Assembly: GCA_016214655.1 (NCBI GenBank)
Contig: JACROC010000004.1
Span: 26,084-90,083, forward strand
Reading direction: 5' to 3'
Origin: Candidatus Harrisonbacteria bacterium
GTDB lineage: Bacteria > Patescibacteriota > Minisyncoccia > UBA6257 > 02-FULL-45-10c
DNA length: 64,000 bases
Shown here: piece by piece, positions 1 through 64,000 of the stretch
Numbering within the stretch: position 1 is the first letter of the stretch
How the letters are laid out: every line of letters begins with the position of its first letter
Program-made: the position numbers and the translations under genes
The notes under the pieces: generated by a model
The model's database searches: none
The model's input: only the letters and a program-made list of their open reading frames with translations
Told to the model about the DNA's origin: nothing

Positions 1-822
1 GGTTTTTTGGATTAGCAAGAAAAGCAAAAATACATAGACCGCATCCCTAAGCGACTCGGAGGAGGCAATTAAAAAAGCAATTGCCCCGCTTAAAATCGGG
101 CCGACAAAAGGAACGATTTCAAAGATACCGGCCAATAATCCCAAAATTAAACTGTATTTAACGCCAATAAACCACAATCCAATAAATACCGCGAAACCAA
201 CGCTCAAGCTAAGAAATATCTGCCCGTATAACCAGCTGCCGATTTTTGAACGAGTCCGGAAATAAACTTCTAAAACTTTTTCTTCATAACCAGCCGGCAT
301 CACTGCCAATAAAAATTTTTCTACTCCATCCCGGTCAACCGTCAGATAAAAGGAAAGTACAAATACCGCCACCGCCAAAGAAAGCCCCCCAACAAATTTA
401 GAAACAATATCAATAAAAGAAGCGCTGCCGCTTAAAAGAACATTAGTTAACTGGCTCAAACTATCATTGATTAATTTAATAACCCGTTCTGCCTCCGGAA
501 AACTGAAGGCCGGAGTCGGCAATTTGCCGACATTTTTTAAAAGAATGGTCAGTTCAGATAAAGCAAGCGGAACTACGGTATAAAGAATCATCGCGATAAT
601 AGTGATTACCACTATAAAAATACCCAGAGTGCCGACTATGCGCGGGATCCTCCTTCGTTCCAGCCAGCTAACCGAGGTATCCAGGCCCGAAGAAATAACA
701 ATCGATAAAAGAACCGCAATCCAAATATCCAAAGCAAAATAAAGTATGCCGATCAAAGTCAGCATACCCACAATACGCCATAGGCTAGTCCATGTAACTT
801 CAAAACCGCTACTTTTTTCCAT
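1..822 (-). CDS. AI-2E family transporter (PerM/UPF0118-like), partial; C-terminus lies beyond the window start
   Basis: My own minus-strand translation from the ATG at 822 gives a polytopic membrane protein (MEKSSGFEVTWTSLWRIVGMLTLIGILYFALDIWIAVLLS...EIVPFVGPILSGAIAFLIA). That pattern is typical of AI-2E/PerM permeases. No stop codon occurs before the window edge. Confidence 0.5.
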   Translation of the reverse strand, partial: MEKSSGFEVTWTSLWRIVGMLTLIGILYFALDIWIAVLLSIVISSGLDTSVSWLERRRIPRIVGTLGIFIVVITIIAMILYTVVPLALSELTILLKNVGKLPTPAFSFPEAERVIKLINDSLSQLTNVLLSGSASFIDIVSKFVGGLSLAVAVFVLSFYLTVDRDGVEKFLLAVMPAGYEEKVLEVYFRTRSKIGSWLYGQIFLSLSVGFAVFIGLWFIGVKYSLILGLLAGIFEIVPFVGPILSGAIAFLIASSESLRDAVYVFLLFLLIQKT

Positions 823-898
823 AAAAACAATTTATTTTACAACATTTCCTCATTTATTGCAACGTTCCAGCCCCGCTGTTTGTTTCCGAACCAAATTC

Positions 899-2170
899 TT
901 AAATTTTAAGGATTTTTTCAAATTCCTTTTTACCCCTGAAGGGTCCGATTATGGCCAGATTAAGATAATCTTTCCTGATAATATCTTTTGCAACTTTAAG
1001 CACGTCTTTAGCAGTTACCGTTTCAATCTTTTTAACCGCTTCACGGGGGGTCTGCAATTTCTTATAAAAAACTTCCTGCTGGCCATAAAAAGTCGCCAGC
1101 TCATCCGAAGTCTCCAAACCCATCAGAAATTGGCCGATGATATGATTTTTAGATTTTCTCAACTCCCGTTCACCGACTGGTACTTTCCGAATTTTATCCA
1201 ATTCTCCCAAAACCGCTTTAATAACTTCTGAGGCGCGCTTATTATCCAATCCCGCGCCAATGGCAAAAAATCCATGATCAGTATATAAATTAGATCCAGC
1301 CCTAACATAATATGCAGCTCCCATCTGATCACGAATCAACTGAAAAAGACGGGAGCTCATTCCTCCGCCGAGAACATCTTCCAGTACTTCAAGGGCATAC
1401 CGTCTTTTATCAAACATATTAAAAGCCCGGAATCCCAAGCGGATATGGGTCTGATCGGATTCTTTATAATGAACTAGGGTAGTTGGTTTTTTCTGACTAT
1501 CAACGGTTTTTGATTTGGAAAATTTCTTGGCAACAGGAGTATCTTTAAATAATTCCTTAATTTTTCCGAGTATTTCTTTTTCATTAAAAGCGCCCGCGAT
1601 AACTACGGTAGTGGCTTTGGCCACGTAATGCTGGCTGCGATACCTCACGATTTCCTCCCTTTTCAAAGAGCGGATAATCTCTTTTCTCCCGGCTATATCC
1701 CACCCCGCCGGCTGATCGCCGTAAAGGAGTTCAGAAAAAAGATCGCCGACTTTTCTCATCGGGTTATCTTCGTACATATTAATTTCTTCGATGATCACCC
1801 CCTTCTCTTTTTCTATCTCGGCCGGAACGAAAACCGGATTTAAATACAGATCAGAAACAATTTCCAGAACTTTACCCAGATGCTTGGAAGCAACCTTGGC
1901 AAAATAACCGGTCACCTCTTGCCCGGTAAAAGCATTAGAAACCGCGCCCAATGATTCCAATTCCGAATTAATCACTAAAGCTGTCGGTCTTTTCTTGGTG
2001 CCCTTAAAACACAAATGCTCCAAAAAATGCGAGATGCCATTGATATTCTTTTTTTCGTACTTCGAACCAGCTTCTACCAAAACCAAAACAGTTGAGGCCA
2101 GGCTTTGATGTTGCGGAACCAATACGACCCTCAAGCCGCTTGGCAATATATAACGCTTAAATAAATGCAT
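899..2170 (-). CDS. M16 family zinc peptidase (insulinase-like)
   Basis: 423 aa. The inverted zinc motif HFLEH (HxxEH) sits near the N-terminus within an M16-like peptidase fold. Confidence 0.8.
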   Translation of the reverse strand: MHLFKRYILPSGLRVVLVPQHQSLASTVLVLVEAGSKYEKKNINGISHFLEHLCFKGTKKRPTALVINSELESLGAVSNAFTGQEVTGYFAKVASKHLGKVLEIVSDLYLNPVFVPAEIEKEKGVIIEEINMYEDNPMRKVGDLFSELLYGDQPAGWDIAGRKEIIRSLKREEIVRYRSQHYVAKATTVVIAGAFNEKEILGKIKELFKDTPVAKKFSKSKTVDSQKKPTTLVHYKESDQTHIRLGFRAFNMFDKRRYALEVLEDVLGGGMSSRLFQLIRDQMGAAYYVRAGSNLYTDHGFFAIGAGLDNKRASEVIKAVLGELDKIRKVPVGERELRKSKNHIIGQFLMGLETSDELATFYGQQEVFYKKLQTPREAVKKIETVTAKDVLKVAKDIIRKDYLNLAIIGPFRGKKEFEKILKI

Positions 2171-2175
2171 TGTAT

Positions 2176-3507
2176 TTAACCTAATTTATCTTTAAGATAC
2201 CTTTTTAATTCGCCAATTTTGGTCCTCTCCTGCTTCATCGTATCCCGATCCCGCACTGTTACTGCATTATCTTCCAAACTTTCAAAATCAACTGTCACGC
2301 AATATGGAGTGCCTATTTCATCCTGCCGGCGGTAACGTTTGCCAATACTTTGCGTCTCATCATACTCACAAACAAGATCTTTGATCAGATCGGCGTAAAT
2401 CTCTCTGGCTTTGTCGGATAAGTTCTCTTTTTTTGATAACGGCAGAATCGCAACCTTAACCGGCGCCAGCCATTTTGGAAATCTCATCATCACCCGCAAA
2501 TCAGTCTCGCCCTCTTCTGCAGTCGGCGCCTGCTCTTCCTGATACGCCTCCAGCATCGCTACCAAAACCGTCCGGTCCACGCCCCAAGTCGGCTCAATAA
2601 CGTGCGGCAGAAACTTCTCCCCGGTTTCCGGATCAGTATATTCCAGATCCTGTCCGCTTTTTTCCATATGATTTTTCAAATCAAAATTTCCGCGATACGC
2701 TAAACCATAAAGCTCGCTTTCACCAAAAGGAAAGTTGTATTCAATATCCACGGTGCGCTTGGAGTAATGGGCGCGGTCTCCCTCCGGGATCTCGTGATAA
2801 TGAACTTTATCTCCAGCAACACCTAAATCTTTCAGCCATCTTTTCATCTCTTCCAGCCAATGGTTAAAGTAAGTCTCCCAATCTTTTTCTTCTATAAAAT
2901 ATTCAATTTCCATTTGCTCAAATTCCCGGGTGCGGAAAATGAAATTTCCCGGGGTAATCTCATTCCGGAAAGCCTTGCCAACCTGGGCAATGCCGAATGG
3001 CAGCCGTTTCCTGGATGTTTCCAAAATATTTTTAAAATTCACAAACATTCCTTGGGCAGTTTCCGGACGCAAATAAGCCAAAGCTGACTGGTCCTCAACC
3101 GGACCGATAAAAGTTTTAAAAAGCATATTGAACTGCCGCGGAGCGGTGAGTTCACCTCCGCAAGACGGACACTTGTCGCCCTTGACATGATCCCAGCGAA
3201 AACGGAGATGACAACTTCGGCATTCAACCAGCGGATCGGTAAAATGCTGAACATGGCCGACCGCTTCCCAGACTTTCGGGTTCATAATCAGGGCCGTATC
3301 CACGCCTAAAACATCCGGCCGATTATGGACAAACCTCCGCCACCACTCGCGTTTGATATTATTTTTCAGCTCTATACCTAAAGGCCCGTAATCCCAAGAA
3401 TTAGCAAGTCCGCCATAAATATCCGAACCGGGAAAAATAAAACCCCGCCTCTTGCATAAGGAAATAATCTTATTCATTAAATCATTGTTTTGAATATTTT
3501 TTTCCAT
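2176..3507 (-). CDS. glyQS: glycine--tRNA ligase (dimeric class II GlyQS type)
   Basis: 443 aa. The N-terminus CKRRGFIFPGSDIYGGLANSWDYGPLG and class II motifs match the bacterial single-chain GlyRS. Confidence 0.9.
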   Translation of the reverse strand: MEKNIQNNDLMNKIISLCKRRGFIFPGSDIYGGLANSWDYGPLGIELKNNIKREWWRRFVHNRPDVLGVDTALIMNPKVWEAVGHVQHFTDPLVECRSCHLRFRWDHVKGDKCPSCGGELTAPRQFNMLFKTFIGPVEDQSALAYLRPETAQGMFVNFKNILETSRKRLPFGIAQVGKAFRNEITPGNFIFRTREFEQMEIEYFIEEKDWETYFNHWLEEMKRWLKDLGVAGDKVHYHEIPEGDRAHYSKRTVDIEYNFPFGESELYGLAYRGNFDLKNHMEKSGQDLEYTDPETGEKFLPHVIEPTWGVDRTVLVAMLEAYQEEQAPTAEEGETDLRVMMRFPKWLAPVKVAILPLSKKENLSDKAREIYADLIKDLVCEYDETQSIGKRYRRQDEIGTPYCVTVDFESLEDNAVTVRDRDTMKQERTKIGELKRYLKDKLG

Positions 3508-3649
3508 ATTAAAATCCTGAATTCGAATATCAAAATCCTAAATAATAATTAAATTCTAATTTAAAAAATTCAAAACTTGTTTTAATCATTTGAGTTTATA
3601 AATTTTGGATTTGTTTAGAATTTCATGCTTAGTGCTTCGAATTTACAGC

Positions 3650-5350
3650 CTATGGCTGTATGACTCCTCCCTGCTGGCCGACTGTCACATCATCCGGAAG
3701 AGCGGTGGTAATTGGAAGATCGCTGCCCGCCAACTCCCGATTCGTAAAATTATCTAACGCCCGCAGATTAGATTGGCTGATCAGCTGCATATAGTTGCCA
3801 ATGCTTTCACTGGTCGGAATTGCCTCTATCTGGAAAATTGCTTCCAAGGGATTACTCACCACTCCTTGATTGGCTGAAACTTTATCAATCCGCCAGACAA
3901 TCTCATTGGTAGCCAACTCCATAAACGGCACGGAAGAAACATTGCTTTTCGGTTGGCCGACTATTTTAACATTATTACCCAGGGACGCGCGCACTTCAAC
4001 ATTAGAGATGTCAGTCGCAGAATTCTTCAAAACCCAGTGAATGGTAAAATTAGTGGGTTGACCGACTTTCGGCGGCATTGATCCTTTGTTCAAAATTCCC
4101 GATTCCGCATCGCGAAAAAAAGCGCGGGCATCTAAAACAACGTTTCCTAATACTTTAGTTTCTAATTTCTTCTTGCTGATAACCTTGCCGCCAGATTCAA
4201 TTTCAATATCAACCACCAGCAAAAAGTTTTTATCGCTAAACCGCCTGATCGGATAATTATCTTTGGTCTTAATATTAAAATTTATAACTCCGGCGCTCCC
4301 CGGATTAAGAACAGCAAGTGCTGGCGTATTAGCCGGGTTCCAAATCAGCATATTATCGGCAGACCGGAAAAATCCTTGAGTCTGAATAGTGCTTATATCA
4401 TACATTTCTCCCAGTAGCTGAGCGCGGATTACAACATCTCCGAGGGCGGCATCCGTATTATTAATGTAACTGATAGTATAGTTCAGCGTATCGCCGGATT
4501 TAGAAAAATATTCCGTATCACTATTCAAATGAATTGCCATTGATAGAGGGGACGAAGCAATCGTAACCGGCGCTGTCTTGGAATTCACCAAATAACTCTG
4601 CCCGGCGATTCCGGTAGAAAGGTTGGATTTAAATTCAAAAGTATCCCCCTCGCTTCCGATCAGACTGCCCTTAATGGTAAATTTGCCTTCGGAATTTTTC
4701 CGAAGATCGCCGAGCCGCCAAATATTATTCTCGCTGTCCGGCTTCAAAGAGGCACTGGCAAAGGAAAAACTTGGCGGATATTCCAACTTTAATTCTAAAT
4801 TGGAAAAATCGATATCGGAAATATTCCGATACACAACTCCAATCTCAAACGCATCCCCGCTCACCACCCTTTCCGGCGCCGTCATTTCCACATTAACACC
4901 CGAAGACTTCACAAACACCAAAATGGTTTTACTTTTTTCAAATCTGGCACCCAGAGATTGGGTGGCATAATTAATAGTGGCTTTAAATTCTTTGGTGCTT
5001 TTTTCCGGAGAAAAAACTGCCAAACGGTAACTCTCCTGTACCAGACCGCCTATACCAACATTACCGAGAAATTTATTATCAATGGTTTTCTTAGCATCAC
5101 TGCCAAAAAAAGCCGCCCCATCCGGAAGAGCAACGCTCAGCCGCGCGTCTTTCAGAACCGTTCCGGAATTATTACTGAAATTAATTTTCAAATCGAACGG
5201 TTCACCGCTGAATACTTCTGTTGGCGCCTCCAGATCAAAATTCAAGCCACGGATGCTTTGGAAGTGGTAAATATAAAATATACTGACAACGGAAATAACC
5301 GCCAAAATAGCGATGGCTGCCAGCGTTAAATTATTTCTAAACTTTTTCAT
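3650..5350 (-). CDS. hypothetical large membrane-anchored extracytoplasmic protein
   Basis: ORF 3650..5404. The likely start is the internal ATG at 5350 (MKKFRNNLTLAAIAILAVISVV signal-anchor), which abuts the RecO stop. No domain recognised. Confidence 0.45.
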   Translation of the reverse strand: MKKFRNNLTLAAIAILAVISVVSIFYIYHFQSIRGLNFDLEAPTEVFSGEPFDLKINFSNNSGTVLKDARLSVALPDGAAFFGSDAKKTIDNKFLGNVGIGGLVQESYRLAVFSPEKSTKEFKATINYATQSLGARFEKSKTILVFVKSSGVNVEMTAPERVVSGDAFEIGVVYRNISDIDFSNLELKLEYPPSFSFASASLKPDSENNIWRLGDLRKNSEGKFTIKGSLIGSEGDTFEFKSNLSTGIAGQSYLVNSKTAPVTIASSPLSMAIHLNSDTEYFSKSGDTLNYTISYINNTDAALGDVVIRAQLLGEMYDISTIQTQGFFRSADNMLIWNPANTPALAVLNPGSAGVINFNIKTKDNYPIRRFSDKNFLLVVDIEIESGGKVISKKKLETKVLGNVVLDARAFFRDAESGILNKGSMPPKVGQPTNFTIHWVLKNSATDISNVEVRASLGNNVKIVGQPKSNVSSVPFMELATNEIVWRIDKVSANQGVVSNPLEAIFQIEAIPTSESIGNYMQLISQSNLRALDNFTNRELAGSDLPITTALPDDVTVGQQGGVIQP

Positions 5351-5907
5351 ATCAAAATAAATTTTTCTTTTGAAACTTGGGAGCTTAAGGAACAGCTCCG
5401 GCAAACAAACAAATTATCGCTGGCATAAAAAAATTCCGGCTGAGACCCGAAACAAAACTGGCAATTAGCAAATTCCGGATCCAAACCCAAAAACTTTAAG
5501 ATATCCTTTTTGGTTGCCGAAACAGTTCCATCAATAATCTCATTTAAAAAATTCCAAAGTTCAAAGTCCGGAACAGCCTCCGGCACTATCCCAGCTAAAA
5601 AATCCAGAGCTACCAGCGCTTCGCGCAATTTGTTTACGCCAACCCGTTTGAATTCCGGCACATCAATTGCAAGCGCATCAACTAGCTGAAAACTCCTGCC
5701 GTCAAAAATATCTTTTTTTGAAACCAAGCGAACCGTAACTCGCCTGTGCGGCTCGAGATGAGAAGCTAATTTAGAAGTTATTTTTCTCAAGCTGGTTGCC
5801 TTAGTAGAAATTCTGCCCAGATCCTTGGTAAATAAAAAAACTCGGCTGTCATGTTCGCCAAGATCTTCTTTTTTTAAAACTATCGCCTCGGTAATGACTT
5901 CTATCAT
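5347..5907 (-). CDS. recO: DNA repair protein RecO
   Basis: 186 aa. It has an N-terminal OB-fold-like region and a C-terminal Cys4 zinc finger (CQFC...CRSC), as in RecO. Confidence 0.7.
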   Translation of the reverse strand: MIEVITEAIVLKKEDLGEHDSRVFLFTKDLGRISTKATSLRKITSKLASHLEPHRRVTVRLVSKKDIFDGRSFQLVDALAIDVPEFKRVGVNKLREALVALDFLAGIVPEAVPDFELWNFLNEIIDGTVSATKKDILKFLGLDPEFANCQFCFGSQPEFFYASDNLFVCRSCSLSSQVSKEKFILI

Positions 5908-5961
5908 ATTAAAGATTCTTTTATAAATTATAAACCAATTTTCAAAATAAAAAAACTCCTT

Positions 5962-6474
5962 TTAATCGGAGTTATTCTCTATTCTCATCTTTAACGGCGG
6001 TCCATTACCGACCGGATCGAGCACCAGCAAAACCGAAGTTATCTTCCCTTCCTTCAAAAGCCGCTCCGGCTCAAGCAGGTAAACCCGCACCAAGCTTCCT
6101 TTTCGGCTGCTCATCCAACGCCCGTCAATAGATAATTGAAGATCAACTATCACCCATCCAGATCTAGACTGCGTCAGCCAAACCCTGATGACTGCTTCAT
6201 GCCCCAAAACCGATTGCTCAAGCACGGCCATGGTTGGCGCAAACGGATCATTTAAATATGCGGTTGCCGAACCCAGTACCACTGAAACCGATGTGATGTA
6301 TTTATTTTTCCAATCCTGAACATCGTTGCTTGGAACCGCAGAAAATGGTTCCTGACTAGCAACTATAAAATTTTTCTTGTAATCCGGCCACACCAAAGTA
6401 CTGGAAGAAGTGTCAGCAAAAGAAAGTTCTGCCAGCCCGAATAATAAGCATAAAACCACAATGACTCTCTTCAT
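5962..6474 (-). CDS. hypothetical secreted protein
   Basis: 170 aa with an N-terminal signal peptide (MKRVIVVLCLLFGLAELSFA). Confidence 0.45.
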   Translation of the reverse strand: MKRVIVVLCLLFGLAELSFADTSSSTLVWPDYKKNFIVASQEPFSAVPSNDVQDWKNKYITSVSVVLGSATAYLNDPFAPTMAVLEQSVLGHEAVIRVWLTQSRSGWVIVDLQLSIDGRWMSSRKGSLVRVYLLEPERLLKEGKITSVLLVLDPVGNGPPLKMRIENNSD

Positions 6475-6786
6475 TACCCCTCTTATTTTTCAAATCACCT
6501 TGTTAAAATATAAGTCATACCAGAAAATAAGGCAATAGATAACCGGACAGCCAGAATTTTCTGAAAGCCAGATTTTGGTGCAGGATACTGAAAATAGTTC
6601 GAACCCATTTGCCCCGAAATTAAACGCGGCTCCGCCGCGCCGATAAAAACTGCCAAAGAACCTGTTAAAAACATCGGCTCGAACCATATTTTACGAAACC
6701 GCCAATTCCTTTTTGAGCCCAAAGTTCCGTATAACTTGGTCGCCGACCCCGCTTTTGCGGGGGAGGCGTGTTTGACATTTCCTAAA

Positions 6787-6872
6787 TGGTGCGCGAGAGA
6801 GGAGTTGAACCTCCACGCCCTTGCGGGCACAGCCACCTCAAGGCTGCGTGTATGCCGTTTCACCACTCGCGC
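6787..6872 (-). tRNA. tRNA-Leu(GAG), type II with long variable arm; CCA encoded
   Basis: I folded the reverse complement by hand. The acceptor GCGCGAG/CTCGCGC pairs, the D-stem is 3 bp, the anticodon loop is TTGAGGT, a long variable arm is present, the T-loop is TTCAACT, the discriminator is A, and CCA follows. Confidence 0.8.
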
Positions 6873-7021
6873 ATTATTTTATCTTTTGATTTACCACCGC
6901 CAACGCTTTTTCTATTTTTATGCGCTTGCGCGATAAACAAATAACGTCTTCATCATAATACAATTTAGGCAACAATTTCAATGATTCAGCCTTAGCATAT
7001 TTCAAAGGTATTTAGGCATAT

Positions 7022-7056
7022 AAAAACCGTCTGCTGGTTGGCGGACGGTTTTTATT
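7022..7056. terminator. hairpin flanked by T-runs on both strands; probable terminator of rplS
   Basis: AAACCGTC...GACGGTTTTTATT stem-loop immediately downstream of the rplS stop codon. Confidence 0.4.
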
Positions 7057-7378
7057 GGGAAGAACCGATTTTCTGGCGAGTCTCTTTTCTGGACAGATCC
7101 CGAATATAATATAATTTTGCCCGAGAAACCTTTTTGGGAGACTTTACAATAACTATTTTTTCTATAGCCGGTGAATTAATCGGGTAAACTTTCTCTACCC
7201 CCACCCCCGCTAAAGTCGCCCTGACCGTAAAAGTCGCACCCAGCTCACTGCCGTGCTTTCTGGCCAGCACCAAACCAGAAAATTGCGCAACGCGCTCTTT
7301 ATCTCCCTCCTTAACCTTCTCGAATACCTTAATTATTGCGCCTGATTTTATTTTTTCTAACACTTCTTTAGATAACAT
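7052..7378 (-). CDS. rplS: 50S ribosomal protein L19 (bL19)
   Basis: 108 aa. The sequence (ARKHGSELGATFTVR...VEKVYPINSP...VSRAKLYYIRD) matches bL19. Confidence 0.85.
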   Translation of the reverse strand: MLSKEVLEKIKSGAIIKVFEKVKEGDKERVAQFSGLVLARKHGSELGATFTVRATLAGVGVEKVYPINSPAIEKIVIVKSPKKVSRAKLYYIRDLSRKETRQKIGSSQ

Positions 7379-7418
7379 AATATAGTGTATATTCTAACTA
7401 AGATTAATAAAGGAGTCA

Positions 7419-9548
7419 ATGGTGGTTTTATGTTATTTTTATATTATGAATCCCAAGAAAAATATATCTAAATTAATCGCGGACATCAGACCTCCGTGCC
7501 AGCCAATAGCTATCCCGGAAGAAACTGCCTGGGAACAGACGAGGGCTGAACTGGCAGCTGAACTGCCGCCTCCACCGCCAAAGATTAAATTCCAACAAAA
7601 AACCCTCCGCAAAACCATCCCGTATCTTAAGATAACTTTTGCGGCTTTAGCCTTAACAACTGGAATATACGCAGCCGCGGTTATTGATTTTAAAGAAACT
7701 GCTATCAAATCTTTTTCAGTCGTATATCAAGAAGCTCATAAAATAAAGGCGGCTCTCATAAAATTTAAGCCCGACGAGATTATAAGTTCCCTAAAACTGA
7801 CGGAGCTAGAAATAAAATCAGTAAAAGAAAAGGCGGAAGTTATCGGCCTACCGGAAGCGTCGTCCCTGCTAGGCAATTTTATATCAAAATTAAAACCGGT
7901 GCGCGGGACAATAGAAAATTTATCAATTGCCAGCGAAAGGGCCAGAACCATTGCGGAAAATCTGAACTCAATTTTAAAAAGCAGCTCCAGCCTGATAACT
8001 AATAATCGAGGCCAGGAGCTGATCAAAATATTAAAACAAATATCCAGCGACCTGACACTTCTCGGAAATCTGGGTCCGGAATTTAAAAACCAAGTCACAA
8101 GTTTAAGTTCTCTTACTCCGGAGCTATCATCCTTGTCCGGACTGCTGGAAAAAAATTATATTCCCCTTAGTTTAAATATTTACCGGACCAGAGACTTTTT
8201 GGACGGACTGATTGCGCTCCTGGAATATCCGGGGGATAAACATATTTTACTTATATTCCAAAATCAAACCGAAATGCGCCCGGCCGGCGGATTTATAGGA
8301 AGTTATGGCGACCTGACCATCAACCGGGGCAATTTAAAAGATGTCAAAGTAGATGACATTTACAACGCCGACCGTCAGCTAAATCTGAAATTAATTCCAC
8401 CGCTGGAACTCCGGGGAATCACTAAAACTTGGGGCGCCCGGGACGCCAACTGGTTCTTTGATTTTCCAACCTCCGCAAGAAAAGTAACTGAGCTACTGGA
8501 ACAAGCCGATCTTCATTATTTAAATGGAATCAGGTTTGACGGAGCGATTGCAATAAATACCAAAGTTCTGGGAACTCTTATAGATTCAGCCGGACCGATC
8601 AGGCTGGCAAATTATAATCTAACCCTAAACCGGCAAAATTTCCTTCAAGAACTTCAATACGAAGTAGAAGCCGGACGCGATAAAAAGCCGGGCCAAAATC
8701 CTAAAAAAATCCTGTCCGCACTAACCCCCTTATTGTTGGAAAAATTAAATAACCTTTCGGAAACCCAGAAAGATGTTTTAGTTGAAAAAATCAAGAACCA
8801 TTTTCTGGAAAAAGATATCATGATTTATTTCAAAGACTTCGACCTGCAAAATTTCGTTGAAAACCTGGGAGTGGCCGGAGAGGTAGCGCATCTGCCAAGG
8901 AATTTCTCCGGAGATTATCTGGCGATCGTCAACTCCAATATCGCCGCCGGCAAAACCGACGCTTTCATTGATCAAAAGATCAAACTACAAAGCCAAATCT
9001 CAGCGGAGGGAAAAATTATCAACGACTTAGTGATTTCCCGCATGCATAACGGCCAGAACGAGAAAGACTGGTGGTATAAAGTAAATAACAAAAATTATTT
9101 AAAAATCTTGGTTCCGGAAAAATCCAAACTCGCTTACGTTCAGGGCAACGACCCGCCCCCGGCTGTAAATGCCGCCGATTATTCAAGCTACGAGTATGAT
9201 GCCGATCTGCAGGCCGTAGAAAAAACGGCGGTTTTCATAGATAAATTCAAAACCCAGGTTGAACGGGAATTCGGCAAAGTATCTTTTGGTACTTGGTCTA
9301 ACACCCCCGCAGGCAAAACTAAAAATTTGAAAATATCTTATGAAAACGGGGTGAAATTGTCGGTTAGAAGCGGCATGCCATATGAATTTATTTTTGAAAA
9401 ACAATCTGGCTCTGACAGTATGCTGGATTACTCCGTTACCGCCCCCCCGGGATATCACTGGAAAGAATCAGGGAAAGAAATCTTTGAATACAGCACCAAA
9501 GAGCTTAAGACCAGAGAAATTATAAAGCTCACATTGACTAACTCCTGA
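7419..9548 (+). CDS. DUF4012-like large membrane-anchored protein
   Basis: It has an N-terminal TM segment. The motif EMRPAGGFIGSYGDLTINRG resembles the DUF4012 signature (RPxGGFIGSYG). The start could instead be ATG 7446 or GTG 7422. Confidence 0.55.
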   Translation: MVVLCYFYIMNPKKNISKLIADIRPPCQPIAIPEETAWEQTRAELAAELPPPPPKIKFQQKTLRKTIPYLKITFAALALTTGIYAAAVIDFKETAIKSFSVVYQEAHKIKAALIKFKPDEIISSLKLTELEIKSVKEKAEVIGLPEASSLLGNFISKLKPVRGTIENLSIASERARTIAENLNSILKSSSSLITNNRGQELIKILKQISSDLTLLGNLGPEFKNQVTSLSSLTPELSSLSGLLEKNYIPLSLNIYRTRDFLDGLIALLEYPGDKHILLIFQNQTEMRPAGGFIGSYGDLTINRGNLKDVKVDDIYNADRQLNLKLIPPLELRGITKTWGARDANWFFDFPTSARKVTELLEQADLHYLNGIRFDGAIAINTKVLGTLIDSAGPIRLANYNLTLNRQNFLQELQYEVEAGRDKKPGQNPKKILSALTPLLLEKLNNLSETQKDVLVEKIKNHFLEKDIMIYFKDFDLQNFVENLGVAGEVAHLPRNFSGDYLAIVNSNIAAGKTDAFIDQKIKLQSQISAEGKIINDLVISRMHNGQNEKDWWYKVNNKNYLKILVPEKSKLAYVQGNDPPPAVNAADYSSYEYDADLQAVEKTAVFIDKFKTQVEREFGKVSFGTWSNTPAGKTKNLKISYENGVKLSVRSGMPYEFIFEKQSGSDSMLDYSVTAPPGYHWKESGKEIFEYSTKELKTREIIKLTLTNS

Positions 9549-9554
9549 AAACCA

Positions 9555-9585
9555 AAAGTCCCCCAAAGGAGGGACTTTTAGATTG
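9555..9585 (+). terminator. rho-independent terminator after the DUF4012 gene
   Basis: AAAGTCCC-CCAAAGGA-GGGACTTTTAGATT hairpin with a U-tail. Confidence 0.5.
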
Positions 9586-9694
9586 ATTATGAAAAGTATA
9601 CATTAAATTTTCAGAGTGTTTGTGAGGTTGATAGCACTCTAAAAATTCAATGTCTACATAATATGAAACCAGAATTCCAGTTAAAAAGTAACAG

Positions 9695-10039
9695 CTACTC
9701 CTTTCTCATCCACATGGATTTATAAGCAACCAGGCTCCTGCCCAAATCTCTTAAAATTAAAGCGAGTACGCCTAAGATAATTAAAATAGACACCTGCGTC
9801 AGCGGACGAGTACCCAGAAAAGATACCGCTAAATATTTTAAGACCGGCACGTAGCCATTCTCTGCCACCGTGCCGATATTCTGCAGCACCCGGCTGACAA
9901 ATACATTTTTAGCAAAAATCTGTATAGCAAGGGCAAAAAACAGAACCTGCAATAAAATCAGCGGCACAATCCGGCGGAAGAACCAAACTACATAAACTTT
10001 CCACAAAATACGATTTTTAACTGCTTCACTATTATTCAT
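9695..10039 (-). CDS. small polytopic membrane protein, possible anti-sigma factor
   Basis: 114 aa with TM segments. It lies immediately downstream of the ECF sigma factor gene on the same strand. The function is inferred from position only. Confidence 0.3.
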   Translation of the reverse strand: MNNSEAVKNRILWKVYVVWFFRRIVPLILLQVLFFALAIQIFAKNVFVSRVLQNIGTVAENGYVPVLKYLAVSFLGTRPLTQVSILIILGVLALILRDLGRSLVAYKSMWMRKE

Positions 10040-10049
10040 ATATCAATAT

Positions 10050-10601
10050 TTAGATATCAGTGCTCAATTTTTTAAATAATCTTTTAGCCCGGAAAAGGCG
10101 CATTTTTAATGTCGGAATGGAAATCTTTTCCAGTTTGCAAATATCAGCGTAGGATTTGTCATCCAAATAATAATATTTTAAAACCCTCCCCAGATGTTCC
10201 GGCATTTTGGCAATAACTTCCTGAACTGCGGATTTAGCATCGTGGATAGTCGCCAAATCGTGATTTTCTTCCAAAGTATCCTCATACAAAAGCGGGTCAA
10301 GATATTCCACATTGCTGCCGCTTTTCTTTAGTTTTTGATAATGAGTGAAAGCGGTATTCATCAAAATCTTATAAGCCCAACTCTTAAATTCAATGCCCTC
10401 TTCTTTTTTAAACTTGTGGCCATAACGGTAAATCTTGGCAAAAGTCTCCTGAACAATATCTTCCGATTCTTCCTGATTGCGCAAAACGCCAAGCGCCTTG
10501 CGTAAAAAAGCCGCCTGGTACTTATCTACCAGCAAAGAAAAATAAGACGGGTCGTCCTGAGACAAGCGTAAAATCTCTTCGTCTTTAAGCGTATTTTCCA
10601 T
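10050..10601 (-). CDS. ECF-type RNA polymerase sigma factor (sigma-70 regions 2 and 4)
   Basis: 183 aa. Region 2 reads DIVQETFAKIYR and region 4 reads SYADICKLEKISIPTLKMRLFRAKRL. Confidence 0.8.
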   Translation of the reverse strand: MENTLKDEEILRLSQDDPSYFSLLVDKYQAAFLRKALGVLRNQEESEDIVQETFAKIYRYGHKFKKEEGIEFKSWAYKILMNTAFTHYQKLKKSGSNVEYLDPLLYEDTLEENHDLATIHDAKSAVQEVIAKMPEHLGRVLKYYYLDDKSYADICKLEKISIPTLKMRLFRAKRLFKKLSTDI

Positions 10602-10662
10602 AATAGAACTATTATATATAACTACCAGGGAATTAAAAAGTTCCCGGAGAAAAAGAATAATT

Positions 10663-10737
10663 TGGTGCGCGGTAGAAGGATCGGACTTCTGGCCTCGTCG
10701 ATGTCAACGACGCGCTCTACCACTGAGCTAACCGCGC
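10663..10737 (-). tRNA. tRNA-Val(GAC); CCA encoded
   Basis: Reverse complement GCGCGGTTAGCTCAGTGGTAGAGCGCGTCGTTGACATCGACG...GCGCACCA forms a cloverleaf with anticodon loop TTGACAT. Confidence 0.8.
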
Positions 10738-10743
10738 AGAATG

Positions 10744-10815
10744 TGGGTGTGGAAGGAATCGGACCTTCGGCCTCTGTCTTATCAGGACAGCGTTCTACCA
10801 CTGAACTACACACCC
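10744..10815 (-). tRNA. tRNA-Ile(GAT); CCA not encoded
   Basis: Reverse complement GGGTGTGTAGTTCAGTGGTAGAACGCTGTCCTGATAAGACAG...CCACACCCA has anticodon loop CTGATAA. Confidence 0.8.
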
Positions 10816-11007
10816 TATTTTTTAAGTACTTCCTCTGCTTTCCCAATCTGGAATCGCACTACCGCCGCCTGTTCGACGGTTGTCCCTGAAAAGGCGCGAT
10901 TCAGTGTTCCAACTAAAAACTGAATGACAACCATCGAATACGCGGCAACTATGATAAACAGTAAAATACCAATTGTTAAAAAAGTCAATTGTCGCTTATT
11001 GTTCATA

Positions 11008-11574
11008 TTATTGCGAAAATACTTTTCCCCTCATGGTTATCTCAAATTCTTTCCCCTTTTGAATCAAATCCAGTAGGGTAAAGTTTACAAAGTATTGTCC
11101 GCTTTCTGCGGCTTTTAGAAAACGCAAAAAATTAGAATAGGATCCGTTGCTGGTTATTGTAAAATTATTAATTCCTGGCGCTAAGTCGGTAGACAAAACT
11201 TCCGACTCAAATTGAAAGCCGAAACCCAGCTGATTATCCTTAGCCAAATTCTCAAGATTTTTAGAAAAACCTATAAGCTGATCCTTGGTCGGAAGGGAAT
11301 TTTGCAGTTGATCGGATAATTTTTTGGCCCGTTCGGAATCAAAACGTAGAGTTGCCAGATAATTGAATACCTCGGACCGCTCTACCAAATCCCGCCTCTG
11401 CCGGATTACAGTGTCCAGTCTGCGGGAAATATCATTACCCAAAAGAATGGTTAATGCCACTAAAGCTAAAATTACACCGGACGCCACTCCGATATTCTTC
11501 AAAAGCCACCGATTAAAGTCAGTCATATTATTACTTTTATTGTACAATAATAATGGCCCTTGCCAAATTAACAA
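11008..11574 (-). CDS. hypothetical membrane-anchored protein (N-terminal TM plus coiled-coil; PilO/PilN-like topology)
   Basis: 188 aa with one N-terminal TM helix followed by a coiled-coil-rich region. No confident family assignment. Confidence 0.35.
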   Translation of the reverse strand: MLIWQGPLLLYNKSNNMTDFNRWLLKNIGVASGVILALVALTILLGNDISRRLDTVIRQRRDLVERSEVFNYLATLRFDSERAKKLSDQLQNSLPTKDQLIGFSKNLENLAKDNQLGFGFQFESEVLSTDLAPGINNFTITSNGSYSNFLRFLKAAESGQYFVNFTLLDLIQKGKEFEITMRGKVFSQ

Positions 11575-11601
11575 CTATATTACTATATTATATCAATATA
11601 T

Positions 11602-12615
11602 ATGAACAGCCAGCATAAGTATTACAACGCCCTGAATATCGTCTGTGGAGGCGATTATACCGAAATCAAAAGGACACTGGCAAAATCGCAAAACGCCCTA
11701 AAAACCTTAAACAAAAAAAGTGGTGTTGACGCGGAAAAAGAGTGGCAGCGCCTGGAAAAATTGGGAGCTTCTTTAATTTTAAAAGAGGATGACAACTATC
11801 CGGATCTCCTAAAACAAATCCCTTGGCCGCCCTTCGGCATCTACACCCTTGGGAACATCAATTATCCAACGCCGGCCATCGCAATCGTTGGCACGCGGTC
11901 AGCCACCCCTCAAGGAAAAGAATTATCAAGATATTTTGCCAACAACCTGGCGGCCGCCGGCCTGCCAATCATCAGCGGTTTAGCAATGGGCATTGATGAA
12001 CAAGCGCATCATGGGACCCTAGAAGCCGGTGGTAAAACCATTGCAGTTTTAGGAACTCCGTTAAATCGCCTCTACCCAAAACAAAACGAGCGGCTGGCCC
12101 TGGAAATATTAGGTAAAGATGGCGGGATAATTTCAGAGTTTCCACTGACACAAGAATACCACCCGCAAAATTTTTTAATCCGGAACAGAATAATCAGCGG
12201 CCTAACCAACGGTATATTGGTAATTGAAGCCCCGGAAAAATCCGGATCCCTGGCAACAGCCAAATTTGCGCTGGAACAAAACCGTGAAGTGTTTGTAATA
12301 CCCGGAAACATTGGAGCAAAAAATTACAAGGGCTCCAATGAACTAATCAAAGCCGGCGCTACGCCGGTAACCAGCCCGGACGATATATTAAATTATTTCA
12401 ACATCAATATCACCCAACAACGCAAGGAAAAAAATAATAAAACTGCGAATCCAGAAGAAAAAGCAATAATTGAATTGTTAAAAAATGGAGATAAATTAAC
12501 CGCTGAACAATTATGGCGCAATACTAAAATAGAAATAGCCAGCCTTAACAAAAATTTAGCCAAGTTAACGGTAAAGGGTATAATTAAAGAATCTAACGGA
12601 AAATATTATCTATGA
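11602..12615 (+). CDS. dprA: DNA processing protein DprA (Smf)
   Basis: 337 aa. The Rossmann-like DprA core reads GTRSATPQG...GLAMGIDEQAHHGTLEAGGKTIAVLGTPLNRLYP. Confidence 0.85.
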   Translation: MNSQHKYYNALNIVCGGDYTEIKRTLAKSQNALKTLNKKSGVDAEKEWQRLEKLGASLILKEDDNYPDLLKQIPWPPFGIYTLGNINYPTPAIAIVGTRSATPQGKELSRYFANNLAAAGLPIISGLAMGIDEQAHHGTLEAGGKTIAVLGTPLNRLYPKQNERLALEILGKDGGIISEFPLTQEYHPQNFLIRNRIISGLTNGILVIEAPEKSGSLATAKFALEQNREVFVIPGNIGAKNYKGSNELIKAGATPVTSPDDILNYFNINITQQRKEKNNKTANPEEKAIIELLKNGDKLTAEQLWRNTKIEIASLNKNLAKLTVKGIIKESNGKYYL

Positions 12616-14642
12616 AGCTCATTATTGTAGAGTCGCCAACTAAAGCCAAGACGATTTTTAAATTTATCAAAGGCGATTATCAGATAGAATCTTCCTACGG
12701 CCACATCCGCGATCTGCCCAAAAGCAAACTGGGAATTGATGTTGTGCATAATTTTGAACCGCAATACATCATCCCAATGAAGGCCAAAAAGGTGGTTAAC
12801 GGCCTTAAAAAAGCCGCGGCCGCCAGCGAGGGAGTAGTCCTGGCAAGCGATGAAGACCGCGAAGGAGAAGCGATTGCCTGGCATCTTATACAGGCGCTCG
12901 GCCTGAAAGACGAGAAAATTGAACGGATTGTTTTCCATGAAATCACCAAAAGCGCGATTGAAGAAGCGCTGAAAAACCCGCGAAAAATCAATGTAAACTT
13001 AGTGGACGCCCAGCAGGGCCGCAGGATTCTGGACCGCCTGGTCGGATACAAGCTCTCCCCATTTCTTTGGGAAAAAATTGCCCGGGGCCTTTCCGCCGGC
13101 CGCGTCCAATCGGCAGCGGTCCGCCTGATCGTAGAACGCGAAGAGGAAATTAAAAAATTCAAACCGGAAGAATACTGGACTCTATCAATTATATTCCAGA
13201 AAGAAACCGGCGAAACATTCGAGGCTTCGCTTCATAAGATAAACGAAAAGTCAGTTGAAAAATTCGATTTAAAAGATGAGTCTTCCGTTAATACAATTCT
13301 CAATGACTTAAAACAGACATTATTCCAGATAACCAACATAGAACGCAAAGAAACCCGCAAAAATCCGTCACCGCCATTCACCACTAGCACCCTGCAGCAG
13401 TCGGCCTCAAAACGGCTCGGATTCTCCGCAAAAAAAACCATGCTGATGGCTCAGCGCCTCTATGAAAAAGGCCTGATAACCTATATGAGAACCGATTCAG
13501 TAAATCTTTCCAAAGAATCATTGATCGCCGCTAAAGATTGGTTGGGAAAAGAATTGGGTCCGGAATATGCGGTCCAAGCGCCAAGGACATTCACCACTAA
13601 ATCGCGTTTAGCTCAGGAAGCCCACGAAGCCATACGGCCAACTGATATCAGAAAATTACCAGTCACCAAAAACATAAAAGAGCCGGGAGAAAAAAAGTTA
13701 TATGAATTAATCTGGACCAGATTTGTAGCTTCGCAGATGCCGCAAGCCTTATTCGATGCCACCCAGATAGATATCCGCAGCGGCAACTATCTGTTCAGGG
13801 CCAATGGCAACATCCTTAAATTTGACGGGTTCTTAAAAATCTGGGGGCAAAAATTTGAAGAGAAGGAATTGCCAAGTTTAATCCAGAATGAAACGTTGTC
13901 TGCAAAAGAATTCAAGCCAGAACAGCATTTTACTGAACCGCTACCCAGATACAATGAGGCCAGTTTAATCAAGGCGCTGGAGGAATATGGCATTGGCCGG
14001 CCCTCCACTTATGCTCCGATTATCTCCGTCATCCAAGATCGCCATTATGTTGAAAAACAAAATGGAAAATTTTTTCCGACCGAAATGGGTATTTTAGTCA
14101 ATAAAGTCCTGACGGAGAACTTCCCGGAAATAGTAGATATCGGCTTCACGGCTAAGATGGAGGGGGAATTGGATGAAATAGCGGAAGGAAAAAAGGATTG
14201 GCACGAAATTATTAAAACTTTCTATGAACCTTTTGCAAAAAATCTGGAAACGAAATATAAAGATGTATCCAAAGAAAAATTAATGATCAGCGAAAAGACA
14301 GATGTGCAATGTGATAAATGCGGTAAACCAATGGTAGTAAAATTTAGCCGCTTCGGAAAATTTCTGGCCTGCTCCGGTTTCCCAGAATGCAGAAATACTA
14401 AGCAAATAAAAGAAGAGCCGAAAAAAATCGGGATGCATTGTCCGAAATGCAGTGAAGGGGAAATAGTTGAACGCAAGGTGTCCAGAGGAAGAGTCCGCGG
14501 AAAAATTTTCTGGGGATGCTTAAGGTATCCAAAATGCGATTATGCATCTTGGACCAATCCACTCAATCTCCCGGTGGAAAAACTTACTGAAGATAAGGTT
14601 GAAGAAGGGGCTGGGGATAATAGTCAAGAAAATCAAGAATAG
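12612..14642 (+). CDS. topA: DNA topoisomerase I
   Basis: 676 aa. It has a TOPRIM N-terminus (MKLIIVESPTKAKTI...GHIRDLP) and C-terminal C4 zinc ribbons. Its start overlaps the dprA stop. Confidence 0.9.
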   Translation: MKLIIVESPTKAKTIFKFIKGDYQIESSYGHIRDLPKSKLGIDVVHNFEPQYIIPMKAKKVVNGLKKAAAASEGVVLASDEDREGEAIAWHLIQALGLKDEKIERIVFHEITKSAIEEALKNPRKINVNLVDAQQGRRILDRLVGYKLSPFLWEKIARGLSAGRVQSAAVRLIVEREEEIKKFKPEEYWTLSIIFQKETGETFEASLHKINEKSVEKFDLKDESSVNTILNDLKQTLFQITNIERKETRKNPSPPFTTSTLQQSASKRLGFSAKKTMLMAQRLYEKGLITYMRTDSVNLSKESLIAAKDWLGKELGPEYAVQAPRTFTTKSRLAQEAHEAIRPTDIRKLPVTKNIKEPGEKKLYELIWTRFVASQMPQALFDATQIDIRSGNYLFRANGNILKFDGFLKIWGQKFEEKELPSLIQNETLSAKEFKPEQHFTEPLPRYNEASLIKALEEYGIGRPSTYAPIISVIQDRHYVEKQNGKFFPTEMGILVNKVLTENFPEIVDIGFTAKMEGELDEIAEGKKDWHEIIKTFYEPFAKNLETKYKDVSKEKLMISEKTDVQCDKCGKPMVVKFSRFGKFLACSGFPECRNTKQIKEEPKKIGMHCPKCSEGEIVERKVSRGRVRGKIFWGCLRYPKCDYASWTNPLNLPVEKLTEDKVEEGAGDNSQENQE

Positions 14643-14712
14643 TGAATTAGGAATTAGGAAGTGAGTTTAAAATAAATTTCTTAATTCATAACTCCTTATT
14701 CATAATTCACTT
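14643..14712. repeat. imperfect inverted repeat in the topA-rel intergenic region
   Basis: GTGAATTAGGAATTAGGAAGTGAG ... CATAACTCCTTATTCATAATTCAC. The arms are roughly 75 percent complementary. Confidence 0.3.
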
Positions 14713-16404
14713 ATGTCGACCCCCAAAATCCAAGAACTTATCAAAAATAATGATTTCATCCGAAGGGCCTATGATCTTGCAAAAAAACAGCATGAGGGGC
14801 AAAAACGGCAAACTGGCGATCCGTATTTCAACCATGTCTCACAGACGGCAGAGTTTGTCGCCCAGTGGGGATTAGACCAGACTGCCATCGCCGCCGCCCT
14901 ACTGCACGACACGGTAGAAGATACCGGCTATTCTCTGGAGAAAATAAAAACGGAATTTGGTGAAGAAGTATCGTTTCTGGTTGATGGCGTAACTAAACTT
15001 GGTAAAATAAAATACCGGGGGGTGGAGAGACAGGTGGAAAACCTGCGGAAAATGATCTTGGCCCTAAGCCAAGATATTAGAGTTATTATCGTCAAACTCG
15101 CAGACCGCCTGCACAACATGCAAACCCTGAATGCTGTTCCCCCGCAAAAACAAAAGCGCATCGCCCTGGAAACAATGGAGATCTACGCTCCCCTGGCTTA
15201 TCGCCTTGGAATGCAAAAAATCAGCGGGGAATTGGAGGATTTATCTTTCCCCTACATCTACCCCAGAGAATACCGCTGGCTAATCGAACATGCCAAAGAG
15301 AAATATGAGGAACGGGAACGCTATACAGAGAAGGTAAAGCCGATCGTCATGGAAGCCATCAAAAAGGCTGGGATTGACGCATTGATGATTGATTCACGGG
15401 CAAAAAGATATTCCAGTCTCTATAAAAAATTACTGCGTTATGATATGGATATTGAAAAAATTTACGATTTAGTCGCCCTGAGAATAGTAGTCAAATCGGT
15501 AGCGGATTGTTATGCAGTGCTGGGAATCATCCACAATCTTTGGCCGCCCCTACCAAATCGGATCAAAGATTATATTGCCTTGCCCAAACCGAATGGCTAC
15601 CGCAGTATCCACACCACTGTATTCTGCGTTGATAATAAAATAACCGAAATCCAAATCCGCACCCAAGAAATGCACGATGAAGCGGAAACTGGCATCGCCG
15701 CCCATTGGGCATATGAACAATTCAAAGGCACTGAGGATTATTTGGATAAGAAATCCGTAACCGCAAACAAAAAAGAGCTCCAATGGGTTCAACAACTCAG
15801 AAGCTGGCAAAAAGAATTTGCACACCCGGAAGAATTTTTAGAATCCTTAAAAATAGATTTTTTCAAGGACCGTATTTTTGCCATCACCCCAAAAGGAGAA
15901 GTTATTGATTTGCCATCCGGCGCAACCCCAGTCGATTTTGCTTACCAAATCCACACCGAAATCGGCAACAGCTGCACCGGAGCAAAAGTAAATGGAAAAA
16001 TTGTATCCCTGGATTATCGTCTCCGGTCCGGAGATATCGTAGATATTATAACTCAGAAAAATAAAAAACCCTCGGAATCCTGGATTAACTTCATTAAAAC
16101 CTCTCATGCCCGGAATCATATCCGCGCAGCCATAAAAGGAAAAACTGTCCAGTTAAGCAAAAGGGAGCCAAAAGAAGTGGAGTTAAAAATCGTAGTGGAA
16201 GACCGGGTTGGCCTGCTTAAAGACGTCACTGTCATTATTTCCAGATCTCATATCAATATAATAGCAATCAATACCATCACCAATGCTAAATTCCCAATTC
16301 TGAAAATCCGTTGCGATATTACTAATAAAGAAAAAATAGAAAAATTGCTGGTAAAACTAAAGAAATTGAAAGAGATTAAAGAGATCGGCTATCAGCTGAT
16401 TTAA
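14713..16404 (+). CDS. rel: bifunctional (p)ppGpp synthetase/hydrolase, RelA/SpoT family
   Basis: 563 aa. It has an HD domain (HDTVEDT), a synthetase domain, a TGS-like region and a C-terminal ACT-like segment. Confidence 0.85.
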   Translation: MSTPKIQELIKNNDFIRRAYDLAKKQHEGQKRQTGDPYFNHVSQTAEFVAQWGLDQTAIAAALLHDTVEDTGYSLEKIKTEFGEEVSFLVDGVTKLGKIKYRGVERQVENLRKMILALSQDIRVIIVKLADRLHNMQTLNAVPPQKQKRIALETMEIYAPLAYRLGMQKISGELEDLSFPYIYPREYRWLIEHAKEKYEERERYTEKVKPIVMEAIKKAGIDALMIDSRAKRYSSLYKKLLRYDMDIEKIYDLVALRIVVKSVADCYAVLGIIHNLWPPLPNRIKDYIALPKPNGYRSIHTTVFCVDNKITEIQIRTQEMHDEAETGIAAHWAYEQFKGTEDYLDKKSVTANKKELQWVQQLRSWQKEFAHPEEFLESLKIDFFKDRIFAITPKGEVIDLPSGATPVDFAYQIHTEIGNSCTGAKVNGKIVSLDYRLRSGDIVDIITQKNKKPSESWINFIKTSHARNHIRAAIKGKTVQLSKREPKEVELKIVVEDRVGLLKDVTVIISRSHINIIAINTITNAKFPILKIRCDITNKEKIEKLLVKLKKLKEIKEIGYQLI

Positions 16405-16416
16405 AGATGGGTTCTG

Positions 16417-17316
16417 CTAAACCACGAATCCTCCCTGATCCATTGGCGGTAAGTCTGCCTTGCTTTCGGCTTCCGATTTAACTTGAGTTAATTTTTGGAT
16501 AATCCCCTGCAATTCTTCCGGTGAATAAAAACTAATCATTAATTTTCCTCCCTGCCCGTCTTTCTGAAGCTTAACCTTGGTACCCAACGCTTCCCTCAGC
16601 CGTTCTTCCAAATGTTCCAATTCGGGGTCTCCGATGAGCGGCGCCGATAAAAACGGCTTTTCCTTCTTAACCTGAATTCTGCTTCTAAGCTCCCGCACAC
16701 TTAAGTTATTATTCACCAGATCGTCAAAAATCGTTTGCTGTTCCTTCAGATCTGAAACCATAAGTAAAAGCCGGGCTTGGCTTTCATTAATTTGTCCGCC
16801 GGCAACCGCGTCTTGAATGTGGGATGGCAGATTTAAAAGCCGAATGACATTAGCAACTACCTCTCGGCTTTTGCCCACCCTAACCGCGATTTCCCGCTGA
16901 GTTAAACCGAATTGATCCTGAAGCTTGGCATAAGCCCGGGCAGTTTCAATCGGATTCAAATTCTCTCTTTGAATATTTTCAATAATCGCCATTTCCAGGC
17001 GCTCCTGCTCCGTTGGCATTTTCTTAACAATGGCCGGCACCCTCTCCAAGCCAATCATTTTAGCTGCCCGCCAGCGCCTTTCTCCGGAAATAAGGTGATA
17101 CTCGACAGTAGTCCCAAATTCAGTTGTCAATTCATGCTTAGTCACCACCAATGGATGCAATAAACCGAATTCCCTGATAGAACCAGCTAACTCCTTAAGC
17201 GCCTCTTCATCAAAGTCTCTTCTTGGTTGATGAGGATTGGGTCTAATCTTGTCTACCTCTATATGAAAAATCGGATCCGGCGCCTTTAATTGAGGCTCAA
17301 ATTGATTATTTTGCAT
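16417..17316 (-). CDS. parB: chromosome partitioning protein ParB/Spo0J
   Basis: 299 aa. The ParB box reads GLLHPLVV...GERRWRAAKMIGLERVPAIV and an HTH is present. Confidence 0.85.
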   Translation of the reverse strand: MQNNQFEPQLKAPDPIFHIEVDKIRPNPHQPRRDFDEEALKELAGSIREFGLLHPLVVTKHELTTEFGTTVEYHLISGERRWRAAKMIGLERVPAIVKKMPTEQERLEMAIIENIQRENLNPIETARAYAKLQDQFGLTQREIAVRVGKSREVVANVIRLLNLPSHIQDAVAGGQINESQARLLLMVSDLKEQQTIFDDLVNNNLSVRELRSRIQVKKEKPFLSAPLIGDPELEHLEERLREALGTKVKLQKDGQGGKLMISFYSPEELQGIIQKLTQVKSEAESKADLPPMDQGGFVV

Positions 17317-17359
17317 ATTTTATATTATACTTTAAAACAATCACCTAATAAAATGTAAT

Positions 17360-17444
17360 GCCGCCGTGGTGGAATTGGCAGACACGCACGACTCAAAATC
17401 GTGTGCTGAAAAGCATGTCGGTTCGACTCCGACCGGCGGCACCA
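17360..17444 (+). tRNA. tRNA-Leu(CAA), type II; CCA encoded
   Basis: GCCGCCGTGGTGGAATTGGCAGACACGCACGACTCAAAATCGTG...CGGCGGCACCA has anticodon loop CTCAAAA and a long variable arm. Confidence 0.85.
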
Positions 17445-17454
17445 AAATATTAAA

Positions 17455-17479
17455 ACCTGCTGTAAAGCAGGTTTTTTTA
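17455..17479 (+). terminator. rho-independent terminator after tRNA-Leu(CAA)
   Basis: CCTGCTGTAAAGCAGG followed by TTTTTTT. Confidence 0.55.
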
Positions 17480-18943
17480 TTAAGGTCTAAATTCAAAATT
17501 ACCAGGAAAACGGTGTCGCTTAGCATTCGGGTCATACGGCCCAAAGACTGTATGGGAAGAAAAGGGATTATTGATGCCGCCAAAATAAATAACTTTGGTT
17601 ATAGTCTTAGCGCTCTGCCAATCAAAATCCTGCAATTGCCTGCGTAAATTATTATCTCTCAGGCAGCGCCGGATAAACTCTCCCCTGCTCCTGGCCCGAG
17701 TTTGCGGAGCGTTAACAACCATTTCTTGAACCATTTTCGGATCAACCAAATGCTTTATCAAACCCCTCTCATTCAGCAGAGCAAATATGCTCTTCCGGGG
17801 AGAAGCGCTGATATTGTGGTATTCCATATTAATTTTAAATGCCTCCGAACTGTTAAGACCAAAATGCCATTTCTTCATTTGGTTTTCCAATAAAAACCAT
17901 TTGGTTGCCCAATCCAATTCGCCAACTAATTTTCTGACCGCCTTCGCTTTAAGTAATTCCAAAATCCTTTCCCATTCCTCCAAGCACTTTTTTTCCGCTA
18001 CTGATAATGGCTTAAGCTGTCTGGCGGCTCTCAGAAATAAATAATTATATTCAACCGCAGATATGGAGCGAGACTGGAGCTGAAAACGATAATCTAAATC
18101 AAATTTAGTATTAAAGCTATGAATATCAGCTATCGGCCGCTTCAGGGTCAGGCGATGTGGCAAGCGCCAGCCTTCTTCGGCTAAGCGCAAAACTAAATGA
18201 GTTATGGTGTCCACCAGCCAAGTCTGTAATTCACAGCGAGTCGCGTCTCGGGAAATCAAATGCATCCGGCTTAAACCACAGGAAGAATCCATCAACGGCT
18301 CTTCCCTGGTATTAATTATTGCGCGCTCCGCAGTCGTACATGAACCGGCCAGCCGCTCTAAGTGATTAGCGCGCTGGGAAAAACAATAAACAAATTTTCC
18401 TTCGTACACCTCATAGATATGGCCGTTTCCGCTCAAAGGCAGCGTAGCCGGTATAAAATTCAACAATAACCGTATAACCTCTTTCCGTTTCTCGATTGCA
18501 TAGGAATAATTGTGGTGGCTGCCATAGGTAACCTCTATAGAATTTCCTATTTCATCTTCACCAGGACCGACATTATTCTTGTAGAAATTAATTACTTTCA
18601 GGTGCCGGCTGTTAACAACCATTTGCGACGCGCGAAGCAGAATTAATTCGGTAGCCTTCTCTTGTAAAATACCGTCCAATGATCCGGCCAGATGTTCCGC
18701 GCCCGCTGCCTCTAATGACTGCTGATCCTTGTAAATTCTGGAACCGTTAGAAAGCCAATAATTGAAATCGGATTTAAAAGCCAAAGCCGGCGCAACTAAG
18801 GGAATTCTGGTAAGAACGGCGTCAATAATTGAATCTCTCCATTCCGAACGAACTTCATCATCATCCCGACAACTCCGCGGAATGGGAAAAATCGTAAGCC
18901 CATATTCTTGTTCTCGTCCGCAAAGCCGCTCTGGCATCGACAT
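17480..18943 (-). CDS. Pup-ligase family protein (PafA/Dop-like carboxylate-amine ligase), divergent paralog 1
   Basis: It contains the GxExEYG N-terminal motif (LCGREQEYGL) plus FYKNNVGPGE, SHHNYSY, INTREEPLMDSSCGLSRMHLISRDATRCE and PPQTRARSRGEFI. It shares roughly 45-50 percent identity with the adjacent paralog by eye. The ORF runs to 19063, but the likely start is ATG 18943 (MSMPERL). Confidence 0.7.
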   Translation of the reverse strand: MSMPERLCGREQEYGLTIFPIPRSCRDDDEVRSEWRDSIIDAVLTRIPLVAPALAFKSDFNYWLSNGSRIYKDQQSLEAAGAEHLAGSLDGILQEKATELILLRASQMVVNSRHLKVINFYKNNVGPGEDEIGNSIEVTYGSHHNYSYAIEKRKEVIRLLLNFIPATLPLSGNGHIYEVYEGKFVYCFSQRANHLERLAGSCTTAERAIINTREEPLMDSSCGLSRMHLISRDATRCELQTWLVDTITHLVLRLAEEGWRLPHRLTLKRPIADIHSFNTKFDLDYRFQLQSRSISAVEYNYLFLRAARQLKPLSVAEKKCLEEWERILELLKAKAVRKLVGELDWATKWFLLENQMKKWHFGLNSSEAFKINMEYHNISASPRKSIFALLNERGLIKHLVDPKMVQEMVVNAPQTRARSRGEFIRRCLRDNNLRRQLQDFDWQSAKTITKVIYFGGINNPFSSHTVFGPYDPNAKRHRFPGNFEFRP

Positions 18944-19023
18944 TCCTATTTTCAAGAAGCTAGTATCTACTATAATTTGGCTGGCAGCATTTGGCAAACC
19001 CCCGCCACAATAAAAAACCCGCA

Positions 19024-20571
19024 TTACTGCGGGGTATCCTTTTTTAAATTCAAATCCCGACAAAGCTTATCAATAGAAGAACTAGTGGGAACAAACGGGT
19101 TATCCTTTTCGCCAAAATAAATCATATCTTGATAATTATTGAATTTGGCCCCGTCCCAATTGAAACGAGTCACTTGATACCAAAGGCGGGAATTAGTTTT
19201 TATTAATTCCAAAAGATCGCCGCGGCATCTTGCGCGAGTTGGCGGCGGAACCAACATCGTCCGTACAATTTCCTCTTCATCTACTAAATGCTGAATATAT
19301 CCCCGCTCCTCTAATCTCGCATACCAGCTTAGATTCGGATCGTTGCTGATATTATGGTACTCCATGTCAATAAGCCAAGCTTGCGGATCGGATAATTCAA
19401 ATCCCTCCCTTTTCATCTGTCTTCGAAGCAATTTCCATTTGGTAACCCAATCCAGCTTACCGACTAATTTATTAAAGGCCCGAGCCATTAACAATTCCAA
19501 AATTTCCTCCCAAGCCTCCAGAGCTTTCTTTTCATTATCAGAAAGCGGGCTTAATTGTTTCGCCAGATCTAAAAACAAATAATTATATTCAAATAAATCC
19601 TTTTTACCGGACAAAAGAGCCAGATAGGGGACGGCGAGGCGTACCTGATAATCAAAATTGGCTTCCAGTGAAAAATTAATTGCTTCTAATTCTGCTCTCG
19701 GATCCTTTAAATCCGGCGGCAGAACTTTTTCGTCTTCAACCTCCTCGGCTATGCGCAAAACCAAATGCATAATAGCATCCACCAACCAAGTTTGGAATTC
19801 GCAGCGCGTAGCATCATGAGAAATAATATGCAAACGACTCAACCCGCAAGACAGATCCATCAATGGCTCATCACGAGTATTGACGATCCCCCTGTCTCCT
19901 CTCAAAGTACCGGATGATTTAAGAAGATTAATATGGGGTACGCGCTGAGAAAGAGTAAAACAAAACTGATTGCCAACGCCCAAACGATGGCTGCGATAAA
20001 CATGTCCGCTGCCGGTCAAAGGAAGACTGGCCGGAATAAAATTAGTCAGCAAAGCATACACCCTTTCCCTTTTGTTTGTCTGGTAAGAATAATTATGGTG
20101 ACTGGCATAACTCACTTCGTCATAGATATCGCCGCGCTCCCCTGGGCCGACGTTATTCTTAAATAGTGAAAATTCTTGCAATCCTCTCTCTGCGATCACT
20201 TTTTCTAAAGCCCTGTTCAGAATCCTTTCAGAGGCTTTTTCTTGCAAAACACCATCCAGAGAACACGGCTCATATTCGGCGCTAGCAAATTCCAGAATTG
20301 AACCAAGGTCAATATATGTTAAACCTCCATTTCTAAGCCACAAGCGATGATTATTAGATCTGGCGTCAAAAAAATAAGCACTTTCCGATTGCATTATCTT
20401 GAAAATAATTTCACTTACAAACTCGGCTCGCCATTGCTCGCGTAAAGCTTGGACACTCTGCACAAACTCCTGCTGCGTAAGAACAGTTAGGGGCGGGAAG
20501 GGAGGGGGCATAAAAACTGGAATAATCTTCATAGCATATTCCTGCTCGCGGCCCACAAGACGATTCTGCAT
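19024..20571 (-). CDS. Pup-ligase family protein (PafA/Dop-like), divergent paralog 2
   Basis: 515 aa. Motifs: MQNRLVGREQEYAM, LFKNNVGPGE, SHHNYSY, VNTRDEPLMDLSCGLSRLHIISHDATRCE, PPPTRARCRGDLL. The HPEY segment of canonical PafA is replaced by ILEFASAEYEP. Confidence 0.7.
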   Translation of the reverse strand: MQNRLVGREQEYAMKIIPVFMPPPFPPLTVLTQQEFVQSVQALREQWRAEFVSEIIFKIMQSESAYFFDARSNNHRLWLRNGGLTYIDLGSILEFASAEYEPCSLDGVLQEKASERILNRALEKVIAERGLQEFSLFKNNVGPGERGDIYDEVSYASHHNYSYQTNKRERVYALLTNFIPASLPLTGSGHVYRSHRLGVGNQFCFTLSQRVPHINLLKSSGTLRGDRGIVNTRDEPLMDLSCGLSRLHIISHDATRCEFQTWLVDAIMHLVLRIAEEVEDEKVLPPDLKDPRAELEAINFSLEANFDYQVRLAVPYLALLSGKKDLFEYNYLFLDLAKQLSPLSDNEKKALEAWEEILELLMARAFNKLVGKLDWVTKWKLLRRQMKREGFELSDPQAWLIDMEYHNISNDPNLSWYARLEERGYIQHLVDEEEIVRTMLVPPPTRARCRGDLLELIKTNSRLWYQVTRFNWDGAKFNNYQDMIYFGEKDNPFVPTSSSIDKLCRDLNLKKDTPQ

Positions 20572-20635
20572 TTTCTTTCTTATTTTATGTCAAACAACTT
20601 ATACCCACTATACGAGCCAGCCAGAAAAAATACAA

Positions 20636-20667
20636 TAGAATCAAAAGGGTCCGACTGGGTCGGACCG
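20636..20667 (-). terminator. hairpin plus U-run just downstream of the Pup-like gene (possible attenuator or terminator)
   Basis: On the minus strand, GGTCCGACCCAGTCGGACC is followed by CTTTTGATT. Confidence 0.35.
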
Positions 20668-20675
20668 ATATATAA

Positions 20676-20873
20676 TTATTCTCCACTCTTCTGCCGGTAT
20701 TCCTGATTAAGCTCTTGCGGATCGCGGTTGCGCGCATTCTTCAGAATATTGCCAAGCTCTTCATCCGCTTCCAAATCCTTCTCTTCTTCCTCTTCTTCCT
20801 CTTCGCCATTTTTCTTCTTCTTTTTAGGCTCTTCCTTCTTTGGCGGTTTCTCCGGCGGCTTTTGCTCGCTCAT
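20676..20873 (-). CDS. pup: Pup-like prokaryotic ubiquitin-like protein with C-terminal QKSGE
   Basis: 65 aa. The N-terminal half is Lys/Glu-rich and looks disordered. The C-terminus ELNQEYRQKSGE resembles the mycobacterial Pup C-terminus (YVQKGGQ) and ends in Glu. The gene lies between PafA/Dop-family genes on the same strand. Confidence 0.65.
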   Translation of the reverse strand: MSEQKPPEKPPKKEEPKKKKKNGEEEEEEEEKDLEADEELGNILKNARNRDPQELNQEYRQKSGE

Positions 20874-20891
20874 TCTTCGCTTTTTAAACCA

Positions 20892-22361
20892 TTAAAGTCC
20901 TAAAATGGATTGTAGCACAACGGCCGTAGAATTATCAAGTACCGGATCCATCAGATCAACGGAAATATCCACTGAATCATTTACCCTAATCTTAATCCCA
21001 GACCAATCAACTTCCACCACCCGATCGCCTAATTTCTTCAAAAGTCCGCTTCTCAAAAACGCACGAGTATTAGCCGGCGCATCAAATTTAGCCGCCAGAA
21101 TCTGTTCATCCGTTACCAGCCGCTTGATTTTGCCAGATTTTACCAATTCGTAATAAAGGCCGTCACTAGCCACCTTCCGGAACAGCTTACTAAAGCCCAG
21201 TGCGGCATCCGGCTGCAATTTTGTAAGCGCCCAAGTGGTAGTCCAATCTAAATATCCGAAAGTTTTCATTGGATCCTTCTCTAGAATCTCCGACAACTCT
21301 AAAGCTTTTGCGACCGCCTGAGTATGCTGATCGGTCATTGGATGCACATTCAAATATTTTCCGGCAGCCAATAAGTACTTTCTCAATATTTCTAGACCAG
21401 TCATTCGCTGACCACCCTCTAAATCAATCATTTCTTTGAATCTGAGGTCGCGCGAGATTTTGATAATTGCTTCAACCGGTTTTTTAGGCAGCAACACTTC
21501 TTCCAAAAACCGGTCTTCAATCATGGCCAGAACTACTTGAGTCAAGGCAATCCGCAAAAAATCCGCGTATTCGCACATCAAGGCATCAGTAGAAATATCA
21601 TGAAGGCGGAAATATTTTTTAGCCGTAGCATGCGGTTCGTCACGCAAATTGAAAATCGGGCGGCTTTCCATGGTATTAATAGCCACCAATCGTTCAAAAA
21701 AATCTGCTCGCTGAGATAACTGGAAAGCGCAAGATGGGCGGTCATTTTCACTGCCGACTTTACCGCCTCCGGTCAAAATAATTCTGCTGATTTGGAATGG
21801 TAAATAATGTTGCAATAAATAAAGAAAGTTATCTTTCTCGGAAACCAAATCCCGGCTTAAAAGAATATTGAGATGGGAACCATAACTCTTGCCGGCGCCA
21901 TCGCTGTTATTTTTATGAAGCACAATTCTGTCCTTGCGGCTGGCCAGTTGGTTTAAATAAAGCCGCAAAGCATCCATCATCACCAATTCGCTGGCTTTGT
22001 CATGAACGACCAAATCCAACGGATTCAGGCACTCTGGGGTGGAATATTCCGGATGATCAACGTCCATATAAAATCGAGCGCCATTGCCCAAAAATCCGTC
22101 CAATTCCGGACCGATATTATCTGCTAGGACGTCATGAGCCGTTTCTTTAAAAAGACCGGCTACATCTTCCAAGGTAATAACGCTGGTTCGGCGGGCTTCT
22201 TTAGATTTATCATGACGGACTGCTTTTTGATATTTCAAAAATTCTTTTACAAAACTGCGCAAAATCTCCCGATATTCATCTCCCAACAATTGATTCCCGC
22301 CTTGGTCAAGAACTGAAAAACCGAATTCATTTTCTATCCCGCAAACCTTAGAGATAGCCAT
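20892..22361 (-). CDS. Pup ligase/deamidase family protein (PafA/Dop), canonical-like
   Basis: 489 aa. Strong matches to PafA signature blocks: CGIENEFGF, GNGARFYMDVDHPEYSTPEC, LHKNNSDGAGKSYGSHLN, FQLSQRADFF, SRPIFNLRDEPHATAKKYFRLHDISTDALMCEY. It sits immediately upstream of pup, as dop does in actinobacteria. Confidence 0.8.
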   Translation of the reverse strand: MAISKVCGIENEFGFSVLDQGGNQLLGDEYREILRSFVKEFLKYQKAVRHDKSKEARRTSVITLEDVAGLFKETAHDVLADNIGPELDGFLGNGARFYMDVDHPEYSTPECLNPLDLVVHDKASELVMMDALRLYLNQLASRKDRIVLHKNNSDGAGKSYGSHLNILLSRDLVSEKDNFLYLLQHYLPFQISRIILTGGGKVGSENDRPSCAFQLSQRADFFERLVAINTMESRPIFNLRDEPHATAKKYFRLHDISTDALMCEYADFLRIALTQVVLAMIEDRFLEEVLLPKKPVEAIIKISRDLRFKEMIDLEGGQRMTGLEILRKYLLAAGKYLNVHPMTDQHTQAVAKALELSEILEKDPMKTFGYLDWTTTWALTKLQPDAALGFSKLFRKVASDGLYYELVKSGKIKRLVTDEQILAAKFDAPANTRAFLRSGLLKKLGDRVVEVDWSGIKIRVNDSVDISVDLMDPVLDNSTAVVLQSILGL

Positions 22362-22420
22362 GTTCTCATATTCCTTTCTTAAAGAATCTGAACATACTTT
22401 AAACTAAAATTGCTATTAAT

Positions 22421-22449
22421 ACAAACAAAAACCCGACTTCCGTCGGGTA
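22421..22449 (-). terminator. rho-independent terminator after the ARC ATPase gene
   Basis: On the minus strand, ACCCGACGGAAGTCGGGT is followed by TTTTTGTTTGT. Confidence 0.45.
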
Positions 22450-22457
22450 CTAATTAC

Positions 22458-24281
22458 TTAACCAGCAAATCCTGTAATCGGCTTATTCACAGCTTCCTTG
22501 AAATTGTTTTTCAATCTTTCGACCTCTTCATCAATAGCCATGAAAAAATCCTTCTTTTTGATATCGGCAACCGGGTCCTTTTCACCAGCTACTTTTGATC
22601 TATGATATCTTTCTAATGCAATCATTTTGGCGCCATCAACGATACTCTTAATAATCGCACCGGAAAGATAGTTCTTCAACATCACATCTTCATTGCCCTT
22701 TACAGTTTCAACCCGGAAAATATTATTAACTGTCAATTCGGTGCCATCGCTAAATCTGATTTTAACTTCTCTGCCAGTATACGCCAATCGCTTAGCAATA
22801 AGATCGATGAAATGCTCGCGAATTTTTTCTAAATCACCACTCAGAACTACCTCCTCCTCTTCACCACTACCAAAAGAATCAATATATTTGTAAATATGGT
22901 TTTCAAGATATTTTCTAGAAAACGGGAGGTCGGCAGCAAGATAAATCCGGAGGATTTCTTTGACATCCCGCATGGTTTTAGGACGAGGAATAAAAACATC
23001 AACACCTAATCTTCCGGGACGTAAAATTGCCTTGTCCACTAAGTCCTTACGATTAGTCGCGGCCAAGACCAAGATATTTCCCAGGGGATCCACTCCATCA
23101 AGAATTTGATTAAACTGACCAATGTCGGTCGCCATCCAAGGCTCATGCTCCGAGGTGTCACGGCTCCGAAAAAGCGAGTCGATTTCATCTATGAAAACTA
23201 CCACTAGCGCTCCTTCAGCTGCCTTTTCTTTGGCTCTAGCAAAAACTTCCCGGATTTTTCTGGCAGTTTCGCCTACATATTTATGGGTAAGTTCTGCTCC
23301 GCCAATATTCATGAAAAAGCAAGGCAAACCCAACGATCGTCCGAGGTCCGCACCGATGGCTTTAGCGCAAAGAGTTTTTCCGCAGCCCTCTGGCCCATGA
23401 AGAATCAAGCCCTTGGGCATATCCTTTCCCTTAAAAACCTTCACGTAAACTTCTCTCTCTTTAAATGGCAAAAGGATGCGCTGGATTTTCTTAACCGATT
23501 TGGAAAGGCCGCCAACCTGATCCCAAGTGATATCGCTGACATTCTGCAGATCTAAAAAGTGCTCTGACTCTTCGGTTTTGGGTAAAACCCGAATCAGCAC
23601 CCCGCCGCAATTCAAAAGCCGGTCTCCGTCTTTTAATCTCGTTTCTTTCAAATCTGGACTGATATAGCATTGCTGTATCTCGTTATGAGAACTCTCGACT
23701 TCTGCCAATTCCGGATTAATATATGACCGGAAAGTAACAGCCGAGCCCCAATTCCAATATAGCTTAGTCACTTCCACGACCTGACTCTTCCCGTTAACAC
23801 CCACTTCCCAGCCGGATTTTAAATCAGTAGCCTTCGTATTTGGTATTGCCAGCGGCAATTTTCTAAACTGTCCTTCAATTAATACATCAACCTCTTCCAG
23901 TTTGCCGCCGGGATGAGGCCGGACGAATATGCCGTAAGTAAGAGGCGGAGAAGCTAATTGCTCCCGCCATTTCTTACGCCAATTCTCGACCTCCTCCAGC
24001 GCCTTTTTATAACGCTCTTTTTCCTTGGCGCACTCTACCAGTCTCTTCAACAGCCTCTGAATCTCCTCTGATAGCTGGACCCGCTCATGGCGAAGCTGTT
24101 GATTCTCCTCCGCCTTCGCCTCAAGACGCTTGATTCTTTCGTGTGCATCTTGTAATTGATTTAGTAATTCTTTCTCTTGGTGATTCTCCTTTTGGGCGTT
24201 TCCACTTTTCCCTTTTCGTAAACGCTCGAGAAAAACACTTAAATCAGACATTTTCCATTTCATATCCAAATCCCTTATCAA
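22458..24281 (-). CDS. ARC/Mpa-like AAA+ ATPase (N-terminal coiled coil, OB-like region, single AAA module)
   Basis: 607 aa. The N-terminal coiled coil reads ELLNQLQDAHERIKRLEAKAEENQQLRHERVQLSEEIQRLLKRL. It is followed by a beta-rich OB-like region, Walker A GPEGCGKT and Walker B VVFIDEIDS. The C-terminus is ...KPITGFAG, with no GQYL/HbYX tail. Confidence 0.75.
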   Translation of the reverse strand: MIRDLDMKWKMSDLSVFLERLRKGKSGNAQKENHQEKELLNQLQDAHERIKRLEAKAEENQQLRHERVQLSEEIQRLLKRLVECAKEKERYKKALEEVENWRKKWREQLASPPLTYGIFVRPHPGGKLEEVDVLIEGQFRKLPLAIPNTKATDLKSGWEVGVNGKSQVVEVTKLYWNWGSAVTFRSYINPELAEVESSHNEIQQCYISPDLKETRLKDGDRLLNCGGVLIRVLPKTEESEHFLDLQNVSDITWDQVGGLSKSVKKIQRILLPFKEREVYVKVFKGKDMPKGLILHGPEGCGKTLCAKAIGADLGRSLGLPCFFMNIGGAELTHKYVGETARKIREVFARAKEKAAEGALVVVFIDEIDSLFRSRDTSEHEPWMATDIGQFNQILDGVDPLGNILVLAATNRKDLVDKAILRPGRLGVDVFIPRPKTMRDVKEILRIYLAADLPFSRKYLENHIYKYIDSFGSGEEEEVVLSGDLEKIREHFIDLIAKRLAYTGREVKIRFSDGTELTVNNIFRVETVKGNEDVMLKNYLSGAIIKSIVDGAKMIALERYHRSKVAGEKDPVADIKKKDFFMAIDEEVERLKNNFKEAVNKPITGFAG

Positions 24282-24359
24282 AACAGCTATATTTACTTTA
24301 CCCGAATTTTCTCAATGAAGTCAAACAAAAAATCACCGGTGCTTATTTCGGTGATTGGA

Positions 24360-24968
24360 TTAATCAGCGCTTGCTCTGCAGCCGGGACACAGACATCCCT
24401 CAGCCTTTTTCCATCGCGGATACCTATAAAGGCCGCCGGATAAACAAGTTAGATAGGTGTGAAATCCGGATCTGCCGGTAAAATGCAGATCCACTTCCCG
24501 CATCTTCCAAGTATCGCCTCCTGGCCAAGCCTGTAGGGGATTATTTAATGAATACCAGACTCCGTCACGCTCTTGCCAGCGATCAGAAACCCAGCCTAAA
24601 GTGTAACGATAGCTGCCAGGAACCAACTCAAATTCAACTTCTTTGCAGCTTTTAAGCTGTTCGTAAGATTCGATTAAATTTCCAATTACCGGAAAAAGCT
24701 TTAATATCCCAAACACAAAATTCCTAAGCAGATCAATTCGTAACAAGAATCCGGTTAAATAAAGAAAAGCTGCAACCAGAGATACATTAAATAAAAAATT
24801 AAGGAAAAGGTTTCCGGTAAAAGAAAATCCTATTTTCTCAAAAAGCCCCCAGGCCAACACCCAAAGATAGTATAAAACATAGGCAAGTATAGAAAAGATT
24901 GCCCAAAAAAGAAGCCCTTCTTTCTGAATCGCCGACTGCCTAGCCCAAAATCCCTTCTTCTCTCCCAT
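24360..24968 (-). CDS. hypothetical polytopic membrane protein
   Basis: 202 aa with several TM helices. No family recognised. Confidence 0.4.
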   Translation of the reverse strand: MGEKKGFWARQSAIQKEGLLFWAIFSILAYVLYYLWVLAWGLFEKIGFSFTGNLFLNFLFNVSLVAAFLYLTGFLLRIDLLRNFVFGILKLFPVIGNLIESYEQLKSCKEVEFELVPGSYRYTLGWVSDRWQERDGVWYSLNNPLQAWPGGDTWKMREVDLHFTGRSGFHTYLTCLSGGLYRYPRWKKAEGCLCPGCRASAD

Positions 24969-25503
24969 CTACCGCTCCGGAGATTTTTTTAACTTGATAT
25001 GGTTCTAGGATTAACCTTACTACATAAACACTGAAACTGGCAACCACTGCTCCGCTGACAACATCCAATGGCCAATGGACTCCAACCCAAACCCTCGCCA
25101 ACCCGATCGAAACCGCTACCGCAATGCTATACCAGCCGATTTTTTTATTAATAAAAAATAACGGGATTGCCAGCGCAAAATAAAAAGCCGCGTGTCCGGA
25201 CGGAAAAGCGCCTTTATCGGCTTGGCTGATGAGTGAATTAAATCCTAATGCTAAAAAAGGCCTCTCCTTAAAATAAATAAGCCGGATTGCTTCAGTTAAA
25301 ATACCGCGCGAAAGAACAACTGATAGAATTATCCAGGCAAAATAATAAAATCTCTTTTTCCATTCATTTAAAGCCGAAATCAAAATAATCGCCGCTACAA
25401 TTAAGAAATAACCTGCGTACTCCGCAAAAAATATCGCCAAAAAATCCAATAACCGGCTTTTGCCGGCTAAGTTATGAATAAATAAAAAAAGTTGCTGATC
25501 CAT
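24940..25503 (-). CDS. PAP2 family phosphatase (undecaprenyl-diphosphatase-like)
   Basis: 187 aa membrane protein with the PSGH motif (KGAFPSGHAAFYFA). Confidence 0.7.
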   Translation of the reverse strand: MDQQLFLFIHNLAGKSRLLDFLAIFFAEYAGYFLIVAAIILISALNEWKKRFYYFAWIILSVVLSRGILTEAIRLIYFKERPFLALGFNSLISQADKGAFPSGHAAFYFALAIPLFFINKKIGWYSIAVAVSIGLARVWVGVHWPLDVVSGAVVASFSVYVVRLILEPYQVKKISGAVDGREEGILG

Positions 25504-25510
25504 TACTAAA

Positions 25511-25723
25511 TTAGCGACGGGTAAATGGCAAAAGTCCTAGAAACCTGGCGCGCTTGACCGCCTGAGACAAACGGCGCTGATGCTTGGCGCAGGTACCAGT
25601 AAATTTCGGGTCAATTATTTTTGCCTGGGAAGAAACGAATTTCTTTAACAATTCAGCTTCCTTATAATCAACCTCATTTAAATTTTGCGAACAGAAATAA
25701 CACTGTCTCATATTAAAAATCAT
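25511..25723 (-). CDS. rpsR: 30S ribosomal protein S18
   Basis: 70 aa. Sequence CYFC...IDYKEAELLKKFVS...RRLSQAVKRARFLGLLPF. Confidence 0.85.
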   Translation of the reverse strand: MIFNMRQCYFCSQNLNEVDYKEAELLKKFVSSQAKIIDPKFTGTCAKHQRRLSQAVKRARFLGLLPFTRR

Positions 25724-25726
25724 AAA

Positions 25727-26167
25727 TTAAAACGGTAAATCTTCCGACTTAATTTCTCCTTCACCGACATCGATAGTTGGCAAAGTTTCGGCTGCAGCTT
25801 GATCAACACCGGAACTAACACCTCCGGCTTTAGCCCCCGCTGGCCGGGGACCCAACTGCATTCTCTCACAAATTATCTCAGTCGTCCTCCGCTTCTGCCC
25901 GTCCTTTCCCTCCCATTCCCGAGTCTGCAATCTCCCCTCAATCAGAACCAAACTTCCTTTAGTTAGAAAACGGCTCGCAACTTCGGCTTGGCGCCCCCAA
26001 ACTACCACATTATGAAATTCTGTAGCATCCTTTTTTGCGCCAGATTGATCTGTCCAAACGCGGTTGGTTGCAACACCAAAACTAGCTACCTGCTGGCCGC
26101 TATTAGTAGAACGAAGCTGTGGATCGGCAGTCAATCTGCCCAAAACAAAAACTTTATTAAGATTCAT
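25727..26167 (-). CDS. ssb: single-stranded DNA-binding protein
   Basis: 146 aa. It has an OB fold (NKVFVLGRLTADPQLR...FHNVVVWGRQAE), a disordered Gly/Ala linker and an acidic DLPF C-terminal tip. Confidence 0.85.
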   Translation of the reverse strand: MNLNKVFVLGRLTADPQLRSTNSGQQVASFGVATNRVWTDQSGAKKDATEFHNVVVWGRQAEVASRFLTKGSLVLIEGRLQTREWEGKDGQKRRTTEIICERMQLGPRPAGAKAGGVSSGVDQAAAETLPTIDVGEGEIKSEDLPF

Positions 26168-26171
26168 TTGT

Positions 26172-26606
26172 TTATTTTAATATTTCTTCTAATTTTTCTT
26201 CTAATGCCTCATTAGTCAACGCGCCGCTGGATTTAGACGAGTCAACAGCCGCTGTGGCATCCGCCGGCCTGGGGCGTAATTTAGAAGATTCTGCTAAACC
26301 GCGCTGCCTTCCTACATTTTTAGTAATCGGCGGCGTCACTATCAAAAATCGCAGGAGCGCCGAATTTAAATTCAATATTTTGGCTAATTTCTCGGCATTC
26401 TCCGGCAAAGCCCGAAAATGAAAGTATCCGAAAAGCGCTTGATTATACTTCTTAATGGGATACGCCAGCCTCGTTTCCACGACGGAACCAGTGTATAAAA
26501 CTTCCGCCTCGCTCTGAACGAAGGCAGTCTCCAGGGTATTTAAACTATCCCGGCTCTTCAACAGAAAAGAAAGTTCGTATTCTTTTTTATCGTGTTTTAA
26601 TTCCAT
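26172..26606 (-). CDS. rpsF: 30S ribosomal protein S6
   Basis: 144 aa. It is called by its position in the conserved rpsF-ssb-rpsR operon and by an S6-like N-terminal domain with a C-terminal extension. Confidence 0.65.
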   Translation of the reverse strand: MELKHDKKEYELSFLLKSRDSLNTLETAFVQSEAEVLYTGSVVETRLAYPIKKYNQALFGYFHFRALPENAEKLAKILNLNSALLRFLIVTPPITKNVGRQRGLAESSKLRPRPADATAAVDSSKSSGALTNEALEEKLEEILK

Positions 26607-26736
26607 TACTATAGTTTTATTATCTAGAATAATCTATCAAAAGTTAAGCCAACTGTCCAGCCCCGTACCATAACAAGAATCTGGAGCTCATTAACTGCGG
26701 GCAATTCTTATCATGGTCACGGGATCCAGCCCATCT

Positions 26737-29700
26737 TTATTCTGCATCTTCAGAAACATCCTCCGCTACCTCGCCGCCTAACGCCGAATAACCAGTTCCA
26801 ACCGGAATAAGCTTACCAATAATAACATTTTCTTTAAGGCCTCGTAACACGTCTACCTTGCCTTCGCTGGCAGCAGTAATAAGTACTCTGGCGGTTTCTT
26901 GGAAAGAAGCGGCAGATAAAAAGCTTTGGGTAGACAAAGCAACTTTAGTAATACCCAAAAGCAATTGTTGGGCTTTAGCCGGCTGTTTACCGGCTTTTTT
27001 CATTTCCCGGTTAATCTCCAAGAATTTTGATTTTTCTATAATTTCCCCCCTGACAAAATCAGTGTCGCCGGATTCTTTTATCTTCACCCGAGAAAACATT
27101 TGCCGAACAATGATTTCGATGTGCTTATTATTCATCGAAGAACCCTCCGAGTTATAAATTCTCAATACCTCGTTAATAACATACTTCTCCACTGCCCGGC
27201 TTCCTCTCAAAATAAATAAATCTTTCAAATCAAGAGCTCCCTCGCAAAGCTGATCGCCTTTCTTGACTGGATCTCCGATCTTCACAAAAAGAATAGTCAA
27301 GCGCGGAACTAAATATTCATAAACTTTTTCTTTCTTAGTTTTCCCGAAAGCTTTTAACCGAATAACTTTTAAGAGCCCCTTATCTTCAATACCATCAATG
27401 ATCCCCTCTTCTTCAGCCAGATAGGCGCGGCCCTTTGGCGGACGGCACTCGAATAATTCCTCTACTCTCGGCAAACCGTGCGTGATATCGGCGCCCGCCA
27501 CACCGCCAGTATGGAATGTCCTCATAGTCAGCTGAGTACCCGGTTCACCGATAGATTGCGCAGCCACAATGCCTACTGCCGCACCCATTTTGATTGACTG
27601 ATTATTACCCAGATCAAAACCGTAACACCCGGAACAAAGCCCATAGAGAGTCTTACAAGTAATCGGTGAACGGACCTTAACCTCTTCTACTTTAGACTGC
27701 TGTAAAACTCCGGCAGTTTTCTTATCAATAATTTCTCCGGCTTTTACAACTGTTTTTCCGTCTACTTTAATGTCTTCCAGGGCCGTCCTGGAAAACACCT
27801 GATCCGCGAAATTCAAGCCGAATTGCATACCCTCCGAGCGGGTTATTTCGATGCCCTCTTTGGTTTTGCAGTCTTCCTCGCAGATCACTAGATCTTGAGA
27901 TACATCTATCAGACGACGAGTCAGATAACCGGCAGAAGCGGTCTTCAGCGCCGTATCGGTGGTTCCCTTTCTGGCTCCGTGAGTTGAAATGAAATATTCC
28001 AGCACCCCCAATCCTTCTTTTAAAGAAGACTTAACTGGCAATTCAATGATTTCATTTTTCGGATTAGCCACCAAGCCTTTCATTCCAATCATTTGCACCG
28101 GCTGAGCCCAGGAACCTCTGGATCCGGAGTCAATAATGGAATAAATCGGGTTATGTTCCGAAAGTGATTTGGGAACTAATTTACTAAGCGCATCCTTGGT
28201 ATTCGCCCAAACGCTTAAAACCCGAGTTCTTCTTTCTGGTTCGGTTAAAAGGCCATCTTCATATTGCTGGCGGATATTCGTAATTTCTTCTTCCGCCTTA
28301 GCTAACAACGCCGGCTTATCGCCTGGCGTAGTCAAATCACCCATTGACCAAGTTATGCCCGAGCGAGTGGCATATTCGAAACCAAGTTTTTTCATGGAAT
28401 CAAGATACGCGCTGGATTTTTCGTTGCCATATCGATGAATCAACTCGCCGACTAAGGCGGTAATATCTTTCTTACGCAACATCCGGTTTACAAACTCAAA
28501 ATCCTCCGGTAAAATGTCATTAAATAAGATCCGCCCGCAGGAAGTTTCGATCTTCCCGCCATCGATCACTACCATTATCGGGGCGTTAACATCAATAACG
28601 CCATTTTCATAAGCAACCGTTACCTCTTCCGGACCAGAAAATTGCATACCCGCGCCTCGCGCGTCTTTTTTTAATTTGTTTAAATAATAGATTCCAAGAA
28701 CAATGTCATTGGTTGGATAAACAATCGGATCGCCAGTTGCCGGCTTTAAAAGATTACGGCTGGAAAGCATGATCTCCGAGGCCTCTTTCTGCGCCTCCGC
28801 GGAAAGCGGCAAATGGACTGCCATCTGGTCGCCATCAAAGTCTGCATTAAACGCCGTGCAAACCATTGGCGGAATACGGATGGCCAGATCTTCGATCAGA
28901 ACCGGCTTAAATGCCTGGACGCCAAGACGATGCAAGGTTGGCGCGCGATTCAAAAGCACCTTTCTATCGGCGATAACTTCTTCCAAAATCGCCCAGATTT
29001 CCGGCGGCGCTTGTTCAATCAAACGATTAGAATTGCGGATATTATGAGCTAAACCCCGTTCAATAACTTTATTAATCACAAAAGGCTTAAAGAGTTCCAG
29101 GGCCATCTTTTTCGGCAGACCGCATTCATGAAGCTTCAAATCTGGGCCGATTACGATAACCGAACGGCCGGAATAATCAACTCTTTTACCAAGTAAATTC
29201 TGACGGAAGCGGCCGGTTTTCCCTTTGAGTTGATCAGCCATTGACTGCAACGGCCGGCGCTGGCTGGACATTTGCTGAGTTCCGAATCTGGCTGAATTAT
29301 CAATCAAAGCATCCACCGCTTCTTGAAGCATTCTTTTTTCGTTTACAATAATGACATCCGGCGCATTCAGTTCTAAAAGCTTTTTCAAACGGTTATTTCG
29401 ATTAATAACCCGGCGATAAAGATCGTTCAGATCCGAAGTAGCATAACGCCCGCCGTCTAAAGCCACCATCGGACGCAGATCTGGAGGCAGAACCGGTAAA
29501 ACATCTAAAATCATCCACTCGGGACGCATGTCCTCTTTGGCCATCGCCCTCACTATTTTAAGCCGTTTTAAAAGCCTACGCTCGGAAATTGTATCTTTGC
29601 TAGTTTCTAATCCTTTTTCAATCTCTTTGGCAAGTTTATCTAAATCGATCTGACTGAGAATTTTCCGGATCGCCTCCGCTCCAGTTCCAGCCTCAAAAAC

Positions 29701-30309
29701 ATCGCCATACTTTCTCGCTAAATTATAATATTCCGTTTGATTTAAAATCGTCCCCATTTTCAATAATTCAACTTCTTTCTTGCTTTCGGATAATCCGCTG
29801 CGCAGCTCGGCGGTTTTTACCCCCTCTTTCCTGGCAGTTTTCTTCCGAGCCTCAAATTCCTTCTCTAATTCTTTAAGCACTCTTTCTTTATTATCCTCAT
29901 TCAAACTAGTAATGATATAAGAAATGTAATAAATAACTTTCTCTAATTTAGGCAAAGGAACATCTAATAAGAGACTGAGCTTTGATGGAGAACTTCTTAA
30001 AAACCAAATATGAGCTACCGGCGTAGCCAATTTGATATGCCCCATTCTCTCTCTTCTGACTACCGAACGCGTCACCTCGACTCCGCAACGATCACAAACA
30101 ATTCCCTTGTAACGGATCCGCCGGTATTTTCCGCAATAACACTCCCAATCTTTAGTTGGTCCGAAAATTCTTTCGGAAAAAAGGCCGTCCTTTTCCGGTC
30201 GCTGCGTACGATAATTAATTGTTTCCGGCTTGATAATTTCTCCATGAGACCATTTCAAAATATCGTCCGGGGAAGCTATTTTTAGTTTTATCGCCTGTAA
30301 ATTTTCCAT
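26737..30309 (-). CDS. rpoC: DNA-directed RNA polymerase subunit beta prime
   Basis: 1190 aa. It has the NADFDGDQM catalytic motif and a zinc-binding N-terminus (CYCGKYRR...CDRCGVEV). Confidence 0.95.
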   Translation of the reverse strand: MENLQAIKLKIASPDDILKWSHGEIIKPETINYRTQRPEKDGLFSERIFGPTKDWECYCGKYRRIRYKGIVCDRCGVEVTRSVVRRERMGHIKLATPVAHIWFLRSSPSKLSLLLDVPLPKLEKVIYYISYIITSLNEDNKERVLKELEKEFEARKKTARKEGVKTAELRSGLSESKKEVELLKMGTILNQTEYYNLARKYGDVFEAGTGAEAIRKILSQIDLDKLAKEIEKGLETSKDTISERRLLKRLKIVRAMAKEDMRPEWMILDVLPVLPPDLRPMVALDGGRYATSDLNDLYRRVINRNNRLKKLLELNAPDVIIVNEKRMLQEAVDALIDNSARFGTQQMSSQRRPLQSMADQLKGKTGRFRQNLLGKRVDYSGRSVIVIGPDLKLHECGLPKKMALELFKPFVINKVIERGLAHNIRNSNRLIEQAPPEIWAILEEVIADRKVLLNRAPTLHRLGVQAFKPVLIEDLAIRIPPMVCTAFNADFDGDQMAVHLPLSAEAQKEASEIMLSSRNLLKPATGDPIVYPTNDIVLGIYYLNKLKKDARGAGMQFSGPEEVTVAYENGVIDVNAPIMVVIDGGKIETSCGRILFNDILPEDFEFVNRMLRKKDITALVGELIHRYGNEKSSAYLDSMKKLGFEYATRSGITWSMGDLTTPGDKPALLAKAEEEITNIRQQYEDGLLTEPERRTRVLSVWANTKDALSKLVPKSLSEHNPIYSIIDSGSRGSWAQPVQMIGMKGLVANPKNEIIELPVKSSLKEGLGVLEYFISTHGARKGTTDTALKTASAGYLTRRLIDVSQDLVICEEDCKTKEGIEITRSEGMQFGLNFADQVFSRTALEDIKVDGKTVVKAGEIIDKKTAGVLQQSKVEEVKVRSPITCKTLYGLCSGCYGFDLGNNQSIKMGAAVGIVAAQSIGEPGTQLTMRTFHTGGVAGADITHGLPRVEELFECRPPKGRAYLAEEEGIIDGIEDKGLLKVIRLKAFGKTKKEKVYEYLVPRLTILFVKIGDPVKKGDQLCEGALDLKDLFILRGSRAVEKYVINEVLRIYNSEGSSMNNKHIEIIVRQMFSRVKIKESGDTDFVRGEIIEKSKFLEINREMKKAGKQPAKAQQLLLGITKVALSTQSFLSAASFQETARVLITAASEGKVDVLRGLKENVIIGKLIPVGTGYSALGGEVAEDVSEDAE

Positions 30310-30317
30310 ACTTAATT

Positions 30318-33300
30318 TTATTTTCTTCGCCTTAGCCTACCTTCCGATTGTTCACGATCAGTGATTAAATCGACGTTTAATCCCAATGCCTTTAATTCGC
30401 TAACCAGTACATTGAAAGAAGCTGGAATATTCGGACTACGAATCGGCTCGCCGCGAATGATTGACTCATAAGCAGCAGATCGGCCTAAAACATCGTCAGA
30501 TTTAATCGTAAGCATTTCTTGCAAAGTATGAGCGACGCCATAACCCTCCAAAGCCCAGACTTCCATTTCACCAAAACGCTGACCGCCAAATTGGGCTTTA
30601 CCACCGAGCGGCTGCTGAGTAATTAATGAATAGGGACCAATAGAGCGCATGTGAATCTTGTCTTCCACCAAATGATTCAATTTCATCATATAAATAACGC
30701 CAACCATGACCTCCTGATGGAATGGTTTGCCAGTTCTGCCGTCATATAATTTTACTTTTCCAGACCGAGACAAACCAGCTTTCTCCAGCTCATCTTGAAT
30801 CTGTTCCCAGGTCGCGCCAGCAAGAGCCGGAGTATAAGCACGATATCCAAGATGAGCTGCCGCCCAACCTAAATGAGTTTCAAAAATTTGTCCAAGATTC
30901 ATACGCGACGGGACGCCAAGAGGATTAAGAACAACATCTACAGGAGTGCCGTCCTCTAAATAAGGCATGTCCTCTACTGGACGGACCTGGGAAATAACTC
31001 CCTTATTTCCATGACGACCAGCCAGCTTATCACCCGCCATCACTTTGCGCAATTGAGCAACTTCTACTTGAATTCTTTTGATAATTCCCGGCTCTAATTT
31101 GTCTCCGCGCTCCCGATCAAATACCTTAATTCCAACCACGTGTCCAAATTTACCATGAGGCATGGTCAATGAGGTATCTTTAACATCTCTGGCTTTCTCA
31201 CCGAAAATAGCGCGCAATAATCTTTCTTCAGCGGTTAGCTCGCTTTCACCTTTCGGAGAAATTTTACCAACTAAAATATCGCCGGATCTCACTTCGGCTC
31301 CAACGCGAATTATACCCTCTTCATCAAGATTCTTAAGTTTCTCTTCAGAAACATTAGGGATATCGGGGGTGGTTATTTCCGGGCCAAGTTTCGTATCACG
31401 GACATCAATATAAAAATCTTCAATGTGAATAGAGGTGAACAGGTCATTCTGCACAACTCTTTCCGAAAGAACAATGGCATCTTCAAAATTGGCGCCCTCC
31501 CAAGAAGCGAATGCAACCACTAAATTCTGGCCGAGCGCCAATACGCCATTATCCGTGGATGGGCCGTCAGCCATCAAATCGCCTTTTTTAACCTTTTGAC
31601 CCGGTAATACTAATGGACGCTGAGAAATGCAAGTATACTGGTTTGAACGCTTAAATTTATTTAAGCCGTACTTTTTAACTCCAGATTTGGTTTTTAAAAC
31701 AATTTCTTTTGCATCCACCGACATCACTTCGCCAGACTCTCCGGCAATGATTAAATGCCCAGAATCCCGCGCCGCCTTCTCTTCCATGCCAGTACCGACA
31801 TACGGGGCATCGGATTTTATCGAAACCACGGCTTGGCGCTGCATATTTGAGCCCATTAATGCCCGGTTGGCATCATCATGTTCCAAAAAAGGAATAAGCG
31901 CAGTGGCAACGCTGATTAATTGATTGGGGGCGACATCAATTAAATCAACCTCATTCTTCAGACAATTGCCCGGCTCACCATTAATTCTGGCCTCTACTAC
32001 TTCCGGAATAATTTCATAAGTTTCGAGATTAAAAGGAACGCCGGCGTGAGCAATTTTATTTTTTTCTTCTTCTAAGGCATTAAGCCAAACAACCTCGGAA
32101 GTTATCTTGCCCTTCTTCACCACCACATAAGGAGTTTCCAAAAATCCTAACTCGTTGACCTTCGCATATCCGGCTAAATGATTGACCAAACCGATGTTTG
32201 CACCTTCTGGAGTTTGGATTGGGCAAATGCGGCCATAGTGAGAACTATGCACATCGCGGACTTCAAAGCCAGCGCGTTCGCGGGTCAGACCACCTGGTCC
32301 CATAGCGGAAATCCGGCGCTTATGCTCCAACTCCGCAAGCGGGTTAACCTGATCCATAAATTGCGAAAGTTGTGAAGAAGAGAAAAATTCCTTTACAACG
32401 GAGATCACCGGCCTGGAATTAACCAGCTGGACCGATGACAGTGTATTGATATCTAAGGTGGACATCCGATCCTGGACAATACGCCGCAACCGAGCAAGTC
32501 CGACACGCAACTTATTTTGCAGAAGCTCACCCACCGGCCGGACACGGCGATTTCCCAAATGATCAATATCGTCCGGCTCAACCGATTGATCATTATTCAG
32601 CCGAATAACCTCCTTTAAAATGGCCACAATATCTTGAAGCTCCAATAATCGGCTGTTACCGCCAAGTCTTAACCGCTGATTAACCTTAAACCGCCCAACC
32701 TGAGAAAGATCGTAACGGTCAAATCTGGTAAGCATAGCGTCAATTAAACTCTTTGCATTTTCAGCGGTAGCCAAATCTCCCGGCCTGATTCTCTTATAAA
32801 TTTCAATATATGATTCTGCCATATCTTTGGCTGAATCCTTCCTGAGGGTAGTCTCTAGATATTTGATTTCTCCGACATCTATATCACTAAAATTATCCGC
32901 AATTTCTGCCGGATCTTCCATGCCGAAAATTCTAAGCAAAGTAGTAGCGGCAGCTTTTCTTTTCCGGTCTATCTTAATGCCGATAAAACCATCAGGATCG
33001 GTTTCAAACTCGATCCAAACGCCACGATTCGGGATAATTTTTGCACCGAAGAGCTTTCTGCCCTTCCACATGTTGGCCGTAAAATAAACGCCAGATGAAC
33101 GAATAAGCTGGGAAACCACCACCCTTTCCACGCCATTAATAATAAAAGTTCCTCGGTCGGTCATTACCGGAAAATCACCCAGATAAACTTCTTGTTCTTT
33201 TTTATCCTTAGTTTTCCTATTGATCAGCTTGAACTTTACACGCAACGGCGCTTCATAAGTTAAATCTTTGTAACGAGAGTATTCTTCATCATATTTCGGG

Positions 33301-33506
33301 TCATCAAAATAAAAATCATCAAAATGAAGTTCTAAATCCTTGCCGGTATAATCCTTAATGGGAGAAATTTCCTCAAAGAGTTCTTTCAGCCCGGCCTTTA
33401 AAAACCACTTATACGAAGCGGTTTGAATCTCAACCAAGTTTGGCTGAGCAATCAACTGACCAGGATGCGAAGAAAATACTTTAGAAGGCAGTTTGGGCAT
33501 AAGCAA
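30318..33506 (-). CDS. rpoB: DNA-directed RNA polymerase subunit beta
   Basis: 1062 aa. Conserved rpoB blocks are present (GPGGLTRERAGFEVRDVH, NMQRQAVV). Confidence 0.95.
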   Translation of the reverse strand: MLMPKLPSKVFSSHPGQLIAQPNLVEIQTASYKWFLKAGLKELFEEISPIKDYTGKDLELHFDDFYFDDPKYDEEYSRYKDLTYEAPLRVKFKLINRKTKDKKEQEVYLGDFPVMTDRGTFIINGVERVVVSQLIRSSGVYFTANMWKGRKLFGAKIIPNRGVWIEFETDPDGFIGIKIDRKRKAAATTLLRIFGMEDPAEIADNFSDIDVGEIKYLETTLRKDSAKDMAESYIEIYKRIRPGDLATAENAKSLIDAMLTRFDRYDLSQVGRFKVNQRLRLGGNSRLLELQDIVAILKEVIRLNNDQSVEPDDIDHLGNRRVRPVGELLQNKLRVGLARLRRIVQDRMSTLDINTLSSVQLVNSRPVISVVKEFFSSSQLSQFMDQVNPLAELEHKRRISAMGPGGLTRERAGFEVRDVHSSHYGRICPIQTPEGANIGLVNHLAGYAKVNELGFLETPYVVVKKGKITSEVVWLNALEEEKNKIAHAGVPFNLETYEIIPEVVEARINGEPGNCLKNEVDLIDVAPNQLISVATALIPFLEHDDANRALMGSNMQRQAVVSIKSDAPYVGTGMEEKAARDSGHLIIAGESGEVMSVDAKEIVLKTKSGVKKYGLNKFKRSNQYTCISQRPLVLPGQKVKKGDLMADGPSTDNGVLALGQNLVVAFASWEGANFEDAIVLSERVVQNDLFTSIHIEDFYIDVRDTKLGPEITTPDIPNVSEEKLKNLDEEGIIRVGAEVRSGDILVGKISPKGESELTAEERLLRAIFGEKARDVKDTSLTMPHGKFGHVVGIKVFDRERGDKLEPGIIKRIQVEVAQLRKVMAGDKLAGRHGNKGVISQVRPVEDMPYLEDGTPVDVVLNPLGVPSRMNLGQIFETHLGWAAAHLGYRAYTPALAGATWEQIQDELEKAGLSRSGKVKLYDGRTGKPFHQEVMVGVIYMMKLNHLVEDKIHMRSIGPYSLITQQPLGGKAQFGGQRFGEMEVWALEGYGVAHTLQEMLTIKSDDVLGRSAAYESIIRGEPIRSPNIPASFNVLVSELKALGLNVDLITDREQSEGRLRRRK

Positions 33507-34021
33507 TCCTAAACTTTATTAAAAAGTTTTAGTTAAAAGTATTTAATTTTAATTAATTGTTGACCACTTAATTAATTTTGCCCCGATAATTTTCTTGAGG
33601 GCCGCGGAAAACAAAATTTATTATTACGTAAAAATAAAAAACCAATCCCTTACAGAATGGACTGATTGTGTATTAAAAAGACATGTAAAATACATTATAG
33701 CAGAACCCAAAATCTTGTCAAGCCCCGTATTCATTCATGACATATTTTCAAATTTTTATTTAATTGCTAAAATCAGACTAGAAAGTAGGCTACTGGAGTT
33801 TAGTTCACGGATTAAACTCGCCGAAATCTCTAAATCCCTATTGCCAGAATCCTATGGATCACGGTTCATAAGAGCGCGCAGAAAGATTTAGCAAAATTCT
33901 TCTACACTACTTGTTGGTTTCCAGTGGAGGTGTCTAATAAATATTGGACTGCTCCCACATAAAATGCAAAAGAGATAGCGAAGCTAAATCTTTGGTGTCC
34001 TGGATGGAAATCAACAACTCG

Positions 34022-34139
34022 CGGCTCACGGTACAATAAGTTCGACGACAACGTGCCGAATCTGTACCTGAACGACGGCGTACCCTCGCTGAACAACAAC
34101 TGGGCTGACAACAGCAATCCGAACTGGGGGTCTGCCTCC
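34022..34139 (+). repeat. DGR template repeat (TR)
   Basis: A GC-rich segment of about 118 nt aligns with the reverse complement of 35812..35929. In my hand alignment, every mismatch falls at a TR adenine. Confidence 0.75.
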
Positions 34140-34185
34140 GCGTGGTAGCTTTTAAGAAAGAAAAGGTGCCTTGAGAGGCGCTTTT

Positions 34186-34578
34186 TCATTTTTCCGAAAC
34201 CGATTTCAGCCAGCCACCGAGCATTCTTCCGATTTCCTGCAGCAGCGATTGGAGCCGGACATATTTTTTCGCATCAATAATTTTTATTTCCTTCAAAAGC
34301 CTCACTAATATTTTCAAAGTATCAAACTTAGAACTAGCCTTCTGAAGAGCAACGTATTTGCCGGACTTGTTAATGCCGGCCGCAAAAAGAATCAGCTCTA
34401 AAAATTCTAAGGCGGCATCTTCACATCTTTTACCAAGAGTATAGCGATCTTTCTTTGGAAAAAGTTCTGCATAGGAATAAAATAACTTATAAAAATCGTA
34501 AATTTTCTGTACGATAGGAGTATCCAGATGCAATCCCTCTTCTTGAATATGAAAATTGTCCATAATATTTTTGATCAA
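34186..34578 (-). CDS. Avd-like four-helix-bundle accessory protein (23S rRNA-intervening-sequence protein family)
   Basis: About 130 aa, helical, similar to four-helix-bundle proteins found beside DGR reverse transcriptases. It starts at TTG 34578 or ATG 34563. It is divergent from and slightly overlaps the RT gene. Confidence 0.55.
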   Translation of the reverse strand: MIKNIMDNFHIQEEGLHLDTPIVQKIYDFYKLFYSYAELFPKKDRYTLGKRCEDAALEFLELILFAAGINKSGKYVALQKASSKFDTLKILVRLLKEIKIIDAKKYVRLQSLLQEIGRMLGGWLKSVSEK

Positions 34579-35592
34579 ATTATTTCTTTAGAAAACCTTT
34601 TTCACGCCTGGGATATATTTAAAGTCGGCAAAAGAAGCAAGGCCGATGTCCAGGAATTTGAAAGAAATCTTGAAGATAATATTTTTGCGCTGCATAAAGA
34701 ATTAGAAGATAAAACTTATATTCATAGAGGCTATACCTCTTTTTACATAACCGATCCCAAAGTCCGCCATATTCATAAAGCCCTGGTAAGAGATCGCGTG
34801 ATCCACCACGCTCTCTTTAATGTGCTCTATCCGATTTTTGATAAGACCTTTATCTCTGAATCGTATTCCTGCCGTATCAATAAAGGTACTCATAAAGCAG
34901 TGGATCGCTTCCAAATATATTCGCAAAAAGTAACTAAAAATCACACTAAAAAATGTTTTGTCTTGAAATGCGATATTCAAAAGTTTTTTGCGAGCATTGA
35001 TCATGCTATTTTAAAAACGTTTATAGAAAATAAAATTAAAGATAAAAACGTCTTATGGCTTATAAATATAATTATTGATAGTTTTCACTCAGAAGTAGGG
35101 CTGAATAAAGGCGCGCCAATTGGCAATTTAACTTCTCAATTATTTGCCAATATCTATCTCACTGAACTTGATCAATTTATAAAACAAAACTTAAAAATCC
35201 CTTACTACATTCGATACACGGATGACTTTGTTATCTTGAGTGAAAGTAAAGAATTTTTAATAAAGCTTATCCCAATAATTGAAAAATTCCTGAAATCCAA
35301 CTTAAAACTCACTTTGCACCCCAATAAAATCAGTATCAGGCCATATCATCAGGGAATTGATTTCTTGGGTTACGTACTGTTTCCCCATCATCGCACTCCA
35401 AGGACTCGCACCCGAAGGAGAATCTTTAATAAATTGGAATCTAATATAGCGCTTTGTAAAAATGAGAAGATTCCTATCACCACCCTTGATAATTCTTTGC
35501 AATCTTACTTTGGGTTTTTGAAGCACGCGAATTCCTACAAACTAACGCAAAAATTAAAAAACCAGATTTGGTTCTGGCTGCAAGAAAAATAA
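34528..35592 (+). CDS. diversity-generating retroelement reverse transcriptase
   Basis: 354 aa. RT motifs are present, including YIRYTDDFVIL (YxDD). The DGR-specific motif 4 reads IGNLTSQLF (IGxxxSQ, in place of the group II QGxxxSP). The N-terminus is typical of DGR RTs. Confidence 0.85.
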   Translation: MQSLFLNMKIVHNIFDQIISLENLFHAWDIFKVGKRSKADVQEFERNLEDNIFALHKELEDKTYIHRGYTSFYITDPKVRHIHKALVRDRVIHHALFNVLYPIFDKTFISESYSCRINKGTHKAVDRFQIYSQKVTKNHTKKCFVLKCDIQKFFASIDHAILKTFIENKIKDKNVLWLINIIIDSFHSEVGLNKGAPIGNLTSQLFANIYLTELDQFIKQNLKIPYYIRYTDDFVILSESKEFLIKLIPIIEKFLKSNLKLTLHPNKISIRPYHQGIDFLGYVLFPHHRTPRTRTRRRIFNKLESNIALCKNEKIPITTLDNSLQSYFGFLKHANSYKLTQKLKNQIWFWLQEK

Positions 35593-35626
35593 ATACCCGA
35601 CCTTTTTATTGCCTAATAAAAATTTT

Positions 35627-35665
35627 GGATGGATGGATGGATGGATGGATGGATGGATGGATGGA
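35627..35665. repeat. (GGAT)n tetranucleotide microsatellite, about 9-10 units
   Basis: Perfect GGATGGATGG... run lying between the convergent RT and target genes. Confidence 0.9.
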
Positions 35666-35807
35666 AACGGAAACCGCTTTTCATTTTATTATTTTAACTT
35701 ATTTTTTATAAAAAAAGAATGGGGCGTCTCGCATGTCGCAAAACGCCCCGATGTCCAAGGTCCAAGTACCAAGGCACAAGTGCCAAGATACAAAGACCGA
35801 AGACCTA

Positions 35808-36530
35808 CTACACTACCGCCTCGGAGGCAGACCCCCAGCCCGGAAGCCTGACGCCAGCCCAGCGGCCGTCCAGCGAGGGCACGCCGTCGCGCAGGTACAG
35901 ACCCGGCACGCTGTCGCCGAACCTACCGCACCGCGAGCCGGAAAGATCAACGTAGTGATCCTTCAGAAGGTCAGGGTTTTCGCGATATAGCGCGAGTCCC
36001 TTGACCGTCATCAGACCTCTCCGGTTGTTCCTTCCGAACTCCTCAATGGCGCTGTTCGGCGACCAGTTCAGCATCTTCTTGCCGTTCTCCACTCCGTAGA
36101 TCCAGCCCCATCGGCCTTGCGGCTTCGGGTGCAGATCCTCGTGATAGCTGAGGTCCAGGTAGTTCTTGATGCCAAGCAACTGGCACTGCCTGTCGATCGG
36201 CGTCTCGTAATCCACCAGGAGCGCCAGGCCAAGCTTCAGCTTGGCCTCATCCGGGAGCGAAATATCCTTCTCGTCGAAGGCATAGCCCCGCGCCAGGAGA
36301 TGCTCCACCTGGAACTGCCGGACTTTTTCAGGTTCGCTCTGGAGCTTTGCCGAAAGCTTCTTGATAGAAGCCACGATGTCGGCTTGGAACTCGCCGCCTT
36401 TGCCAATAAGTTGCTGGAGCCCGTCCTTGTCGAGACCGGCTTCCTTACGCGCTTTCTCGGCAGCGTCCTCAACGAACCGCTTGTACTGCTTCTCCTGTCC
36501 GGATGTGATCGATGTTTTCATCGTCATCAT
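35808..36530 (-). CDS. DGR target protein with a C-terminal variable region
   Basis: 240 aa. The gene is GC-rich, in contrast to the flanking sequence. The last ~40 codons (...SRCGRFGDSVPGLYLRDGVPSLDGRWAGVRLPGWGSASEAVV) are encoded by the VR. Confidence 0.7.
   Translation of the reverse strand: MMTMKTSITSGQEKQYKRFVEDAAEKARKEAGLDKDGLQQLIGKGGEFQADIVASIKKLSAKLQSEPEKVRQFQVEHLLARGYAFDEKDISLPDEAKLKLGLALLVDYETPIDRQCQLLGIKNYLDLSYHEDLHPKPQGRWGWIYGVENGKKMLNWSPNSAIEEFGRNNRRGLMTVKGLALYRENPDLLKDHYVDLSGSRCGRFGDSVPGLYLRDGVPSLDGRWAGVRLPGWGSASEAVV
35812..35929 (-). repeat. DGR variable repeat (VR)
   Basis: It matches the TR with substitutions only at TR adenines. Most are A to G, some A to C or A to T. A shared GC-rich 3' element, CTGGGGGTCTGCCTCC, is present in both. 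Confidence 0.75.
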
Positions 36531-36656
36531 CCTCCTTTATGTTAGATCATCGTGCTATTAAGCAACGATGTACTAAATATAGTAAAGCACACTTAAAGCT
36601 ATTTTGTCAAGTTCGCCACGATGCCTCAGTAACTTGGTACCCTACAATCACTTCCT

Positions 36657-37787
36657 TTATTTTCCGAATAAATCTACATATTCGTGCAACTCAAAAGACC
36701 GGTTGCGCGAGAAGCCGGTTTTTTCTTTTAGCACCCCTTTCTGCTCAAACTCATTTACGAGACGAGTTGCCGTTACGAATGCAACTCCGAGTTTTTCGGC
36801 AATCTGGTTTATATTCATAATCGGCTGGGAAAAGAGCCTGAGCAATAATTGCTGACCCAATTCGGCGCGACGCCCCATAGCAACAATTTTTCTTTCGTAA
36901 CGCTGTCGGAGAATGATAATTTTTTCAAATGTTTCTTTTCCTTTTGTTGCCGTTTCAATGACGCCCGATAAGAAGAACTTGATCCATTGTTCGATATTGT
37001 CCGAAGCTCGAACCACCATAAGCGAATCGTAATATGCCCCCTTATTTCTTTCAAAGAAATCTGAAAGATATAAAGTCGGTTTTTGAAGCACGCCTGCTTC
37101 CACCAGTTGCAGGGTGATAAGTAAGCGTCCAACCCTACCATTGCCGTCAAGAAATGGGTGGATAGTTTCAAATTGATAATGACTCATCGCCATCTTAATC
37201 AAAAGCGGAATATCAAGTATTTTATTGTGCCAGAACTTTTCAAGATCGGAAAGCAGCTCTGACACTTCGCTTGGATGCGGCGGGATGAAGAACGCGTCTT
37301 TCAAACTTGAACCGCCAATCCAATTCTGGCTTACCCGTATTTCTCCCGGAGTTTTATATTCGCCACGGACACTTGTAAGCAACATTTTATGCGCACCCCT
37401 TAATAAACGCATCGAGAGGGGCAAGCTCTGAAGTTCTTTGATTGCATGATTTATAGCCGCAATATAATTTTGCACCTCTTTCCAATCATCGCGTCTTTCC
37501 GGATTTACGTCCTCTCTCCGCAGAAGCACCTCGTCAATTCCCGTTTTAGTTCCTTCAATGCGGCTGGAAGTCGTTGCTTCTTTTGCTATGTGCATTTTAA
37601 TGAAATAGTCGACATCCGGCACAAGCGTCGAATAAGCATTCAGTTCGCCCAAAAGCCGCATTGCTTCGCTTAAAAGTAAATTAATCTTGGCATCTTGCCA
37701 CTTAAAAGGCTTGTTGATTGCAGATGGGCTGAAGCTCTTGTATTCCAACTGTTGTTTATACGCACCCGCCTTAAATGATTGTTCCAT
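36657..37787 (-). CDS. Fic family protein (Fic/Doc, probable AMPylase) with C-terminal winged helix
   Basis: 376 aa. The canonical Fic motif [14 protein letters not shown] (HPFx[DE]GNGRxxR) is present. Confidence 0.8.
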
Positions 37788-37893
37788 ATATGAAAGTATA
37801 TATTTTTATATTTTCACTTTAGCATATGAAGTGAAAATATGCAAATTCATGTTTCCACTTCTTGATAATTGATATTAGCGATCTACTGAATGA

Positions 37894-38937
37894 CTAAGCG
37901 CCTAAATACTTTGCCCTATTATAATTATGTTCATCTAAATCTTTACTAAAAATCGTCTTCTTGGTCTTTGGGTCAGAAAGATAGTATAAATATTCCGAAA
38001 CGATTGGGTCAATCGCCGCCCTAACCGCCTCCAGCCCGGGGTTCCCGATCGGTCCGGGCGGAAGTCCATAATATAAGTAGGTGTTATACTTTGACTGAAA
38101 TTCTAAATCTTTCCTATAAACCTTCGGGTCCTGACAAGTTAAAAATGCTCCGCCGCATTTTGCGTAAGTGATAGTCGCATCCACCTGAAGTGGTATTCCT
38201 AGTTTCAATCTCTTATATATAATTCCGGCAATAATTTGCCGGTCTTTAAATTCGGGCGCTTCTTTTTCAAGCAAAGACGCGATTATCAGTATTTCCGATA
38301 AACTAAACTCTCTGCACTTTACGCTTTTTACTTTGCACCCCTGAAAAACCGGCCAGGCTTTTTTCTTAAAATTATCTAAAATTTTTTCAACGATTTCCCT
38401 GGTTTCACCCCCAATAAAAAAACGGTAAGTATCCGGGAATAAAAACCCCTCTAAACTATTTGCATCTTTAAGAAATTCGTATTCTGTCGTCAATTCCTTA
38501 AAAGAATGACGGGCTAAAGAACCTGGTGACAAAAATTTATCTTGGCTCAAAGCCTCATCAACATCTTTCAGGGTTATGCCTTCAGGAAAAATTATTTGCT
38601 TGTCGATTTCCGGACCGACCACCAATGCCCTTATAATACTGGGCGTGGTAGAACCGCTACTTAAAGAATAATTTCCCGGCTTTAACTGATGCGCCGAACC
38701 GGAAATAATACCGTAAATCACAAATGCGCGCGGGGAACGGATTATGCCTTTTTCATACAAAGACCGAGATATGTCCCAAAAACCAGTTCCTCCTCTTATT
38801 TCCACCGATCTATGTTGCGAATTACTGCTAGCCGGACTGAGTAAGAAAAAAAACAGCGCAATATTCAGGCTGATCAAAGACCAAAATATGAAAAATAATT
38901 TTGACATGTATATTCTAAAATCTACGATGAACAACAA
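37894..38937 (-). CDS. mltG: endolytic murein transglycosylase MltG (YceG-like)
   Basis: 347 aa. It has an N-terminal TM segment and a YceG-like domain (IIASLLEKEAPEFKDRQIIAGIIYKRLKLGIPLQVDATITY). Confidence 0.8.
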   Translation of the reverse strand: MLFIVDFRIYMSKLFFIFWSLISLNIALFFFLLSPASSNSQHRSVEIRGGTGFWDISRSLYEKGIIRSPRAFVIYGIISGSAHQLKPGNYSLSSGSTTPSIIRALVVGPEIDKQIIFPEGITLKDVDEALSQDKFLSPGSLARHSFKELTTEYEFLKDANSLEGFLFPDTYRFFIGGETREIVEKILDNFKKKAWPVFQGCKVKSVKCREFSLSEILIIASLLEKEAPEFKDRQIIAGIIYKRLKLGIPLQVDATITYAKCGGAFLTCQDPKVYRKDLEFQSKYNTYLYYGLPPGPIGNPGLEAVRAAIDPIVSEYLYYLSDPKTKKTIFSKDLDEHNYNRAKYLGA

Positions 38938-39985
38938 TACTCTGTATCATTCCGACCAACAATGCATTGATCAGTAAATTAGATCCGCCATAACTTAAAA
39001 AGGGGAAGGGGACGCCAATCACTGGCAACAGACCCAAATTAGAACCGACATTTAAAGAAAAATGCAATAACCACAACATAGAGACGCCTAAGCAAAGTAG
39101 TTTAGCAAAATTGCTGTCTGCATTCAATCCTATTTTCATAATTCTGAATAACAAGAACAAGAAAGCCGCCGTAATGGCAATTCCGCCAATTGCGCCCCAC
39201 TCTTCAATAAATGCCGCGAAGATGAAATCAGTCTGCGACTCCGGCAAAAATCCCAGCTGAGACTGCGTTCCTTGTCCGAATCCCTTGCCCCAAAAACCAG
39301 CTGAGCCAACGGCAATCTTAGCTTGAATAACGCTGTAATTAACCCCCAACGGATCGCGCTCGGGATTAAAAAGGCCGATAATCCGTTCCTTCTGGTACGG
39401 TTTCAGAAAACTAGTCCATAAAAATACTAAAGTTATCGCGAATAAAGCAGCCGCCAAAAAAATATGTTTCCAACGAAGACCACTGACTAATAAATAGCCG
39501 AACCAAATGCCGAAAAGAATTAGAGCTGTGCCCATATCCGGCTGGGCCATTATCAATCCCGCTGGTATTAAGAAATATATCAGCGATACTCCTACGGTAC
39601 TCAAATGCGCAATGCCGATATGCTGTTTTGCAAAGAAATACGAATACAGCAGGATCAAGGAAAGCTTGGCTAATTCAGAAGTTTGAAACTGAAACAACCC
39701 GAAGGACAGCCAAGCACGTACTCCCCTTACCGGAACTGCGGCAAAATAAGTAATAAGCAAAAGCAGGATAGCAACCGTATATATGCCAAAAATAAACCAG
39801 CGATAAGTGACAAAGGGCCGCCAGTCAAAGTTAGCCAATAGAATTACAATCCCTAACCCGATAACTCCCCAAAGTAGCTGAAACCAAGCCAAAGAGGAAG
39901 CGGTACTTGAAAGCGACAAAATTCCAGCGGCAAATAAAAAAAGGGTTTCAAAGTTTAAAAGCCAATCAAGACTTTTGATGCGCAT
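38915..39985 (-). CDS. SEDS family peptidoglycan polymerase (FtsW/RodA)
   Basis: 356 aa polytopic protein. It carries the SEDS signature GSAGFWGKGFGQGTQSQLGFLPESQTDFIFAAFIEEWG. Confidence 0.85.
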   Translation of the reverse strand: MRIKSLDWLLNFETLFLFAAGILSLSSTASSLAWFQLLWGVIGLGIVILLANFDWRPFVTYRWFIFGIYTVAILLLLITYFAAVPVRGVRAWLSFGLFQFQTSELAKLSLILLYSYFFAKQHIGIAHLSTVGVSLIYFLIPAGLIMAQPDMGTALILFGIWFGYLLVSGLRWKHIFLAAALFAITLVFLWTSFLKPYQKERIIGLFNPERDPLGVNYSVIQAKIAVGSAGFWGKGFGQGTQSQLGFLPESQTDFIFAAFIEEWGAIGGIAITAAFLFLLFRIMKIGLNADSNFAKLLCLGVSMLWLLHFSLNVGSNLGLLPVIGVPFPFLSYGGSNLLINALLVGMIQSIVVHRRF

Positions 39986-40010
39986 AAATCATCTATATCA
40001 ATTAAAGACC

Positions 40011-40820
40011 TTATTTGAATACTTCTACAAAAACCCCTTTAGTGGTTTCTTCCATATCCACCAAACCCAATAATTCCTCGTCAGCCGGAATAAAAATCTT
40101 GAAACTCTGCACCCGGAAAGGACCGACGTCTCGGAATTCGGTTTTTGAAGCGCCAATCTTGTCCCCCAGCCGATCAATTAAAAAAGAGTTGATAATAACT
40201 TTGGATAGAAGAAAATTATTCGGGTTAGTTATATTTCCGCTGACCACAATTTGATTATCCTCTGCAGTTACCACAACGCCTTCCAAATTATATGGCGGAG
40301 CGGATAAATTTTCTGCTCTCACCCAGACAACGCTAGTATTATCAATTTTTATTTCCGCTCGCTTAGGAATCCCGGCAGTAATTCTTACCCCGGCTTCAAT
40401 GATGTCTTTTGACCCGCCGCCAGAAATAAAAGAATTGTTTTTAACGGTTTTTAAAATCTTATCGGCTGAATCATAAAAATCAAATTCATAGTCAAAACTT
40501 TTAGCGGCAAAAGCGGTATTAAGATTCCTAACTTCGGCAATAGCGGAAAAAAGCCGGTCAGCAGTAAATAACTTCGCCTCGCCAACGGATAAATCTTGAA
40601 TATTTTTCTCCTCGCAGGATATGCAAGAAGCCCCGCCGCAATCTACGCCGGTTTCATCCTGATTTTGCTGATTATCAAAACAGGTTGGAGCGGGCTTTGG
40701 AATCAAAAAATAAATAACCCAGATAACTAGGCCTAGAATTAACAGGTAAAGACCGCCGTAAAAAATATGTTTCATTAAACGCATGATTAATCTTATTATA
40801 AACGCAATGTCTAAAAACAA
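40011..40820 (-). CDS. hypothetical membrane-anchored extracytoplasmic protein
   Basis: 269 aa with an N-terminal TM segment and a Cys-rich patch (CGGASCISC). Confidence 0.4.
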   Translation of the reverse strand: MFLDIAFIIRLIMRLMKHIFYGGLYLLILGLVIWVIYFLIPKPAPTCFDNQQNQDETGVDCGGASCISCEEKNIQDLSVGEAKLFTADRLFSAIAEVRNLNTAFAAKSFDYEFDFYDSADKILKTVKNNSFISGGGSKDIIEAGVRITAGIPKRAEIKIDNTSVVWVRAENLSAPPYNLEGVVVTAEDNQIVVSGNITNPNNFLLSKVIINSFLIDRLGDKIGASKTEFRDVGPFRVQSFKIFIPADEELLGLVDMEETTKGVFVEVFK

Positions 40821-40842
40821 AAAATCCGCGTATTATTTTGAC

Positions 40843-40963
40843 CCCTAGCAAATCCTACTTTCTCGCCAACTCGAAGTCGGTAATATCATCGGAGATATAG
40901 GCTTTCACTTCCGAGTTCGGAATGGGATCGGGTGGGACACCTATAGCTAAATCACTAGGAGAC
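40843..40963 (-). rRNA. rrf: 5S ribosomal RNA
   Basis: The reverse complement contains GTCCCACCCGATCCCATTCCGAACTCGGAAGTGAAA, matching the 5S consensus. It lies about 60 nt downstream of the 23S 3' end. Confidence 0.8.
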
Positions 40964-41023
40964 AAAATAATACACGGATTTTAAAAAAATGTAATTAAGA
41001 ATGAATACTAACTTAAGAGGTCA

Positions 41024-44372
<3,349 letters not shown>

Positions 44373-44613
44373 TAAGTCAGTATTCATTCATCTTCTACTC
44401 AACGATCTAACTAGATCGCCGATTCTACACCCCATGCAGAATCTCGCAATGTATTGGAAAATGCGAATATAATACATTGCTTAAATTTTACTTATATAGT
44501 TTTTCCGCTTTCGCAGAAAACATTTTCAAAATTCAGGAACTTCAATCACGTCTTCAATCTCTCCCATATCTTCCTATGGTCGATCATAGAAAGATATGGG
44601 AAAAATCGACAGA

Positions 44614-44643
44614 GTATTTAAAAAGCTGCGCGAGGCGCAGCTT
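44614..44643 (-). terminator. rho-independent terminator downstream of the 44747..45640 gene
   Basis: On the minus strand, AGCTGCGCCTCGCGCAGCT is followed by TTTTAAAT. Confidence 0.4.
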
Positions 44644-44746
44644 TTCTATGACAAAAAGTTAACGATTTATAAGGCCGCGCTGGTTTGAGTATGTAATATA
44701 GTAACCATTAGTTGTACTAACTATTATACTCGCCAGAAAAATTCTG

Positions 44747-45640
44747 TCAAGGGTCTGTCGCCTGCTTTAACTTGCGAAATTCCTCCAGTAATTTTTCTAA
44801 AGATTTCAACGTGGCGTCAAGATCAACTTCGGGATATTTTCCCTTTAGTAATTCGGGATTTTCTTTTACACGTGCAAGAACAAAGCGGAGCCAGCGAAGA
44901 GCAAACATTTCTAAAATATGAGTAGCAACATTGGGATAATTCTCTTCTCCGAAAGCTCGTTTCCCATGCTTATAATCGGTACGTTTATGGATAGCTTCCT
45001 CGATAATTTCTAAAAATCCGTCTCCGGCTTCACCATTCGGCCATCCAAGCGGCTCTTCTATCATATATCCGAATAGTTGCTGGACCTCTTTCGGAAAACG
45101 GAACCGTGAAACATAATCCATCAGAATCGCGCCGTTTAAATCTAATTTTTCCTCCGCGAAAAGCTCGTCACAATATCGCCACACATCCGTATCCGGAATT
45201 TGGAGCAGTTTTGCAACTTCCTGCACATAAATTATCTTTTCATGATGCTGCCATAAATTCTCGCCGCTACTGACTCTTTTAAAAATATCCAGAATCGCAT
45301 TCTTCCAGCCCAGATTCTGCCAGCGTTCTTTATTCGCTTCAGCAGCCTTCTTAATCAAGCTTTCTCTGACTTTTTTAATCGCCGGACAGCGATACTCATC
45401 TTTGTCAGAAGAACGCACCGTGCCCACCCGCCATTTTCCATCGCCGCATTTCATCCTTTTCCTTTGATAATCAAAGTAACATTCGCAATGGAGCTGTTCT
45501 CCGAAAAACGGCTCGTCTCTGACGTTGATCCCCCTGTATTCCATCCAAGCAACTTCATGTCCATTTTCAATCCAGCTTTGCAGAATCTTCCAGCGAATGC
45601 CGCCCGGCTCCCTAAGATTCCGCCTGTTAATCGCCATCAA
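44747..45640 (-). CDS. hypothetical protein
   Basis: 297 aa soluble protein. No family recognised. Confidence 0.45.
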   Translation of the reverse strand: MMAINRRNLREPGGIRWKILQSWIENGHEVAWMEYRGINVRDEPFFGEQLHCECYFDYQRKRMKCGDGKWRVGTVRSSDKDEYRCPAIKKVRESLIKKAAEANKERWQNLGWKNAILDIFKRVSSGENLWQHHEKIIYVQEVAKLLQIPDTDVWRYCDELFAEEKLDLNGAILMDYVSRFRFPKEVQQLFGYMIEEPLGWPNGEAGDGFLEIIEEAIHKRTDYKHGKRAFGEENYPNVATHILEMFALRWLRFVLARVKENPELLKGKYPEVDLDATLKSLEKLLEEFRKLKQATDP

Positions 45641-45752
45641 AGATCCATTTCAATGATTCTATGCTGGATATTAATTCAAAAATCCCAATATTGCAAACAA
45701 AAAATCTTCAGCCTCACACTGAAGATTTTCTGCTAAATTCTAGATTCTAAAT

Positions 45753-46436
45753 TTATCTTCCCTCCATCGTGTCCTGCAATTTTTGCATAAGATGCGCGGC
45801 ATAATCTTTACCGCCCAGTCCGAACGCAAGTCCGCCGGCTAATGCCATCATGGCAATTAAACCGGTAATAACAGTGTTAATGATGGCTACCGCTATGCCT
45901 AATTGGGATAAGGCTGCCAGCCCACCAAATACCATTACTGACCACCACGCGACGGCTCCCAGGAATTTTGCCGCATGGAGTTTCGCGCTCATTACTGAAG
46001 CCTGAGCCAAGTGCCTGACTAAATTCGCCACTACTGCTGCCGCGGCCATGATCAAGACCGCAATAGCCACGTTAGGCAAATACAAAAGCACATCACGCAA
46101 GAAATTAGAAAGAGCAAAGAAGCCTAATATATCAGAAGCGGCCAGCAAGAAGGCTAAGGCCAAAAACCAATATACCACCTGACCGAGAAAATGGCCGGAG
46201 TTTAATTCCATACCAGCTCTCTTGGTATATTCTTCTAAGCCCAATCTCCTTAGGAGATTATCCAATTTTAATGCGGCAACCACTTTTTCAACTAAAGAGC
46301 CGAGTCCGGCCGCAACGACCAAACCGACTACAAATACTACTGCGGCGCCAATTAAATTTGGCAACCAGGATAATACCTCCAGCCAAAGACTTTGTAATGA
46401 ACTTACTACCACATCAGTCCAAGTTTGAACTAACAT
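45753..46436 (-). CDS. membrane protein with repeated conserved TM helices (MscS-N-terminal-like TM_helix repeats)
   Basis: 227 aa with several similar TM segments. The family assignment is tentative. Confidence 0.45.
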   Translation of the reverse strand: MLVQTWTDVVVSSLQSLWLEVLSWLPNLIGAAVVFVVGLVVAAGLGSLVEKVVAALKLDNLLRRLGLEEYTKRAGMELNSGHFLGQVVYWFLALAFLLAASDILGFFALSNFLRDVLLYLPNVAIAVLIMAAAAVVANLVRHLAQASVMSAKLHAAKFLGAVAWWSVMVFGGLAALSQLGIAVAIINTVITGLIAMMALAGGLAFGLGGKDYAAHLMQKLQDTMEGR

Positions 46437-46565
46437 ATTTTAAATAATACTGAATTAAGTATTCGACCTTTAAATTACGTAATTTAAAGGCTGCCCGTCG
46501 GCAACCTAATATTAAGTATAGCAAATTAGATGTTTTTGTGGAGAAAATCGGTTGTGGATAATTGT

Positions 46566-46635
46566 GGACCCAGCGAGAATCGAACTCGCGCCTCGGCAAT
46601 GCGAATGCCGCGTAATACCACTTTACTATGGGCCC
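46566..46635 (-). tRNA. tRNA-Ala(CGC); CCA not encoded
   Basis: Reverse complement GGGCCCATAGTAAAGTGGTATTACGCGGCATTCGCATTGCCG...CTGGGTCCA. The G3:U70 Ala identity pair is present. The anticodon loop is TTCGCAT. Confidence 0.8.
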
Positions 46636-46656
46636 AATCTAAAATTAGATTCTAAA

Positions 46657-47688
46657 TTATCTAGTAAAATAAAAAAATTCTAGTATAATCAGCACCAACC
46701 AACCAATTTGCAATATGAAAAATCCCCAGATCTGGATGAGTTCCAATCTCTGCATCCGGGACATTCCAAGATTCTCGGAAGCAATAGAATAAACGTCTTC
46801 CAAAGAATCCAATTTTTCTTTGATTCTTTCTCGCCAATCTTCCAATCGGAATTTTTTAGAAAGTAAATCATAAAGCCGGGCCAAATACCAGTCGCCGATC
46901 AGTTTAATTTCTCTTTCCAGCCCCTCAAATTGGGTAACGGATTGAGATCGTACTCTTATAACTTCCCGAAATTCTTGCGTAACCTCTCTTGACGGCCATA
47001 GCCACTTTCTTCGCTTATCCTCGGCCTGAATCAACTTTGACATCTGCCTCATGCGCTCGTCTAAATCTTCATCTAAAATTCTGTATCTCAAGAGTTGATA
47101 ATTTGCTAATTCAAAAAGCTCTATAGTTTCTTCAAATTCACCCTCCGGATCAAAAACAAATGCTCCATCCCAATCCACAATAATTAAATCATCTTTCGCA
47201 TATTTAAACTGAGAAGCTAAGGTGTGTTCTACTTCTTTTTCATCCAATTCCAATTTTTCGGATTTTAAAAGTCCGGCAATTTTTGCAGCATGGCCTTTTA
47301 AAAATAATTCCGGGTCTCCTTTATAGCCGGAAATCTGATAAACCGCGTATTCTTCTGCCGGCTCATCTTTGCCGCCATTCTTTTTGGCAAATTCATAACA
47401 AGCTTCGTGAACTTTATCTTTTAATTCAATCAAGCCATCGTTTTCAAAAATATTTTCAACTTCAAAAGTCCCTTCCACTAAGATAGCATCCGGATGATAA
47501 GTTTTGGCCGCCAATACAATCTCCACCCCATCAACCTTAATCTTTTCCTGGCCCAGAATATGCTGAGCCGGAACAGATTTCTCAAAATAATGCGGGGCGC
47601 TTTTCGCCGGCGGACCCGGGGGCAGCTCCTTGCCGCGCTTAACTCGATTTGCTTCTACTATAATAAATGAGGTGATTTTATGGGCCAT
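46657..47688 (-). CDS. hypothetical protein with C-terminal TM anchor
   Basis: 343 aa, acidic and helical, with a hydrophobic C-terminal tail. Confidence 0.45.
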   Translation of the reverse strand: MAHKITSFIIVEANRVKRGKELPPGPPAKSAPHYFEKSVPAQHILGQEKIKVDGVEIVLAAKTYHPDAILVEGTFEVENIFENDGLIELKDKVHEACYEFAKKNGGKDEPAEEYAVYQISGYKGDPELFLKGHAAKIAGLLKSEKLELDEKEVEHTLASQFKYAKDDLIIVDWDGAFVFDPEGEFEETIELFELANYQLLRYRILDEDLDERMRQMSKLIQAEDKRRKWLWPSREVTQEFREVIRVRSQSVTQFEGLEREIKLIGDWYLARLYDLLSKKFRLEDWRERIKEKLDSLEDVYSIASENLGMSRMQRLELIQIWGFFILQIGWLVLIILEFFYFTR

Positions 47689-47711
47689 ATATACCTATTA
47701 TAACCCGGATG

Positions 47712-48413
47712 CTACCTATTCAATAAAATCGCGACCGCAACCATTCCGGCAGTTTCCGTGCGCAATACCCGCGAACCTAGAGAAACAATCTTTACGCCAT
47801 TTTCTTTTGCGACTTTCAACTCTTGCTCGGTCCAACCGCCTTCGGGACCAACAAGCACATTTAGGGTATAGGGTTTAGGGGTTAGTGTGTAGTTTTTAAT
47901 AGATATGCCCGATTTATCCAACAAAATTTTTTCTCCGGTTAAATTTTTAATAACATCTTCAAAATTTTGCGCCTCTGAAAGTTTCGGAATCATTCCTCTT
48001 TCTGATTGCTCGGCTGCTTCTTTTAAAATTTTTTCCGCTCGTTCAAAATTTAATCCTAATTTTTCGGTTCGCTCCGTAATCACCGGAACAAATTCCAAAA
48101 TACCTACCTCCGTTCCTTTTTGTAAAATCCATTCAAACTTATCTTTTTTGCAAAGCGCCTGATACAAAGTAACTTTCAACTCCGGCTCATTTTTATTTTC
48201 GCTTGTTTCCAAAATTTCTCCGCGCATCAGATTCTGGCCCAATTCCTGAATTTTGGTTTTATATTCCTTCCCGCTGTTATCCAACAAAATCAAATCATCC
48301 CCGGTTTTTAAACGGAGTACTTTTTTCATTTGACTTATAACTTCTTTGTCGGTAACTATAATCCTATTACCGCTCACGGCTTTTGAATCAATGAAAAAGC
48401 GGTATAAACGCAT
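47712..48413 (-). CDS. rsmE: 16S rRNA (uracil-N3)-methyltransferase RsmE
   Basis: 233 aa. It has a PUA-like N-terminus and a SPOUT C-terminus (LNVLVGPEGGWTEQELKVAKENGVKIVSLGSRVLRTETAG). Confidence 0.8.
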   Translation of the reverse strand: MRLYRFFIDSKAVSGNRIIVTDKEVISQMKKVLRLKTGDDLILLDNSGKEYKTKIQELGQNLMRGEILETSENKNEPELKVTLYQALCKKDKFEWILQKGTEVGILEFVPVITERTEKLGLNFERAEKILKEAAEQSERGMIPKLSEAQNFEDVIKNLTGEKILLDKSGISIKNYTLTPKPYTLNVLVGPEGGWTEQELKVAKENGVKIVSLGSRVLRTETAGMVAVAILLNR

Positions 48414-48445
48414 ATATTATTTATATATTATATAATAGGTATTGT

Positions 48446-50782
48446 ATGGCAGAAATAACAGAGATTGGCCACACTAACGTTACTTTAGCCCGAACCCTTG
48501 GTCCTGGGTCTATTATTTTATTGGGCATCGGCTCCCTCTTGGGAGGCGGCATTTTTACTTTACTGGGCCCGGCAGCAGGATTGGCTGGTCCGGGGTTATT
48601 CTTAGCCATGATTCTGGGAGCTGGAATAGCCTTTTTAAACCTGCAAATGTATCTCGCCCTCGGCACTACTTTTCCAGAAGCCGGCGGCGGTTATTTATGG
48701 GTAAGAAAGGGACTTGGAAATTTCCAGGGATTTTTAGCGGGTTGGCTTAGCTGGTTTGCGCACGCGGCCGCCTGCGGCGTGTATGCTTTAAGCTTCGGAT
48801 TTTATGCTCACCAGCTTTTTAAAATCGCCGGCTTCAATTTAAATCTTAGTCTAGACGGAATATCCAACGAAAAACTTATTGCTGCTTTGGTTGTTTTAAT
48901 TTTTGGATATATTAATTGGCGGGGCACTCAAACCACTGGCCAAGCAGGCAACTACATTACCAGCGGCCTACTCGGCATCCTGGCACTCTTTATTATTTCT
49001 GGCATTTATCGGGTACTTACTGCCCCCATCCCATTAGCGAATTTCACCCCGCTCTTGCCATCGGGATTATTAGGAATAGTGGCCGCTGCCAGCTTTTTCT
49101 ACATTGCCTTTGAGGGATCGGAAATACAGGTCCAAGCCGGCGAAGAAACTAAGAATCCAACCCACGACTTAAAAGTGGGATTAATAACTTCTTGGGCCGT
49201 CGTATCTGTTATCTACGTTTTAATAAGCTTAGTAATCATTGGGGCCACTCCCGCCACAGACAAGCCGGTGTGGGAATTGCTTGGTTCTTTTGGAGAAGGC
49301 GCCATCGTTGAAGCGGCCCATAATTTTATGCCGCTTGGCGGAATAATAATGATTATCGGCGGATTACTGGCAAACCTTGCAGCGCTGAATGCCACCATTT
49401 ATTCTTCTAGCCACGTCGCCTTTGCCCTCGCCAGAGATAAAAATATCTGGACCCACTTTGCCCAAATTCATAATAAAAACTTGACTCCGCATTTAGCGGT
49501 AATCGTATCGGTAATTCTAATCACCGCCATGGTACTTACCCTCCCGCTTTTTGATGTAGCCAGCGCAGCCAGCTTACTTTTCGTGCTTTTATTTTTACAG
49601 CTGAACATTGCGGGCACTCAAATTCACTTTAAATTCCCAGATATCAAATGGAATTATAAAATCCCTTTTTTCCCGCTCACCCCGGTATTGGCGATTATTC
49701 TCTATGCCCTGCTGGCTATCACAATGCTAAAAGTTAACCTGAATGCCTGGGTAGTAACAGTTATCTGGACGCTTTTAGGATTAGTGAATTATTTAAGTTA
49801 TGCCGCAACTCAAAGCCGGGAACAATTTGAAAAAGAAATCGTATATGAAGAAGCGGTCCGGGTCGGCCCGAAAACCGGAAAAAGAATTCTCATGCCCATT
49901 GCTCCAGAAACCACCAGCGAAGAACTACGCAATCTTTCGGAAGCAGCCTTCACCTTAGCCAGCGAATTCAGCGGGGAAATCATCGCAGTCAAAATTCATC
50001 AAGTACCGCAACCGCTTATGCTGTTAGATGGAGCCACCATGGCCCATGACCGCCAAATCTTTGAAAATTTAAAAAATTGGGTGAATGAATGGAATGCCAA
50101 AATGCCCGACGTGAAAGATGTCAACCTGCATAGCCTGCTTCTAGTAGGCCGCGACATAGTCCAAAGTATTTTAGATGTAATTAAAATGGAAGATTGTGAT
50201 CTCCTTTTACTTAACTGGGAAGGGTACACGAAAACTAAAGGTACAATTTTTGGAAGTAAAATCGATCGTATCTTACGCGAATCAAAATGTGATCTGATTG
50301 TTATTAAAAATCCAAAACCCATTACTTCTTTAATACTGGCGGCTCATCCAGCCGGAGACAATCCATATCTTTCCTTAATTGGCGAAATTTTTACTGCTTT
50401 TAAGAATTACTATAAGCCGAAAACCGAGCTTTTAAGTATTTTAAATTGGGACACGCCGTTTTATCTAAAGCCAGATCCGCAAATATTACTCAAACCGCTT
50501 CAGCTTAAAAGAAAAGATTTTGATGAAGTTGAATTCTTTAAAGCGAAATCAATCACTACCGCTATAATCGACGAAGCCAAAACCAAAGAAGCAAGCATGG
50601 TTCTCATCACCGCCTCCAGACCGAAACTACTCGGAGAAATCCGTTTTGGCAATATTCCTGAATTACTTGCCAAGCACTCGGATACTTCATTAATGATCGT
50701 CCGAGGCCATCAAAATGTTGCTGAGGCATTCTGGGAAAAGATAATAAAAAAAGCTAGTTTTACAAAAAAAGAAGCAATATAA
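48446..50782 (+). CDS. APC-family amino acid permease fused to C-terminal universal stress protein (UspA-like) domains
   Basis: 778 aa. The N-terminal two-thirds has about 12 TM helices with an amino acid permease signature. The C-terminal third has two Usp-like alpha/beta modules. Confidence 0.75.
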   Translation: MAEITEIGHTNVTLARTLGPGSIILLGIGSLLGGGIFTLLGPAAGLAGPGLFLAMILGAGIAFLNLQMYLALGTTFPEAGGGYLWVRKGLGNFQGFLAGWLSWFAHAAACGVYALSFGFYAHQLFKIAGFNLNLSLDGISNEKLIAALVVLIFGYINWRGTQTTGQAGNYITSGLLGILALFIISGIYRVLTAPIPLANFTPLLPSGLLGIVAAASFFYIAFEGSEIQVQAGEETKNPTHDLKVGLITSWAVVSVIYVLISLVIIGATPATDKPVWELLGSFGEGAIVEAAHNFMPLGGIIMIIGGLLANLAALNATIYSSSHVAFALARDKNIWTHFAQIHNKNLTPHLAVIVSVILITAMVLTLPLFDVASAASLLFVLLFLQLNIAGTQIHFKFPDIKWNYKIPFFPLTPVLAIILYALLAITMLKVNLNAWVVTVIWTLLGLVNYLSYAATQSREQFEKEIVYEEAVRVGPKTGKRILMPIAPETTSEELRNLSEAAFTLASEFSGEIIAVKIHQVPQPLMLLDGATMAHDRQIFENLKNWVNEWNAKMPDVKDVNLHSLLLVGRDIVQSILDVIKMEDCDLLLLNWEGYTKTKGTIFGSKIDRILRESKCDLIVIKNPKPITSLILAAHPAGDNPYLSLIGEIFTAFKNYYKPKTELLSILNWDTPFYLKPDPQILLKPLQLKRKDFDEVEFFKAKSITTAIIDEAKTKEASMVLITASRPKLLGEIRFGNIPELLAKHSDTSLMIVRGHQNVAEAFWEKIIKKASFTKKEAI

Positions 50783-50807
50783 AAACCTCAATTACTTGAG
50801 GTTTTTA
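50783..50807 (+). terminator. rho-independent terminator after the permease gene
   Basis: AACCTCAATTACTTGAGGTT followed by TTT. Confidence 0.5.
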
Positions 50808-50821
50808 ATAACAATACTCGT

Positions 50822-51275
50822 CGGACTGCTGGGAATCGAACCCTTGGACCTTATTTTAATAATAGCTCTCGCCGCGTTGTTAGCCAAAATGAAATAGATC
50901 AAGGCATTCCGACGAGCTGGTGGTTTATACCACAACGAGGAGGAATAACGAAGAGATATTTCATTTTGGCAACAACCCTTTGGGACGCGCCCATTTTATT
51001 ACATCACTTCGTTACTCGTCGGAAAGGTAGCTATAGCTACGATTTCCTCCTCGCGCCTTGCGCTAATAATAAAATAGGCAGCGTCGCGGCAGAGATTAAT
51101 ATTAAAATAAGGTCCTACCTCACACACCCGAAGTCCTGTTAGAAGTTGATATGTCGGGCTGCTGGGAATCGAACCCAGCCCTCGCGCACCCGAAGCGCGT
51201 ATACTACCGATATACTACAGCCCGGTAAAACTTCTAACGGGACAAGCGTGCATACTGCCGGTATACTACAGTCCG
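50822..51275 (-). other. fragmented second tRNA-Pro-like gene enclosing an intact tRNA-Pro (5' piece, middle piece and 3' piece separated by two insertions)
   Basis: The 5' piece (51275 to 51244) is CGGACTGTAGTATACCGGCAGTATGCACGCTT. The middle piece (51132 to 51111) is TTCGGGTGTGTGAGGTAGGACC. The 3' piece (50850 to 50822) is GGTCCAAGGGTTCGATTCCCAGCAGTCCG. The outer acceptor strands CGGACTG and CAGTCCG are perfectly complementary. The three pieces are homologous to parts of the intact tRNA-Pro. Confidence 0.4.
51155..51224 (-). tRNA. tRNA-Pro(CGG); CCA not encoded
   Basis: Reverse complement CGGGCTGTAGTATATCGGTAGTATACGCGCTTCGGGTGCGCGAGGGCTGGGTTCGATTCCCAGCAGCCCGA. It has the Pro-typical C1:G72 pair, anticodon loop TTCGGGT and T-loop TTCGATT. 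Confidence 0.8.
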
Positions 51276-51307
51276 ATAAACTCATTTATACTATAATAAA
51301 GGTAAAT

Positions 51308-52063
51308 ATGAAAAAACAACAACCCCTGAAAAAAACTATTCAGAAAATTAAAGAAAGGGGGCAAGAAGAACGCCGGAAAATCAAGAAATTGATCATCAAA
51401 AGAAAAGATGATTTTTTGACTGCGCTGGAAAAAAACTGGCGCGACTGGGCTTTACAGCCGCTGACTAAACTTTTTTACAGAATCGGAGTTACCGCCAACC
51501 AGATAACTTATCTCGGATTTATTTTAATCGGCATGGCAGTCTGGATGTATCTCCAGCAAATTAATTTTCAATGGCAATTACTAATCCTAATCCTCGCGGG
51601 CATTAGCGACGCCATTGACGGCCCAACTGCCAGAAATAATAACAACGTAACCGTCCTCGGCACTTGGCTGGATCATATACGAGATGGAGCGCTTATGATT
51701 TGGGGATCTTATTTGATATACAAATATAATCTTTTAGACTTGGAAACTATCTTAATAATTTGGGGGCTGCAACTGGTGCTAATTTGGATCACGCTTAAGG
51801 ATTTCTTAATTCGTTATCTTAGGGGGCTGCCCAGCGAAGAAGCGGAAGAATTAGTCAGTCATTTTTCTTTAGATAACTTGCAAGCATCAGTTATCGGCCG
51901 GCTTCAATTTTTTTGCTGGACCGTGGGATATTTACTGCTATTGCTTTTTCTTATTACCGCCAATACCTACTTATTAACCATTGGCCAAACCCTCATCTTC
52001 TTGGAAATTCTATTTACCGCACTAAACATTTTAGAAAGCTACCAAAAAGTTGTGCCGAAATAA
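51308..52063 (+). CDS. CDP-alcohol phosphatidyltransferase family protein
   Basis: The ORF nominally starts at 51146 but overlaps the tRNAs; the likely start is ATG 51308 (MKKQQ). The CDP-OH transferase motif is DAIDGPTARNNNNVTVLGTWLDHIRDG (DGx2ARx8Gx3Dx3D-like). Confidence 0.7.
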   Translation: MKKQQPLKKTIQKIKERGQEERRKIKKLIIKRKDDFLTALEKNWRDWALQPLTKLFYRIGVTANQITYLGFILIGMAVWMYLQQINFQWQLLILILAGISDAIDGPTARNNNNVTVLGTWLDHIRDGALMIWGSYLIYKYNLLDLETILIIWGLQLVLIWITLKDFLIRYLRGLPSEEAEELVSHFSLDNLQASVIGRLQFFCWTVGYLLLLLFLITANTYLLTIGQTLIFLEILFTALNILESYQKVVPK

Positions 52064-52094
52064 AAATCCCCTAAAATCTTTAGGGGATAAATTT

Positions 52095-52634
52095 TTACTC
52101 AAAAACACTTCTTTTTTTTCTAGGAAATTTTTCCATTTCATCTATAAATTCTCTGGCGGACTTTTCAATTAAGGGATCGAAAATATTTTTATTAACATCG
52201 GGCCACACAACCGTTGTTCCTTCGGGATATTTCTTATGAATTAATTTTTCCAGATCGGAATAACTGCATAATACCTTGAAAAATAAGGCGCCTTTAACCC
52301 CGTAGCCGGCGATGAAAATCGTCGGCTCTCCTATATCTTCAAAAATTAATGACTTTTTTCTTACGAATGCTAAAAAAATTCCTTTCCCCAAATAGTCCCC
52401 TCGTATACCTCGTTTTTGTGCCTGTTTATTTATTTCCTCCGGCCATTTTATTTCAAAATATAAAAATGGCCCTACGCTCTCTTGCGATTGAAGTGGATAC
52501 AGAACAACATTAGATTCAACTTTTGAACTAAAATGTCTAGAAGAAAGAAAATTATATTGAGCCATTGCTCCAAGTTTCATTCCAACAAGAAATGCTATAA
52601 CTAATACAGCAATGCCAGCCCAAACTTTTTTCAT
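52095..52634 (-). CDS. hypothetical secreted protein
   Basis: 179 aa with an N-terminal signal/TM segment (MKKVWAGIAVLVIAFLVG). Confidence 0.4.
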   Translation of the reverse strand: MKKVWAGIAVLVIAFLVGMKLGAMAQYNFLSSRHFSSKVESNVVLYPLQSQESVGPFLYFEIKWPEEINKQAQKRGIRGDYLGKGIFLAFVRKKSLIFEDIGEPTIFIAGYGVKGALFFKVLCSYSDLEKLIHKKYPEGTTVVWPDVNKNIFDPLIEKSAREFIDEMEKFPRKKRSVFE

Positions 52635-52730
52635 TGTCTTATTTAATTTTCAAAAAATAATCTAATAAGAGGTTAAATTAGATTTTAAACCATGTCAAAT
52701 GAGTGTACTGAAATTGCATACTCAAATTCA

Positions 52731-54272
52731 TTAAATAAAATACTTTTTCTTAATCTCTTCCTCAATTCTCCCCTGCGCTTCGTCGGCGGATTTTTTGGCA
52801 AACTTAGCCATTTCTGCAAGCTGCTTTTCTTCCATCTGTCCCAAAGCTTTGATTCGCTCAATTAATTTTTCCTTTTCATTTAAAATTGGGTCATCTAATA
52901 CCTCTTCTAAAAGAATAGACAAAACAAAACCGATTTTAGGTCCAGGCTGAATATTAGCTTCCCGCATCACGTCCGCGCCATTCACTTTCAGCATTTTTGC
53001 GCTGATTGGGTCTTGGCTGACTTTTTCAACTCGGAATTTCAAATGGCGCAGACGATATGGTTGCGCTTTAGGCACGCCAGACCCGATCCGGTCTGCTTCC
53101 CGCAATTTGAATAGATCATCAATATTTTCTTTCCCAACCCTGCGAAGCAAGCGCCTCGCACCGGCATCGGTAAACGTTTCCGGATCATAAACAAACATAT
53201 GTTCCCGGACTAATAAAGCAATTTTTTCAACATCCTCGCGGGAAAAATGCAATCGGTCTAAAATTTCTAAGGCCATTTTCTCTCCAACTACCTGATGGCC
53301 GTAAAAAGTGGAGTCTGGTCCATCTCCGCGCTTTGCGCGAGGCTTTCCGACATCATGCAAAAGTGAAGCTAATCTGAGATGTAATGGAAAATTCTGCTTA
53401 ATCGCATAATCCAGTGACCGGACATTATGTTCAAAAACGCTATAAATATGATGCTTGTTTTGTCCCATCTCAACGCCTTCGGTTAATTCCGGAAGGGCTT
53501 GCTTTAGTAAGCCTAACTCCTGCATTTTCCGGATTCCGTCTGCGGCGTTCTCGGTCATTAATAATTTAGACAATTCATCCCTGACTCTTTCTTTAGAAAT
53601 AAATTCCAGCAAACCGGAGTGCTTTTTAATTGCCTCTCCGGTTTCTGCTTCAATCGTAAAACCAAGCTGAGCCATAAAACGCACCGCCCTCATCATTCTT
53701 AAGGCATCCTCTTGGAATCTTTCTTCCGGATTGCCGACTGCCCGGATTATTTTATTTTTTAAATCATTTTTACCGCCGTACGGATCAACTAATCCGTATT
53801 CATTCGTATCATTAGCACGCATTCGTATATTAGTATCACATCTCAACGCCATGGCGTTGATAGTAAAATCTCTGCGAGATAAATCTTCTTCTACGGTTTT
53901 TGCAAATCTGACTTCGTCCGGATGGCGTTTATCGGTATATTTCCCTTCCAGCCTATAAGTTGTGATTTCTACGATTTTTAAAGCAGAGTCTTCAGAGCCA
54001 GTTTTTACTCCGACAGTGCCGAACTGGTTTTCGTAAACACTTTCCGGAAATAACTTCTGTAACTCCTCCGGTTTAGCATTTGTGGCCACATCCCAGTCCT
54101 TCGGTTCTTTGCCAATCAAAAGATCGCGCAGGCACCCGCCGACTAAATAGGCCTCAAAATTGGCTTTTTCTAATGCCAAGCCAATATCTAAAATTTCTTT
54201 CTTTTGCAGTTTTTCCATCTCTCTTATTTTACCCATTTCCTTAGAAATTTTTCCATATCTAAAAATTAACAT
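52731..54272 (-). CDS. cca: CCA-adding tRNA nucleotidyltransferase with HD domain
   Basis: 513 aa. The Pol-beta-like head reads GGCLRDLLIGKEPKDWDVAT. The HD domain reads HDVGK.... Confidence 0.8.
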   Translation of the reverse strand: MLIFRYGKISKEMGKIREMEKLQKKEILDIGLALEKANFEAYLVGGCLRDLLIGKEPKDWDVATNAKPEELQKLFPESVYENQFGTVGVKTGSEDSALKIVEITTYRLEGKYTDKRHPDEVRFAKTVEEDLSRRDFTINAMALRCDTNIRMRANDTNEYGLVDPYGGKNDLKNKIIRAVGNPEERFQEDALRMMRAVRFMAQLGFTIEAETGEAIKKHSGLLEFISKERVRDELSKLLMTENAADGIRKMQELGLLKQALPELTEGVEMGQNKHHIYSVFEHNVRSLDYAIKQNFPLHLRLASLLHDVGKPRAKRGDGPDSTFYGHQVVGEKMALEILDRLHFSREDVEKIALLVREHMFVYDPETFTDAGARRLLRRVGKENIDDLFKLREADRIGSGVPKAQPYRLRHLKFRVEKVSQDPISAKMLKVNGADVMREANIQPGPKIGFVLSILLEEVLDDPILNEKEKLIERIKALGQMEEKQLAEMAKFAKKSADEAQGRIEEEIKKKYFI

Positions 54273-54339
54273 AAAAAAGAAGGGCCGAATACCGCCGTTT
54301 AACTAAACCTCGATGCAAGTTAATCTAAATTTAAAAAAA

Positions 54340-54900
54340 TTAATGAGGCGACTCAAAAGTTCTGGGCTGTTCGCCTTTTCGAAATTGTTCTTTTATTTTT
54401 CTTATTTCAACTTCTGCTTTTAAAACTGCGGCGTGCGGCTCTGGATCACTTATTTTCTCGTTTGCCTGGCGACCAACATCAAAATTCCCAGCCTCCATTG
54501 CATTGATGGCGATTTGTACTAAAGCCCAGGAACGGTCAACTGGATCCTCTATCATGTCTGCCGACCGGATAGCAAGATCCAAGGCCTCTGGGCGTCTATA
54601 AGCTCTGGCGATTTCCGAATAATACCGGGCGCGCCTGCTGGGATCCTCTATTTCCTTTGCCCGCCCCAGGGCTCTTTCTCCGCTTTCCATTTCTTGTCTT
54701 ATGCGCTCAATCCGTTCTTTCGTTAAAATCAGCACCCTCTCGCCCATTCCGGCAGTTTCATAAATTGCACCTTCTTCTAAAAGCTTTTTTTCTGTTTGTT
54801 TGCGCTGCTCCTCAATATTAGCAATCTCCCCAGGAGCCCGCCTTGGTAATTCTTCGGATATCATAATCTCATGATATCCTTCCTCCCGCAGCATCGTCAA
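54340..54900 (-). CDS. hypothetical helical protein
   Basis: 186 aa, rich in Arg/Glu, helical. No family recognised. Confidence 0.4.
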   Translation of the reverse strand: MTMLREEGYHEIMISEELPRRAPGEIANIEEQRKQTEKKLLEEGAIYETAGMGERVLILTKERIERIRQEMESGERALGRAKEIEDPSRRARYYSEIARAYRRPEALDLAIRSADMIEDPVDRSWALVQIAINAMEAGNFDVGRQANEKISDPEPHAAVLKAEVEIRKIKEQFRKGEQPRTFESPH

Positions 54901-55012
54901 ATGAATGAAAAATTACTTGTAGAAAAATTAAAAATTTAATAATGTTGATATAAGCCCTCGTAGCCCCGACGCTTACGATCGGGGTCCCGACTGAAACGTC
55001 AGGACTTAAAAT

Positions 55013-55084
55013 GTCCCCGTGGTGAAACGGATATCACGCATGGCTTCGAACCATGAAGTCCGGGTTCAACTCCTGGCGGGGACA
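55013..55084 (+). tRNA. tRNA-Arg(TCG); CCA not encoded
   Basis: GTCCCCGTGGTGAAACGGATATCACGCATGGCTTCGAACCATGAAGTCCGGGTTCAACTCCTGGCGGGGACA. The acceptor and D stems pair. The anticodon loop is CTTCGAA. Confidence 0.8.
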
Positions 55085-55093
55085 CAAAATATA

Positions 55094-55119
55094 AATCATC
55101 CGCCAACCGGCGGATGATT
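55094..55119. terminator. bidirectional hairpin between tRNA-Arg and the convergent Cys-rich protein gene
   Basis: AATCATCCGCC-AACC-GGCGGATGATT perfect stem. A U-run lies on the minus-strand side. Confidence 0.5.
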
Positions 55120-55125
55120 TCATTA

Positions 55126-56910
55126 CTACGGCTGCTGATATTGCTGCTGATACTGCTCTTGATATTTCTGATACTGTTGCTGGTATTCCGGCGGAATCTG
55201 CTGCTGATATTTTTGTAAATCCTCCGGCGAAGGAGCTCGGAATCCGGCTGGCGGAGTAAAACCTTCCGACGGCTTAAACCCTTCCGGTAATTTGAGTCTC
55301 TCGGGTGGCTTAAAGCCCTCAGGGATTTTAATCCCTTCTGGCGGCTTAAATTCTTCTGGCATAGAACCTCTTGATGTTTTAAAACTTTCCGGTATTGGTT
55401 TACCTTCTGGCCACTGAGACGCTCCCGGCAGCCAACAAACTTTATATCCCATATTATCAACTGATAATACTGTGCCGGGTTGCTCAATATCGCATTGTTC
55501 TTGAGTAATGGCGCAATAACTGCGATTAGTTTTAGTATTGATTTCTTGATTCCAGCCGCGGCTGCATTTTCCGCCGCCAGAAGGACTGCCGGTTGGACCA
55601 AAATAAGGCATATTATACCCTCCGGGAACTCCCGGGAAACCGCTAGGCGACTTGAAACCCTTGCACTCTTCAGGATTCGCTTGGCAATAGGCAGTACATT
55701 CTTCCATGGACGAACAGCCGCCCGGACCCTTAAATCCGGTTTCGGTACCTGGCGGCGCGGATTTCTGACATTGTTCATTTTTCGGATCTGACTGACAATA
55801 AGAAGAACATTCTTCAAAACTCTTACAGCCGCCGGGACCAGAAAATTCACCATTCTCTTTAAATTGCCCGAATCCCGGAGGAATAGATTTCTCAAAACAA
55901 GACTTCATTTTTTCGCCGATATCTCTGCTGCCGAAAGGCTTTCCGGCTTCCAGCTTATCCAAACCGCCAGGCCCCAGAACCGCTTCAATGCATTCTTTAA
56001 TTTCCGGCGGCGCTTTCCCTAAATCACGCTTAATAAAATCCCGCCCTTGCTGCATCCTTTGTAAATCCACTTCTTTAATCAAGCCGTTCTCTTTGGCAAA
56101 TTCAAAACAAGTTTCTTGGTTTGCCGGATCTTCACAAAAGACTTTACAAGCCCGGCCGCGGCAGCCGCCTGGACCGCGACCGCCGGTTTTTTTGACTATC
56201 TCCGCTTCCTCTTTGGAAATAAAACCGGCCTTTTCCGCGAAAGAAACACATTCTTCGGCGTGGCTCTCATCTTCGCAATAAGCCTCGCAAGCCCCCTTAG
56301 ATTTGCAGGCGCCCGGCGTTTCGCCCCTTTTCATAAGCGGTAAAATCTTTTTAGCCTCTCCCAATTCTTCTTGGCTAATTATTCCTGCATCCTCTGCAAA
56401 TGCCAGACACTCATCCGCATTGTCCGGATTACCGCAATAACTCTCACAAGATTTTTTATCGCCGCATCCCCCCGGCAACTTAGCGCCTCGCTTGATAGCC
56501 CCCTGAACCTTCTTTGCTTCTTCTAACTGGCCTTGATCCATCAGTCCATTCTTTTCGGCAAATGACAAACACTCATCTACATTATCAATATCATCACAAA
56601 AAGATTCGCAAGATTTTTGGGAATTGCATCCGCCTGGGCCATTTTTCACTTCTGCTAATTTTTCTGCTTTCTTCAATTCATCTTCCGGCAGAAGATTATA
56701 TTTCCTAGCAAAACTCAAACAAGGTTTGGCATTTTCCGGTTTATCGCAAAATGCCCGGCAATCAGTTTCGCTCTTGCAGTTATTTAATTCCGCAACCGGA
56801 AATTTGATGTCTGCCGACGAAGCCGCTAAGACATCCCAAACTAAAAATAAAGAGATTAAAATTCCCATCATTAAAATACTGATTGATATATTTTTTGTGC
56901 TGATAAACAT
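55126..56910 (-). CDS. secreted modular cysteine-rich repeat protein with Pro-rich and Gln/Tyr-rich C-terminal tail
   Basis: 594 aa with a signal peptide. It has about seven modules of the form C-x5-C-x3-C-x7/8-C (for example CKSETDCRAFCDKPENAKPC, CNSQKSCESFCDDIDNVDEC). Several are followed by LSFAxKxGL. Then come PEGFKPPE-type proline repeats and a QQYQKYQEQYQQQYQQP tail. It is the last gene of the znuCB operon on this strand. Confidence 0.6.
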   Translation of the reverse strand: MFISTKNISISILMMGILISLFLVWDVLAASSADIKFPVAELNNCKSETDCRAFCDKPENAKPCLSFARKYNLLPEDELKKAEKLAEVKNGPGGCNSQKSCESFCDDIDNVDECLSFAEKNGLMDQGQLEEAKKVQGAIKRGAKLPGGCGDKKSCESYCGNPDNADECLAFAEDAGIISQEELGEAKKILPLMKRGETPGACKSKGACEAYCEDESHAEECVSFAEKAGFISKEEAEIVKKTGGRGPGGCRGRACKVFCEDPANQETCFEFAKENGLIKEVDLQRMQQGRDFIKRDLGKAPPEIKECIEAVLGPGGLDKLEAGKPFGSRDIGEKMKSCFEKSIPPGFGQFKENGEFSGPGGCKSFEECSSYCQSDPKNEQCQKSAPPGTETGFKGPGGCSSMEECTAYCQANPEECKGFKSPSGFPGVPGGYNMPYFGPTGSPSGGGKCSRGWNQEINTKTNRSYCAITQEQCDIEQPGTVLSVDNMGYKVCWLPGASQWPEGKPIPESFKTSRGSMPEEFKPPEGIKIPEGFKPPERLKLPEGFKPSEGFTPPAGFRAPSPEDLQKYQQQIPPEYQQQYQKYQEQYQQQYQQP

Positions 56911-56912
56911 AA

Positions 56913-57167
56913 TTATTGAGAAAATGGATTCCTATATTTAAATGGGTTGGTTTTTTCCACTGGATTTAATTCCGGAAGCTTTCCTTGCACTGGATTGGAT
57001 TGAATCTCAATTTCGGGAACAGCCGGAGTTTCAGTTATAGCCTGAAGGGCCTCGCCAATATTTTCAACCGGCTTAACTTCTTTTTTCCCCAAAAACCACC
57101 AATAAAAAATTCCGATCCCGACCAAGGCCACTGCTAAGATTACTAATATAACAAGTCGCTTATTCAT
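56913..57167 (-). CDS. small membrane-anchored protein
   Basis: 84 aa with an N-terminal TM segment (LVILVILAVALVGIGIFYWWFL). Confidence 0.35.
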   Translation of the reverse strand: MNKRLVILVILAVALVGIGIFYWWFLGKKEVKPVENIGEALQAITETPAVPEIEIQSNPVQGKLPELNPVEKTNPFKYRNPFSQ

Positions 57168-57196
57168 AGATCTATTATAACAAATATAAAAAATTT

Positions 57197-57976
57197 TTAC
57201 CTTTGCCGCCCAATCAAAGCCCGCCAGACAAAAGACAAAATGAATATTCCCGTCCCAACTAAAATAAAAATAGGGCCCGGTGCCTGATTGTATAAACTGG
57301 ATAAATAAACTCCTAAAACGGCGGATGACACCCCAAACAGGACGCTTAAAAACATAAATTCATTCAAACTTTTGGAAACATTTTTAGCCGCTGCCGCCGG
57401 AATAATAATCAAAGCACCCATTAAAAGCGCGCCGATGAATTTAATCCCCAAAGCCACTCCCAACGCAAACAGCAATAAATAAATTAACTCCAATTGCTTA
57501 GAGCGGATGCCGATAGAGGAAGATAACTCATGAGATACCATATGTAGGGCCAATTTTTTATGAACCGCTAAAAGAACCGCGATCAAGATAGCCGATAATC
57601 CAACAGAAACCAAAACGTCGTTAAAACTTAACTTGGCAATATCTCCGAAAAGCGCCTCTAAAAGTTCCAGCTGCGGAATAAGCAAGGCGCCAACCGCCAA
57701 AGAAGCCGTAAAAAATACCCCCACAATCGTTTCTACTGAAAGCTTGGTACGGTATTCCAATGCCCAAATGCCAAAGGCAGATAAGAACAAAAATGCCAAT
57801 GCTCCCAAAAAAGGATTAACTTTAAAGAAAATAGCCAAGGCAATTCCGGGCAATGCCACGTGAGAAAGAGCATCGCCTACCAGCGACATTCTCTTCAAAA
57901 TTGCAAACACGCCGAGCAGGCTTGCAGCGGCCGATATGAAAATTCCAACGATTAATTGAGGTAAAATATCAGTCAT
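57197..57976 (-). CDS. znuB: metal (Zn/Mn) ABC transporter permease
   Basis: The ORF runs to 58102, but the likely start is ATG 57976 (MTDILPQLIVGIF), just after the ATPase gene. The polytopic profile is typical of ZnuB/MntB. Confidence 0.75.
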   Translation of the reverse strand: MTDILPQLIVGIFISAAASLLGVFAILKRMSLVGDALSHVALPGIALAIFFKVNPFLGALAFLFLSAFGIWALEYRTKLSVETIVGVFFTASLAVGALLIPQLELLEALFGDIAKLSFNDVLVSVGLSAILIAVLLAVHKKLALHMVSHELSSSIGIRSKQLELIYLLLFALGVALGIKFIGALLMGALIIIPAAAAKNVSKSLNEFMFLSVLFGVSSAVLGVYLSSLYNQAPGPIFILVGTGIFILSFVWRALIGRQR

Positions 57977-57990
57977 ATATTTAGAGATAA

Positions 57991-58716
57991 TTAATGCTGA
58001 TGGCCGTCGGCATGCCCAAAGTGATGGTAAAACGCATGCTCGCCGCCATACAATTTCTGCATTTGAACCGGACTTAATACATCTTGCGGGGAACCGAAAC
58101 AAATCTTCTGCCGATTAAGGCATAATACTTTTTCGGCATATTTATAAACAACATTTAAATCGTGAGAAATAAGTATGATGGTTAAATTATATTTATCCTG
58201 CAGATGATGAAGAAGCTGATAAATTGATTCTTGGCCCCGTATGTCAATGTCCGCAGTCGGCTCATCAAACAGCAATACCCGCGGCTTCCCCAATAATGCC
58301 CAGGCGATTAAAATTCTCTGGCGCTGCCCCACGGAAATCTCTCCAAGCCCGAAATTTAAAATTTCTTCCGGCAATAAAACAGATCTTACTGCGTCGTGGG
58401 CTTTCTCTTCCGAAAAATTTTCGCTTCCCCGAAGGCGCAAAAACTCCCTGATCGTTAAAGGAACGTCGGTTTCTATTTCCATTCTTTGCGGCACATAACC
58501 GATTCTAATTCCATCTTCCCATTTAATATCGCCATGATACGGGGTCATCCCCAGAAGCGCCTTGAATAAGGTGGTCTTTCCGGCTCCATTTGGACCGATT
58601 ACCGCCAACACATCGCCTTCCCTAACTTCAAAATCGAGGTCCTCAATAATTTTATCTTCGTCAAAACTGACAGTTAAATTAGCAACTTTTAATACTAGCT
58701 TGTTATCGGCTGGCAT
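57991..58716 (-). CDS. znuC: metal ABC transporter ATP-binding protein
   Basis: 241 aa. Walker A GPNGAGKTT, signature LSGGQ-like (ISVGQRQR), Walker B LLFDEPT. Confidence 0.85.
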   Translation of the reverse strand: MPADNKLVLKVANLTVSFDEDKIIEDLDFEVREGDVLAVIGPNGAGKTTLFKALLGMTPYHGDIKWEDGIRIGYVPQRMEIETDVPLTIREFLRLRGSENFSEEKAHDAVRSVLLPEEILNFGLGEISVGQRQRILIAWALLGKPRVLLFDEPTADIDIRGQESIYQLLHHLQDKYNLTIILISHDLNVVYKYAEKVLCLNRQKICFGSPQDVLSPVQMQKLYGGEHAFYHHFGHADGHQH

Positions 58717-58752
58717 AATATACTAATTTTAAACTTAATAATTACATTATAT

Positions 58753-59325
58753 ATGGAATCAGTGCTTTTGTCTTATCTCAATTACTGGGAGCCGTTGAAA
58801 TACATAATAATTTTTCTCGGCATGATGGTAGAAGGCGATACCGTGCTTTTTATAGCTTCTTTTCTGGCCCACCAAGGACTCATAGATCCGACCGCCATGC
58901 TACTTACCGCTCTCTGGGGCATGATTCTCGGAGATAATTTGTGGTATTCGGCCGGATTAAAATTAAGAAATTCTTCGTCTTGGCTTAATCAATGGGCGGA
59001 AAAACTCGCTAAACCATTTGATGAACACTTGATTAAAAAGCCGTTTCGTACAATTTTTATTGCAAAATTCACTTATGGAATCAATCACGCAATTATCCTC
59101 CGTGCGGGAACCCTAAGAACAAAATGGAGCGAGATAGAAAAAAGCGATATTCTGGCCACGTTGCTTTGGATGATTATAGTTGGAGGCCTAGGTTACTTTT
59201 CAAGCGCTTCCTTCTCTTATGTCAGACATTATTTAAAATTTGCTGAAGTGGCCCTTCTTCTCGGCTTGCTGATTTTTTTCAGTTTAGAATATTTAATTAC
59301 CAAAGGAACCAAGAAAAATCTATAA
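58753..59325 (+). CDS. DedA/TVP38 family membrane protein
   Basis: 190 aa with a DedA-like motif (GMMVEGDTVLFIASFLA). Confidence 0.65.
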   Translation: MESVLLSYLNYWEPLKYIIIFLGMMVEGDTVLFIASFLAHQGLIDPTAMLLTALWGMILGDNLWYSAGLKLRNSSSWLNQWAEKLAKPFDEHLIKKPFRTIFIAKFTYGINHAIILRAGTLRTKWSEIEKSDILATLLWMIIVGGLGYFSSASFSYVRHYLKFAEVALLLGLLIFFSLEYLITKGTKKNL

Positions 59326-59443
59326 AGATATCCTAAATCTGCAATCTGGAATTATATAACTCTGATTAAACCTATTTTGCAAGAATTACTGAAAATTGAA
59401 AAACGTTCCGCTCCGCCGCCAAGATTTTAATCTTATAGCACCA

Positions 59444-59992
59444 TTACTCTGGCGAAACCCAGACTTCACGTTTTGCGTCCCAATAATTGCCATCTGGCGA
59501 AACCCAGACTTCACGTTTTGCGTCCCAATAATTGCCATCTGGCGAAACCCAGACTTCACGTTTTGCGTCCCAATAATTGCCGCTTTGATCTATCCACACA
59601 CTTCGTTTATCATCCCAGACCGAATCCCCTTGATCAGTTTGCGCGAATGCATACTGTATGCCCAAAAGAGTCAAAAAATCATTTTTAACATCTAGAAACG
59701 CGCCGGGAGTTTTAAGAATTTTTTGATTAGACGAAGGAGCTGATTTAGGACTAGAAGAAGGTGCAGAAATGGGAGCTGATTTAGGACTAGAAGAAGGTGC
59801 AGAAATGGGAGCTGATTTAGGACTAGAAGAAGGTGCAGAAATGGGAGCTGATTTAGGAGGTGCCACTGAATTTATTAATTTTGATTTCTGCCACCAATAA
59901 ACTCCACCACCCAGTATGATTCCTATAAACATTAAAATAATAATGGTAGCTATTGGCGCTAAACTATTTTTAAACTTTAAGCCACTAAACAT
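59444..59992 (-). CDS. membrane-anchored tandem-repeat protein
   Basis: 182 aa. An N-terminal TM segment is followed by SAPISAPSSSPK x3 and then WVSPDGNYWDAKREV x3. The protein is built from two DNA tandem repeats. An alternative +strand ORF (59396..59695) overlaps it and looks less coherent. Confidence 0.45.
   Translation of the reverse strand: MFSGLKFKNSLAPIATIIILMFIGIILGGGVYWWQKSKLINSVAPPKSAPISAPSSSPKSAPISAPSSSPKSAPISAPSSSPKSAPSSNQKILKTPGAFLDVKNDFLTLLGIQYAFAQTDQGDSVWDDKRSVWIDQSGNYWDAKREVWVSPDGNYWDAKREVWVSPDGNYWDAKREVWVSPE
59450..59584. repeat. 45-bp direct tandem repeat x3
   Basis: The unit TGGCGAAACCCAGACTTCACGTTTTGCGTCCCAATAATTGCCATC occurs three times in a row. The third copy is slightly diverged. 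Confidence 0.85.
59737..59860. repeat. 36-bp direct tandem repeat x3 plus a partial copy
   Basis: The unit GAGCTGATTTAGGACTAGAAGAAGGTGCAGAAATGG occurs three times in a row. Confidence 0.85.
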
Positions 59993-60204
59993 ATTTTTCT
60001 TACATTAACGATAAATTATAATTTATGATATTGCTTATAATTTACTCACTCAACAATTTTACCACATCAAGCCCGTTAATTAAATCATCAATAATAACCT
60101 GAAAACCTCCACTTGAATCGCCTCTCGTTGCTGCTGCAACTCGAGACCTTCAGTCTCTCTTCGAGACTTGCGGCCCGCGGTTCGATCCCAAGAAGAAAAT
60201 TTAA

Positions 60205-60230
60205 AAAGAAGGCTATAGCCTTCTTTTTAA
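60205..60230. terminator. hairpin with flanking T-runs downstream of tRNA-Lys
   Basis: AAAGAAGGC-TATA-GCCTTCTTT followed by TTAAATTTT. Confidence 0.5.
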
Positions 60231-60236
60231 ATTTTG

Positions 60237-60307
60237 TGCCCTCACTTGGAATCGAACCAAGGTACTTCGCTTAAGAGGCGAGTGCTTTACCACTAAGCTA
60301 TGAGGGC
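60237..60307 (-). tRNA. tRNA-Lys(CTT); CCA not encoded
   Basis: Reverse complement GCCCTCATAGCTTAGTGGTAAAGCACTCGCCTCTTAAGCGAAGTACCTTGGTTCGATTCCAAGTGAGGGCA. The anticodon loop is CTCTTAA. There is one C-A mismatch at positions 27:43. Confidence 0.75.
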
Positions 60308-60370
60308 TTTTTGTATTGCTGATGTTTTTTAAAATAACATAACGGCTAAAATCTTTCCAATGTGTCCTAT

Positions 60371-60398
60371 ATTGATTTTAGCTAAAATCTGGTATAAT
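60371..60398 (+). promoter_or_regulatory. sigma-70-like promoter with extended -10 upstream of recG
   Basis: TTGATT, then a 16-nt spacer, then TGGTATAAT (TGnTATAAT). The ATG at 60414 follows. Confidence 0.45.
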
Positions 60399-60413
60399 AT
60401 ATACATCTTAATT

Positions 60414-62534
60414 ATGAATCTACAGACTGACCTCGCCTCTATACCGGGAATCGGCCTGAAATTTAGCGCCAGGCTTAAAAAACTCGGGATTAAAACGGTA
60501 AAAGATTTACTTTGGCATTTTCCTTTCCGTTATGAAGACTATACAAAAATAGTGCCTATCGGAGAACTGGCGATCAACCAATCGGCAACTATTAAAGGGC
60601 AAATACACCAAATCAGCACCAGAAGAACTTGGAAAAAAAATCTTTTAATCACTGAGGCAATTATCGTAGACGAAACCGGGGGCATTAAAGCTGTCTGGTT
60701 CAACCAACCATACGTAAATAACATTCTCCGGGAAGGCAATTATTATAATTTCGCCGGCAAGGTAACCGGCTCCAAGCGGGAAATCTACCTGGCCAGCCCA
60801 TCCTATGAGCCGATTGAAGCTAGGGGCGAAACCAAGCATACCGCCGGATTAATTCCAATCTATCCGGAAACCAGAGGCCTAACCTCTAAGGGCCTAAGGT
60901 ATCTTATTAAGCCGATCCTTAAAAATCTTGAGCCAATAGAAGATTTTATCCCGGAAGAAATCCTTAAAGAAAATAAATTCCCGGATATTAATCTGGCATT
61001 AAAAAGAATCCATTTTCCACTGCAAGCTATGGATGCCGAAAACGCCAAAAAAAGATTTGCTTTTGAAAATTTATTTTTGCTCCAGCTCAATAATCTTAAA
61101 ATCAGATCGCGGCTGGCAGAAAAAAAGACAGCTCCAATTAAAATTACCCAGGATGAAATTCCCAAGATTATCGGGCAGCTCCCGTTCCAGCTGACCAATT
61201 CCCAAAAAATCAGCTTAGAAGAAATCATGGCTGATATCCAACATCCCCATCCAATGAACCGTCTACTTCAAGGCGATGTCGGATCTGGTAAAACAGTTAT
61301 TGCGGCAATAGCCGCAATACTGGCCGCAAAAAATGATCTGCAGGCAGTTTTTATGGCGCCCACCGAAGTTTTAGCCGGCCAACATTACCGGACTATTACC
61401 AAAACCTTCGATAAATTTAATAAAGGAATTGCTTTATTAACCGCCAATAAAAGCGAGCTTGATTACGGCGATAAACTCAATGCCAAAATTTCTAAAAACA
61501 AACTTTTAAAAGAAATAGAATCCGGTAATGTGAAAATTATTGTCGGAACTCATGCTGTCATCCAAAAAGGGGTGAAATTTAACAACCTATCTCTGGCCAT
61601 AGTCGATGAACAACATCGCTTTGGAGTAGCCCAGCGGGCTGCCTTAGCCAACCAATCCAACCAAGAAATTTCGCCTCATTTCTTATCTATGTCAGCGACT
61701 CCAATTCCCAGAACTTTATCCCTTACGGTTTTCGGCGACCTAGACCTTTCCACTATCACCGAATTGCCGGCAGGCAGAAAAGAAATCATCACCAAAATCG
61801 TTGCCCCAGAAAACCGCCTCAAGGCCTATGCCTTCATAAGAGAACAGGTTAAAAAAGGCCGGCAGACTTTTGTCATCTGCCCACGCATAGAACCGGGCGC
61901 AGTAAAAGAAGGTGAAATTTTGACCGAAGCCAAAAAGAAAGCTCTGGAATTAAAATCAGTTAAAGAAGAGTTTGAAAAACTCTCCACCAAAATATTCCCC
62001 GATCTTAAAGTCGTAATGCTGCACGGAAAAATGAAAGGCAAAGAAAAAGATCAGATTATGAAAGATTTTCAGGACAAAAAATACGATATTTTAGTTTCCA
62101 CTTCGGTTATTGAAGTCGGCGTTGATGTGCCTAATGCCACCATTATGATGATTGAAGGCGCAGAAAGATTCGGCCTAGCTCAGCTTTATCAATTCCGCGG
62201 ACGGGTAGGGCGCGGAGAACACCAATCATTCTGCCTGCTTTTTACGGACTCTGATTCCGAAAATGTACAAACAAGATTAAATTATCTCCTGACTGCTAAA
62301 AACGGTTTTGAACTTGCGGAAAAAGACTTGCTAATCCGGGGTCCCGGACAATTTTTAGGCCAAGAACAAACCGGCCTCCCCGATGTCGCTATGGATGCAT
62401 TAAAAGATATACAACTGGTAAAAGTCAGCCGAGATGCCGCCAAGAATGTTCTTTCTAACGATCCGGAACTGAAAAATTATCCTGCGCTTGCCACCAAATT
62501 CTCTGAATTCCAAAAAGAAATACATTTAGAATAA
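60414..62534 (+). CDS. recG: ATP-dependent DNA helicase RecG
   Basis: The ORF runs from 60360, but the likely start is ATG 60414 (MNLQTDLASIPGIG). It has a wedge domain, helicase motifs DVGSGKT and VDEQHRFG, and a C-terminal domain. Confidence 0.85.
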   Translation: MNLQTDLASIPGIGLKFSARLKKLGIKTVKDLLWHFPFRYEDYTKIVPIGELAINQSATIKGQIHQISTRRTWKKNLLITEAIIVDETGGIKAVWFNQPYVNNILREGNYYNFAGKVTGSKREIYLASPSYEPIEARGETKHTAGLIPIYPETRGLTSKGLRYLIKPILKNLEPIEDFIPEEILKENKFPDINLALKRIHFPLQAMDAENAKKRFAFENLFLLQLNNLKIRSRLAEKKTAPIKITQDEIPKIIGQLPFQLTNSQKISLEEIMADIQHPHPMNRLLQGDVGSGKTVIAAIAAILAAKNDLQAVFMAPTEVLAGQHYRTITKTFDKFNKGIALLTANKSELDYGDKLNAKISKNKLLKEIESGNVKIIVGTHAVIQKGVKFNNLSLAIVDEQHRFGVAQRAALANQSNQEISPHFLSMSATPIPRTLSLTVFGDLDLSTITELPAGRKEIITKIVAPENRLKAYAFIREQVKKGRQTFVICPRIEPGAVKEGEILTEAKKKALELKSVKEEFEKLSTKIFPDLKVVMLHGKMKGKEKDQIMKDFQDKKYDILVSTSVIEVGVDVPNATIMMIEGAERFGLAQLYQFRGRVGRGEHQSFCLLFTDSDSENVQTRLNYLLTAKNGFELAEKDLLIRGPGQFLGQEQTGLPDVAMDALKDIQLVKVSRDAAKNVLSNDPELKNYPALATKFSEFQKEIHLE

Positions 62535-62536
62535 AA

Positions 62537-62566
62537 GACCCCTACATTAGTAGGGGGTCCAGATTT
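62537..62566 (+). terminator. rho-independent terminator after recG
   Basis: GACCCCTAC-ATTAGTA-GGGGGTC followed by CAGATTTT. Confidence 0.5.
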
Positions 62567-62853
62567 TAGAAGTAAGGAACAGTCCAGACTTCGCCATCTT
62601 TATCAAGCAGGGTATCGTAGCTAAAATGAATCTGAAATTGGAAAAAGCCAAATTCTCTAAGCGCTGCCCCCACCGACTCTCTCAAAGAATTATCCGGCGG
62701 CTTCTGAAAACAATCGATCGTAACAACCGTGTGAAGCCTGATGGAATCATCCTGATTCAACATCGGCGGAAAATCCAGATTAACCTTTCTAACCAATGGC
62801 AACATTTCCAGATGCCTCATAACTCTTCCAATTCGATCCGTATCTTTATCCAC
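62566..62853 (-). CDS. hypothetical small protein
   Basis: 95 aa. No family recognised. Confidence 0.3.
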   Translation of the reverse strand: MDKDTDRIGRVMRHLEMLPLVRKVNLDFPPMLNQDDSIRLHTVVTIDCFQKPPDNSLRESVGAALREFGFFQFQIHFSYDTLLDKDGEVWTVPYF

Positions 62854-62917
62854 TTATCCCTTCTTAACTGATCTCGTGCTAGTGAATATCTTAAAATAAA
62901 AAATATGTGTGTGTCAA

Positions 62918-64000
62918 TTAATTCGCCGGAGTAGAAGAAACTGAATCGTCGGAAGATTGAACAGTAGAAACATCGTCATCAGATGGCTGAACATCGGTGC
63001 TGCTTTCTGAATCTGTATTACTGCTTTCTGAATTTACATTTTGAGATCCGCACTCACCCTTAGTCTTTTCAAATTCGCCATTCACAATACTCACACAATA
63101 TAAGTCGCCGGTCGCTTTATCACGAAGCTCTAACTCATCCGTAGTTACTTTCTTGGCAACTAAATTCTTTAAAGTAACCAAGCCATCTTCAATAAATATC
63201 TTCATGCTTTCCAGCCATCCCTTAACTACATTGATTACTGATGCCAAAAGACCATCGCCTGATTCATTATTAACCGGAGCATTCCAATAACTAAGATCAG
63301 CAAAGACCATAACCTTACCCCGATTTTCTTCATTCTGACCGGCATAATTACCTAAAGCATATCCTATTATCTTGCCTGATTCAGTAGCCTTCTTTCCTAC
63401 TCCTGGTATAGAGGAAATGGTGATAGGGTCTCCGATTTGGATATCTCCTCCTTCCAGATTGACCTTGACTGGGATCCGGCCGGATAAGGCGAGCGGGGCT
63501 TTGCCTGGGGTGGGATTATATTGTCCTCCAAGAGCTTTGAGTCCTGATCCTTCAAATACGATAGCTGGGGAGGTGGAGATGACGCCAGCAAGCAAGTTAT
63601 CAGTTGTTTGGGTAGCTTTTTGGAGATGAACAGAATTCTGACCATCAAACATGACAATATCTCCCGGTTCTAGTTGTTCGGTGGTTGGATATAACTCAGC
63701 TAGGTCGTTAAGGGCGCAGGCAGCGGCACCGTCAGAATCTCTGCAGGTATCATCCGCGTCTACGGCTATAGCCACATTACCATCCCCCATGCCTCCGGCT
63801 TTGATGAGAAAGGCGGGTTTGGTGTTATCTCCGGTATTTTCTACTGCTAGAGCTGCCTGAGGAGAGGTGGTGCCGATACCAACGTGTCCACTGGCATCTA
63901 TAACGAGAATCCCCTGATTAGTAGAAGTTGCAATCTGGAAGAGATTCTGTCCAGTCGATCCATTTATAACAAGACTGAAAGATGGCGTTGTAGTTCCAAT
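62918..64000 (-). CDS. surface or tail-fibre-like protein, partial; N-terminus lies beyond the window end
   Basis: The frame is open to the window edge. The upstream portion reads ...STGQNLFQIATSTNQGILVIDASGHVGIGTTSP..., a motif common in phage tail-fibre / S74-chaperone-type proteins. The C-terminus is a Ser/Asp/Thr-rich tail. Confidence 0.45.
   Translation of the reverse strand: MGTTTPSFSLVINGSTGQNLFQIATSTNQGILVIDASGHVGIGTTSPQAALAVENTGDNTKPAFLIKAGGMGDGNVAIAVDADDTCRDSDGAAACALNDLAELYPTTEQLEPGDIVMFDGQNSVHLQKATQTTDNLLAGVISTSPAIVFEGSGLKALGGQYNPTPGKAPLALSGRIPVKVNLEGGDIQIGDPITISSIPGVGKKATESGKIIGYALGNYAGQNEENRGKVMVFADLSYWNAPVNNESGDGLLASVINVVKGWLESMKIFIEDGLVTLKNLVAKKVTTDELELRDKATGDLYCVSIVNGEFEKTKGECGSQNVNSESSNTDSESSTDVQPSDDDVSTVQSSDDSVSSTPAN

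Follow-up and report, generated by a model that had tools for sequence, protein, structure and literature searches.

A very probable diversity-generating retroelement of a kind common in candidate-phyla-radiation bacteria, with a structured RNA domain abutting its template repeat

A locus in a Candidatus Harrisonbacteria MAG, found within the 64-kb stretch of DNA analysed here (hereafter the window), is very probably a chromosomal diversity-generating retroelement (DGR) of the CPR/Patescibacteria clade. The DGR is complete but ordinary, of a kind common in candidate-phyla-radiation (CPR) bacteria, and the same cassette with adenine-biased pairs of template repeat (TR) and variable repeat (VR) was found in 64 of the 83 DGR loci scanned (relatives together with this window). 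The core of the element comprises the following features.

34022..34140, + strand: TR, with 31 adenines and 11 AAY codons.
34124..34140, + strand: IMH*-like GC-rich 3' end of the TR, CTGGGGGTCTGCCTCCG, the same as the VR end, with flanks that diverge beyond it.
34186..34563, − strand: avd (accessory variability determinant), 125 aa, bAvd PF22296, inverted relative to the TR and the RT.
34549..35592, + strand: DGR reverse transcriptase (RT), 347 aa, RVT_1 at 7.8e-23.
35822..35940, − strand: VR, target codons 197-237, with its IMH-like end at 35822-35838.
35808..36530, − strand: target gene, 240 aa, with the VR at the C-terminus.

The TR and the VR form an inverted repeat of 119 nt with 79% identity and 25 mismatches, 24 of which fall on TR adenines (19 A>G, 3 A>C and 2 A>T). 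A sequence-only reading of the locus had placed the two repeats at 34022-34139 and 35812-35929; the pair is real, but the VR coordinates were about 10 nt off, a register in which the repeats cannot be aligned. The adenine bias reported there holds as well, although the counts do not, since 24 of 31 TR adenines are substituted in the VR and not about 23 of about 27. The changes are indeed mostly A to G (19 of the 24). One position contradicts the assertion that no non-adenine site differs: C34115 of the TR corresponds to G at VR 35847, in the third position of codon 228, which could be an ordinary point mutation acquired since the last homing event. The VR thus matches the TR at 87 of 88 non-A positions, compared with 39 of 88 for the best other site in the 64-kb window, and no further TR copy, pointing to a second VR or target, was found within the window. 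The common GC-rich IMH-like end described earlier was recovered: the 17 nt of CTGGGGGTCTGCCTCCG are identical between TR 34124-34140 and VR 35838-35822 and the sequences diverge afterwards, and by these sequence criteria the shared end is probably an IMH/IMH*-type element. The TR adenines are distributed over codon positions 1, 2 and 3 as 12, 17 and 2, respectively, i.e., 29 lie in positions 1 or 2, and a single TR codon is able to mutate to stop. The VR itself, at the 3' end of the target ORF, is in frame and free of stops, with the variable codons spanning 201-231.

A gene fragment simply duplicated in inverted orientation, with no involvement of reverse transcription, would explain that a repeat exists and nothing beyond that. 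This reading is already refuted by the mismatch spectrum, in which 24 of 25 mismatches are at adenines of one copy and one strand (binomial P of at least 24 of 25 on A = 1.8e-13, with 31 A in 119 nt), and the repeat is moreover flanked by a DGR-type RT and Avd; we assign this explanation a negligible probability.

The RT, whose start codon was picked from an alignment with relatives, has its closest PDB structure in 8ub7, the Bordetella phage DGR RT (E 3e-43). When the two are aligned, IGNLTSQLFAN faces IGSLTSQLFAN and YTDD faces YMDD; the IGxxxSQ motif noted earlier is accordingly there, the check for catalytic YxDD residues came out positive, and the combination of YxDD with [I/L/V]GxxxSQ places the RT, as judged from its motifs, in the DGR clade. 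Its identity to the RTs of 80 CPR loci ranges from 51 to 62%. [quoted passage not shown] The RT whose closest structure is 8ub7, the PF22296 match and the adenine-specific TR/VR pair together support the earlier claim that the DGR is complete.

The arrangement TR-(avd)-RT with an inverted avd is architecture B3, which accounts for 90% of CPR DGRs (Wu et al. 2018, PMC5758913). At the present locus the order is TR, inverted avd and RT, with the TR and the RT on the same strand, and this TR-(avd)-RT core recurs in about 60 related CPR loci. Since the layout is the published B3 and is shared by these loci, the arrangement is not unusual, contrary to how it had been described; what can be retained of that description is the target downstream of and convergent with the RT, a minority variant seen in 4 of 63 relatives (L031, L039, L042 and L055). 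In most CPR relatives the target shares the strand of the TR and precedes it by about 480 nt, whereas here it is downstream of the RT on the opposite strand. DGR clade 2 is restricted to CPR and has targets without membrane or known domains (Roux et al. 2021, PMC8144416). The locus resembles CPR DGRs in being chromosomal, in its CPR host and in its small target, which carries the VR at the C-terminus and lacks a membrane domain or a known N-terminal domain. Neither a signal peptide nor a hydrophobic segment can be seen in the target, an absence that is usual for CPR DGR targets.

Compared with the DGR of Bordetella phage BPP-1, whose order is mtd-avd-TR-brt, the locus shares the signature of adenine-specific TR-to-VR transfer, a bRT homologue (3e-43), Avd, a GC-rich IMH-like element and a CLec-fold target. 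[quoted passage not shown] In addition, the host is a cell and not a phage, and the target is not a tail fibre.

Fold prediction of the target C-terminus, the check proposed with the sequence-only reading, gave a confident structure model in which the C-terminal half adopts a C-type-lectin (CLec) fold. The VR had been assigned to about 40 C-terminal residues of the 240-aa protein and indeed occupies residues 197-237, which the model embeds in the CLec fold, consistent with a DGR variable protein. Among homologous targets, variation occurs exactly at the positions coded by TR adenines, and the scaffold residues are fixed. Pfam DUF5701 (PF18959) matches the target with 38.5 bits (gathering threshold 27.4), a partial match that covers target residues 142-217 and profile positions 90-170 of 206. 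The N-terminal 83 aa searched alone returned no match, Foldseek of the target gave only weak lectin-domain matches against the PDB and nothing significant against viral structures, and a literature search on DUF5701 found no papers. The domain differs from Treponema denticola TvpA and the FGE-type CLec proteins, since it has no FGE-sulfatase Pfam match and is placed by Pfam in DUF5701. The FGE-type VR pattern is GG.W...R.A.R...GFR, from which the VR motif of the target, D.SGSR...F.D.VP.L.L..G.PSL...WA......WGSAS, is different. Between the RT and the target are three further features.

35626..35665, no strand: (GGAT)10 microsatellite, in the interval from the RT stop to the target terminator.
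35721..35749, − strand: intrinsic terminator of the target gene, with a T run after a stem of 13 bp.
35750..35807, − strand: conserved 3' untranslated stretch in which CTTGG recurs, bounded by the target stop and the terminator.

The terminator stem is kept in L008 with a different inner sequence. The 3' untranslated stretch, which has a weak 7/14-nt periodicity (TRF), is almost unchanged in L008 and L009, and its conservation exceeds that of the VR. The GGAT repeat, correctly located between the RT and the target by the earlier reading, varies in copy number among close relatives (about 3 in L009, at least 3 in L010).

The base composition of the target gene stands out, with a GC of 0.59 versus 0.42 for the contig, a sharp jump at both gene ends, and a GC3 of 0.77 versus 0.35-0.45 for every other gene tested in the window. 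Such a jump and such a GC3 would also be produced by an assembly or binning chimera, in which the GC-rich target was joined to a low-GC CPR contig and the TR and the VR would hence not come from one genome. However, the TR lies in the low-GC part and still agrees with the VR at all but one of the 88 non-A positions, a GC-rich target beside a low-GC RT and avd is found in 56 of 59 independent loci from other assemblies, and the 3' flank of the target, including the RT 3' end, is co-linear in L009. A chimera is thus extremely improbable. Target genes of this CPR DGR clade are GC-rich islands. Adenine avoidance was considered as the cause of the GC excess and dismissed, since on the coding strand the depletion of T equals or exceeds that of A. 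Some family members without an RT nearby (L001 and L005) have ordinary GC. The GC3 excess of the target genes might record adenine-directed mutagenesis leaking beyond the VR, and not a foreign origin.

A structured RNA lies immediately 5' of the TR and had been overlooked by the sequence-only reading. Its elements, together with a hairpin on the other side of the TR, are as follows.

33898..34026, + strand: structured RNA domain, a three-helix junction abutting the TR 5' end, identified by covariance model and covariation.
33911-33922 with 34006-34017: helix P1 of the RNA domain.
33926-33936 with 33945-33955: helix P2 of the RNA domain.
33969-33973 with 33989-33993: helix P3 of the RNA domain, with an inner hairpin at 33976-33986.
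34160..34187, no strand: 12-bp hairpin with runs of A and T on its sides, situated 20 nt past the TR and extending into the avd stop codon.

When a covariance model was trained on 42 related loci, with the window left out, its single match in the window fell on the RNA domain (93.9 bits, E 1.7e-22; the runner-up reached 13 bits). Over 44 loci, 95.5% of the cells were paired, compared with 39-54% when the partners were slid, and none of 500 shuffles reached the observed value. The domain was found in 72 of 87 related or homolog loci searched and presumably forms the 5' portion of the DGR RNA. The Rfam RT-16 model (RF03019) aligns over its full length to 33877-34023, ending at the TR start, with 37.2 bits, below the gathering score of 50 (E 5e-4 to 3e-3). 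Both are RT-associated structured RNAs that combine a 5' hairpin with two hairpins inside a long-range helix, but RT-16 misses 29 related loci (none of 20 matched at the gathering score and none of 9 at E <= 1), whereas the model built here matches 72 of 87; given this absence from relatives, the domain was not filed under RT-16. RT-16 has been given no function, and only RT-10 has been linked to a DGR (Weinberg et al. 2017, PMC5737381).

The hairpin at 34160-34187 is a candidate bidirectional terminator that would end both the TR RNA and avd, and it may also correspond to the stem-loop that Avd binds in the Bordetella DGR RNA. In 58 of 63 loci a hairpin at least as strong as -7 kcal/mol, its sequence differing between loci, lies no more than about 25 nt from the TR end. 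We tentatively consider, as a possibility on the doubtful side, that in the CPR DGR clade the scaffold recruiting RT-Avd, and perhaps the priming nucleotide, lies 5' and not 3' of the TR, i.e., that the DGR RNA is a permuted version of that of Bordetella because the inverted avd occupies the place of the spacer. In such a permuted RNA, a long-range duplex would enclose both the three-helix junction and the TR. A comparison of duplex energies did reveal a helix that brackets the TR in relatives, with -11.2 kcal/mol for cognate and -7.4 kcal/mol for non-cognate pairings, whereas a search for it by column pairs between two MAFFT alignments yielded no stretch of 4 or more columns with 80% pairing. 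In the window this duplex is weak or shifted, with -4.7 kcal/mol at the homologous place and an alternative pairing of 33870-33879 with 34139-34153 at -10.1 kcal/mol.

How the element would work can be sketched from the Bordetella phage paradigm, from which we infer transcription, RT-Avd copying, VR replacement and codon re-randomisation. A + strand non-coding RNA of about 300 nt (about 33898 to 34190) would run from the 5' domain through the TR to the hairpin, with a short linker ahead of the hairpin; RT-Avd would bind this DGR RNA and copy the TR into cDNA, misincorporating opposite adenines. The VR, which lies 1.7 kb away on the opposite strand, would then be replaced by the cDNA as far as a 3' boundary defined by the IMH-like end. 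This would re-randomise about 20 codons (residues 201-231) whose products lie on the ligand-binding face of the lectin fold, giving up to about 1e17 protein variants.

The differences between the TR and the VR could instead be the frozen record of the last homing event of a fossil DGR, active in the past and with a VR that is now fixed. The non-A mismatch at TR 34115 fits such a history, as does the absence of VR variants from the public collections scanned: a 68-nt TR pattern with N at adenines had no match in JGI metagenomes, and a 30-nt TR pattern had none in GTDB species genomes. (Two metagenome matches of the 30-nt pattern are due to chance and lie in high-GC alpha/beta-hydrolase genes.) The members L001 and L005, in loci without an RT nearby and with ordinary GC, show that loss of the DGR does happen in the target family. 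Nevertheless, the RT and avd ORFs are full length with intact catalytic motifs, all of the AAY codons are kept in the TR, the VR has stayed in frame and stop-free, and a model from other loci recognises the 5' RNA domain with 93.9 bits. In addition, the single non-A difference is within the adenine-bias range of related pairs, 0.75-1.0. We consider a fossil unlikely.

As a DGR, the locus is one more example of a well-described class, and on that account alone it changes little. The RNA domain, the link to DUF5701 and the GC3 excess would matter more than the DGR itself, if they are confirmed. The uncharacterised DUF5701 would then be tied to the CLec fold and to DGR targeting, and the target-specific GC3 excess, a measurable anomaly, may bear on how DGR targets evolve or move. 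The RNA domain, if confirmed, would provide a covariation-defined 5' domain for the DGR RNA of the most DGR-rich bacterial group.

The window carries a real, complete diversity-generating retroelement (DGR) of a known and common kind, with a template repeat (TR), a variable repeat (VR), avd, a reverse transcriptase (RT) and a target gene, and these parts are conserved across its relatives:

33898-34026, + strand: three-helix RNA domain adjoining the 5' end of the TR (covariance-model match)
34022-34140, + strand: TR, one arm of a 119-nt inverted repeat
34160-34187: hairpin 3' of the TR, overlapping the avd stop
34186-34563, - strand: avd (Pfam bAvd, 1.2e-21)
34549-35592, + strand: RT (RVT_1 match)
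35808-36530, - strand: target gene (100% identical to HZB99_01275)
35822-35940, - strand: VR, the other arm of the 119-nt inverted repeat

In an inverted-repeat search, the TR and VR arms (119 nt each, 79% complementary) were the sole long inverted repeat of the region, with TR position p pairing with VR position 69962-p. They differ at 25 positions, 24 of them at adenines of the TR (19 A>G, 3 A>C and 2 A>T); with 31 adenines in 119 nt, chance would place 24 or more of the 25 mismatches on A with a probability of 1.8e-13. The adenine-specific pair recognized in the sequence-only reading therefore stands, but its VR coordinates (35812-35929) were about 10 nt off, because the TR and that interval do not align in that register. 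Its tally of 23 changed adenines out of 27 was slightly wrong, the actual figure being 24 of 31, and its claim of no mismatch outside adenines missed one, C34115 against G at VR 35847. This single non-A mismatch is what speaks for a fossil DGR that is no longer active; however, every part of the element is intact, and we consider a fossil unlikely. The two repeats share their final 17 nt (CTGGGGGTCTGCCTCCG) without change and their flanks diverge beyond, a shared 3' end that fits the IMH/IMH* pattern, as in the Bordetella phage element (PMC5758913). No second VR was found in the window, where the best other site matched 39 of 88 non-A positions, versus 87 of 88 for the VR.

The VR spans codons 197-237 of the target, and the TR adenines are distributed over codon positions 1, 2 and 3 as 12, 17 and 2. 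Eleven TR codons are AAY, and a single codon of the whole repeat is able to mutate to a stop; the protein diversity accessible via the VR is about 1e17. In the target-family alignment, the VR scaffold residues are fixed and the positions coded by TR adenines are variable. The target is 100% identical to HZB99_01275, annotated at NCBI as a hypothetical protein from Candidatus Harrisonbacteria, which places the window in a CPR genome; it scores above the Pfam threshold for DUF5701 and belongs to a large family, since the family profile matches 2093 cluster representatives at E <= 1e-3. Fold prediction, proposed in the sequence-only reading, gave a confident AlphaFold2 model (pLDDT 94.3, from a 47-sequence alignment) with four N-terminal helices followed by an alpha/beta domain, but the support obtained for it with Foldseek was weak.

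Target residues 1-65 (window 36334-36530; SITSGQEKQYKRFVEDAAEKA...DIVASI) share ~75% identity with the N-terminal part of a subfamily of 290-aa proteins, which beyond this shared part is only ~30% identical to the target (comparison with the homologous proteins P0022-P0047), and three other close homologues (P0003, P0004 and P0015) have signal-peptide-like N-termini. This suggests N-terminal domain shuffling in the target family. Between the target stop codon and the terminator lie ~58 nt with repeated CTTGG (35750-35807, - strand). The related loci L008 and L009 have this stretch in near-identical form, and its conservation exceeds that of the coding VR; it may act as a regulatory 3' UTR or belong to the homing target site. 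Beyond the RT stop lies a (GGAT)n tract (35626-35665) that close relatives also have. It counts 10 copies in the window, ~3 in L009 (about 1040-1055) and 3 or more in L010 (3340-3360), where it lies at the contig end; the variation resembles slippage in a tract that was inherited. The gene directly upstream of the target, in the same orientation and 126 nt away, is a Fic/DOC family gene (36657-37787, - strand) with Fic_N and a C-terminal HTH.

The closest solved relative of the RT is the Bordetella phage DGR RT (bRT; 8ub7, E 3e-43), with whose matching motifs IGNLTSQLFAN and YTDD line up. The start codons of avd and the RT lie head-to-head, overlapping by 15 nt at 34549-34563 (ATGAAAATTGTCCAT). 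Of the 34 relatives in which avd has just one candidate start, 29 have the two starts -5 to +2 nt from abutting; the outliers extend from a gap of 32 nt to an overlap of 57 nt. The promoter of each gene must therefore sit within the other gene, a placement that allows mutual antisense interference.

RNA structure around the TR had been overlooked in the sequence-only reading. An Rfam search matched RT-16 (RF03019) over its full length but below threshold, and the match (33877-34023) stops where the TR starts; among the RT-associated motifs RT-1 to RT-19 of Weinberg et al., RT-10 alone was tied to DGRs (PMC5737381). We aligned the 165 nt that precede the TR in 44 loci; in the consensus, a long-range helix of 12 bp (P1) encloses the arms P2 and P3. 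In this alignment 95.5% of cells were paired, versus 39-54% with the partners slid, and 386 cells were changed on both sides, versus 44-90; none of 500 shuffles reached the observed values. An independent covariance model, built without the window, matched the window once, at 33898-34026 (93.9 bits, E 1.7e-22; runner-up 13 bits). It also matched 72 of 87 loci, which comprised 82 DGR loci with an RT and five target-homolog contigs, and the match ended just 5' of the TR wherever a TR was mapped. The RT-16 model found no match in the 29 relatives searched with it; we therefore treat the domain as weakly related to RT-16 and not as a member.

In the relatives, the stretch immediately before P1 forms a duplex with the stretch immediately after the TR, so enclosing both the RNA domain and the TR (cognate mean -11.2 versus non-cognate -7.4 kcal/mol). 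The window has a weak duplex at the homologous place, and it may be shifted to 33870-33879 with 34139-34153. Of 63 loci, 58 have a strong hairpin after the TR, and that of the window (34160-34187) looks like a bidirectional terminator. According to Handa et al., the Bordetella DGR RNA needs 20 nt before the TR and 140 nt after it, and a stem-loop that binds Avd comes right after the TR; their survey of other DGRs covered just 40 nt upstream of the TR and would therefore have missed the 5' domain. We infer that a + strand RNA of ~300 nt (5' domain, TR, linker and hairpin) would be bound by RT-Avd and that its TR would be reverse-transcribed, with wrong bases placed opposite adenines; the resulting cDNA would then replace the VR on the other strand, 1.7 kb away, bounded by the IMH-like end.

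The RT-based scan, using one genome per species, confirmed 359 relatives, of which 80 were kept; all 80 are metagenome-assembled contigs, most labelled as CPR (Patescibacteria-type) bacteria. Of the 83 DGR loci examined (L003, L004, L011-L090 and the window), 64 gave adenine-biased TR/VR pairs, the TR lying on the RT strand in all but one of these 64 and usually ~400-530 nt upstream of the RT start. The cassettes of L003 (a Patescibacteria contig) and L004 (a Howlettbacteria contig) read target(+), TR(+), avd(-), RT(+), with adenine-specific TR/VR pairs and target-family members. The arrangement described as unusual in the sequence-only reading is the norm for CPR; only the target position, convergent with and downstream of the RT, is less common, and it recurs in L031, L039, L042 and L055. 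CPR DGRs fall in clade 2 of Roux et al., who found neither transmembrane nor known domains in the targets and predicted that some are C-Lec variants not yet recognised as such (PMC8144416); the window target agrees with both statements. Just downstream of the RT in L024, a related CPR locus, a group I intron match (4154-4399, - strand; 58.5 bits) exceeds the gathering score.

Elsewhere in the window, the 23S rRNA (41013-44351, - strand) measures 3339 nt against a 2925-position model and thus holds ~400 nt of insertions; the 5S rRNA is at 40843-40959. The ORF at 59444-59992 (- strand) holds two perfect tandem repeats (both 100% identity), a 45-nt unit x3 (59448-59581) and a 36-nt unit x3.4 (59736-59858).

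Target genes are GC-rich. Across 59 loci (drawn from the window, L003, L004 and L008-L090), mean target GC with the VR excluded is 0.534, whereas the RT has 0.385 and avd 0.380 (Wilcoxon P 5e-11); the target exceeds the RT in 56 of 59, and target GC3 is 0.647 versus 0.416. In the window, GC3 is 0.77 for the target (35808-36530) and 0.35-0.45 for the other genes tested (rpoB, rpoC, Fic, RT and others). The GC jump at the target gene is what an assembly chimera joining a GC-rich target to a low-GC contig would produce; however, the TR sits in the low-GC flank, the same contrast is seen in 56 of 59 other loci and the layout in L009 is co-linear, and for these reasons we exclude a chimera as exceedingly improbable. 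Simple adenine avoidance as the cause of the GC excess was ruled out, because T is depleted as well as A. Family members without a nearby RT (L001 and L005) have ordinary GC. Wu et al. discuss GC for the whole DGR versus its host and nothing finer (PMC5758913). Two features of this DGR are worth following: its structured RNA domain 5' of the TR and the GC-rich targets.

Follow-up and report, generated by a model that had tools for sequence, protein, structure and literature searches.

The window, that is, the whole 64-kb stretch of DNA that was analysed, carries on its minus strand, at 51275-50821, the pieces of one tRNA-Pro(CGG) gene that is interrupted twice. This site in Candidatus Harrisonbacteria is adjoined by genes for an amino-acid permease and a CDP-alcohol phosphatidyltransferase. 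The first interruption, a 113-nt cassette, sits exactly within the anticodon loop of the outer gene, and the second is a 270-nt palindromic element. All the elements that a sequence-only reading of this DNA had described were recovered on the minus strand where it had placed them. In the direction of the minus strand, the features are:

51246..51275, minus strand: 5' part of the outer tRNA-Pro(CGG), with the acceptor 5' strand CGGACUG, the D arm and the anticodon-stem 5' strand CACGC
51229..51243, minus strand: left arm of the cassette, GUCCCGUUAGAAGUU, inverted repeat I6
51154..51224, minus strand: inner, intact tRNA-Pro(CGG), called by ARAGORN as tRNA-Pro(cgg) and matching Rfam RF00005 with 56 bits
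51133..51147, minus strand: right arm of the cassette, AACUUCUAACAGGAC, inverted repeat I6
51117..51132, minus strand: middle part of the outer tRNA, with the anticodon loop UUCGGGU intact, then GUGUG as the anticodon-stem 3' strand, and AGGU, where the variable loop begins
50846..51115, minus strand: 270-nt palindromic insertion at the variable-loop/T-stem border of the outer gene, with repeats I1, I3, I5, I9, I16 and I17
50821..50843, minus strand: 3' part of the outer tRNA, with 3 bp of T stem, the T loop UUCGAUU, the T-stem 3' strand, CAGUCCG and A73
50780..50807, minus strand: intrinsic-terminator-like hairpin and T run, 13 nt past the outer 3' end, I7

The outer 5' part reads CGGACTGTAGTATACCGGCAGTATGCACGC (51275-51246, minus strand) and is followed by TT at 51245-51244, part of either the anticodon loop or a target duplication. 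The middle part reads TTCGGGT GTGTG AGGT (51132-51117, minus strand), and the T loop and acceptor 3' strand read GGGTTCGATTCCCAG CAGTCCG A (50843-50821, minus strand). On a tRNA-Pro position-weight matrix the 5' part scored 44.2 bits and the 3' part 25 bits. The outer acceptor strands, previously described as perfectly complementary, pair at 7/7 positions (the 3' strand with 51275-51269), and the outer anticodon stem at 5/5; the earlier failure to assemble a canonical outer T stem was borne out, since only three of its five positions pair. The 466-nt region was found to fold at z = -10.8 relative to shuffled sequences, and the outer pieces together with this fold are far beyond chance. When both insertions were deleted in silico, ARAGORN called a tRNA-Pro(CGG) with a T stem of 3/5 pairs. 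The outer gene as it stands was detected neither by ARAGORN, with introns of up to 600 nt allowed, nor by Rfam, and the view that the outer copy is no longer a working gene is supported.

From end to end, the cassette is made up of one arm, 4 nt of spacer, an entire tRNA-Pro(CGG) gene of an allele other than the outer one, 6 nt of spacer and the second arm, complementary to the first. Its insertion junctions read CACGC-TT[GTCCCG...CAGGAC]TT-CGGGT, with TT (or CTT) as a direct repeat on both sides. Deletion of 51243-51131 restored CACGC-TTCGGGT-G exactly; removal of the cassette together with one copy of the repeat gives back the outer anticodon loop. The left arm is GTCCCGTTAGAAGTT (51243-51229, minus strand) and the right arm AACTTCTAACAGGAC (51147-51133, minus strand). 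The duplex between them (repeat I6) was calculated at -19.6 kcal/mol, and among 10 right arms tested its own right arm was the best partner of the left arm. An intact tRNA-Pro(CGG) bracketed by a 15-bp inverted repeat had already been proposed; the arms pair at 14/15 positions, and the enclosed gene was recognised both by ARAGORN and by RF00005, for which the gathering cut-off is 29 bits. It has the anticodon CGG, C1-G72, A73 and G37, and CCA is not encoded. The identity elements by which bacterial ProRS recognises tRNA-Pro are the anticodon xGG, C1-G72 and A73. The inner tRNA conforms both to the canonical cloverleaf and to this tRNA-Pro identity, and is presumed to be the functional copy. 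It matches the outer copy at 60/70 positions, and the differences in the acceptor and anticodon stems are compensatory.

The same site in relatives was reached by a homology search of the flanking proteins, exact look-up of both proteins having matched nothing. One ordinary tRNA-Pro, a state seen in related Harrisonbacteria, was present at this site in loci L009, L012, L016 and L019; in L012 and L009 a plain tRNA-Pro(CGG) stands directly upstream of the same CDP-OH_P_transf gene, and the empty site reads CACGCTTCGGGTG. Following the permease alone often ended at loci (L001-L006, L015, L053) with a GT87 gene between the permease and the tRNA, or with the tRNA at another place. In the lone tRNA-Pro of L012, the first 32 nt are the same as the outer 5' part. 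The outer middle part differs from this gene by one transition (C39U), and the outer 3' part is identical to it at 23/23 positions; the 3' part also matches the 3' end of the inner gene at 23/24 positions (repeat D2). Overall, the outer pieces and the L012 tRNA-Pro match at 67/70 positions, the closest pair among ten alleles compared. This comparison shows the outer pieces to be the ancestral resident gene of the site, and the inner gene, a different allele, is the newcomer. Of the earlier idea of a decayed duplicate scarred by small mobile insertions, two points are supported, namely that the outer copy does not work and that its interruptions resemble small inverted-repeat-bounded insertions; the duplicate reading itself is not supported, the outer copy being the resident. 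The nested architecture was also found in L018, L021, L023, L028, L029 and L030, and its 5' remains only in L007, L050 and L052. The sequence-only reading had held that a single ordinary tRNA-Pro in related genomes would speak for random decay. Such a gene is what the four plain relatives carry, but the other relatives are nested or retain 5' remains, and the arrangement is therefore an organised, recurrent one rather than the product of random decay.

One genome scan and one metagenome scan gave about 10 more nested tRNA-Pro loci, some with 3, 4 or more layers (L018 from the genome scan, via a neighbouring protein, and L021 to L030 from a single metagenome pattern scan). One metagenome pattern match, L027, was left aside as unclear, having a degenerate upstream fragment only. 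The recurrence covers other Patescibacteria, and every layer is equipped with a matching pair of acceptor strands and a complementary pair of arms of its own; in L030 the layers carry CGGAGTA/TACTCCG, CGGGGTG/CACCCCG and CGGAGTG/CACTCCG, with a fourth shell outside. In about 10 complete shells the insert measures about 100-125 nt and is directly abutted by both halves of the resident gene. Of the 72 tRNAs in all loci collected, only those for proline (CGG, GGG and UGG forms) have half-tRNA duplicates at their flanks. As for the arms of the window, 12 nt of the left arm, GTCCCGTTAGAA, also occur at the same junction in L007, and related arms are present in L021 and L028; among the loci collected, such related arms occur only at tRNA-Pro genes. 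Copies of the cassette itself were found neither by BLAST within the window, where a second copy was sought, nor by BLAST and nhmmer against all loci collected.

Arm sequences vary between loci yet remain complementary. Cognate arm duplexes averaged -22.2 kcal/mol against -9.7 for non-cognate ones (permutation p ~1e-5). In an alignment of 8 shells x 13 bp, 90% of the cells were paired and 9/13 pairs had changed on both sides; the covariation score was 0.77 against 0.22 in shuffles, with 0/500 shuffles reaching 0.77. RNAalifold, applied to six two-layer units, predicted de novo the stems of the outer cloverleaf, the helix of the arms and the inner cloverleaf, with 55 pairs, 26 of them carrying compensatory changes. 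An ordinary tRNA-Pro duplication that was then rearranged and hit by small insertions at random, without any organised element, would fit an outer copy that is nonfunctional as it stands and the visibly decayed 5' fragment of L007. However, the arrangement is nested rather than tandem, the insertion is exact to one nucleotide, and the architecture with its complementary arms occurs in at least 10 independent contigs from different assemblies, with up to four or more layers. Chance decay of this kind is scarcely credible, and the recurrence and the cognate-arm statistics already contradict it.

Within the nests, position-weight-matrix scores drop outward (L023, 31 < 37 < 40; L022, 24 < 38 < 43), and the older shells have no anticodon. 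In at least five shells, from different lineages, the heptamer (U)GAAGGU replaces the anticodon loop, and this shared junction is unexplained by neutral decay. Between L024 and L025, one 5' shell is identical at 39/40 positions while the inner tRNAs are 89% identical and the flanks cannot be aligned, which hints at constraint on the shells. One interpretation of these data is that shells and arms form a selected pre-tRNA scaffold that directs how the inner tRNA-Pro is released, folded or regulated, a tRNA-shaped aid to processing or stability like the rRNA leader-trailer stems cut by RNase III. The strong covariation of the arm helix and the outer acceptor stem, the kept heptamer and the near-identical 5' shell of L024 and L025 beside diverging sequence all point this way, as do the almost unchanged outer pieces of the window and the further shell insertions, which fall in the D, anticodon and variable loops, where a folded tRNA tolerates extra helices. 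It is nevertheless rather unlikely: a plain gene suffices at the same site in close relatives, shells score worse outward and many have no 3' half, the T stem of the window's shell is already broken, and multiple layers bring a scaffold no obvious gain. Moreover, each shell may have inherited its compensatory differences from an earlier stage at which it still worked as a tRNA, in another lineage. More broadly, it could be that the shells are alive, the multi-layer tRNA-in-tRNA transcript being either a selected RNA architecture or the outcome of an insertion process acting on the exposed loops of the folded tRNA, a tentative view to which we give a low probability. If so, the tRNA-shaped shells, the arm helix and (U)GAAGGU would direct the processing, quality control or regulation of tRNA-Pro in Patescibacteria.

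The second interruption of the outer gene, the 270-nt element, is closed by a 31-nt imperfect stem, the outer 19 nt of which are 95% complementary (I1, I3). The perfect inverted repeats noticed in it earlier correspond to I5 (14 bp), I16 (10 bp) and I17 (10 bp). In the calculated fold, the closing stem is followed by two hairpin arms with perfect 13- and 14-bp stems, and two perfect 10-mers are complementary between these arms. A reading of the crossing 10-mers as a group I-like P3/P7 pseudoknot was rejected because the helices are 10 bp and perfect and stand 69 nt apart, without a core match. The element had no Rfam match, and no further copies of it were found in the window, in the 54 collected loci or in viral contigs. 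Three scans of viral contigs for the cassette or the element returned only seed matches of 16-23 nt; these failed to extend and are therefore attributed to chance. There is no clean target duplication at the element because 3 nt of the tRNA were replaced, and its insertion would have broken two T-stem pairs of the outer shell.

It could be that the cassette and the 270-nt element are removed from the RNA, giving two tRNA-Pro(CGG) species, as in a real intron-containing or split tRNA, through self-splicing or an endonuclease-ligase pathway of no known kind. In keeping with this, the outer pieces have almost no defects: they include an intact anticodon loop, and their acceptor and anticodon stems have been kept by compensatory differences from the inner gene. 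Patescibacteria are, moreover, rich in group I introns in tRNA anticodon loops, mostly without a homing endonuclease, and the divergent ones often escape RF00028 (Nakagawa et al. 2026, PMC13011429), so the lack of a match in the window is not absolute. Nevertheless, neither RF00028, the group I family that the earlier reading had singled out, nor any other intron family was matched at E <= 10 in 50700-51400, whereas an insertion in the 23S rRNA of this same genome gave a weak group I match (RF00028, 26.6 bits). In ten related loci no Rfam intron family reached the gathering cut-off, and no signature of a group I, group II or bulge-helix-bulge (BHB) intron was found. ARAGORN, run with introns of up to 600 nt and in tmRNA mode, found the inner tRNA only, and a tmRNA or a standard intron-containing tRNA was accordingly set aside.

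The geometry of the junctions also argues against splicing. The cassette can be removed exactly, but it is a helix plus a tRNA and leaves no room for a ribozyme core. Where its arms join the outer gene, a 2 x 7 internal loop leads from the anticodon stem to the 15-bp helix, rather than the 3-4-3 arrangement of a BHB; in other loci the junction is a 3 x 6-7 internal loop. For the 270-nt element, none of the 14 x 15 combinations of splice junctions yields a 5-bp T stem, and known bacterial tRNA introns occupy the anticodon loop, not the variable/T-stem border. In older shells elsewhere, UGAAGGU stands where the anticodon loop should be, and the anticodon is lost. The spliced or split tRNA with a ribozyme-like intron that had been entertained for this locus is therefore very improbable.

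No integrase or transposase domain was found within ~5 kb of the locus (Pfam, eight neighbouring ORFs), and no recombinase among the called genes of L007, L009 and L012. These results bear on a further alternative, in which a larger element with its own tRNA-Pro entered the resident anticodon loop and its body was later deleted, leaving the tRNA and short flanks. An archaeal precedent exists in Caldiarchaeum, where an element encoding a recombinase has left behind a 5' fragment of tRNA-Thr, next to the replacement gene (PMC3293823). Orphan 5' shells directly upstream of a working gene are common, classic insertion scars that duplicate a tRNA 3' end are present in L025 and at the tRNA-Ala of L051, and some loci have long insertions between the inner tRNA and the outer 3' parts. 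Besides the missing integrase, however, the roughly 10 complete shells in which both resident halves abut an insert of only ~100-125 nt sit badly with a deleted element; end arms of 13-17 complementary bp are not made by att-site recombination, and the 2-3-nt direct repeat of the window better suits a staggered cut. An integrase-type scar is clearly improbable.

On balance, the locus is a two-layer nested tRNA-Pro(CGG) gene, in which a replacement-tRNA cassette was probably inserted in the anticodon loop, only the inner tRNA would mature and the shells would decay. The cassette would be a MITE- or Correia-like insertion element, small and non-autonomous, with inverted repeats at its ends, that targets the tRNA-Pro anticodon loop; like a MITE, it has terminal inverted repeats (15 nt), a direct repeat (TT/CTT) and an empty site in relatives. 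Alternatively, it may have spread by recombination via the flanking tRNA halves. Under this proposal the insertion would be tolerated only because the cassette brings a replacement for the single-copy gene that it destroys, and since the cargo carries the target again, later insertions would hit the innermost copy and build Russian dolls. Because no mobilising enzyme was found, and no cassette outside tRNA-Pro genes, we infer mobility from anatomy and distribution only. The covarying arms are unlike a transposase-bound terminal repeat, and a selected RNA or single-stranded DNA helix would be the better fit. The cargo tRNAs resemble the alleles of the local lineage, and a given arm type is not accompanied by one constant tRNA; an old, vertically inherited nest that the plain relatives later lost is therefore a possible candidate too.

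According to the cassette proposal, the nested unit would be transcribed from the resident promoter to the terminator-like hairpin at 50807-50780. This terminator was found only after the outer 3' end and would end a transcript spanning the whole unit. The Rfam matches on the hairpin at E <= 10, rimP leader and MicA, are terminator-like families at chance level and were discounted. In the transcript, the arms and the outer anticodon and acceptor stems would zip leader and trailer into a long helix, which may prevent wrong pairing between the outer halves and the inner tRNA. The inner tRNA alone would then be released, by RNase P and 3' processing, and receive its CCA. The shells, being dead, would decay and gain further hairpin insertions, and recombination between the tRNA halves, which form direct repeats, would remove them, beginning with the 3' side. 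As the outer shell of the window still possesses an anticodon loop and departs from a functional orthologue at only 3/70 positions, we infer that it is young.

In the literature searched, no description of a tRNA-in-tRNA nested insertion of this kind was found, and to our knowledge the only interruptions described for bacterial tRNA genes are group I introns and, rarely, group II introns, while att scars of integrated elements may flank such genes. At the present locus, the interruption of the anticodon loop is an entire tRNA gene, flanked by complementary arms of its own, which takes the place of the gene it interrupts, and nests of this build reach four or more layers. If mobile, the cassette would be a selfish element that dodges the cost of hitting an essential single-copy gene by bringing a spare, and that itself supplies the target of the next insertion. 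Should the shells have a function, they would represent a new kind of pre-tRNA architecture, and bacterial tRNA gene building and maturation without a known counterpart. On either reading, tRNA annotation and completeness estimates in Patescibacteria are affected, and the nested layers offer a dated series for studying tRNA gene decay.

Sublocation preferences of integrative elements that target tRNA genes were reportedly described by Williams in 2002. The locus shares with such elements, including that in the Caldiarchaeum tRNA-Thr gene (PMC3293823), a tRNA target, incoming DNA that keeps the tRNA working and displaced fragments that stay beside it. It differs in that the old gene encloses, within 113 nt, an entire gene for the same isoacceptor, with fragments on both sides, complementary arms and no recombinase gene. 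The group I introns of Patescibacteria (PMC13011429) occur in the same phylum and in the same target, the anticodon loop, and likewise leave an interrupted gene that standard annotation misses. Unlike them, the cassette has no group I core, its insert being a 15-bp helix and a complete tRNA; the interrupted gene is apparently replaced by the cargo and not restored by splicing; and the insertion site lies at 31-34 instead of 35/36 and is used repeatedly for nesting. Archaeal split, multi-intron and permuted tRNA genes (PMC4390854, PMC3218864) also show breaks in loops and complementary leaders and trailers that unite the halves, whereas the present genes are bacterial, have no BHB, enclose another complete tRNA between their halves and apparently stay unjoined. 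In debates on tRNA origin, they would set a concrete bacterial case beside the split and multi-intron tRNA genes of archaea.

Palindromic elements of the MITE, Correia-like and REPIN-like kinds are noncoding, about 100-300 nt long and bounded by terminal inverted repeats. The cassette shares their size, the terminal inverted repeats, the 2-3-nt direct repeat, a predicted long-hairpin transcript and the absence of coding capacity. In contrast to them, it carries a functional RNA gene of the same kind as its target, its arms are locus-specific and covary, and no multi-copy family of it emerged from the searches. Twintrons and nested transposons are Russian dolls that arise when an element inserts repeatedly into its own copy. 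The build seen here is alike, but what is repeated is a short-armed tRNA gene rather than an intron or a transposon whose catalytic or coding parts are known.

The window is of bacterial origin; ARAGORN and Rfam detected 23S and 5S rRNA and eight tRNAs, and the permease adjoining the tRNA locus was 100% identical to a protein from a Candidatus Harrisonbacteria MAG (Patescibacteria/CPR). At this locus an intact tRNA-Pro(CGG) gene was found nested inside the pieces of another, in the following order.

51275-51246, minus strand: outer tRNA 5' part CGGACTGTAGTATACCGGCAGTATGCACGC (acceptor 5' strand, D arm, anticodon-stem 5' strand)
51245-51244, minus strand: TT
51243-51229, minus strand: left arm of the cassette, GTCCCGTTAGAAGTT
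51228-51225, minus strand: TTAC
51224-51154, minus strand: inner, intact tRNA-Pro(CGG) (ARAGORN call; Rfam 56 bits)
51153-51148, minus strand: CATATC
51147-51133, minus strand: right arm of the cassette, AACTTCTAACAGGAC, pairing with the left arm at 14/15 positions
51132-51117, minus strand: TTCGGGT GTGTG AGGT, the whole anticodon loop, stem 3' strand and variable-loop start of the outer tRNA
51115-50846, minus strand: 270-nt element
50843-50821, minus strand: outer tRNA 3' part GGGTTCGATTCCCAG CAGTCCG A
50807-50780, minus strand: terminator-like hairpin

The outer pieces paired with one another at 7/7 positions in the acceptor stem, 5/5 in the anticodon stem and 3/5 in the T stem, and the entire nested region gave a folding z of -10.8. 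The nested pieces, arms and 270-nt element that had been described from the sequence alone were borne out in every detail.

Relatives were collected through the permease and through the CDP-alcohol phosphatidyltransferase, whose start lies 33 nt upstream of the outer tRNA 5' end. Two of the related loci, L012 (GCA_016192685.1) and L009, carried one ordinary tRNA-Pro(CGG) at exactly the same position, as did L016 and L019. The joined outer pieces matched the L012 gene at 67/70 positions, the three differences being one anticodon-stem transition and two positions occupied by the 270-nt element, and the outer gene is therefore the resident and the inner gene the newcomer. The inner gene was identical to the outer at 60/70 positions, its closest matches being other Harrisonbacteria alleles (65-66/71). 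Removal of 51243-51131 (113 nt) gave back the loop CACGC-TTCGGGT-G exactly, and the cassette was bounded by a direct repeat of TT or CTT. Since the anticodon loop is intact and the match to L012 so close, the broken outer gene, or shell, appears to be young. The permease (48446-50782) showed 73-84% identity to relatives and the phosphatidyltransferase (51308-52063) just 57-69%, with its best match in another lineage (L021); the tRNA locus may be a recombination boundary between these differently diverged flanking genes. In the window, as in syntenic relatives, the gene for the CCA-adding enzyme (52731-54272, minus strand) is found 1.5 kb away from the nest, and CCA is encoded by none of these tRNA-Pro genes.

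The arrangement recurs. Locus L007 retained the window gene order, with a decayed outer 5' half followed by the 12-nt arm start GTCCCGTTAGAA as in the window and an intact tRNA-Pro; the right arm and outer 3' part were absent. A full two-layer nest was found in a MAG, reached via a neighbouring protein (L018), with arms GTCCTCACACCAAC / GTTGGTGTGGGGAT unrelated in sequence to those of the window and with no 270-nt element. A search for two tRNA-Pro 5' parts spaced too closely for tandem genes matched the window, L007 and L018 and then 10 metagenome stretches, of which L022 and L026 were the same sequence, L027 was doubtful and the rest were nests. Mapping with a position-weight matrix of tRNA-Pro halves showed a single intact gene preceded by 5' halves and followed by 3' halves in mirror order, with acceptor strands matching within each layer and outer shells scoring lower than inner ones. 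Two layers were present in L021 (with an extra 5' fragment outside), L028 and L029, three in L023, where the innermost gene is a tRNA-Pro(GGG), and four in L030. At least one orphan 5' shell was seen in each of L050 and L052 (both Harrisonbacteria), L022, L024, L025 and the tRNA-Pro(UGG) of L028. Among 72 tRNAs in all compared loci, duplicated halves of the gene itself flanked tRNA-Pro genes only, the exception being a tRNA-Ala scar of a different kind. An assembly artefact was rejected, as nests came from NCBI, ENA and JGI assemblies and one from two samples. The tRNA-Pro(GGG) at L023:3680-3750 was called by ARAGORN but unlisted by Rfam at the gathering threshold, and shares with the L030 genes an unusual T loop, UCCGAUU. 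At L027:3427-3560, a long perfect palindrome that includes the terminator hairpin has the 3' end of a tRNA-Pro(UGG) as one of its arms.

The best partner of the left arm was its own right arm in 8/10 shells, and the cognate ranked second in the other two; the mean duplex energy was -22.2 kcal/mol for cognate and -9.7 for non-cognate arms (permutation test, p ~1e-5). When eight shells were aligned from the helix base over 13 pairs, 90% of cells were standard pairs, two-sided changes occurred in 9/13 pairs, and a one-column slide of the partner lowered pairing to 47-49%. The covariation score of 0.77 (0.22 when shuffled) was reached by 0/500 shuffles, noting that complementarity is also the criterion by which the arms were recognised. 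RNAalifold, run on six complete two-layer units with no structure supplied, recovered the outer acceptor, D, anticodon and T stems together with the arm helix and inner cloverleaf (55 pairs, 26 with compensatory changes); outer acceptor pair 4-69, for example, was A-U, U-A or G-C. Across these comparisons the arm helix is maintained although its sequence changes.

The sequence-only reading had also considered a spliced or split tRNA with a ribozyme-like intron, which did not survive. The only systematic study found reports that Patescibacteria tRNA introns are all group I and all within the anticodon loop (PMC13011429). At the window locus Rfam returned no intron of any family, group I and group II included, at E <= 10, and at ten related loci none at the gathering cut-off. 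The cassette has no space for a ribozyme, its junctions are not bulge-helix-bulge, and none of the junction choices tried for the 270-nt element gave a proper T stem; a known intron was ruled out on these grounds of missing match, size and geometry. Older shells elsewhere are unable to decode, because (U)GAAGGU replaces the anticodon loop UUCGGGU that the window shell retains. The group I model that gave no match at the tRNA locus (RF00028) did detect a weak, sub-threshold one inside the 23S rRNA gene of this genome (41013-44351, minus strand), especially at 41247-41363 (minus strand; 26.6 bits, E 6e-4). That gene measures 3339 nt, compared with 2925 nt for the 23S model; a divergent group I intron, of a kind common in Patescibacteria, is the probable explanation.

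The 270-nt element stands in for 3 nt where the variable loop borders the T stem. It has a 31-nt closing stem (outer 19 nt 95% complementary) and two hairpin arms, each with a perfect closing stem (13 bp in one, 14 bp in the other). Pairing across the arms is also perfect for two 10-mers, each complementary to a 10-mer of the opposite arm (CGAGGAGGAA/UUCCUCCUCG and UUCCGACGAG/CUCGUCGGAA, 50907-51053, minus strand); within-arm pairing of these segments is poor, with tandem G-A mismatches in one arm and U-C mismatches in the other. The nested fold reached -116.5 kcal/mol and the partner-swapped fold -103.3 before addition of the second 10-bp helix (about -16), so that the two are nearly equal; the swapped fold is predicted to form two four-way junctions. 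No Rfam match was found, and no relative in the window, compared loci or viral contigs. Long structured insertions occupied the same border in L022 (~300 nt) and the fourth shell of L030 (~85 nt), and small hairpins the D loop of several old shells (18-50 nt; L052:4625-4645, minus strand; L024:1651-1673; L022 shell 2, about L022:1938-1970; L028:4895-4945, minus strand). The element is read as a secondary palindromic insertion in an already dead shell.

It could be that shells and arms constitute a functional RNA. We consider this unlikely, but it is kept alive by the heptamer common to different lineages, by a 5' shell 39/40 identical between L024 and L025 when the remainder has diverged, by the confinement of secondary insertions to loops and by the covariation of the arms, which would not be expected of a protein-binding site. 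The heptamer or near variants lie at the right junctions of L018, L021, L028, L029 and L023, at L030:3581-3597 and at L028:4870-4885 (minus strand), and one tRNA-Pro(UGG) shell has UUUGAAG at the anticodon-loop place. The L024/L025 identity (L024:1729-1768, L025:40-79) spans an orphan 5' shell and the first 7 arm nt; identity is 89% between the functional inner tRNAs and the flanks do not align, and shell constraint or recent transfer could account for it. For an integrase-type origin there is a precedent in archaea (PMC3293823), but this reading is more doubtful still, given that no recombinase was found and the arms are left unexplained. At L025:163-320 (Pro) and L051:950-1040 (minus strand; Ala), a complete tRNA is followed by a ~95-150 nt insert and an exact duplicate of its last 18-20 nt. 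Such a scar is classically left by an insertion that targets the T loop and restores the 3' end, and it is a second kind of tRNA-targeted insertion among these genomes.

The insertion is exact, falls in the anticodon loop of the resident gene and carries, between complementary arms, an entire tRNA of the same isoacceptor; the nests recur, are layered and decay increasingly outwards. The most likely reading of these data is that the cassette is a small insertion element, non-autonomous and tolerated only because it supplies a replacement for the gene it disrupts. As its cargo would again be a target, successive hits would stack layers. Nested alleles could also spread among relatives by ordinary recombination via the flanking tRNA halves. 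Under the insertion model the whole unit would form a single transcript, in which arms and shell stems make a long leader-trailer helix and the inner tRNA alone matures. Shells would be lost via recombination between direct repeats; the window 3' repeats are 23/24 identical and the 5' repeats 31/37, a difference that would account for the frequent occurrence of orphan 5' shells and for the lack of any orphan 3' shell among the loci compared.

A full-text literature search found no description of bacterial tRNA genes that lie one within another. The ingredients are already known: insertions directed at tRNA genes, incoming DNA that restores its target, small elements with inverted repeats at their ends, and self-nesting. 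Their combination is not, and the possibility is real that it amounts to more than a variation on known themes.

Follow-up and report, generated by a model that had tools for sequence, protein, structure and literature searches.

The gene at 55126..56910 on the (-) strand of the window (the whole 64-kb stretch of DNA that was analysed) encodes a 594-aa protein built from four-cysteine modules, and the conserved partner of this protein is a small transmembrane (TM) protein, not the zinc-type transporter beside which the gene lies. The original prediction had taken the small membrane protein as incidental. It is instead the conserved partner: a single-TM protein of 70-107 aa is encoded directly upstream of the Cys-module gene in 32/32 family loci not seeded on ZnuB, from many Patescibacteria lineages. 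With about even confidence, we read the Cys-module product as an envelope or surface protein specific to Patescibacteria, rod-like and probably stapled by disulfides, which acts together with this NPF-tail membrane partner.

The product is 100% identical to the NCBI hypothetical protein HZB99_01370 (P0001), from a Candidatus Harrisonbacteria MAG. As predicted, the gene comes last after znuC, znuB and the gene for the small membrane protein. The intergenic gaps are 14, 29 and 2 nt, and the four genes form an apparent single transcription unit. The features of the region are as follows:

58746..58774, (-): promoter-like site AAGACA-17-TATAAT upstream of znuC (consensus match only)
57991..58716, (-): ABC ATPase, ZnuC-like, with a His-rich C-terminus HHFGHADGHQH (PF00005; ZnuC is the top NCBIfam match)
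57197..57976, (-): ABC-3 permease, ZnuB/AztB-like (PF00950, 2.3e-54; NCBIfam AztB and ZnuB matches under cut-offs)
56913..57167, (-): small partner, 84 aa, with one N-terminal TM helix (alignment A3)
55126..56910, (-): Cys-module protein, 594 aa (ORF, module positions, identity to HZB99_01370, AF2 model)
56824..56910, (-): putative signal peptide, aa 1-29, MFISTK followed by a hydrophobic core and VLA/A (read from sequence; AF2 pLDDT < 50)
56014..56796, (-): five full modules of ~50 aa, aa 39-299 (sequence and AF2, pLDDT 90-97)
55843..56013, (-): helical inter-array domain, aa 300-356, with C307 and C338 near-invariant (conservation in alignment A1; AF2 helices 302-342)
55651..55842, (-): short modules 6 and 7, aa 357-420, without the third helix (sequence and AF2)
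55420..55578, (-): small 4-Cys beta-rich domain, aa 445-497 (AF2 strands 453-493, pLDDT ~89; no Pfam match)
55231..55419, (-): Pro-rich PEGFKPPE-type repeat linker, aa 498-560, predicted disordered (sequence; pLDDT < 50)
55129..55230, (-): Gln/Tyr-rich C-terminal tail, aa 561-594, predicted helical (sequence, AF2, 12-nt DNA period)
55093..55120, (-): intrinsic-terminator-like hairpin with a 12-bp stem, 4-nt loop and T-rich tail, 6 nt past the stop codon of the Cys gene

Promoter-like sites in the region are no more numerous than shuffling would lead one to expect. The ATPase matched NCBIfam ZnuC at 1.2e-51 with 175.6 bits, under the equivalog cut-off of 306. The mechanical ORF of the permease reaches 58102, and the ATG at 57976 agrees with homologues of 255-259 aa. 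Overlapping ORFs in other frames (e.g. 54999-55895) were discarded as mechanical ORFs within the Cys gene or the tRNA region.

The Cys-module protein is acidic and contains 34 Cys (5.7%) and a single His. Its layout runs from the signal peptide through five full modules, a 2-Cys helical domain, two short modules and a 4-Cys beta domain to Pro-rich repeats and a Q/Y tail ending ...QQYQQQYQQP. The hydrophobic N-terminal signal and its VLA/A cleavage-type site support the predicted secretion, and both the PEGFKPPE-type repeats and the Q/Y tail were present as described. Modules start at aa 45, 95, 149, 202, 250, 362 and 399, and a full module reads GPGG-C-x5-C-x3-C-x8-C, then F-A-x3-G and an amphipathic helix. 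The anticipated number of about seven therefore stands. The claimed spacing stands too, except that the first gap of module 5 is x4 and the last gap of module 7 is x6. Similarly, the segment (L/V/F)xFAxxxG...EE(L)xxAKK, said to follow every module, follows each of modules 1-5 and is absent after the short modules 6 and 7. Modules of the protein share 34-55% amino acid identity and DNA-level repetition is confined to the Q/Y tail, with its 12-nt period, so the modules must be old duplications.

The module pattern is far beyond chance. When 256 homologues were searched with a module HMM, all four Cys were retained in 1780/1791 modules, and this near-complete retention meant that no pairwise Cys-loss signal for disulfide pairing could be obtained. 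Not one Cys-to-His swap was seen across the 1791 modules, and the Cys count is even in 231/256 proteins. A position in the module loop is conserved as Asn/His.

The AF2 model is confident over aa 40-330 (pLDDT above 90, range 90-97), where each full module is predicted to be a three-helix unit. The helices of the first module span aa 48-55, 58-70 and 76-87, and a single module modelled by itself reached a pLDDT of 81. Sequence and model together place C1 in the GPGG loop, C2 and C3 on helix 1 and C4 alone on helix 2. The C-x3-C pair would thus sit on one face of helix 1, which appears typical of disulfide-stapled helical hairpins and less so of Zn(Cys)4 sites. Such stapled hairpins are known from twin CX3C and twin CX9C (CHCH) proteins and from CS-alpha/alpha toxins; these share with the modules a C-x3-C pair one turn apart on a helix packed on a second helix, and four Cys per small unit. 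In twin CX3C/CX9C proteins, however, a CXnC pair lies on both antiparallel helices, which two disulfides join, whereas the Cys module has C-x3-C on helix 1 only. The module also differs from them in its C-x5-C-x3-C-x8-C spacing, in its third helix, in its 5-10 tandem copies and in belonging to an exported bacterial protein. Disulfide-stabilised extracellular repeats had been the first alternative offered by the original prediction, and we infer the same.

Neither Pfam nor NCBIfam gave a match to the Cys-module protein at E <= 0.1. Whether run with the whole protein or with profiles of the family (A1) or the module (A2), searches of Pfam, NCBIfam and PDB returned nothing significant, in keeping with the claim that the module is unrecognised. 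The few matches were weak, comprising huntingtin polyQ/polyP to the low-complexity tail and a designed zinc-trimer protein (E 0.82). As to the identity of the module, no Pfam model or solved structure of an EGF-like, keratin-associated, Kazal or defensin-like repeat matched. AtDEF-like (PF25052) and Kazal (PF07648/PF00050) domains are, like the Cys-module protein, small Cys-rich exported domains. The PF25052 matches of some homologues span the signal peptide and module 1; they were barely over the cut-off, none contained a stretch significant by itself, and they were set aside as compositional. The window protein has no such match. The Kazal domain of P0057 is a separate C-terminal accessory domain and not the module itself. 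With the whole model, the best Foldseek matches were of TPR/PPR type and were not significant (E >= 0.38, TM <= 0.2). TPR/PPR proteins are likewise elongated arrays of repeated helical units, but their repeat is a helix-turn-helix of 34-35 aa, whereas the Cys-module repeat has ~50 aa, three helices and a Cys pattern.

At 50% identity the family comprises 1986 clusters with E <= 1e-3, 1235 of them with E <= 1e-30. Wherever matches bear clade-level names these are all Patescibacteria, across Parcubacteria and Microgenomates lineages; a few MAG records bear bin labels such as 'uncultured Gammaproteobacteria'. An N-terminal hydrophobic segment was present in 114/120 homologues, and a strongly hydrophobic C-terminus in only 12/120. 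Median composition is 5.2% Cys and 0.9% His, and the tails have a median of 14% Pro and 12% Gln. Linkers rich in Pro/Gln are common, as are amphipathic helices at the C-terminus; the window protein is without the amphipathic helix that many relatives have. The 4-Cys beta-rich region (aa 445-497) varies between members. Accessory domains were also found, with LamG (PF13385) in 5/9 long members, Kazal in one other (P0057) and an extra N-terminal domain in 45/256 members. These domains, together with the Pro/Gln linkers and the amphipathic helices, may point to binding or scaffolding outside the cell. The searchable literature on secreted, surface or cysteine-rich repeat proteins of Patescibacteria, Parcubacteria or CPR does not describe the family, which appears to be undescribed. 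The four-Cys module and the small partner are both absent from Pfam and NCBIfam, and the searchable literature yielded no account of either.

The pairing with the small protein is tight. In the window its stop codon lies 2 nt ahead of the ATG of the Cys gene, and in 24 complete pairs the gap ranged from -50 to +31 nt, mostly -4 to +4. The reciprocal test, started from four small proteins, found a protein of 6-8 modules 2-32 nt downstream in 4/4 cases. A profile of 23 small proteins recovered 206 relatives of 70-107 aa; a word-indexed search with a single small protein gave its self-match only. The predicted extracytoplasmic tail of the window protein ends NPVQGKLPELNPVEKTNPFKYRNPFSQ, in which N80 and P81 are invariant (alignment A3), and across the family the C-terminal tail takes the form NPx...NPFK..YKNPF(E). 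No Rosetta-stone fusion of the small protein to the Cys-module protein was found, and an NPF motif just past the signal-peptide site occurred in 9/256 proteins. Small proteins with more NP motifs tend weakly to accompany more modules (Spearman 0.445, p = 0.03), but this correlation is confounded by phylogeny and was given no weight. From gene order, the small protein may interact physically with the Cys-module protein.

The preferred reading, an envelope or surface protein with its membrane partner, can be put together as follows. The Cys-module protein would be exported by Sec and its signal peptide cleaved, after which five to ten modules of ~45-50 aa would each fold to a small three-helix unit, probably stapled by two disulfides, for which C1-C3 and C2-C4 are the predicted pairs. 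Together the modules would form an elongated acidic rod, which may act as a rod-like scaffold or adhesin. Beyond them would come a disordered linker rich in Pro/Gln, then a C-terminal end that varies: a predicted Q/Y helix in the window protein, and in relatives a short amphipathic helix, a LamG lectin-like domain or a Kazal domain. The protein and its upstream small protein, probably translationally coupled, would constitute a two-gene unit in which the NPx...NPFK..YKNPF extracytoplasmic tail of the single-pass partner may dock on the module protein and so keep it at the membrane or wall of the cell. Staphylococcal protein A has a signal peptide, five or more tandem three-helix units of ~50-58 aa and short Pro-rich wall-spanning repeats. 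The Cys-module protein matches this layout (signal peptide, tandem helical domains, Pro-rich repeats) in architecture only. As in Gram-positive surface proteins, extra binding-type domains (LamG, Kazal) are carried by relatives. A sortase signal (LPXTG, then a hydrophobic segment and a positively charged tail) was not found in the Cys-module protein, there being no LPXTG and no C-terminal hydrophobic segment. CPR bacteria are reported to be enriched in an MdbA-like thiol-disulfide oxidoreductase, often adjoining VKOR (bioRxiv 10.1101/335083), so oxidative folding of exported proteins is plausible.

The other alternative of the original prediction was a transporter component or ZnuA surrogate. 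Reduced Cys4 modules would form an array outside the cell that chelates zinc or another thiophilic metal and passes it to the ABC-3 permease, in place of a ZnuA-type protein or in support of one, where the gene lies in a znuCB operon. Several observations are consistent with this. The window gene closes the apparent znuC-znuB-small-Cys unit, with its short gaps, promoter-like site upstream and terminator-like hairpin after it, and the same gene order was repeated in one further locus (L001) and in 5/7 ZnuB-seeded loci (those with enough downstream sequence). PF01297 (ZnuA) is absent from the operon, as predicted, and from essentially all ORFs of at least 150 aa in the 64-kb window, and a check for a conventional znuA, or any gene for a substrate-binding protein (SBP), beside znuCB found none in any locus examined. 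The four Cys are invariant and accompanied by the conserved Asn/His position, and the groundwater that many Patescibacteria inhabit is anoxic, so that thiols of exported proteins could remain reduced there and bind metal. Against this, ABC-3 genes occur within the flanks in only 3/32 loci not seeded on ZnuB and are contiguous only in Harrisonbacteria; in a Giovannonibacteria locus (L014), rplT and infC on the opposite strand come between the ABC-3 genes and the cassette. Among related znu operons, the Cys gene is contiguous and co-directional with znuCB in 5/7 close relatives seeded on ZnuB, while L035 and L036 have znuCB without the cassette. L036 is itself a close relative (ZnuB 73% identical) with the same znuCB neighbourhood. 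The protein also shows neither homology nor fold similarity to any SBP, with no membership of PF01297 or of the NCBIfam ZnuA/AztC/MntC-type families at E <= 0.1. Like the Cys-module protein, the ZnuA/TroA cluster A-I SBPs (PF01297) are exported, and the window gene sits where an SBP gene is often found. Those SBPs, however, have two alpha/beta lobes with a long rigid helix between them, bind the transported metal at a site of His/Asp/Glu residues (a His-rich loop is often present), dock on the permease and have a conserved ABC-3 linkage, in contrast to an all-helical repeat (AF2) with one His, no His-rich loop and linkage in 3/32 loci. Known extracytoplasmic zinc binders (ZnuA, ZinT, AdcA) use His, Asp and Glu, and Cys and His are never interchanged in the 1791 modules. 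Moreover, metal capture leaves the LamG and Kazal accessory domains and the obligate NPF-tail partner without a place. The zinc-capture reading is weak, and we consider it quite unlikely. Position behind znuCB is best explained as local gene order in a Harrisonbacteria subclade and not as a family-wide functional link. A lineage-specific functional link to znuCB may nevertheless exist, because the cassette is contiguous in the window and in 5/7 relatives and no SBP gene lies beside znuCB.

Apart from any such transport role, the Cys4 modules may themselves bind metal. The protein could have a structural or surface role in which each module holds a structural metal ion (Zn(Cys)4-type) in place of disulfides, the transporter being irrelevant. 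Each ~45-aa module has four invariant Cys, the number expected of a structural zinc site, reduced twin-CX3C proteins (small Tims) can bind Zn, and the anoxic habitats would suit such a state. Export via Sec with a cleavable signal, the MdbA/VKOR-type oxidative folding systems encoded by CPR bacteria and the lack of Cys/His exchange all argue in the other direction, and a C-x3-C pair inside one helix would be an unusual pair of zinc ligands. Structural metal in place of disulfides is in our view doubtful. A metallothionein-like role, in which the protein is no structural element but an extracellular thiol buffer or detoxifier (a sacrificial redox or heavy-metal sponge), would fit 34 Cys in an exported acidic protein whose gene adjoins a metal transporter in the source genome. 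Metallothioneins, however, have ~15-30% Cys in CxC, CC and CxxC clusters and little regular structure, whereas Cys makes up just 5.7% of the window protein, near the family median, at fixed structural positions with fixed spacing in confidently predicted helices. A sponge would also leave unexplained why positions are conserved along the whole array and why there are accessory domains and an obligate partner, and is extremely improbable.

Much of bacterial diversity belongs to the Patescibacteria (CPR), whose cell surfaces mediate an episymbiotic lifestyle. To our knowledge, their envelope proteins are almost entirely uncharacterised. What is newly defined here is a family of ~2,000 clusters (50% identity) with an unrecognised four-Cys three-helix module and an invariant small-protein partner. 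For studies of CPR envelopes, this gives two genes to target by metaproteomics, cryo-ET labelling and structural methods. There is a caution too, in that position in one lineage is poor ground for a zinc-transport annotation. If the modules bind metal, this would be thiolate metal chemistry outside the cell, which is unusual in bacteria. Very unlikely, in our estimation, is a reading that joins both sides: the small NPF-tail protein and the Cys4-module protein would be a Patescibacteria-wide envelope apparatus, not recognised before, whose modules, reduced in anoxic habitats, ligate metal, so that the rod doubles as an extracellular metal-harvesting antenna, coupled operonically, in Harrisonbacteria for example, to an ABC-3 importer without an adjacent SBP gene. 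If true, this antenna would represent a new, non-SBP route for the delivery of metal to an ABC importer.

The Cys-module gene is the last of four co-directional genes on the minus strand:

57991-58716, minus strand: ABC ATPase (best NCBIfam match ZnuC, 1.2e-51, with a score under the equivalog cut-off)
Probable start 57976, minus strand: ABC-3 permease (PF00950, 2.3e-54)
56913-57167, minus strand: 84-aa single-TM protein
55126-56910, minus strand: Cys-module protein, 594 aa

The Cys-module gene starts 2 nt past the gene for the 84-aa protein. A promoter-like site is found upstream of znuC, and a strong terminator-like hairpin whose stem is 12 bp long starts 6 nt past the stop codon of the Cys-module gene, with a tRNA-Arg beyond it on the opposite strand. 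The product is identical to NCBI 'hypothetical protein HZB99_01370' from a Candidatus Harrisonbacteria MAG, which places the window in a Patescibacteria (CPR) genome. Pfam scans of essentially all ORFs of at least 150 aa revealed no ZnuA/PF01297 protein in the window.

Several other features of the window were recorded. The ZnuC-like ATPase ends in a His-rich tail, YHHFGHADGHQH (57991-58020, minus strand), while the last residues of the homologue in Giovannonibacteria are LYHHLH; the tail may sense metal in the cytoplasm, which would be in keeping with Zn-type transporter specificity. A CCA-adding enzyme gene (52731-54272) is flanked by genes for 186-aa (54340-54900, minus strand) and 179-aa (52095-52634, minus strand) proteins without a significant family match, the sole Pfam match of the former being Tle3_C (E 0.017, under cut-off). 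The CCA enzyme gene is also downstream of the small-protein and Cys-module genes in four compared loci (L001, L030, L037 and L046), so that this stretch of synteny is common to them. A TM-anchored protein of 182 aa (59444-59992, minus strand) consists of two near-perfect tandem repeat sets, SAPISAPSSSPK three times and WDAKREVWVSPDGNY three times, and has no family match. Further away, three paralogous Pup-ligase-family (PF03136) genes (17480-19063, 19024-20571 and 20892-22361) adjoin an AAA ATPase (22458-24281), all within 17480-24281 on the minus strand, and make up a pupylation cluster of PafA/Dop/Mpa-like type, here in a member of the Patescibacteria. A reverse transcriptase of the RVT_1 family (34528-35592, plus strand) adjoins a DUF5701 protein (35808-36530) and is followed by a Fic/DOC protein whose C-terminus is MarR-like (36657-37787); 34528-37787 is possibly a neighbourhood of retroelement or defence type. 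The 23S rRNA match (region 40843-44351, minus strand) covers 3339 nt where the Rfam model has 2925 nt, indicating insertions of ~400 nt. A 5S rRNA (40843-40959) adjoins it, and no 16S rRNA lies within the window.

The Cys-module protein contains 34 Cys. Seven modules were recovered by regular expression, starting at aa 45, 95, 149, 202, 250, 362 and 399, with the spacing C-x5-C-x3-C-x8-C except in module 5 (first gap x4) and module 7 (last gap x6). Modules 1-5 are full length (~50 aa), share 34-55% mutual identity and are invariant at C, C, C, C, F and A, while modules 6 and 7 are short. Three further regions follow:

aa 449-492: 4-Cys region, 3′ of the modules
aa 498-560: Pro-rich PEGFKPPE-type repeats
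aa 561-594: Gln/Tyr tail

Repetition at the DNA level is confined to the Gln/Tyr tail. A typical Sec signal (Lys, hydrophobic core, VLA|A) forms the N-terminus, and the mature protein is acidic (pI ~5.0) with one His. ORF analysis, regular expression and Pfam scans thus bear out the original prediction as to the ORF, modules, Pro repeats, Q/Y tail, znuCB context and absent ZnuA.

AlphaFold2, run with a 113-sequence alignment, gave a mean pLDDT of 79.7, rising to 90-97 over aa 40-330. Each full module is modelled as a three-helix unit. The first Cys (C1) sits in a GPGG loop ahead of helix 1, which bears C2 and C3 separated by one turn; helix 2 bears C4 and the F-A motif, and helix 3 is a long amphipathic EELEEAKK helix. 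A single module modelled alone gave the same three helices (pLDDT 81). The full model also contains a helical domain (aa 300-345) with two near-invariant Cys and a small beta-rich 4-Cys domain (aa 449-493); the Pro-rich region is predicted to be disordered and the Q/Y tail helical. Foldseek against the PDB returned at best designed PPR and TPR proteins (E 0.38, TM at most 0.2), and PDB sequence and profile searches found nothing significant. Relative to the libraries searched the module is an unrecognised domain, as had been proposed, lying outside known domains such as EGF-like or keratin-associated repeats.

A word-indexed search found more than 1357 homologues. When 1.84 billion cluster representatives were searched exhaustively with a profile, 1986 matched at E <= 1e-3 and 1235 at E <= 1e-30. 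Every clade-level name on the matches is Patescibacteria (Harrison-, Yanofsky-, Nomura-, Nealson-, Sung-, Giovannoni-, Taylor-, Wolfe-, Wildermuth-, Roizman- and Levyibacteria, Minisyncoccia, Paceibacterota); a few MAG records carry bin labels instead, e.g. 'uncultured Gammaproteobacteria' or 'Saccharibacteria'. The annotation is 'hypothetical' throughout, apart from one member labelled 'YppG family', which we attribute to its Q-rich tail, and one labelled 'LamG-like' owing to an accessory domain. A module HMM (consensus GPGGCKSKEECEAYCEDPENIEECLNFAEKAGLISEEELEEAKKV) recovered 1791 modules in 256 proteins, 5-12 in each. All four Cys are present in 1780, the exceptions being mainly truncated edge matches, and none of the 1791 shows a Cys-to-His exchange. 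C3 is preceded by an aromatic residue in 98% of the modules; 91% conserve an Asn/His position in the loop, and 90% have Phe at C4+3. Beyond the modules, members carry Pro/Gln-rich linkers, and LamG lectin-like domains were found in five of nine long members; one other member has a Kazal domain. An extra N-terminal domain (~100 aa, 2 Cys; ...LFTLTIxDxxGIxxFSL...KLPYSGDLxGC...DCxG..TEFEI) precedes a Pro-rich linker and module 1 in 45 of the 256. Many members, though not the window protein, end in a short amphipathic helix, e.g. ...SLLGLIFNIFVGFSR. In 9/256 the predicted mature N-terminus starts NPF (e.g. ...AVNPFDITYPV...), recalling the NPF motifs in the tail of the partner described below. The homologous proteins concerned are:

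P0006, P0008, P0013, P0020, P0023, P0029, P0030, P0037 and L001 8001-10586: extra N-terminal domain and C-terminal helix features
P0007, P0038, P0039, P0115, P0153, P0156, P0167, P0179, P0180: mature N-terminus starting NPF

Loci were gathered in four independent ways: eight look-ups from homologues of the Cys-module protein on long contigs, a scan in which each GTDB species was represented by one genome (19 loci), four look-ups begun from the small protein, and a ZnuB-seeded metagenome scan. In each of the 32 loci that were not ZnuB-seeded, a gene for a 70-107-aa protein lies immediately upstream of the Cys-module gene. This protein carries a TM helix at its N-terminus and ends in a conserved tail, NP-x3-K-x-P-[DE]-x-NP-x4-NPFK-x2-[YK]-x-NPF-[E]-COOH. 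The intergenic distance ranges from -50 to +31 nt in 24 complete pairs and is mostly -4 to +4 nt, suggesting translational coupling. A profile of 23 small proteins found 206 relatives, all of 70-107 aa and, where named, all from Patescibacteria. Reciprocally, starting from four small proteins on long contigs, the next gene encoded a 505-739-aa protein with 6-8 modules in 4/4 cases. By contrast, ABC-3 and ATPase genes occur within the flanks of only 3/32 loci. The small NPF-tail membrane protein and the Cys-module protein thus together make up the conserved functional unit.

Among those three loci, znuCB is contiguous with the pair in the window and L001, both Harrisonbacteria; in L014 (Giovannonibacteria) opposite-strand rplT and infC intervene. 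The remaining flanking genes vary from locus to locus. The ZnuB-seeded scan reached close relatives only (ZnuB 69-79% identical), and the pair follows znuB in five of the seven loci with enough downstream sequence. The other two are:

L036 5646-11560 and L035 6271-10971: znuCB without the pair (ZnuB 72-73% identical)

L036 retains the synteny of the window (RecG, VTT, znuC, znuB ... CDP-alcohol phosphatidyltransferase, amino-acid permease) but has neither the pair nor the gene for the CCA-adding enzyme. Its znuB is followed by the gene for a 185-aa exported protein that has several His close to the N-terminus (HAEDHSRH...). The znuCB juxtaposition is thus a feature of one subclade.

The possibility, raised in the original prediction, that the Cys-module protein captures zinc or another metal for the znuCB transporter appears improbable. 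The operon-like arrangement in the Harrisonbacteria clade, the His-rich ZnuC tail, the anoxic habitats of the organisms and the lack of a substrate-binding protein gene beside znuCB in any locus examined would all suit such a role. However, the linkage is not conserved and close relatives have znuCB without the pair. Moreover, the protein has no similarity to substrate-binding proteins and almost no His, whereas known extracytoplasmic Zn binders use His/Asp/Glu, and metal capture does not account for the obligate small partner or for the lectin-like accessory domains.

The simplest reading is a rod-like envelope or surface protein with a membrane-anchored partner. Once exported, the small helical modules would form an elongated acidic rod, stabilised by the four invariant Cys, which would act jointly with the small protein. 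A surface scaffold or adhesin-type role fits the conserved N-terminal array and variable C-terminal end, the LamG and Kazal domains, the extra N-terminal domain, and the linkers and C-terminal helices. Gram-positive surface proteins such as protein A have a signal peptide followed by three-helix units in tandem and by Pro-rich repeats. The Cys-module protein has the same layout but no LPXTG motif and no detectable homology, and the likeness is one of analogy only. Putative disulfides are favoured over metal ligation by the module Cys, given Sec export, the lack of any Cys/His exchange among the 1791 modules, the placing of C-x3-C on one helical face (the classic geometry of a disulfide-stapled hairpin) and the reported enrichment in CPR bacteria of MdbA-like oxidoreductases, often adjoining VKOR (bioRxiv 10.1101/335083). 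A hybrid, in which the modules hold structural metal sites within a protein of surface function, we regard as unlikely.

Databases already contain sequences of this family, listed as hypothetical proteins. Pfam and NCBIfam have no entry for the module, for the small-protein family or for their invariant pairing, and no description of them was found in the searchable literature. Taken together, the gene is best taken to encode an exported surface protein of Cys-stabilised tandem repeats, whose domain is undescribed and whose partner is new. While its interpretation as a metal-capture component finds no comparative support, the protein merits attention in the envelope biology of CPR bacteria.
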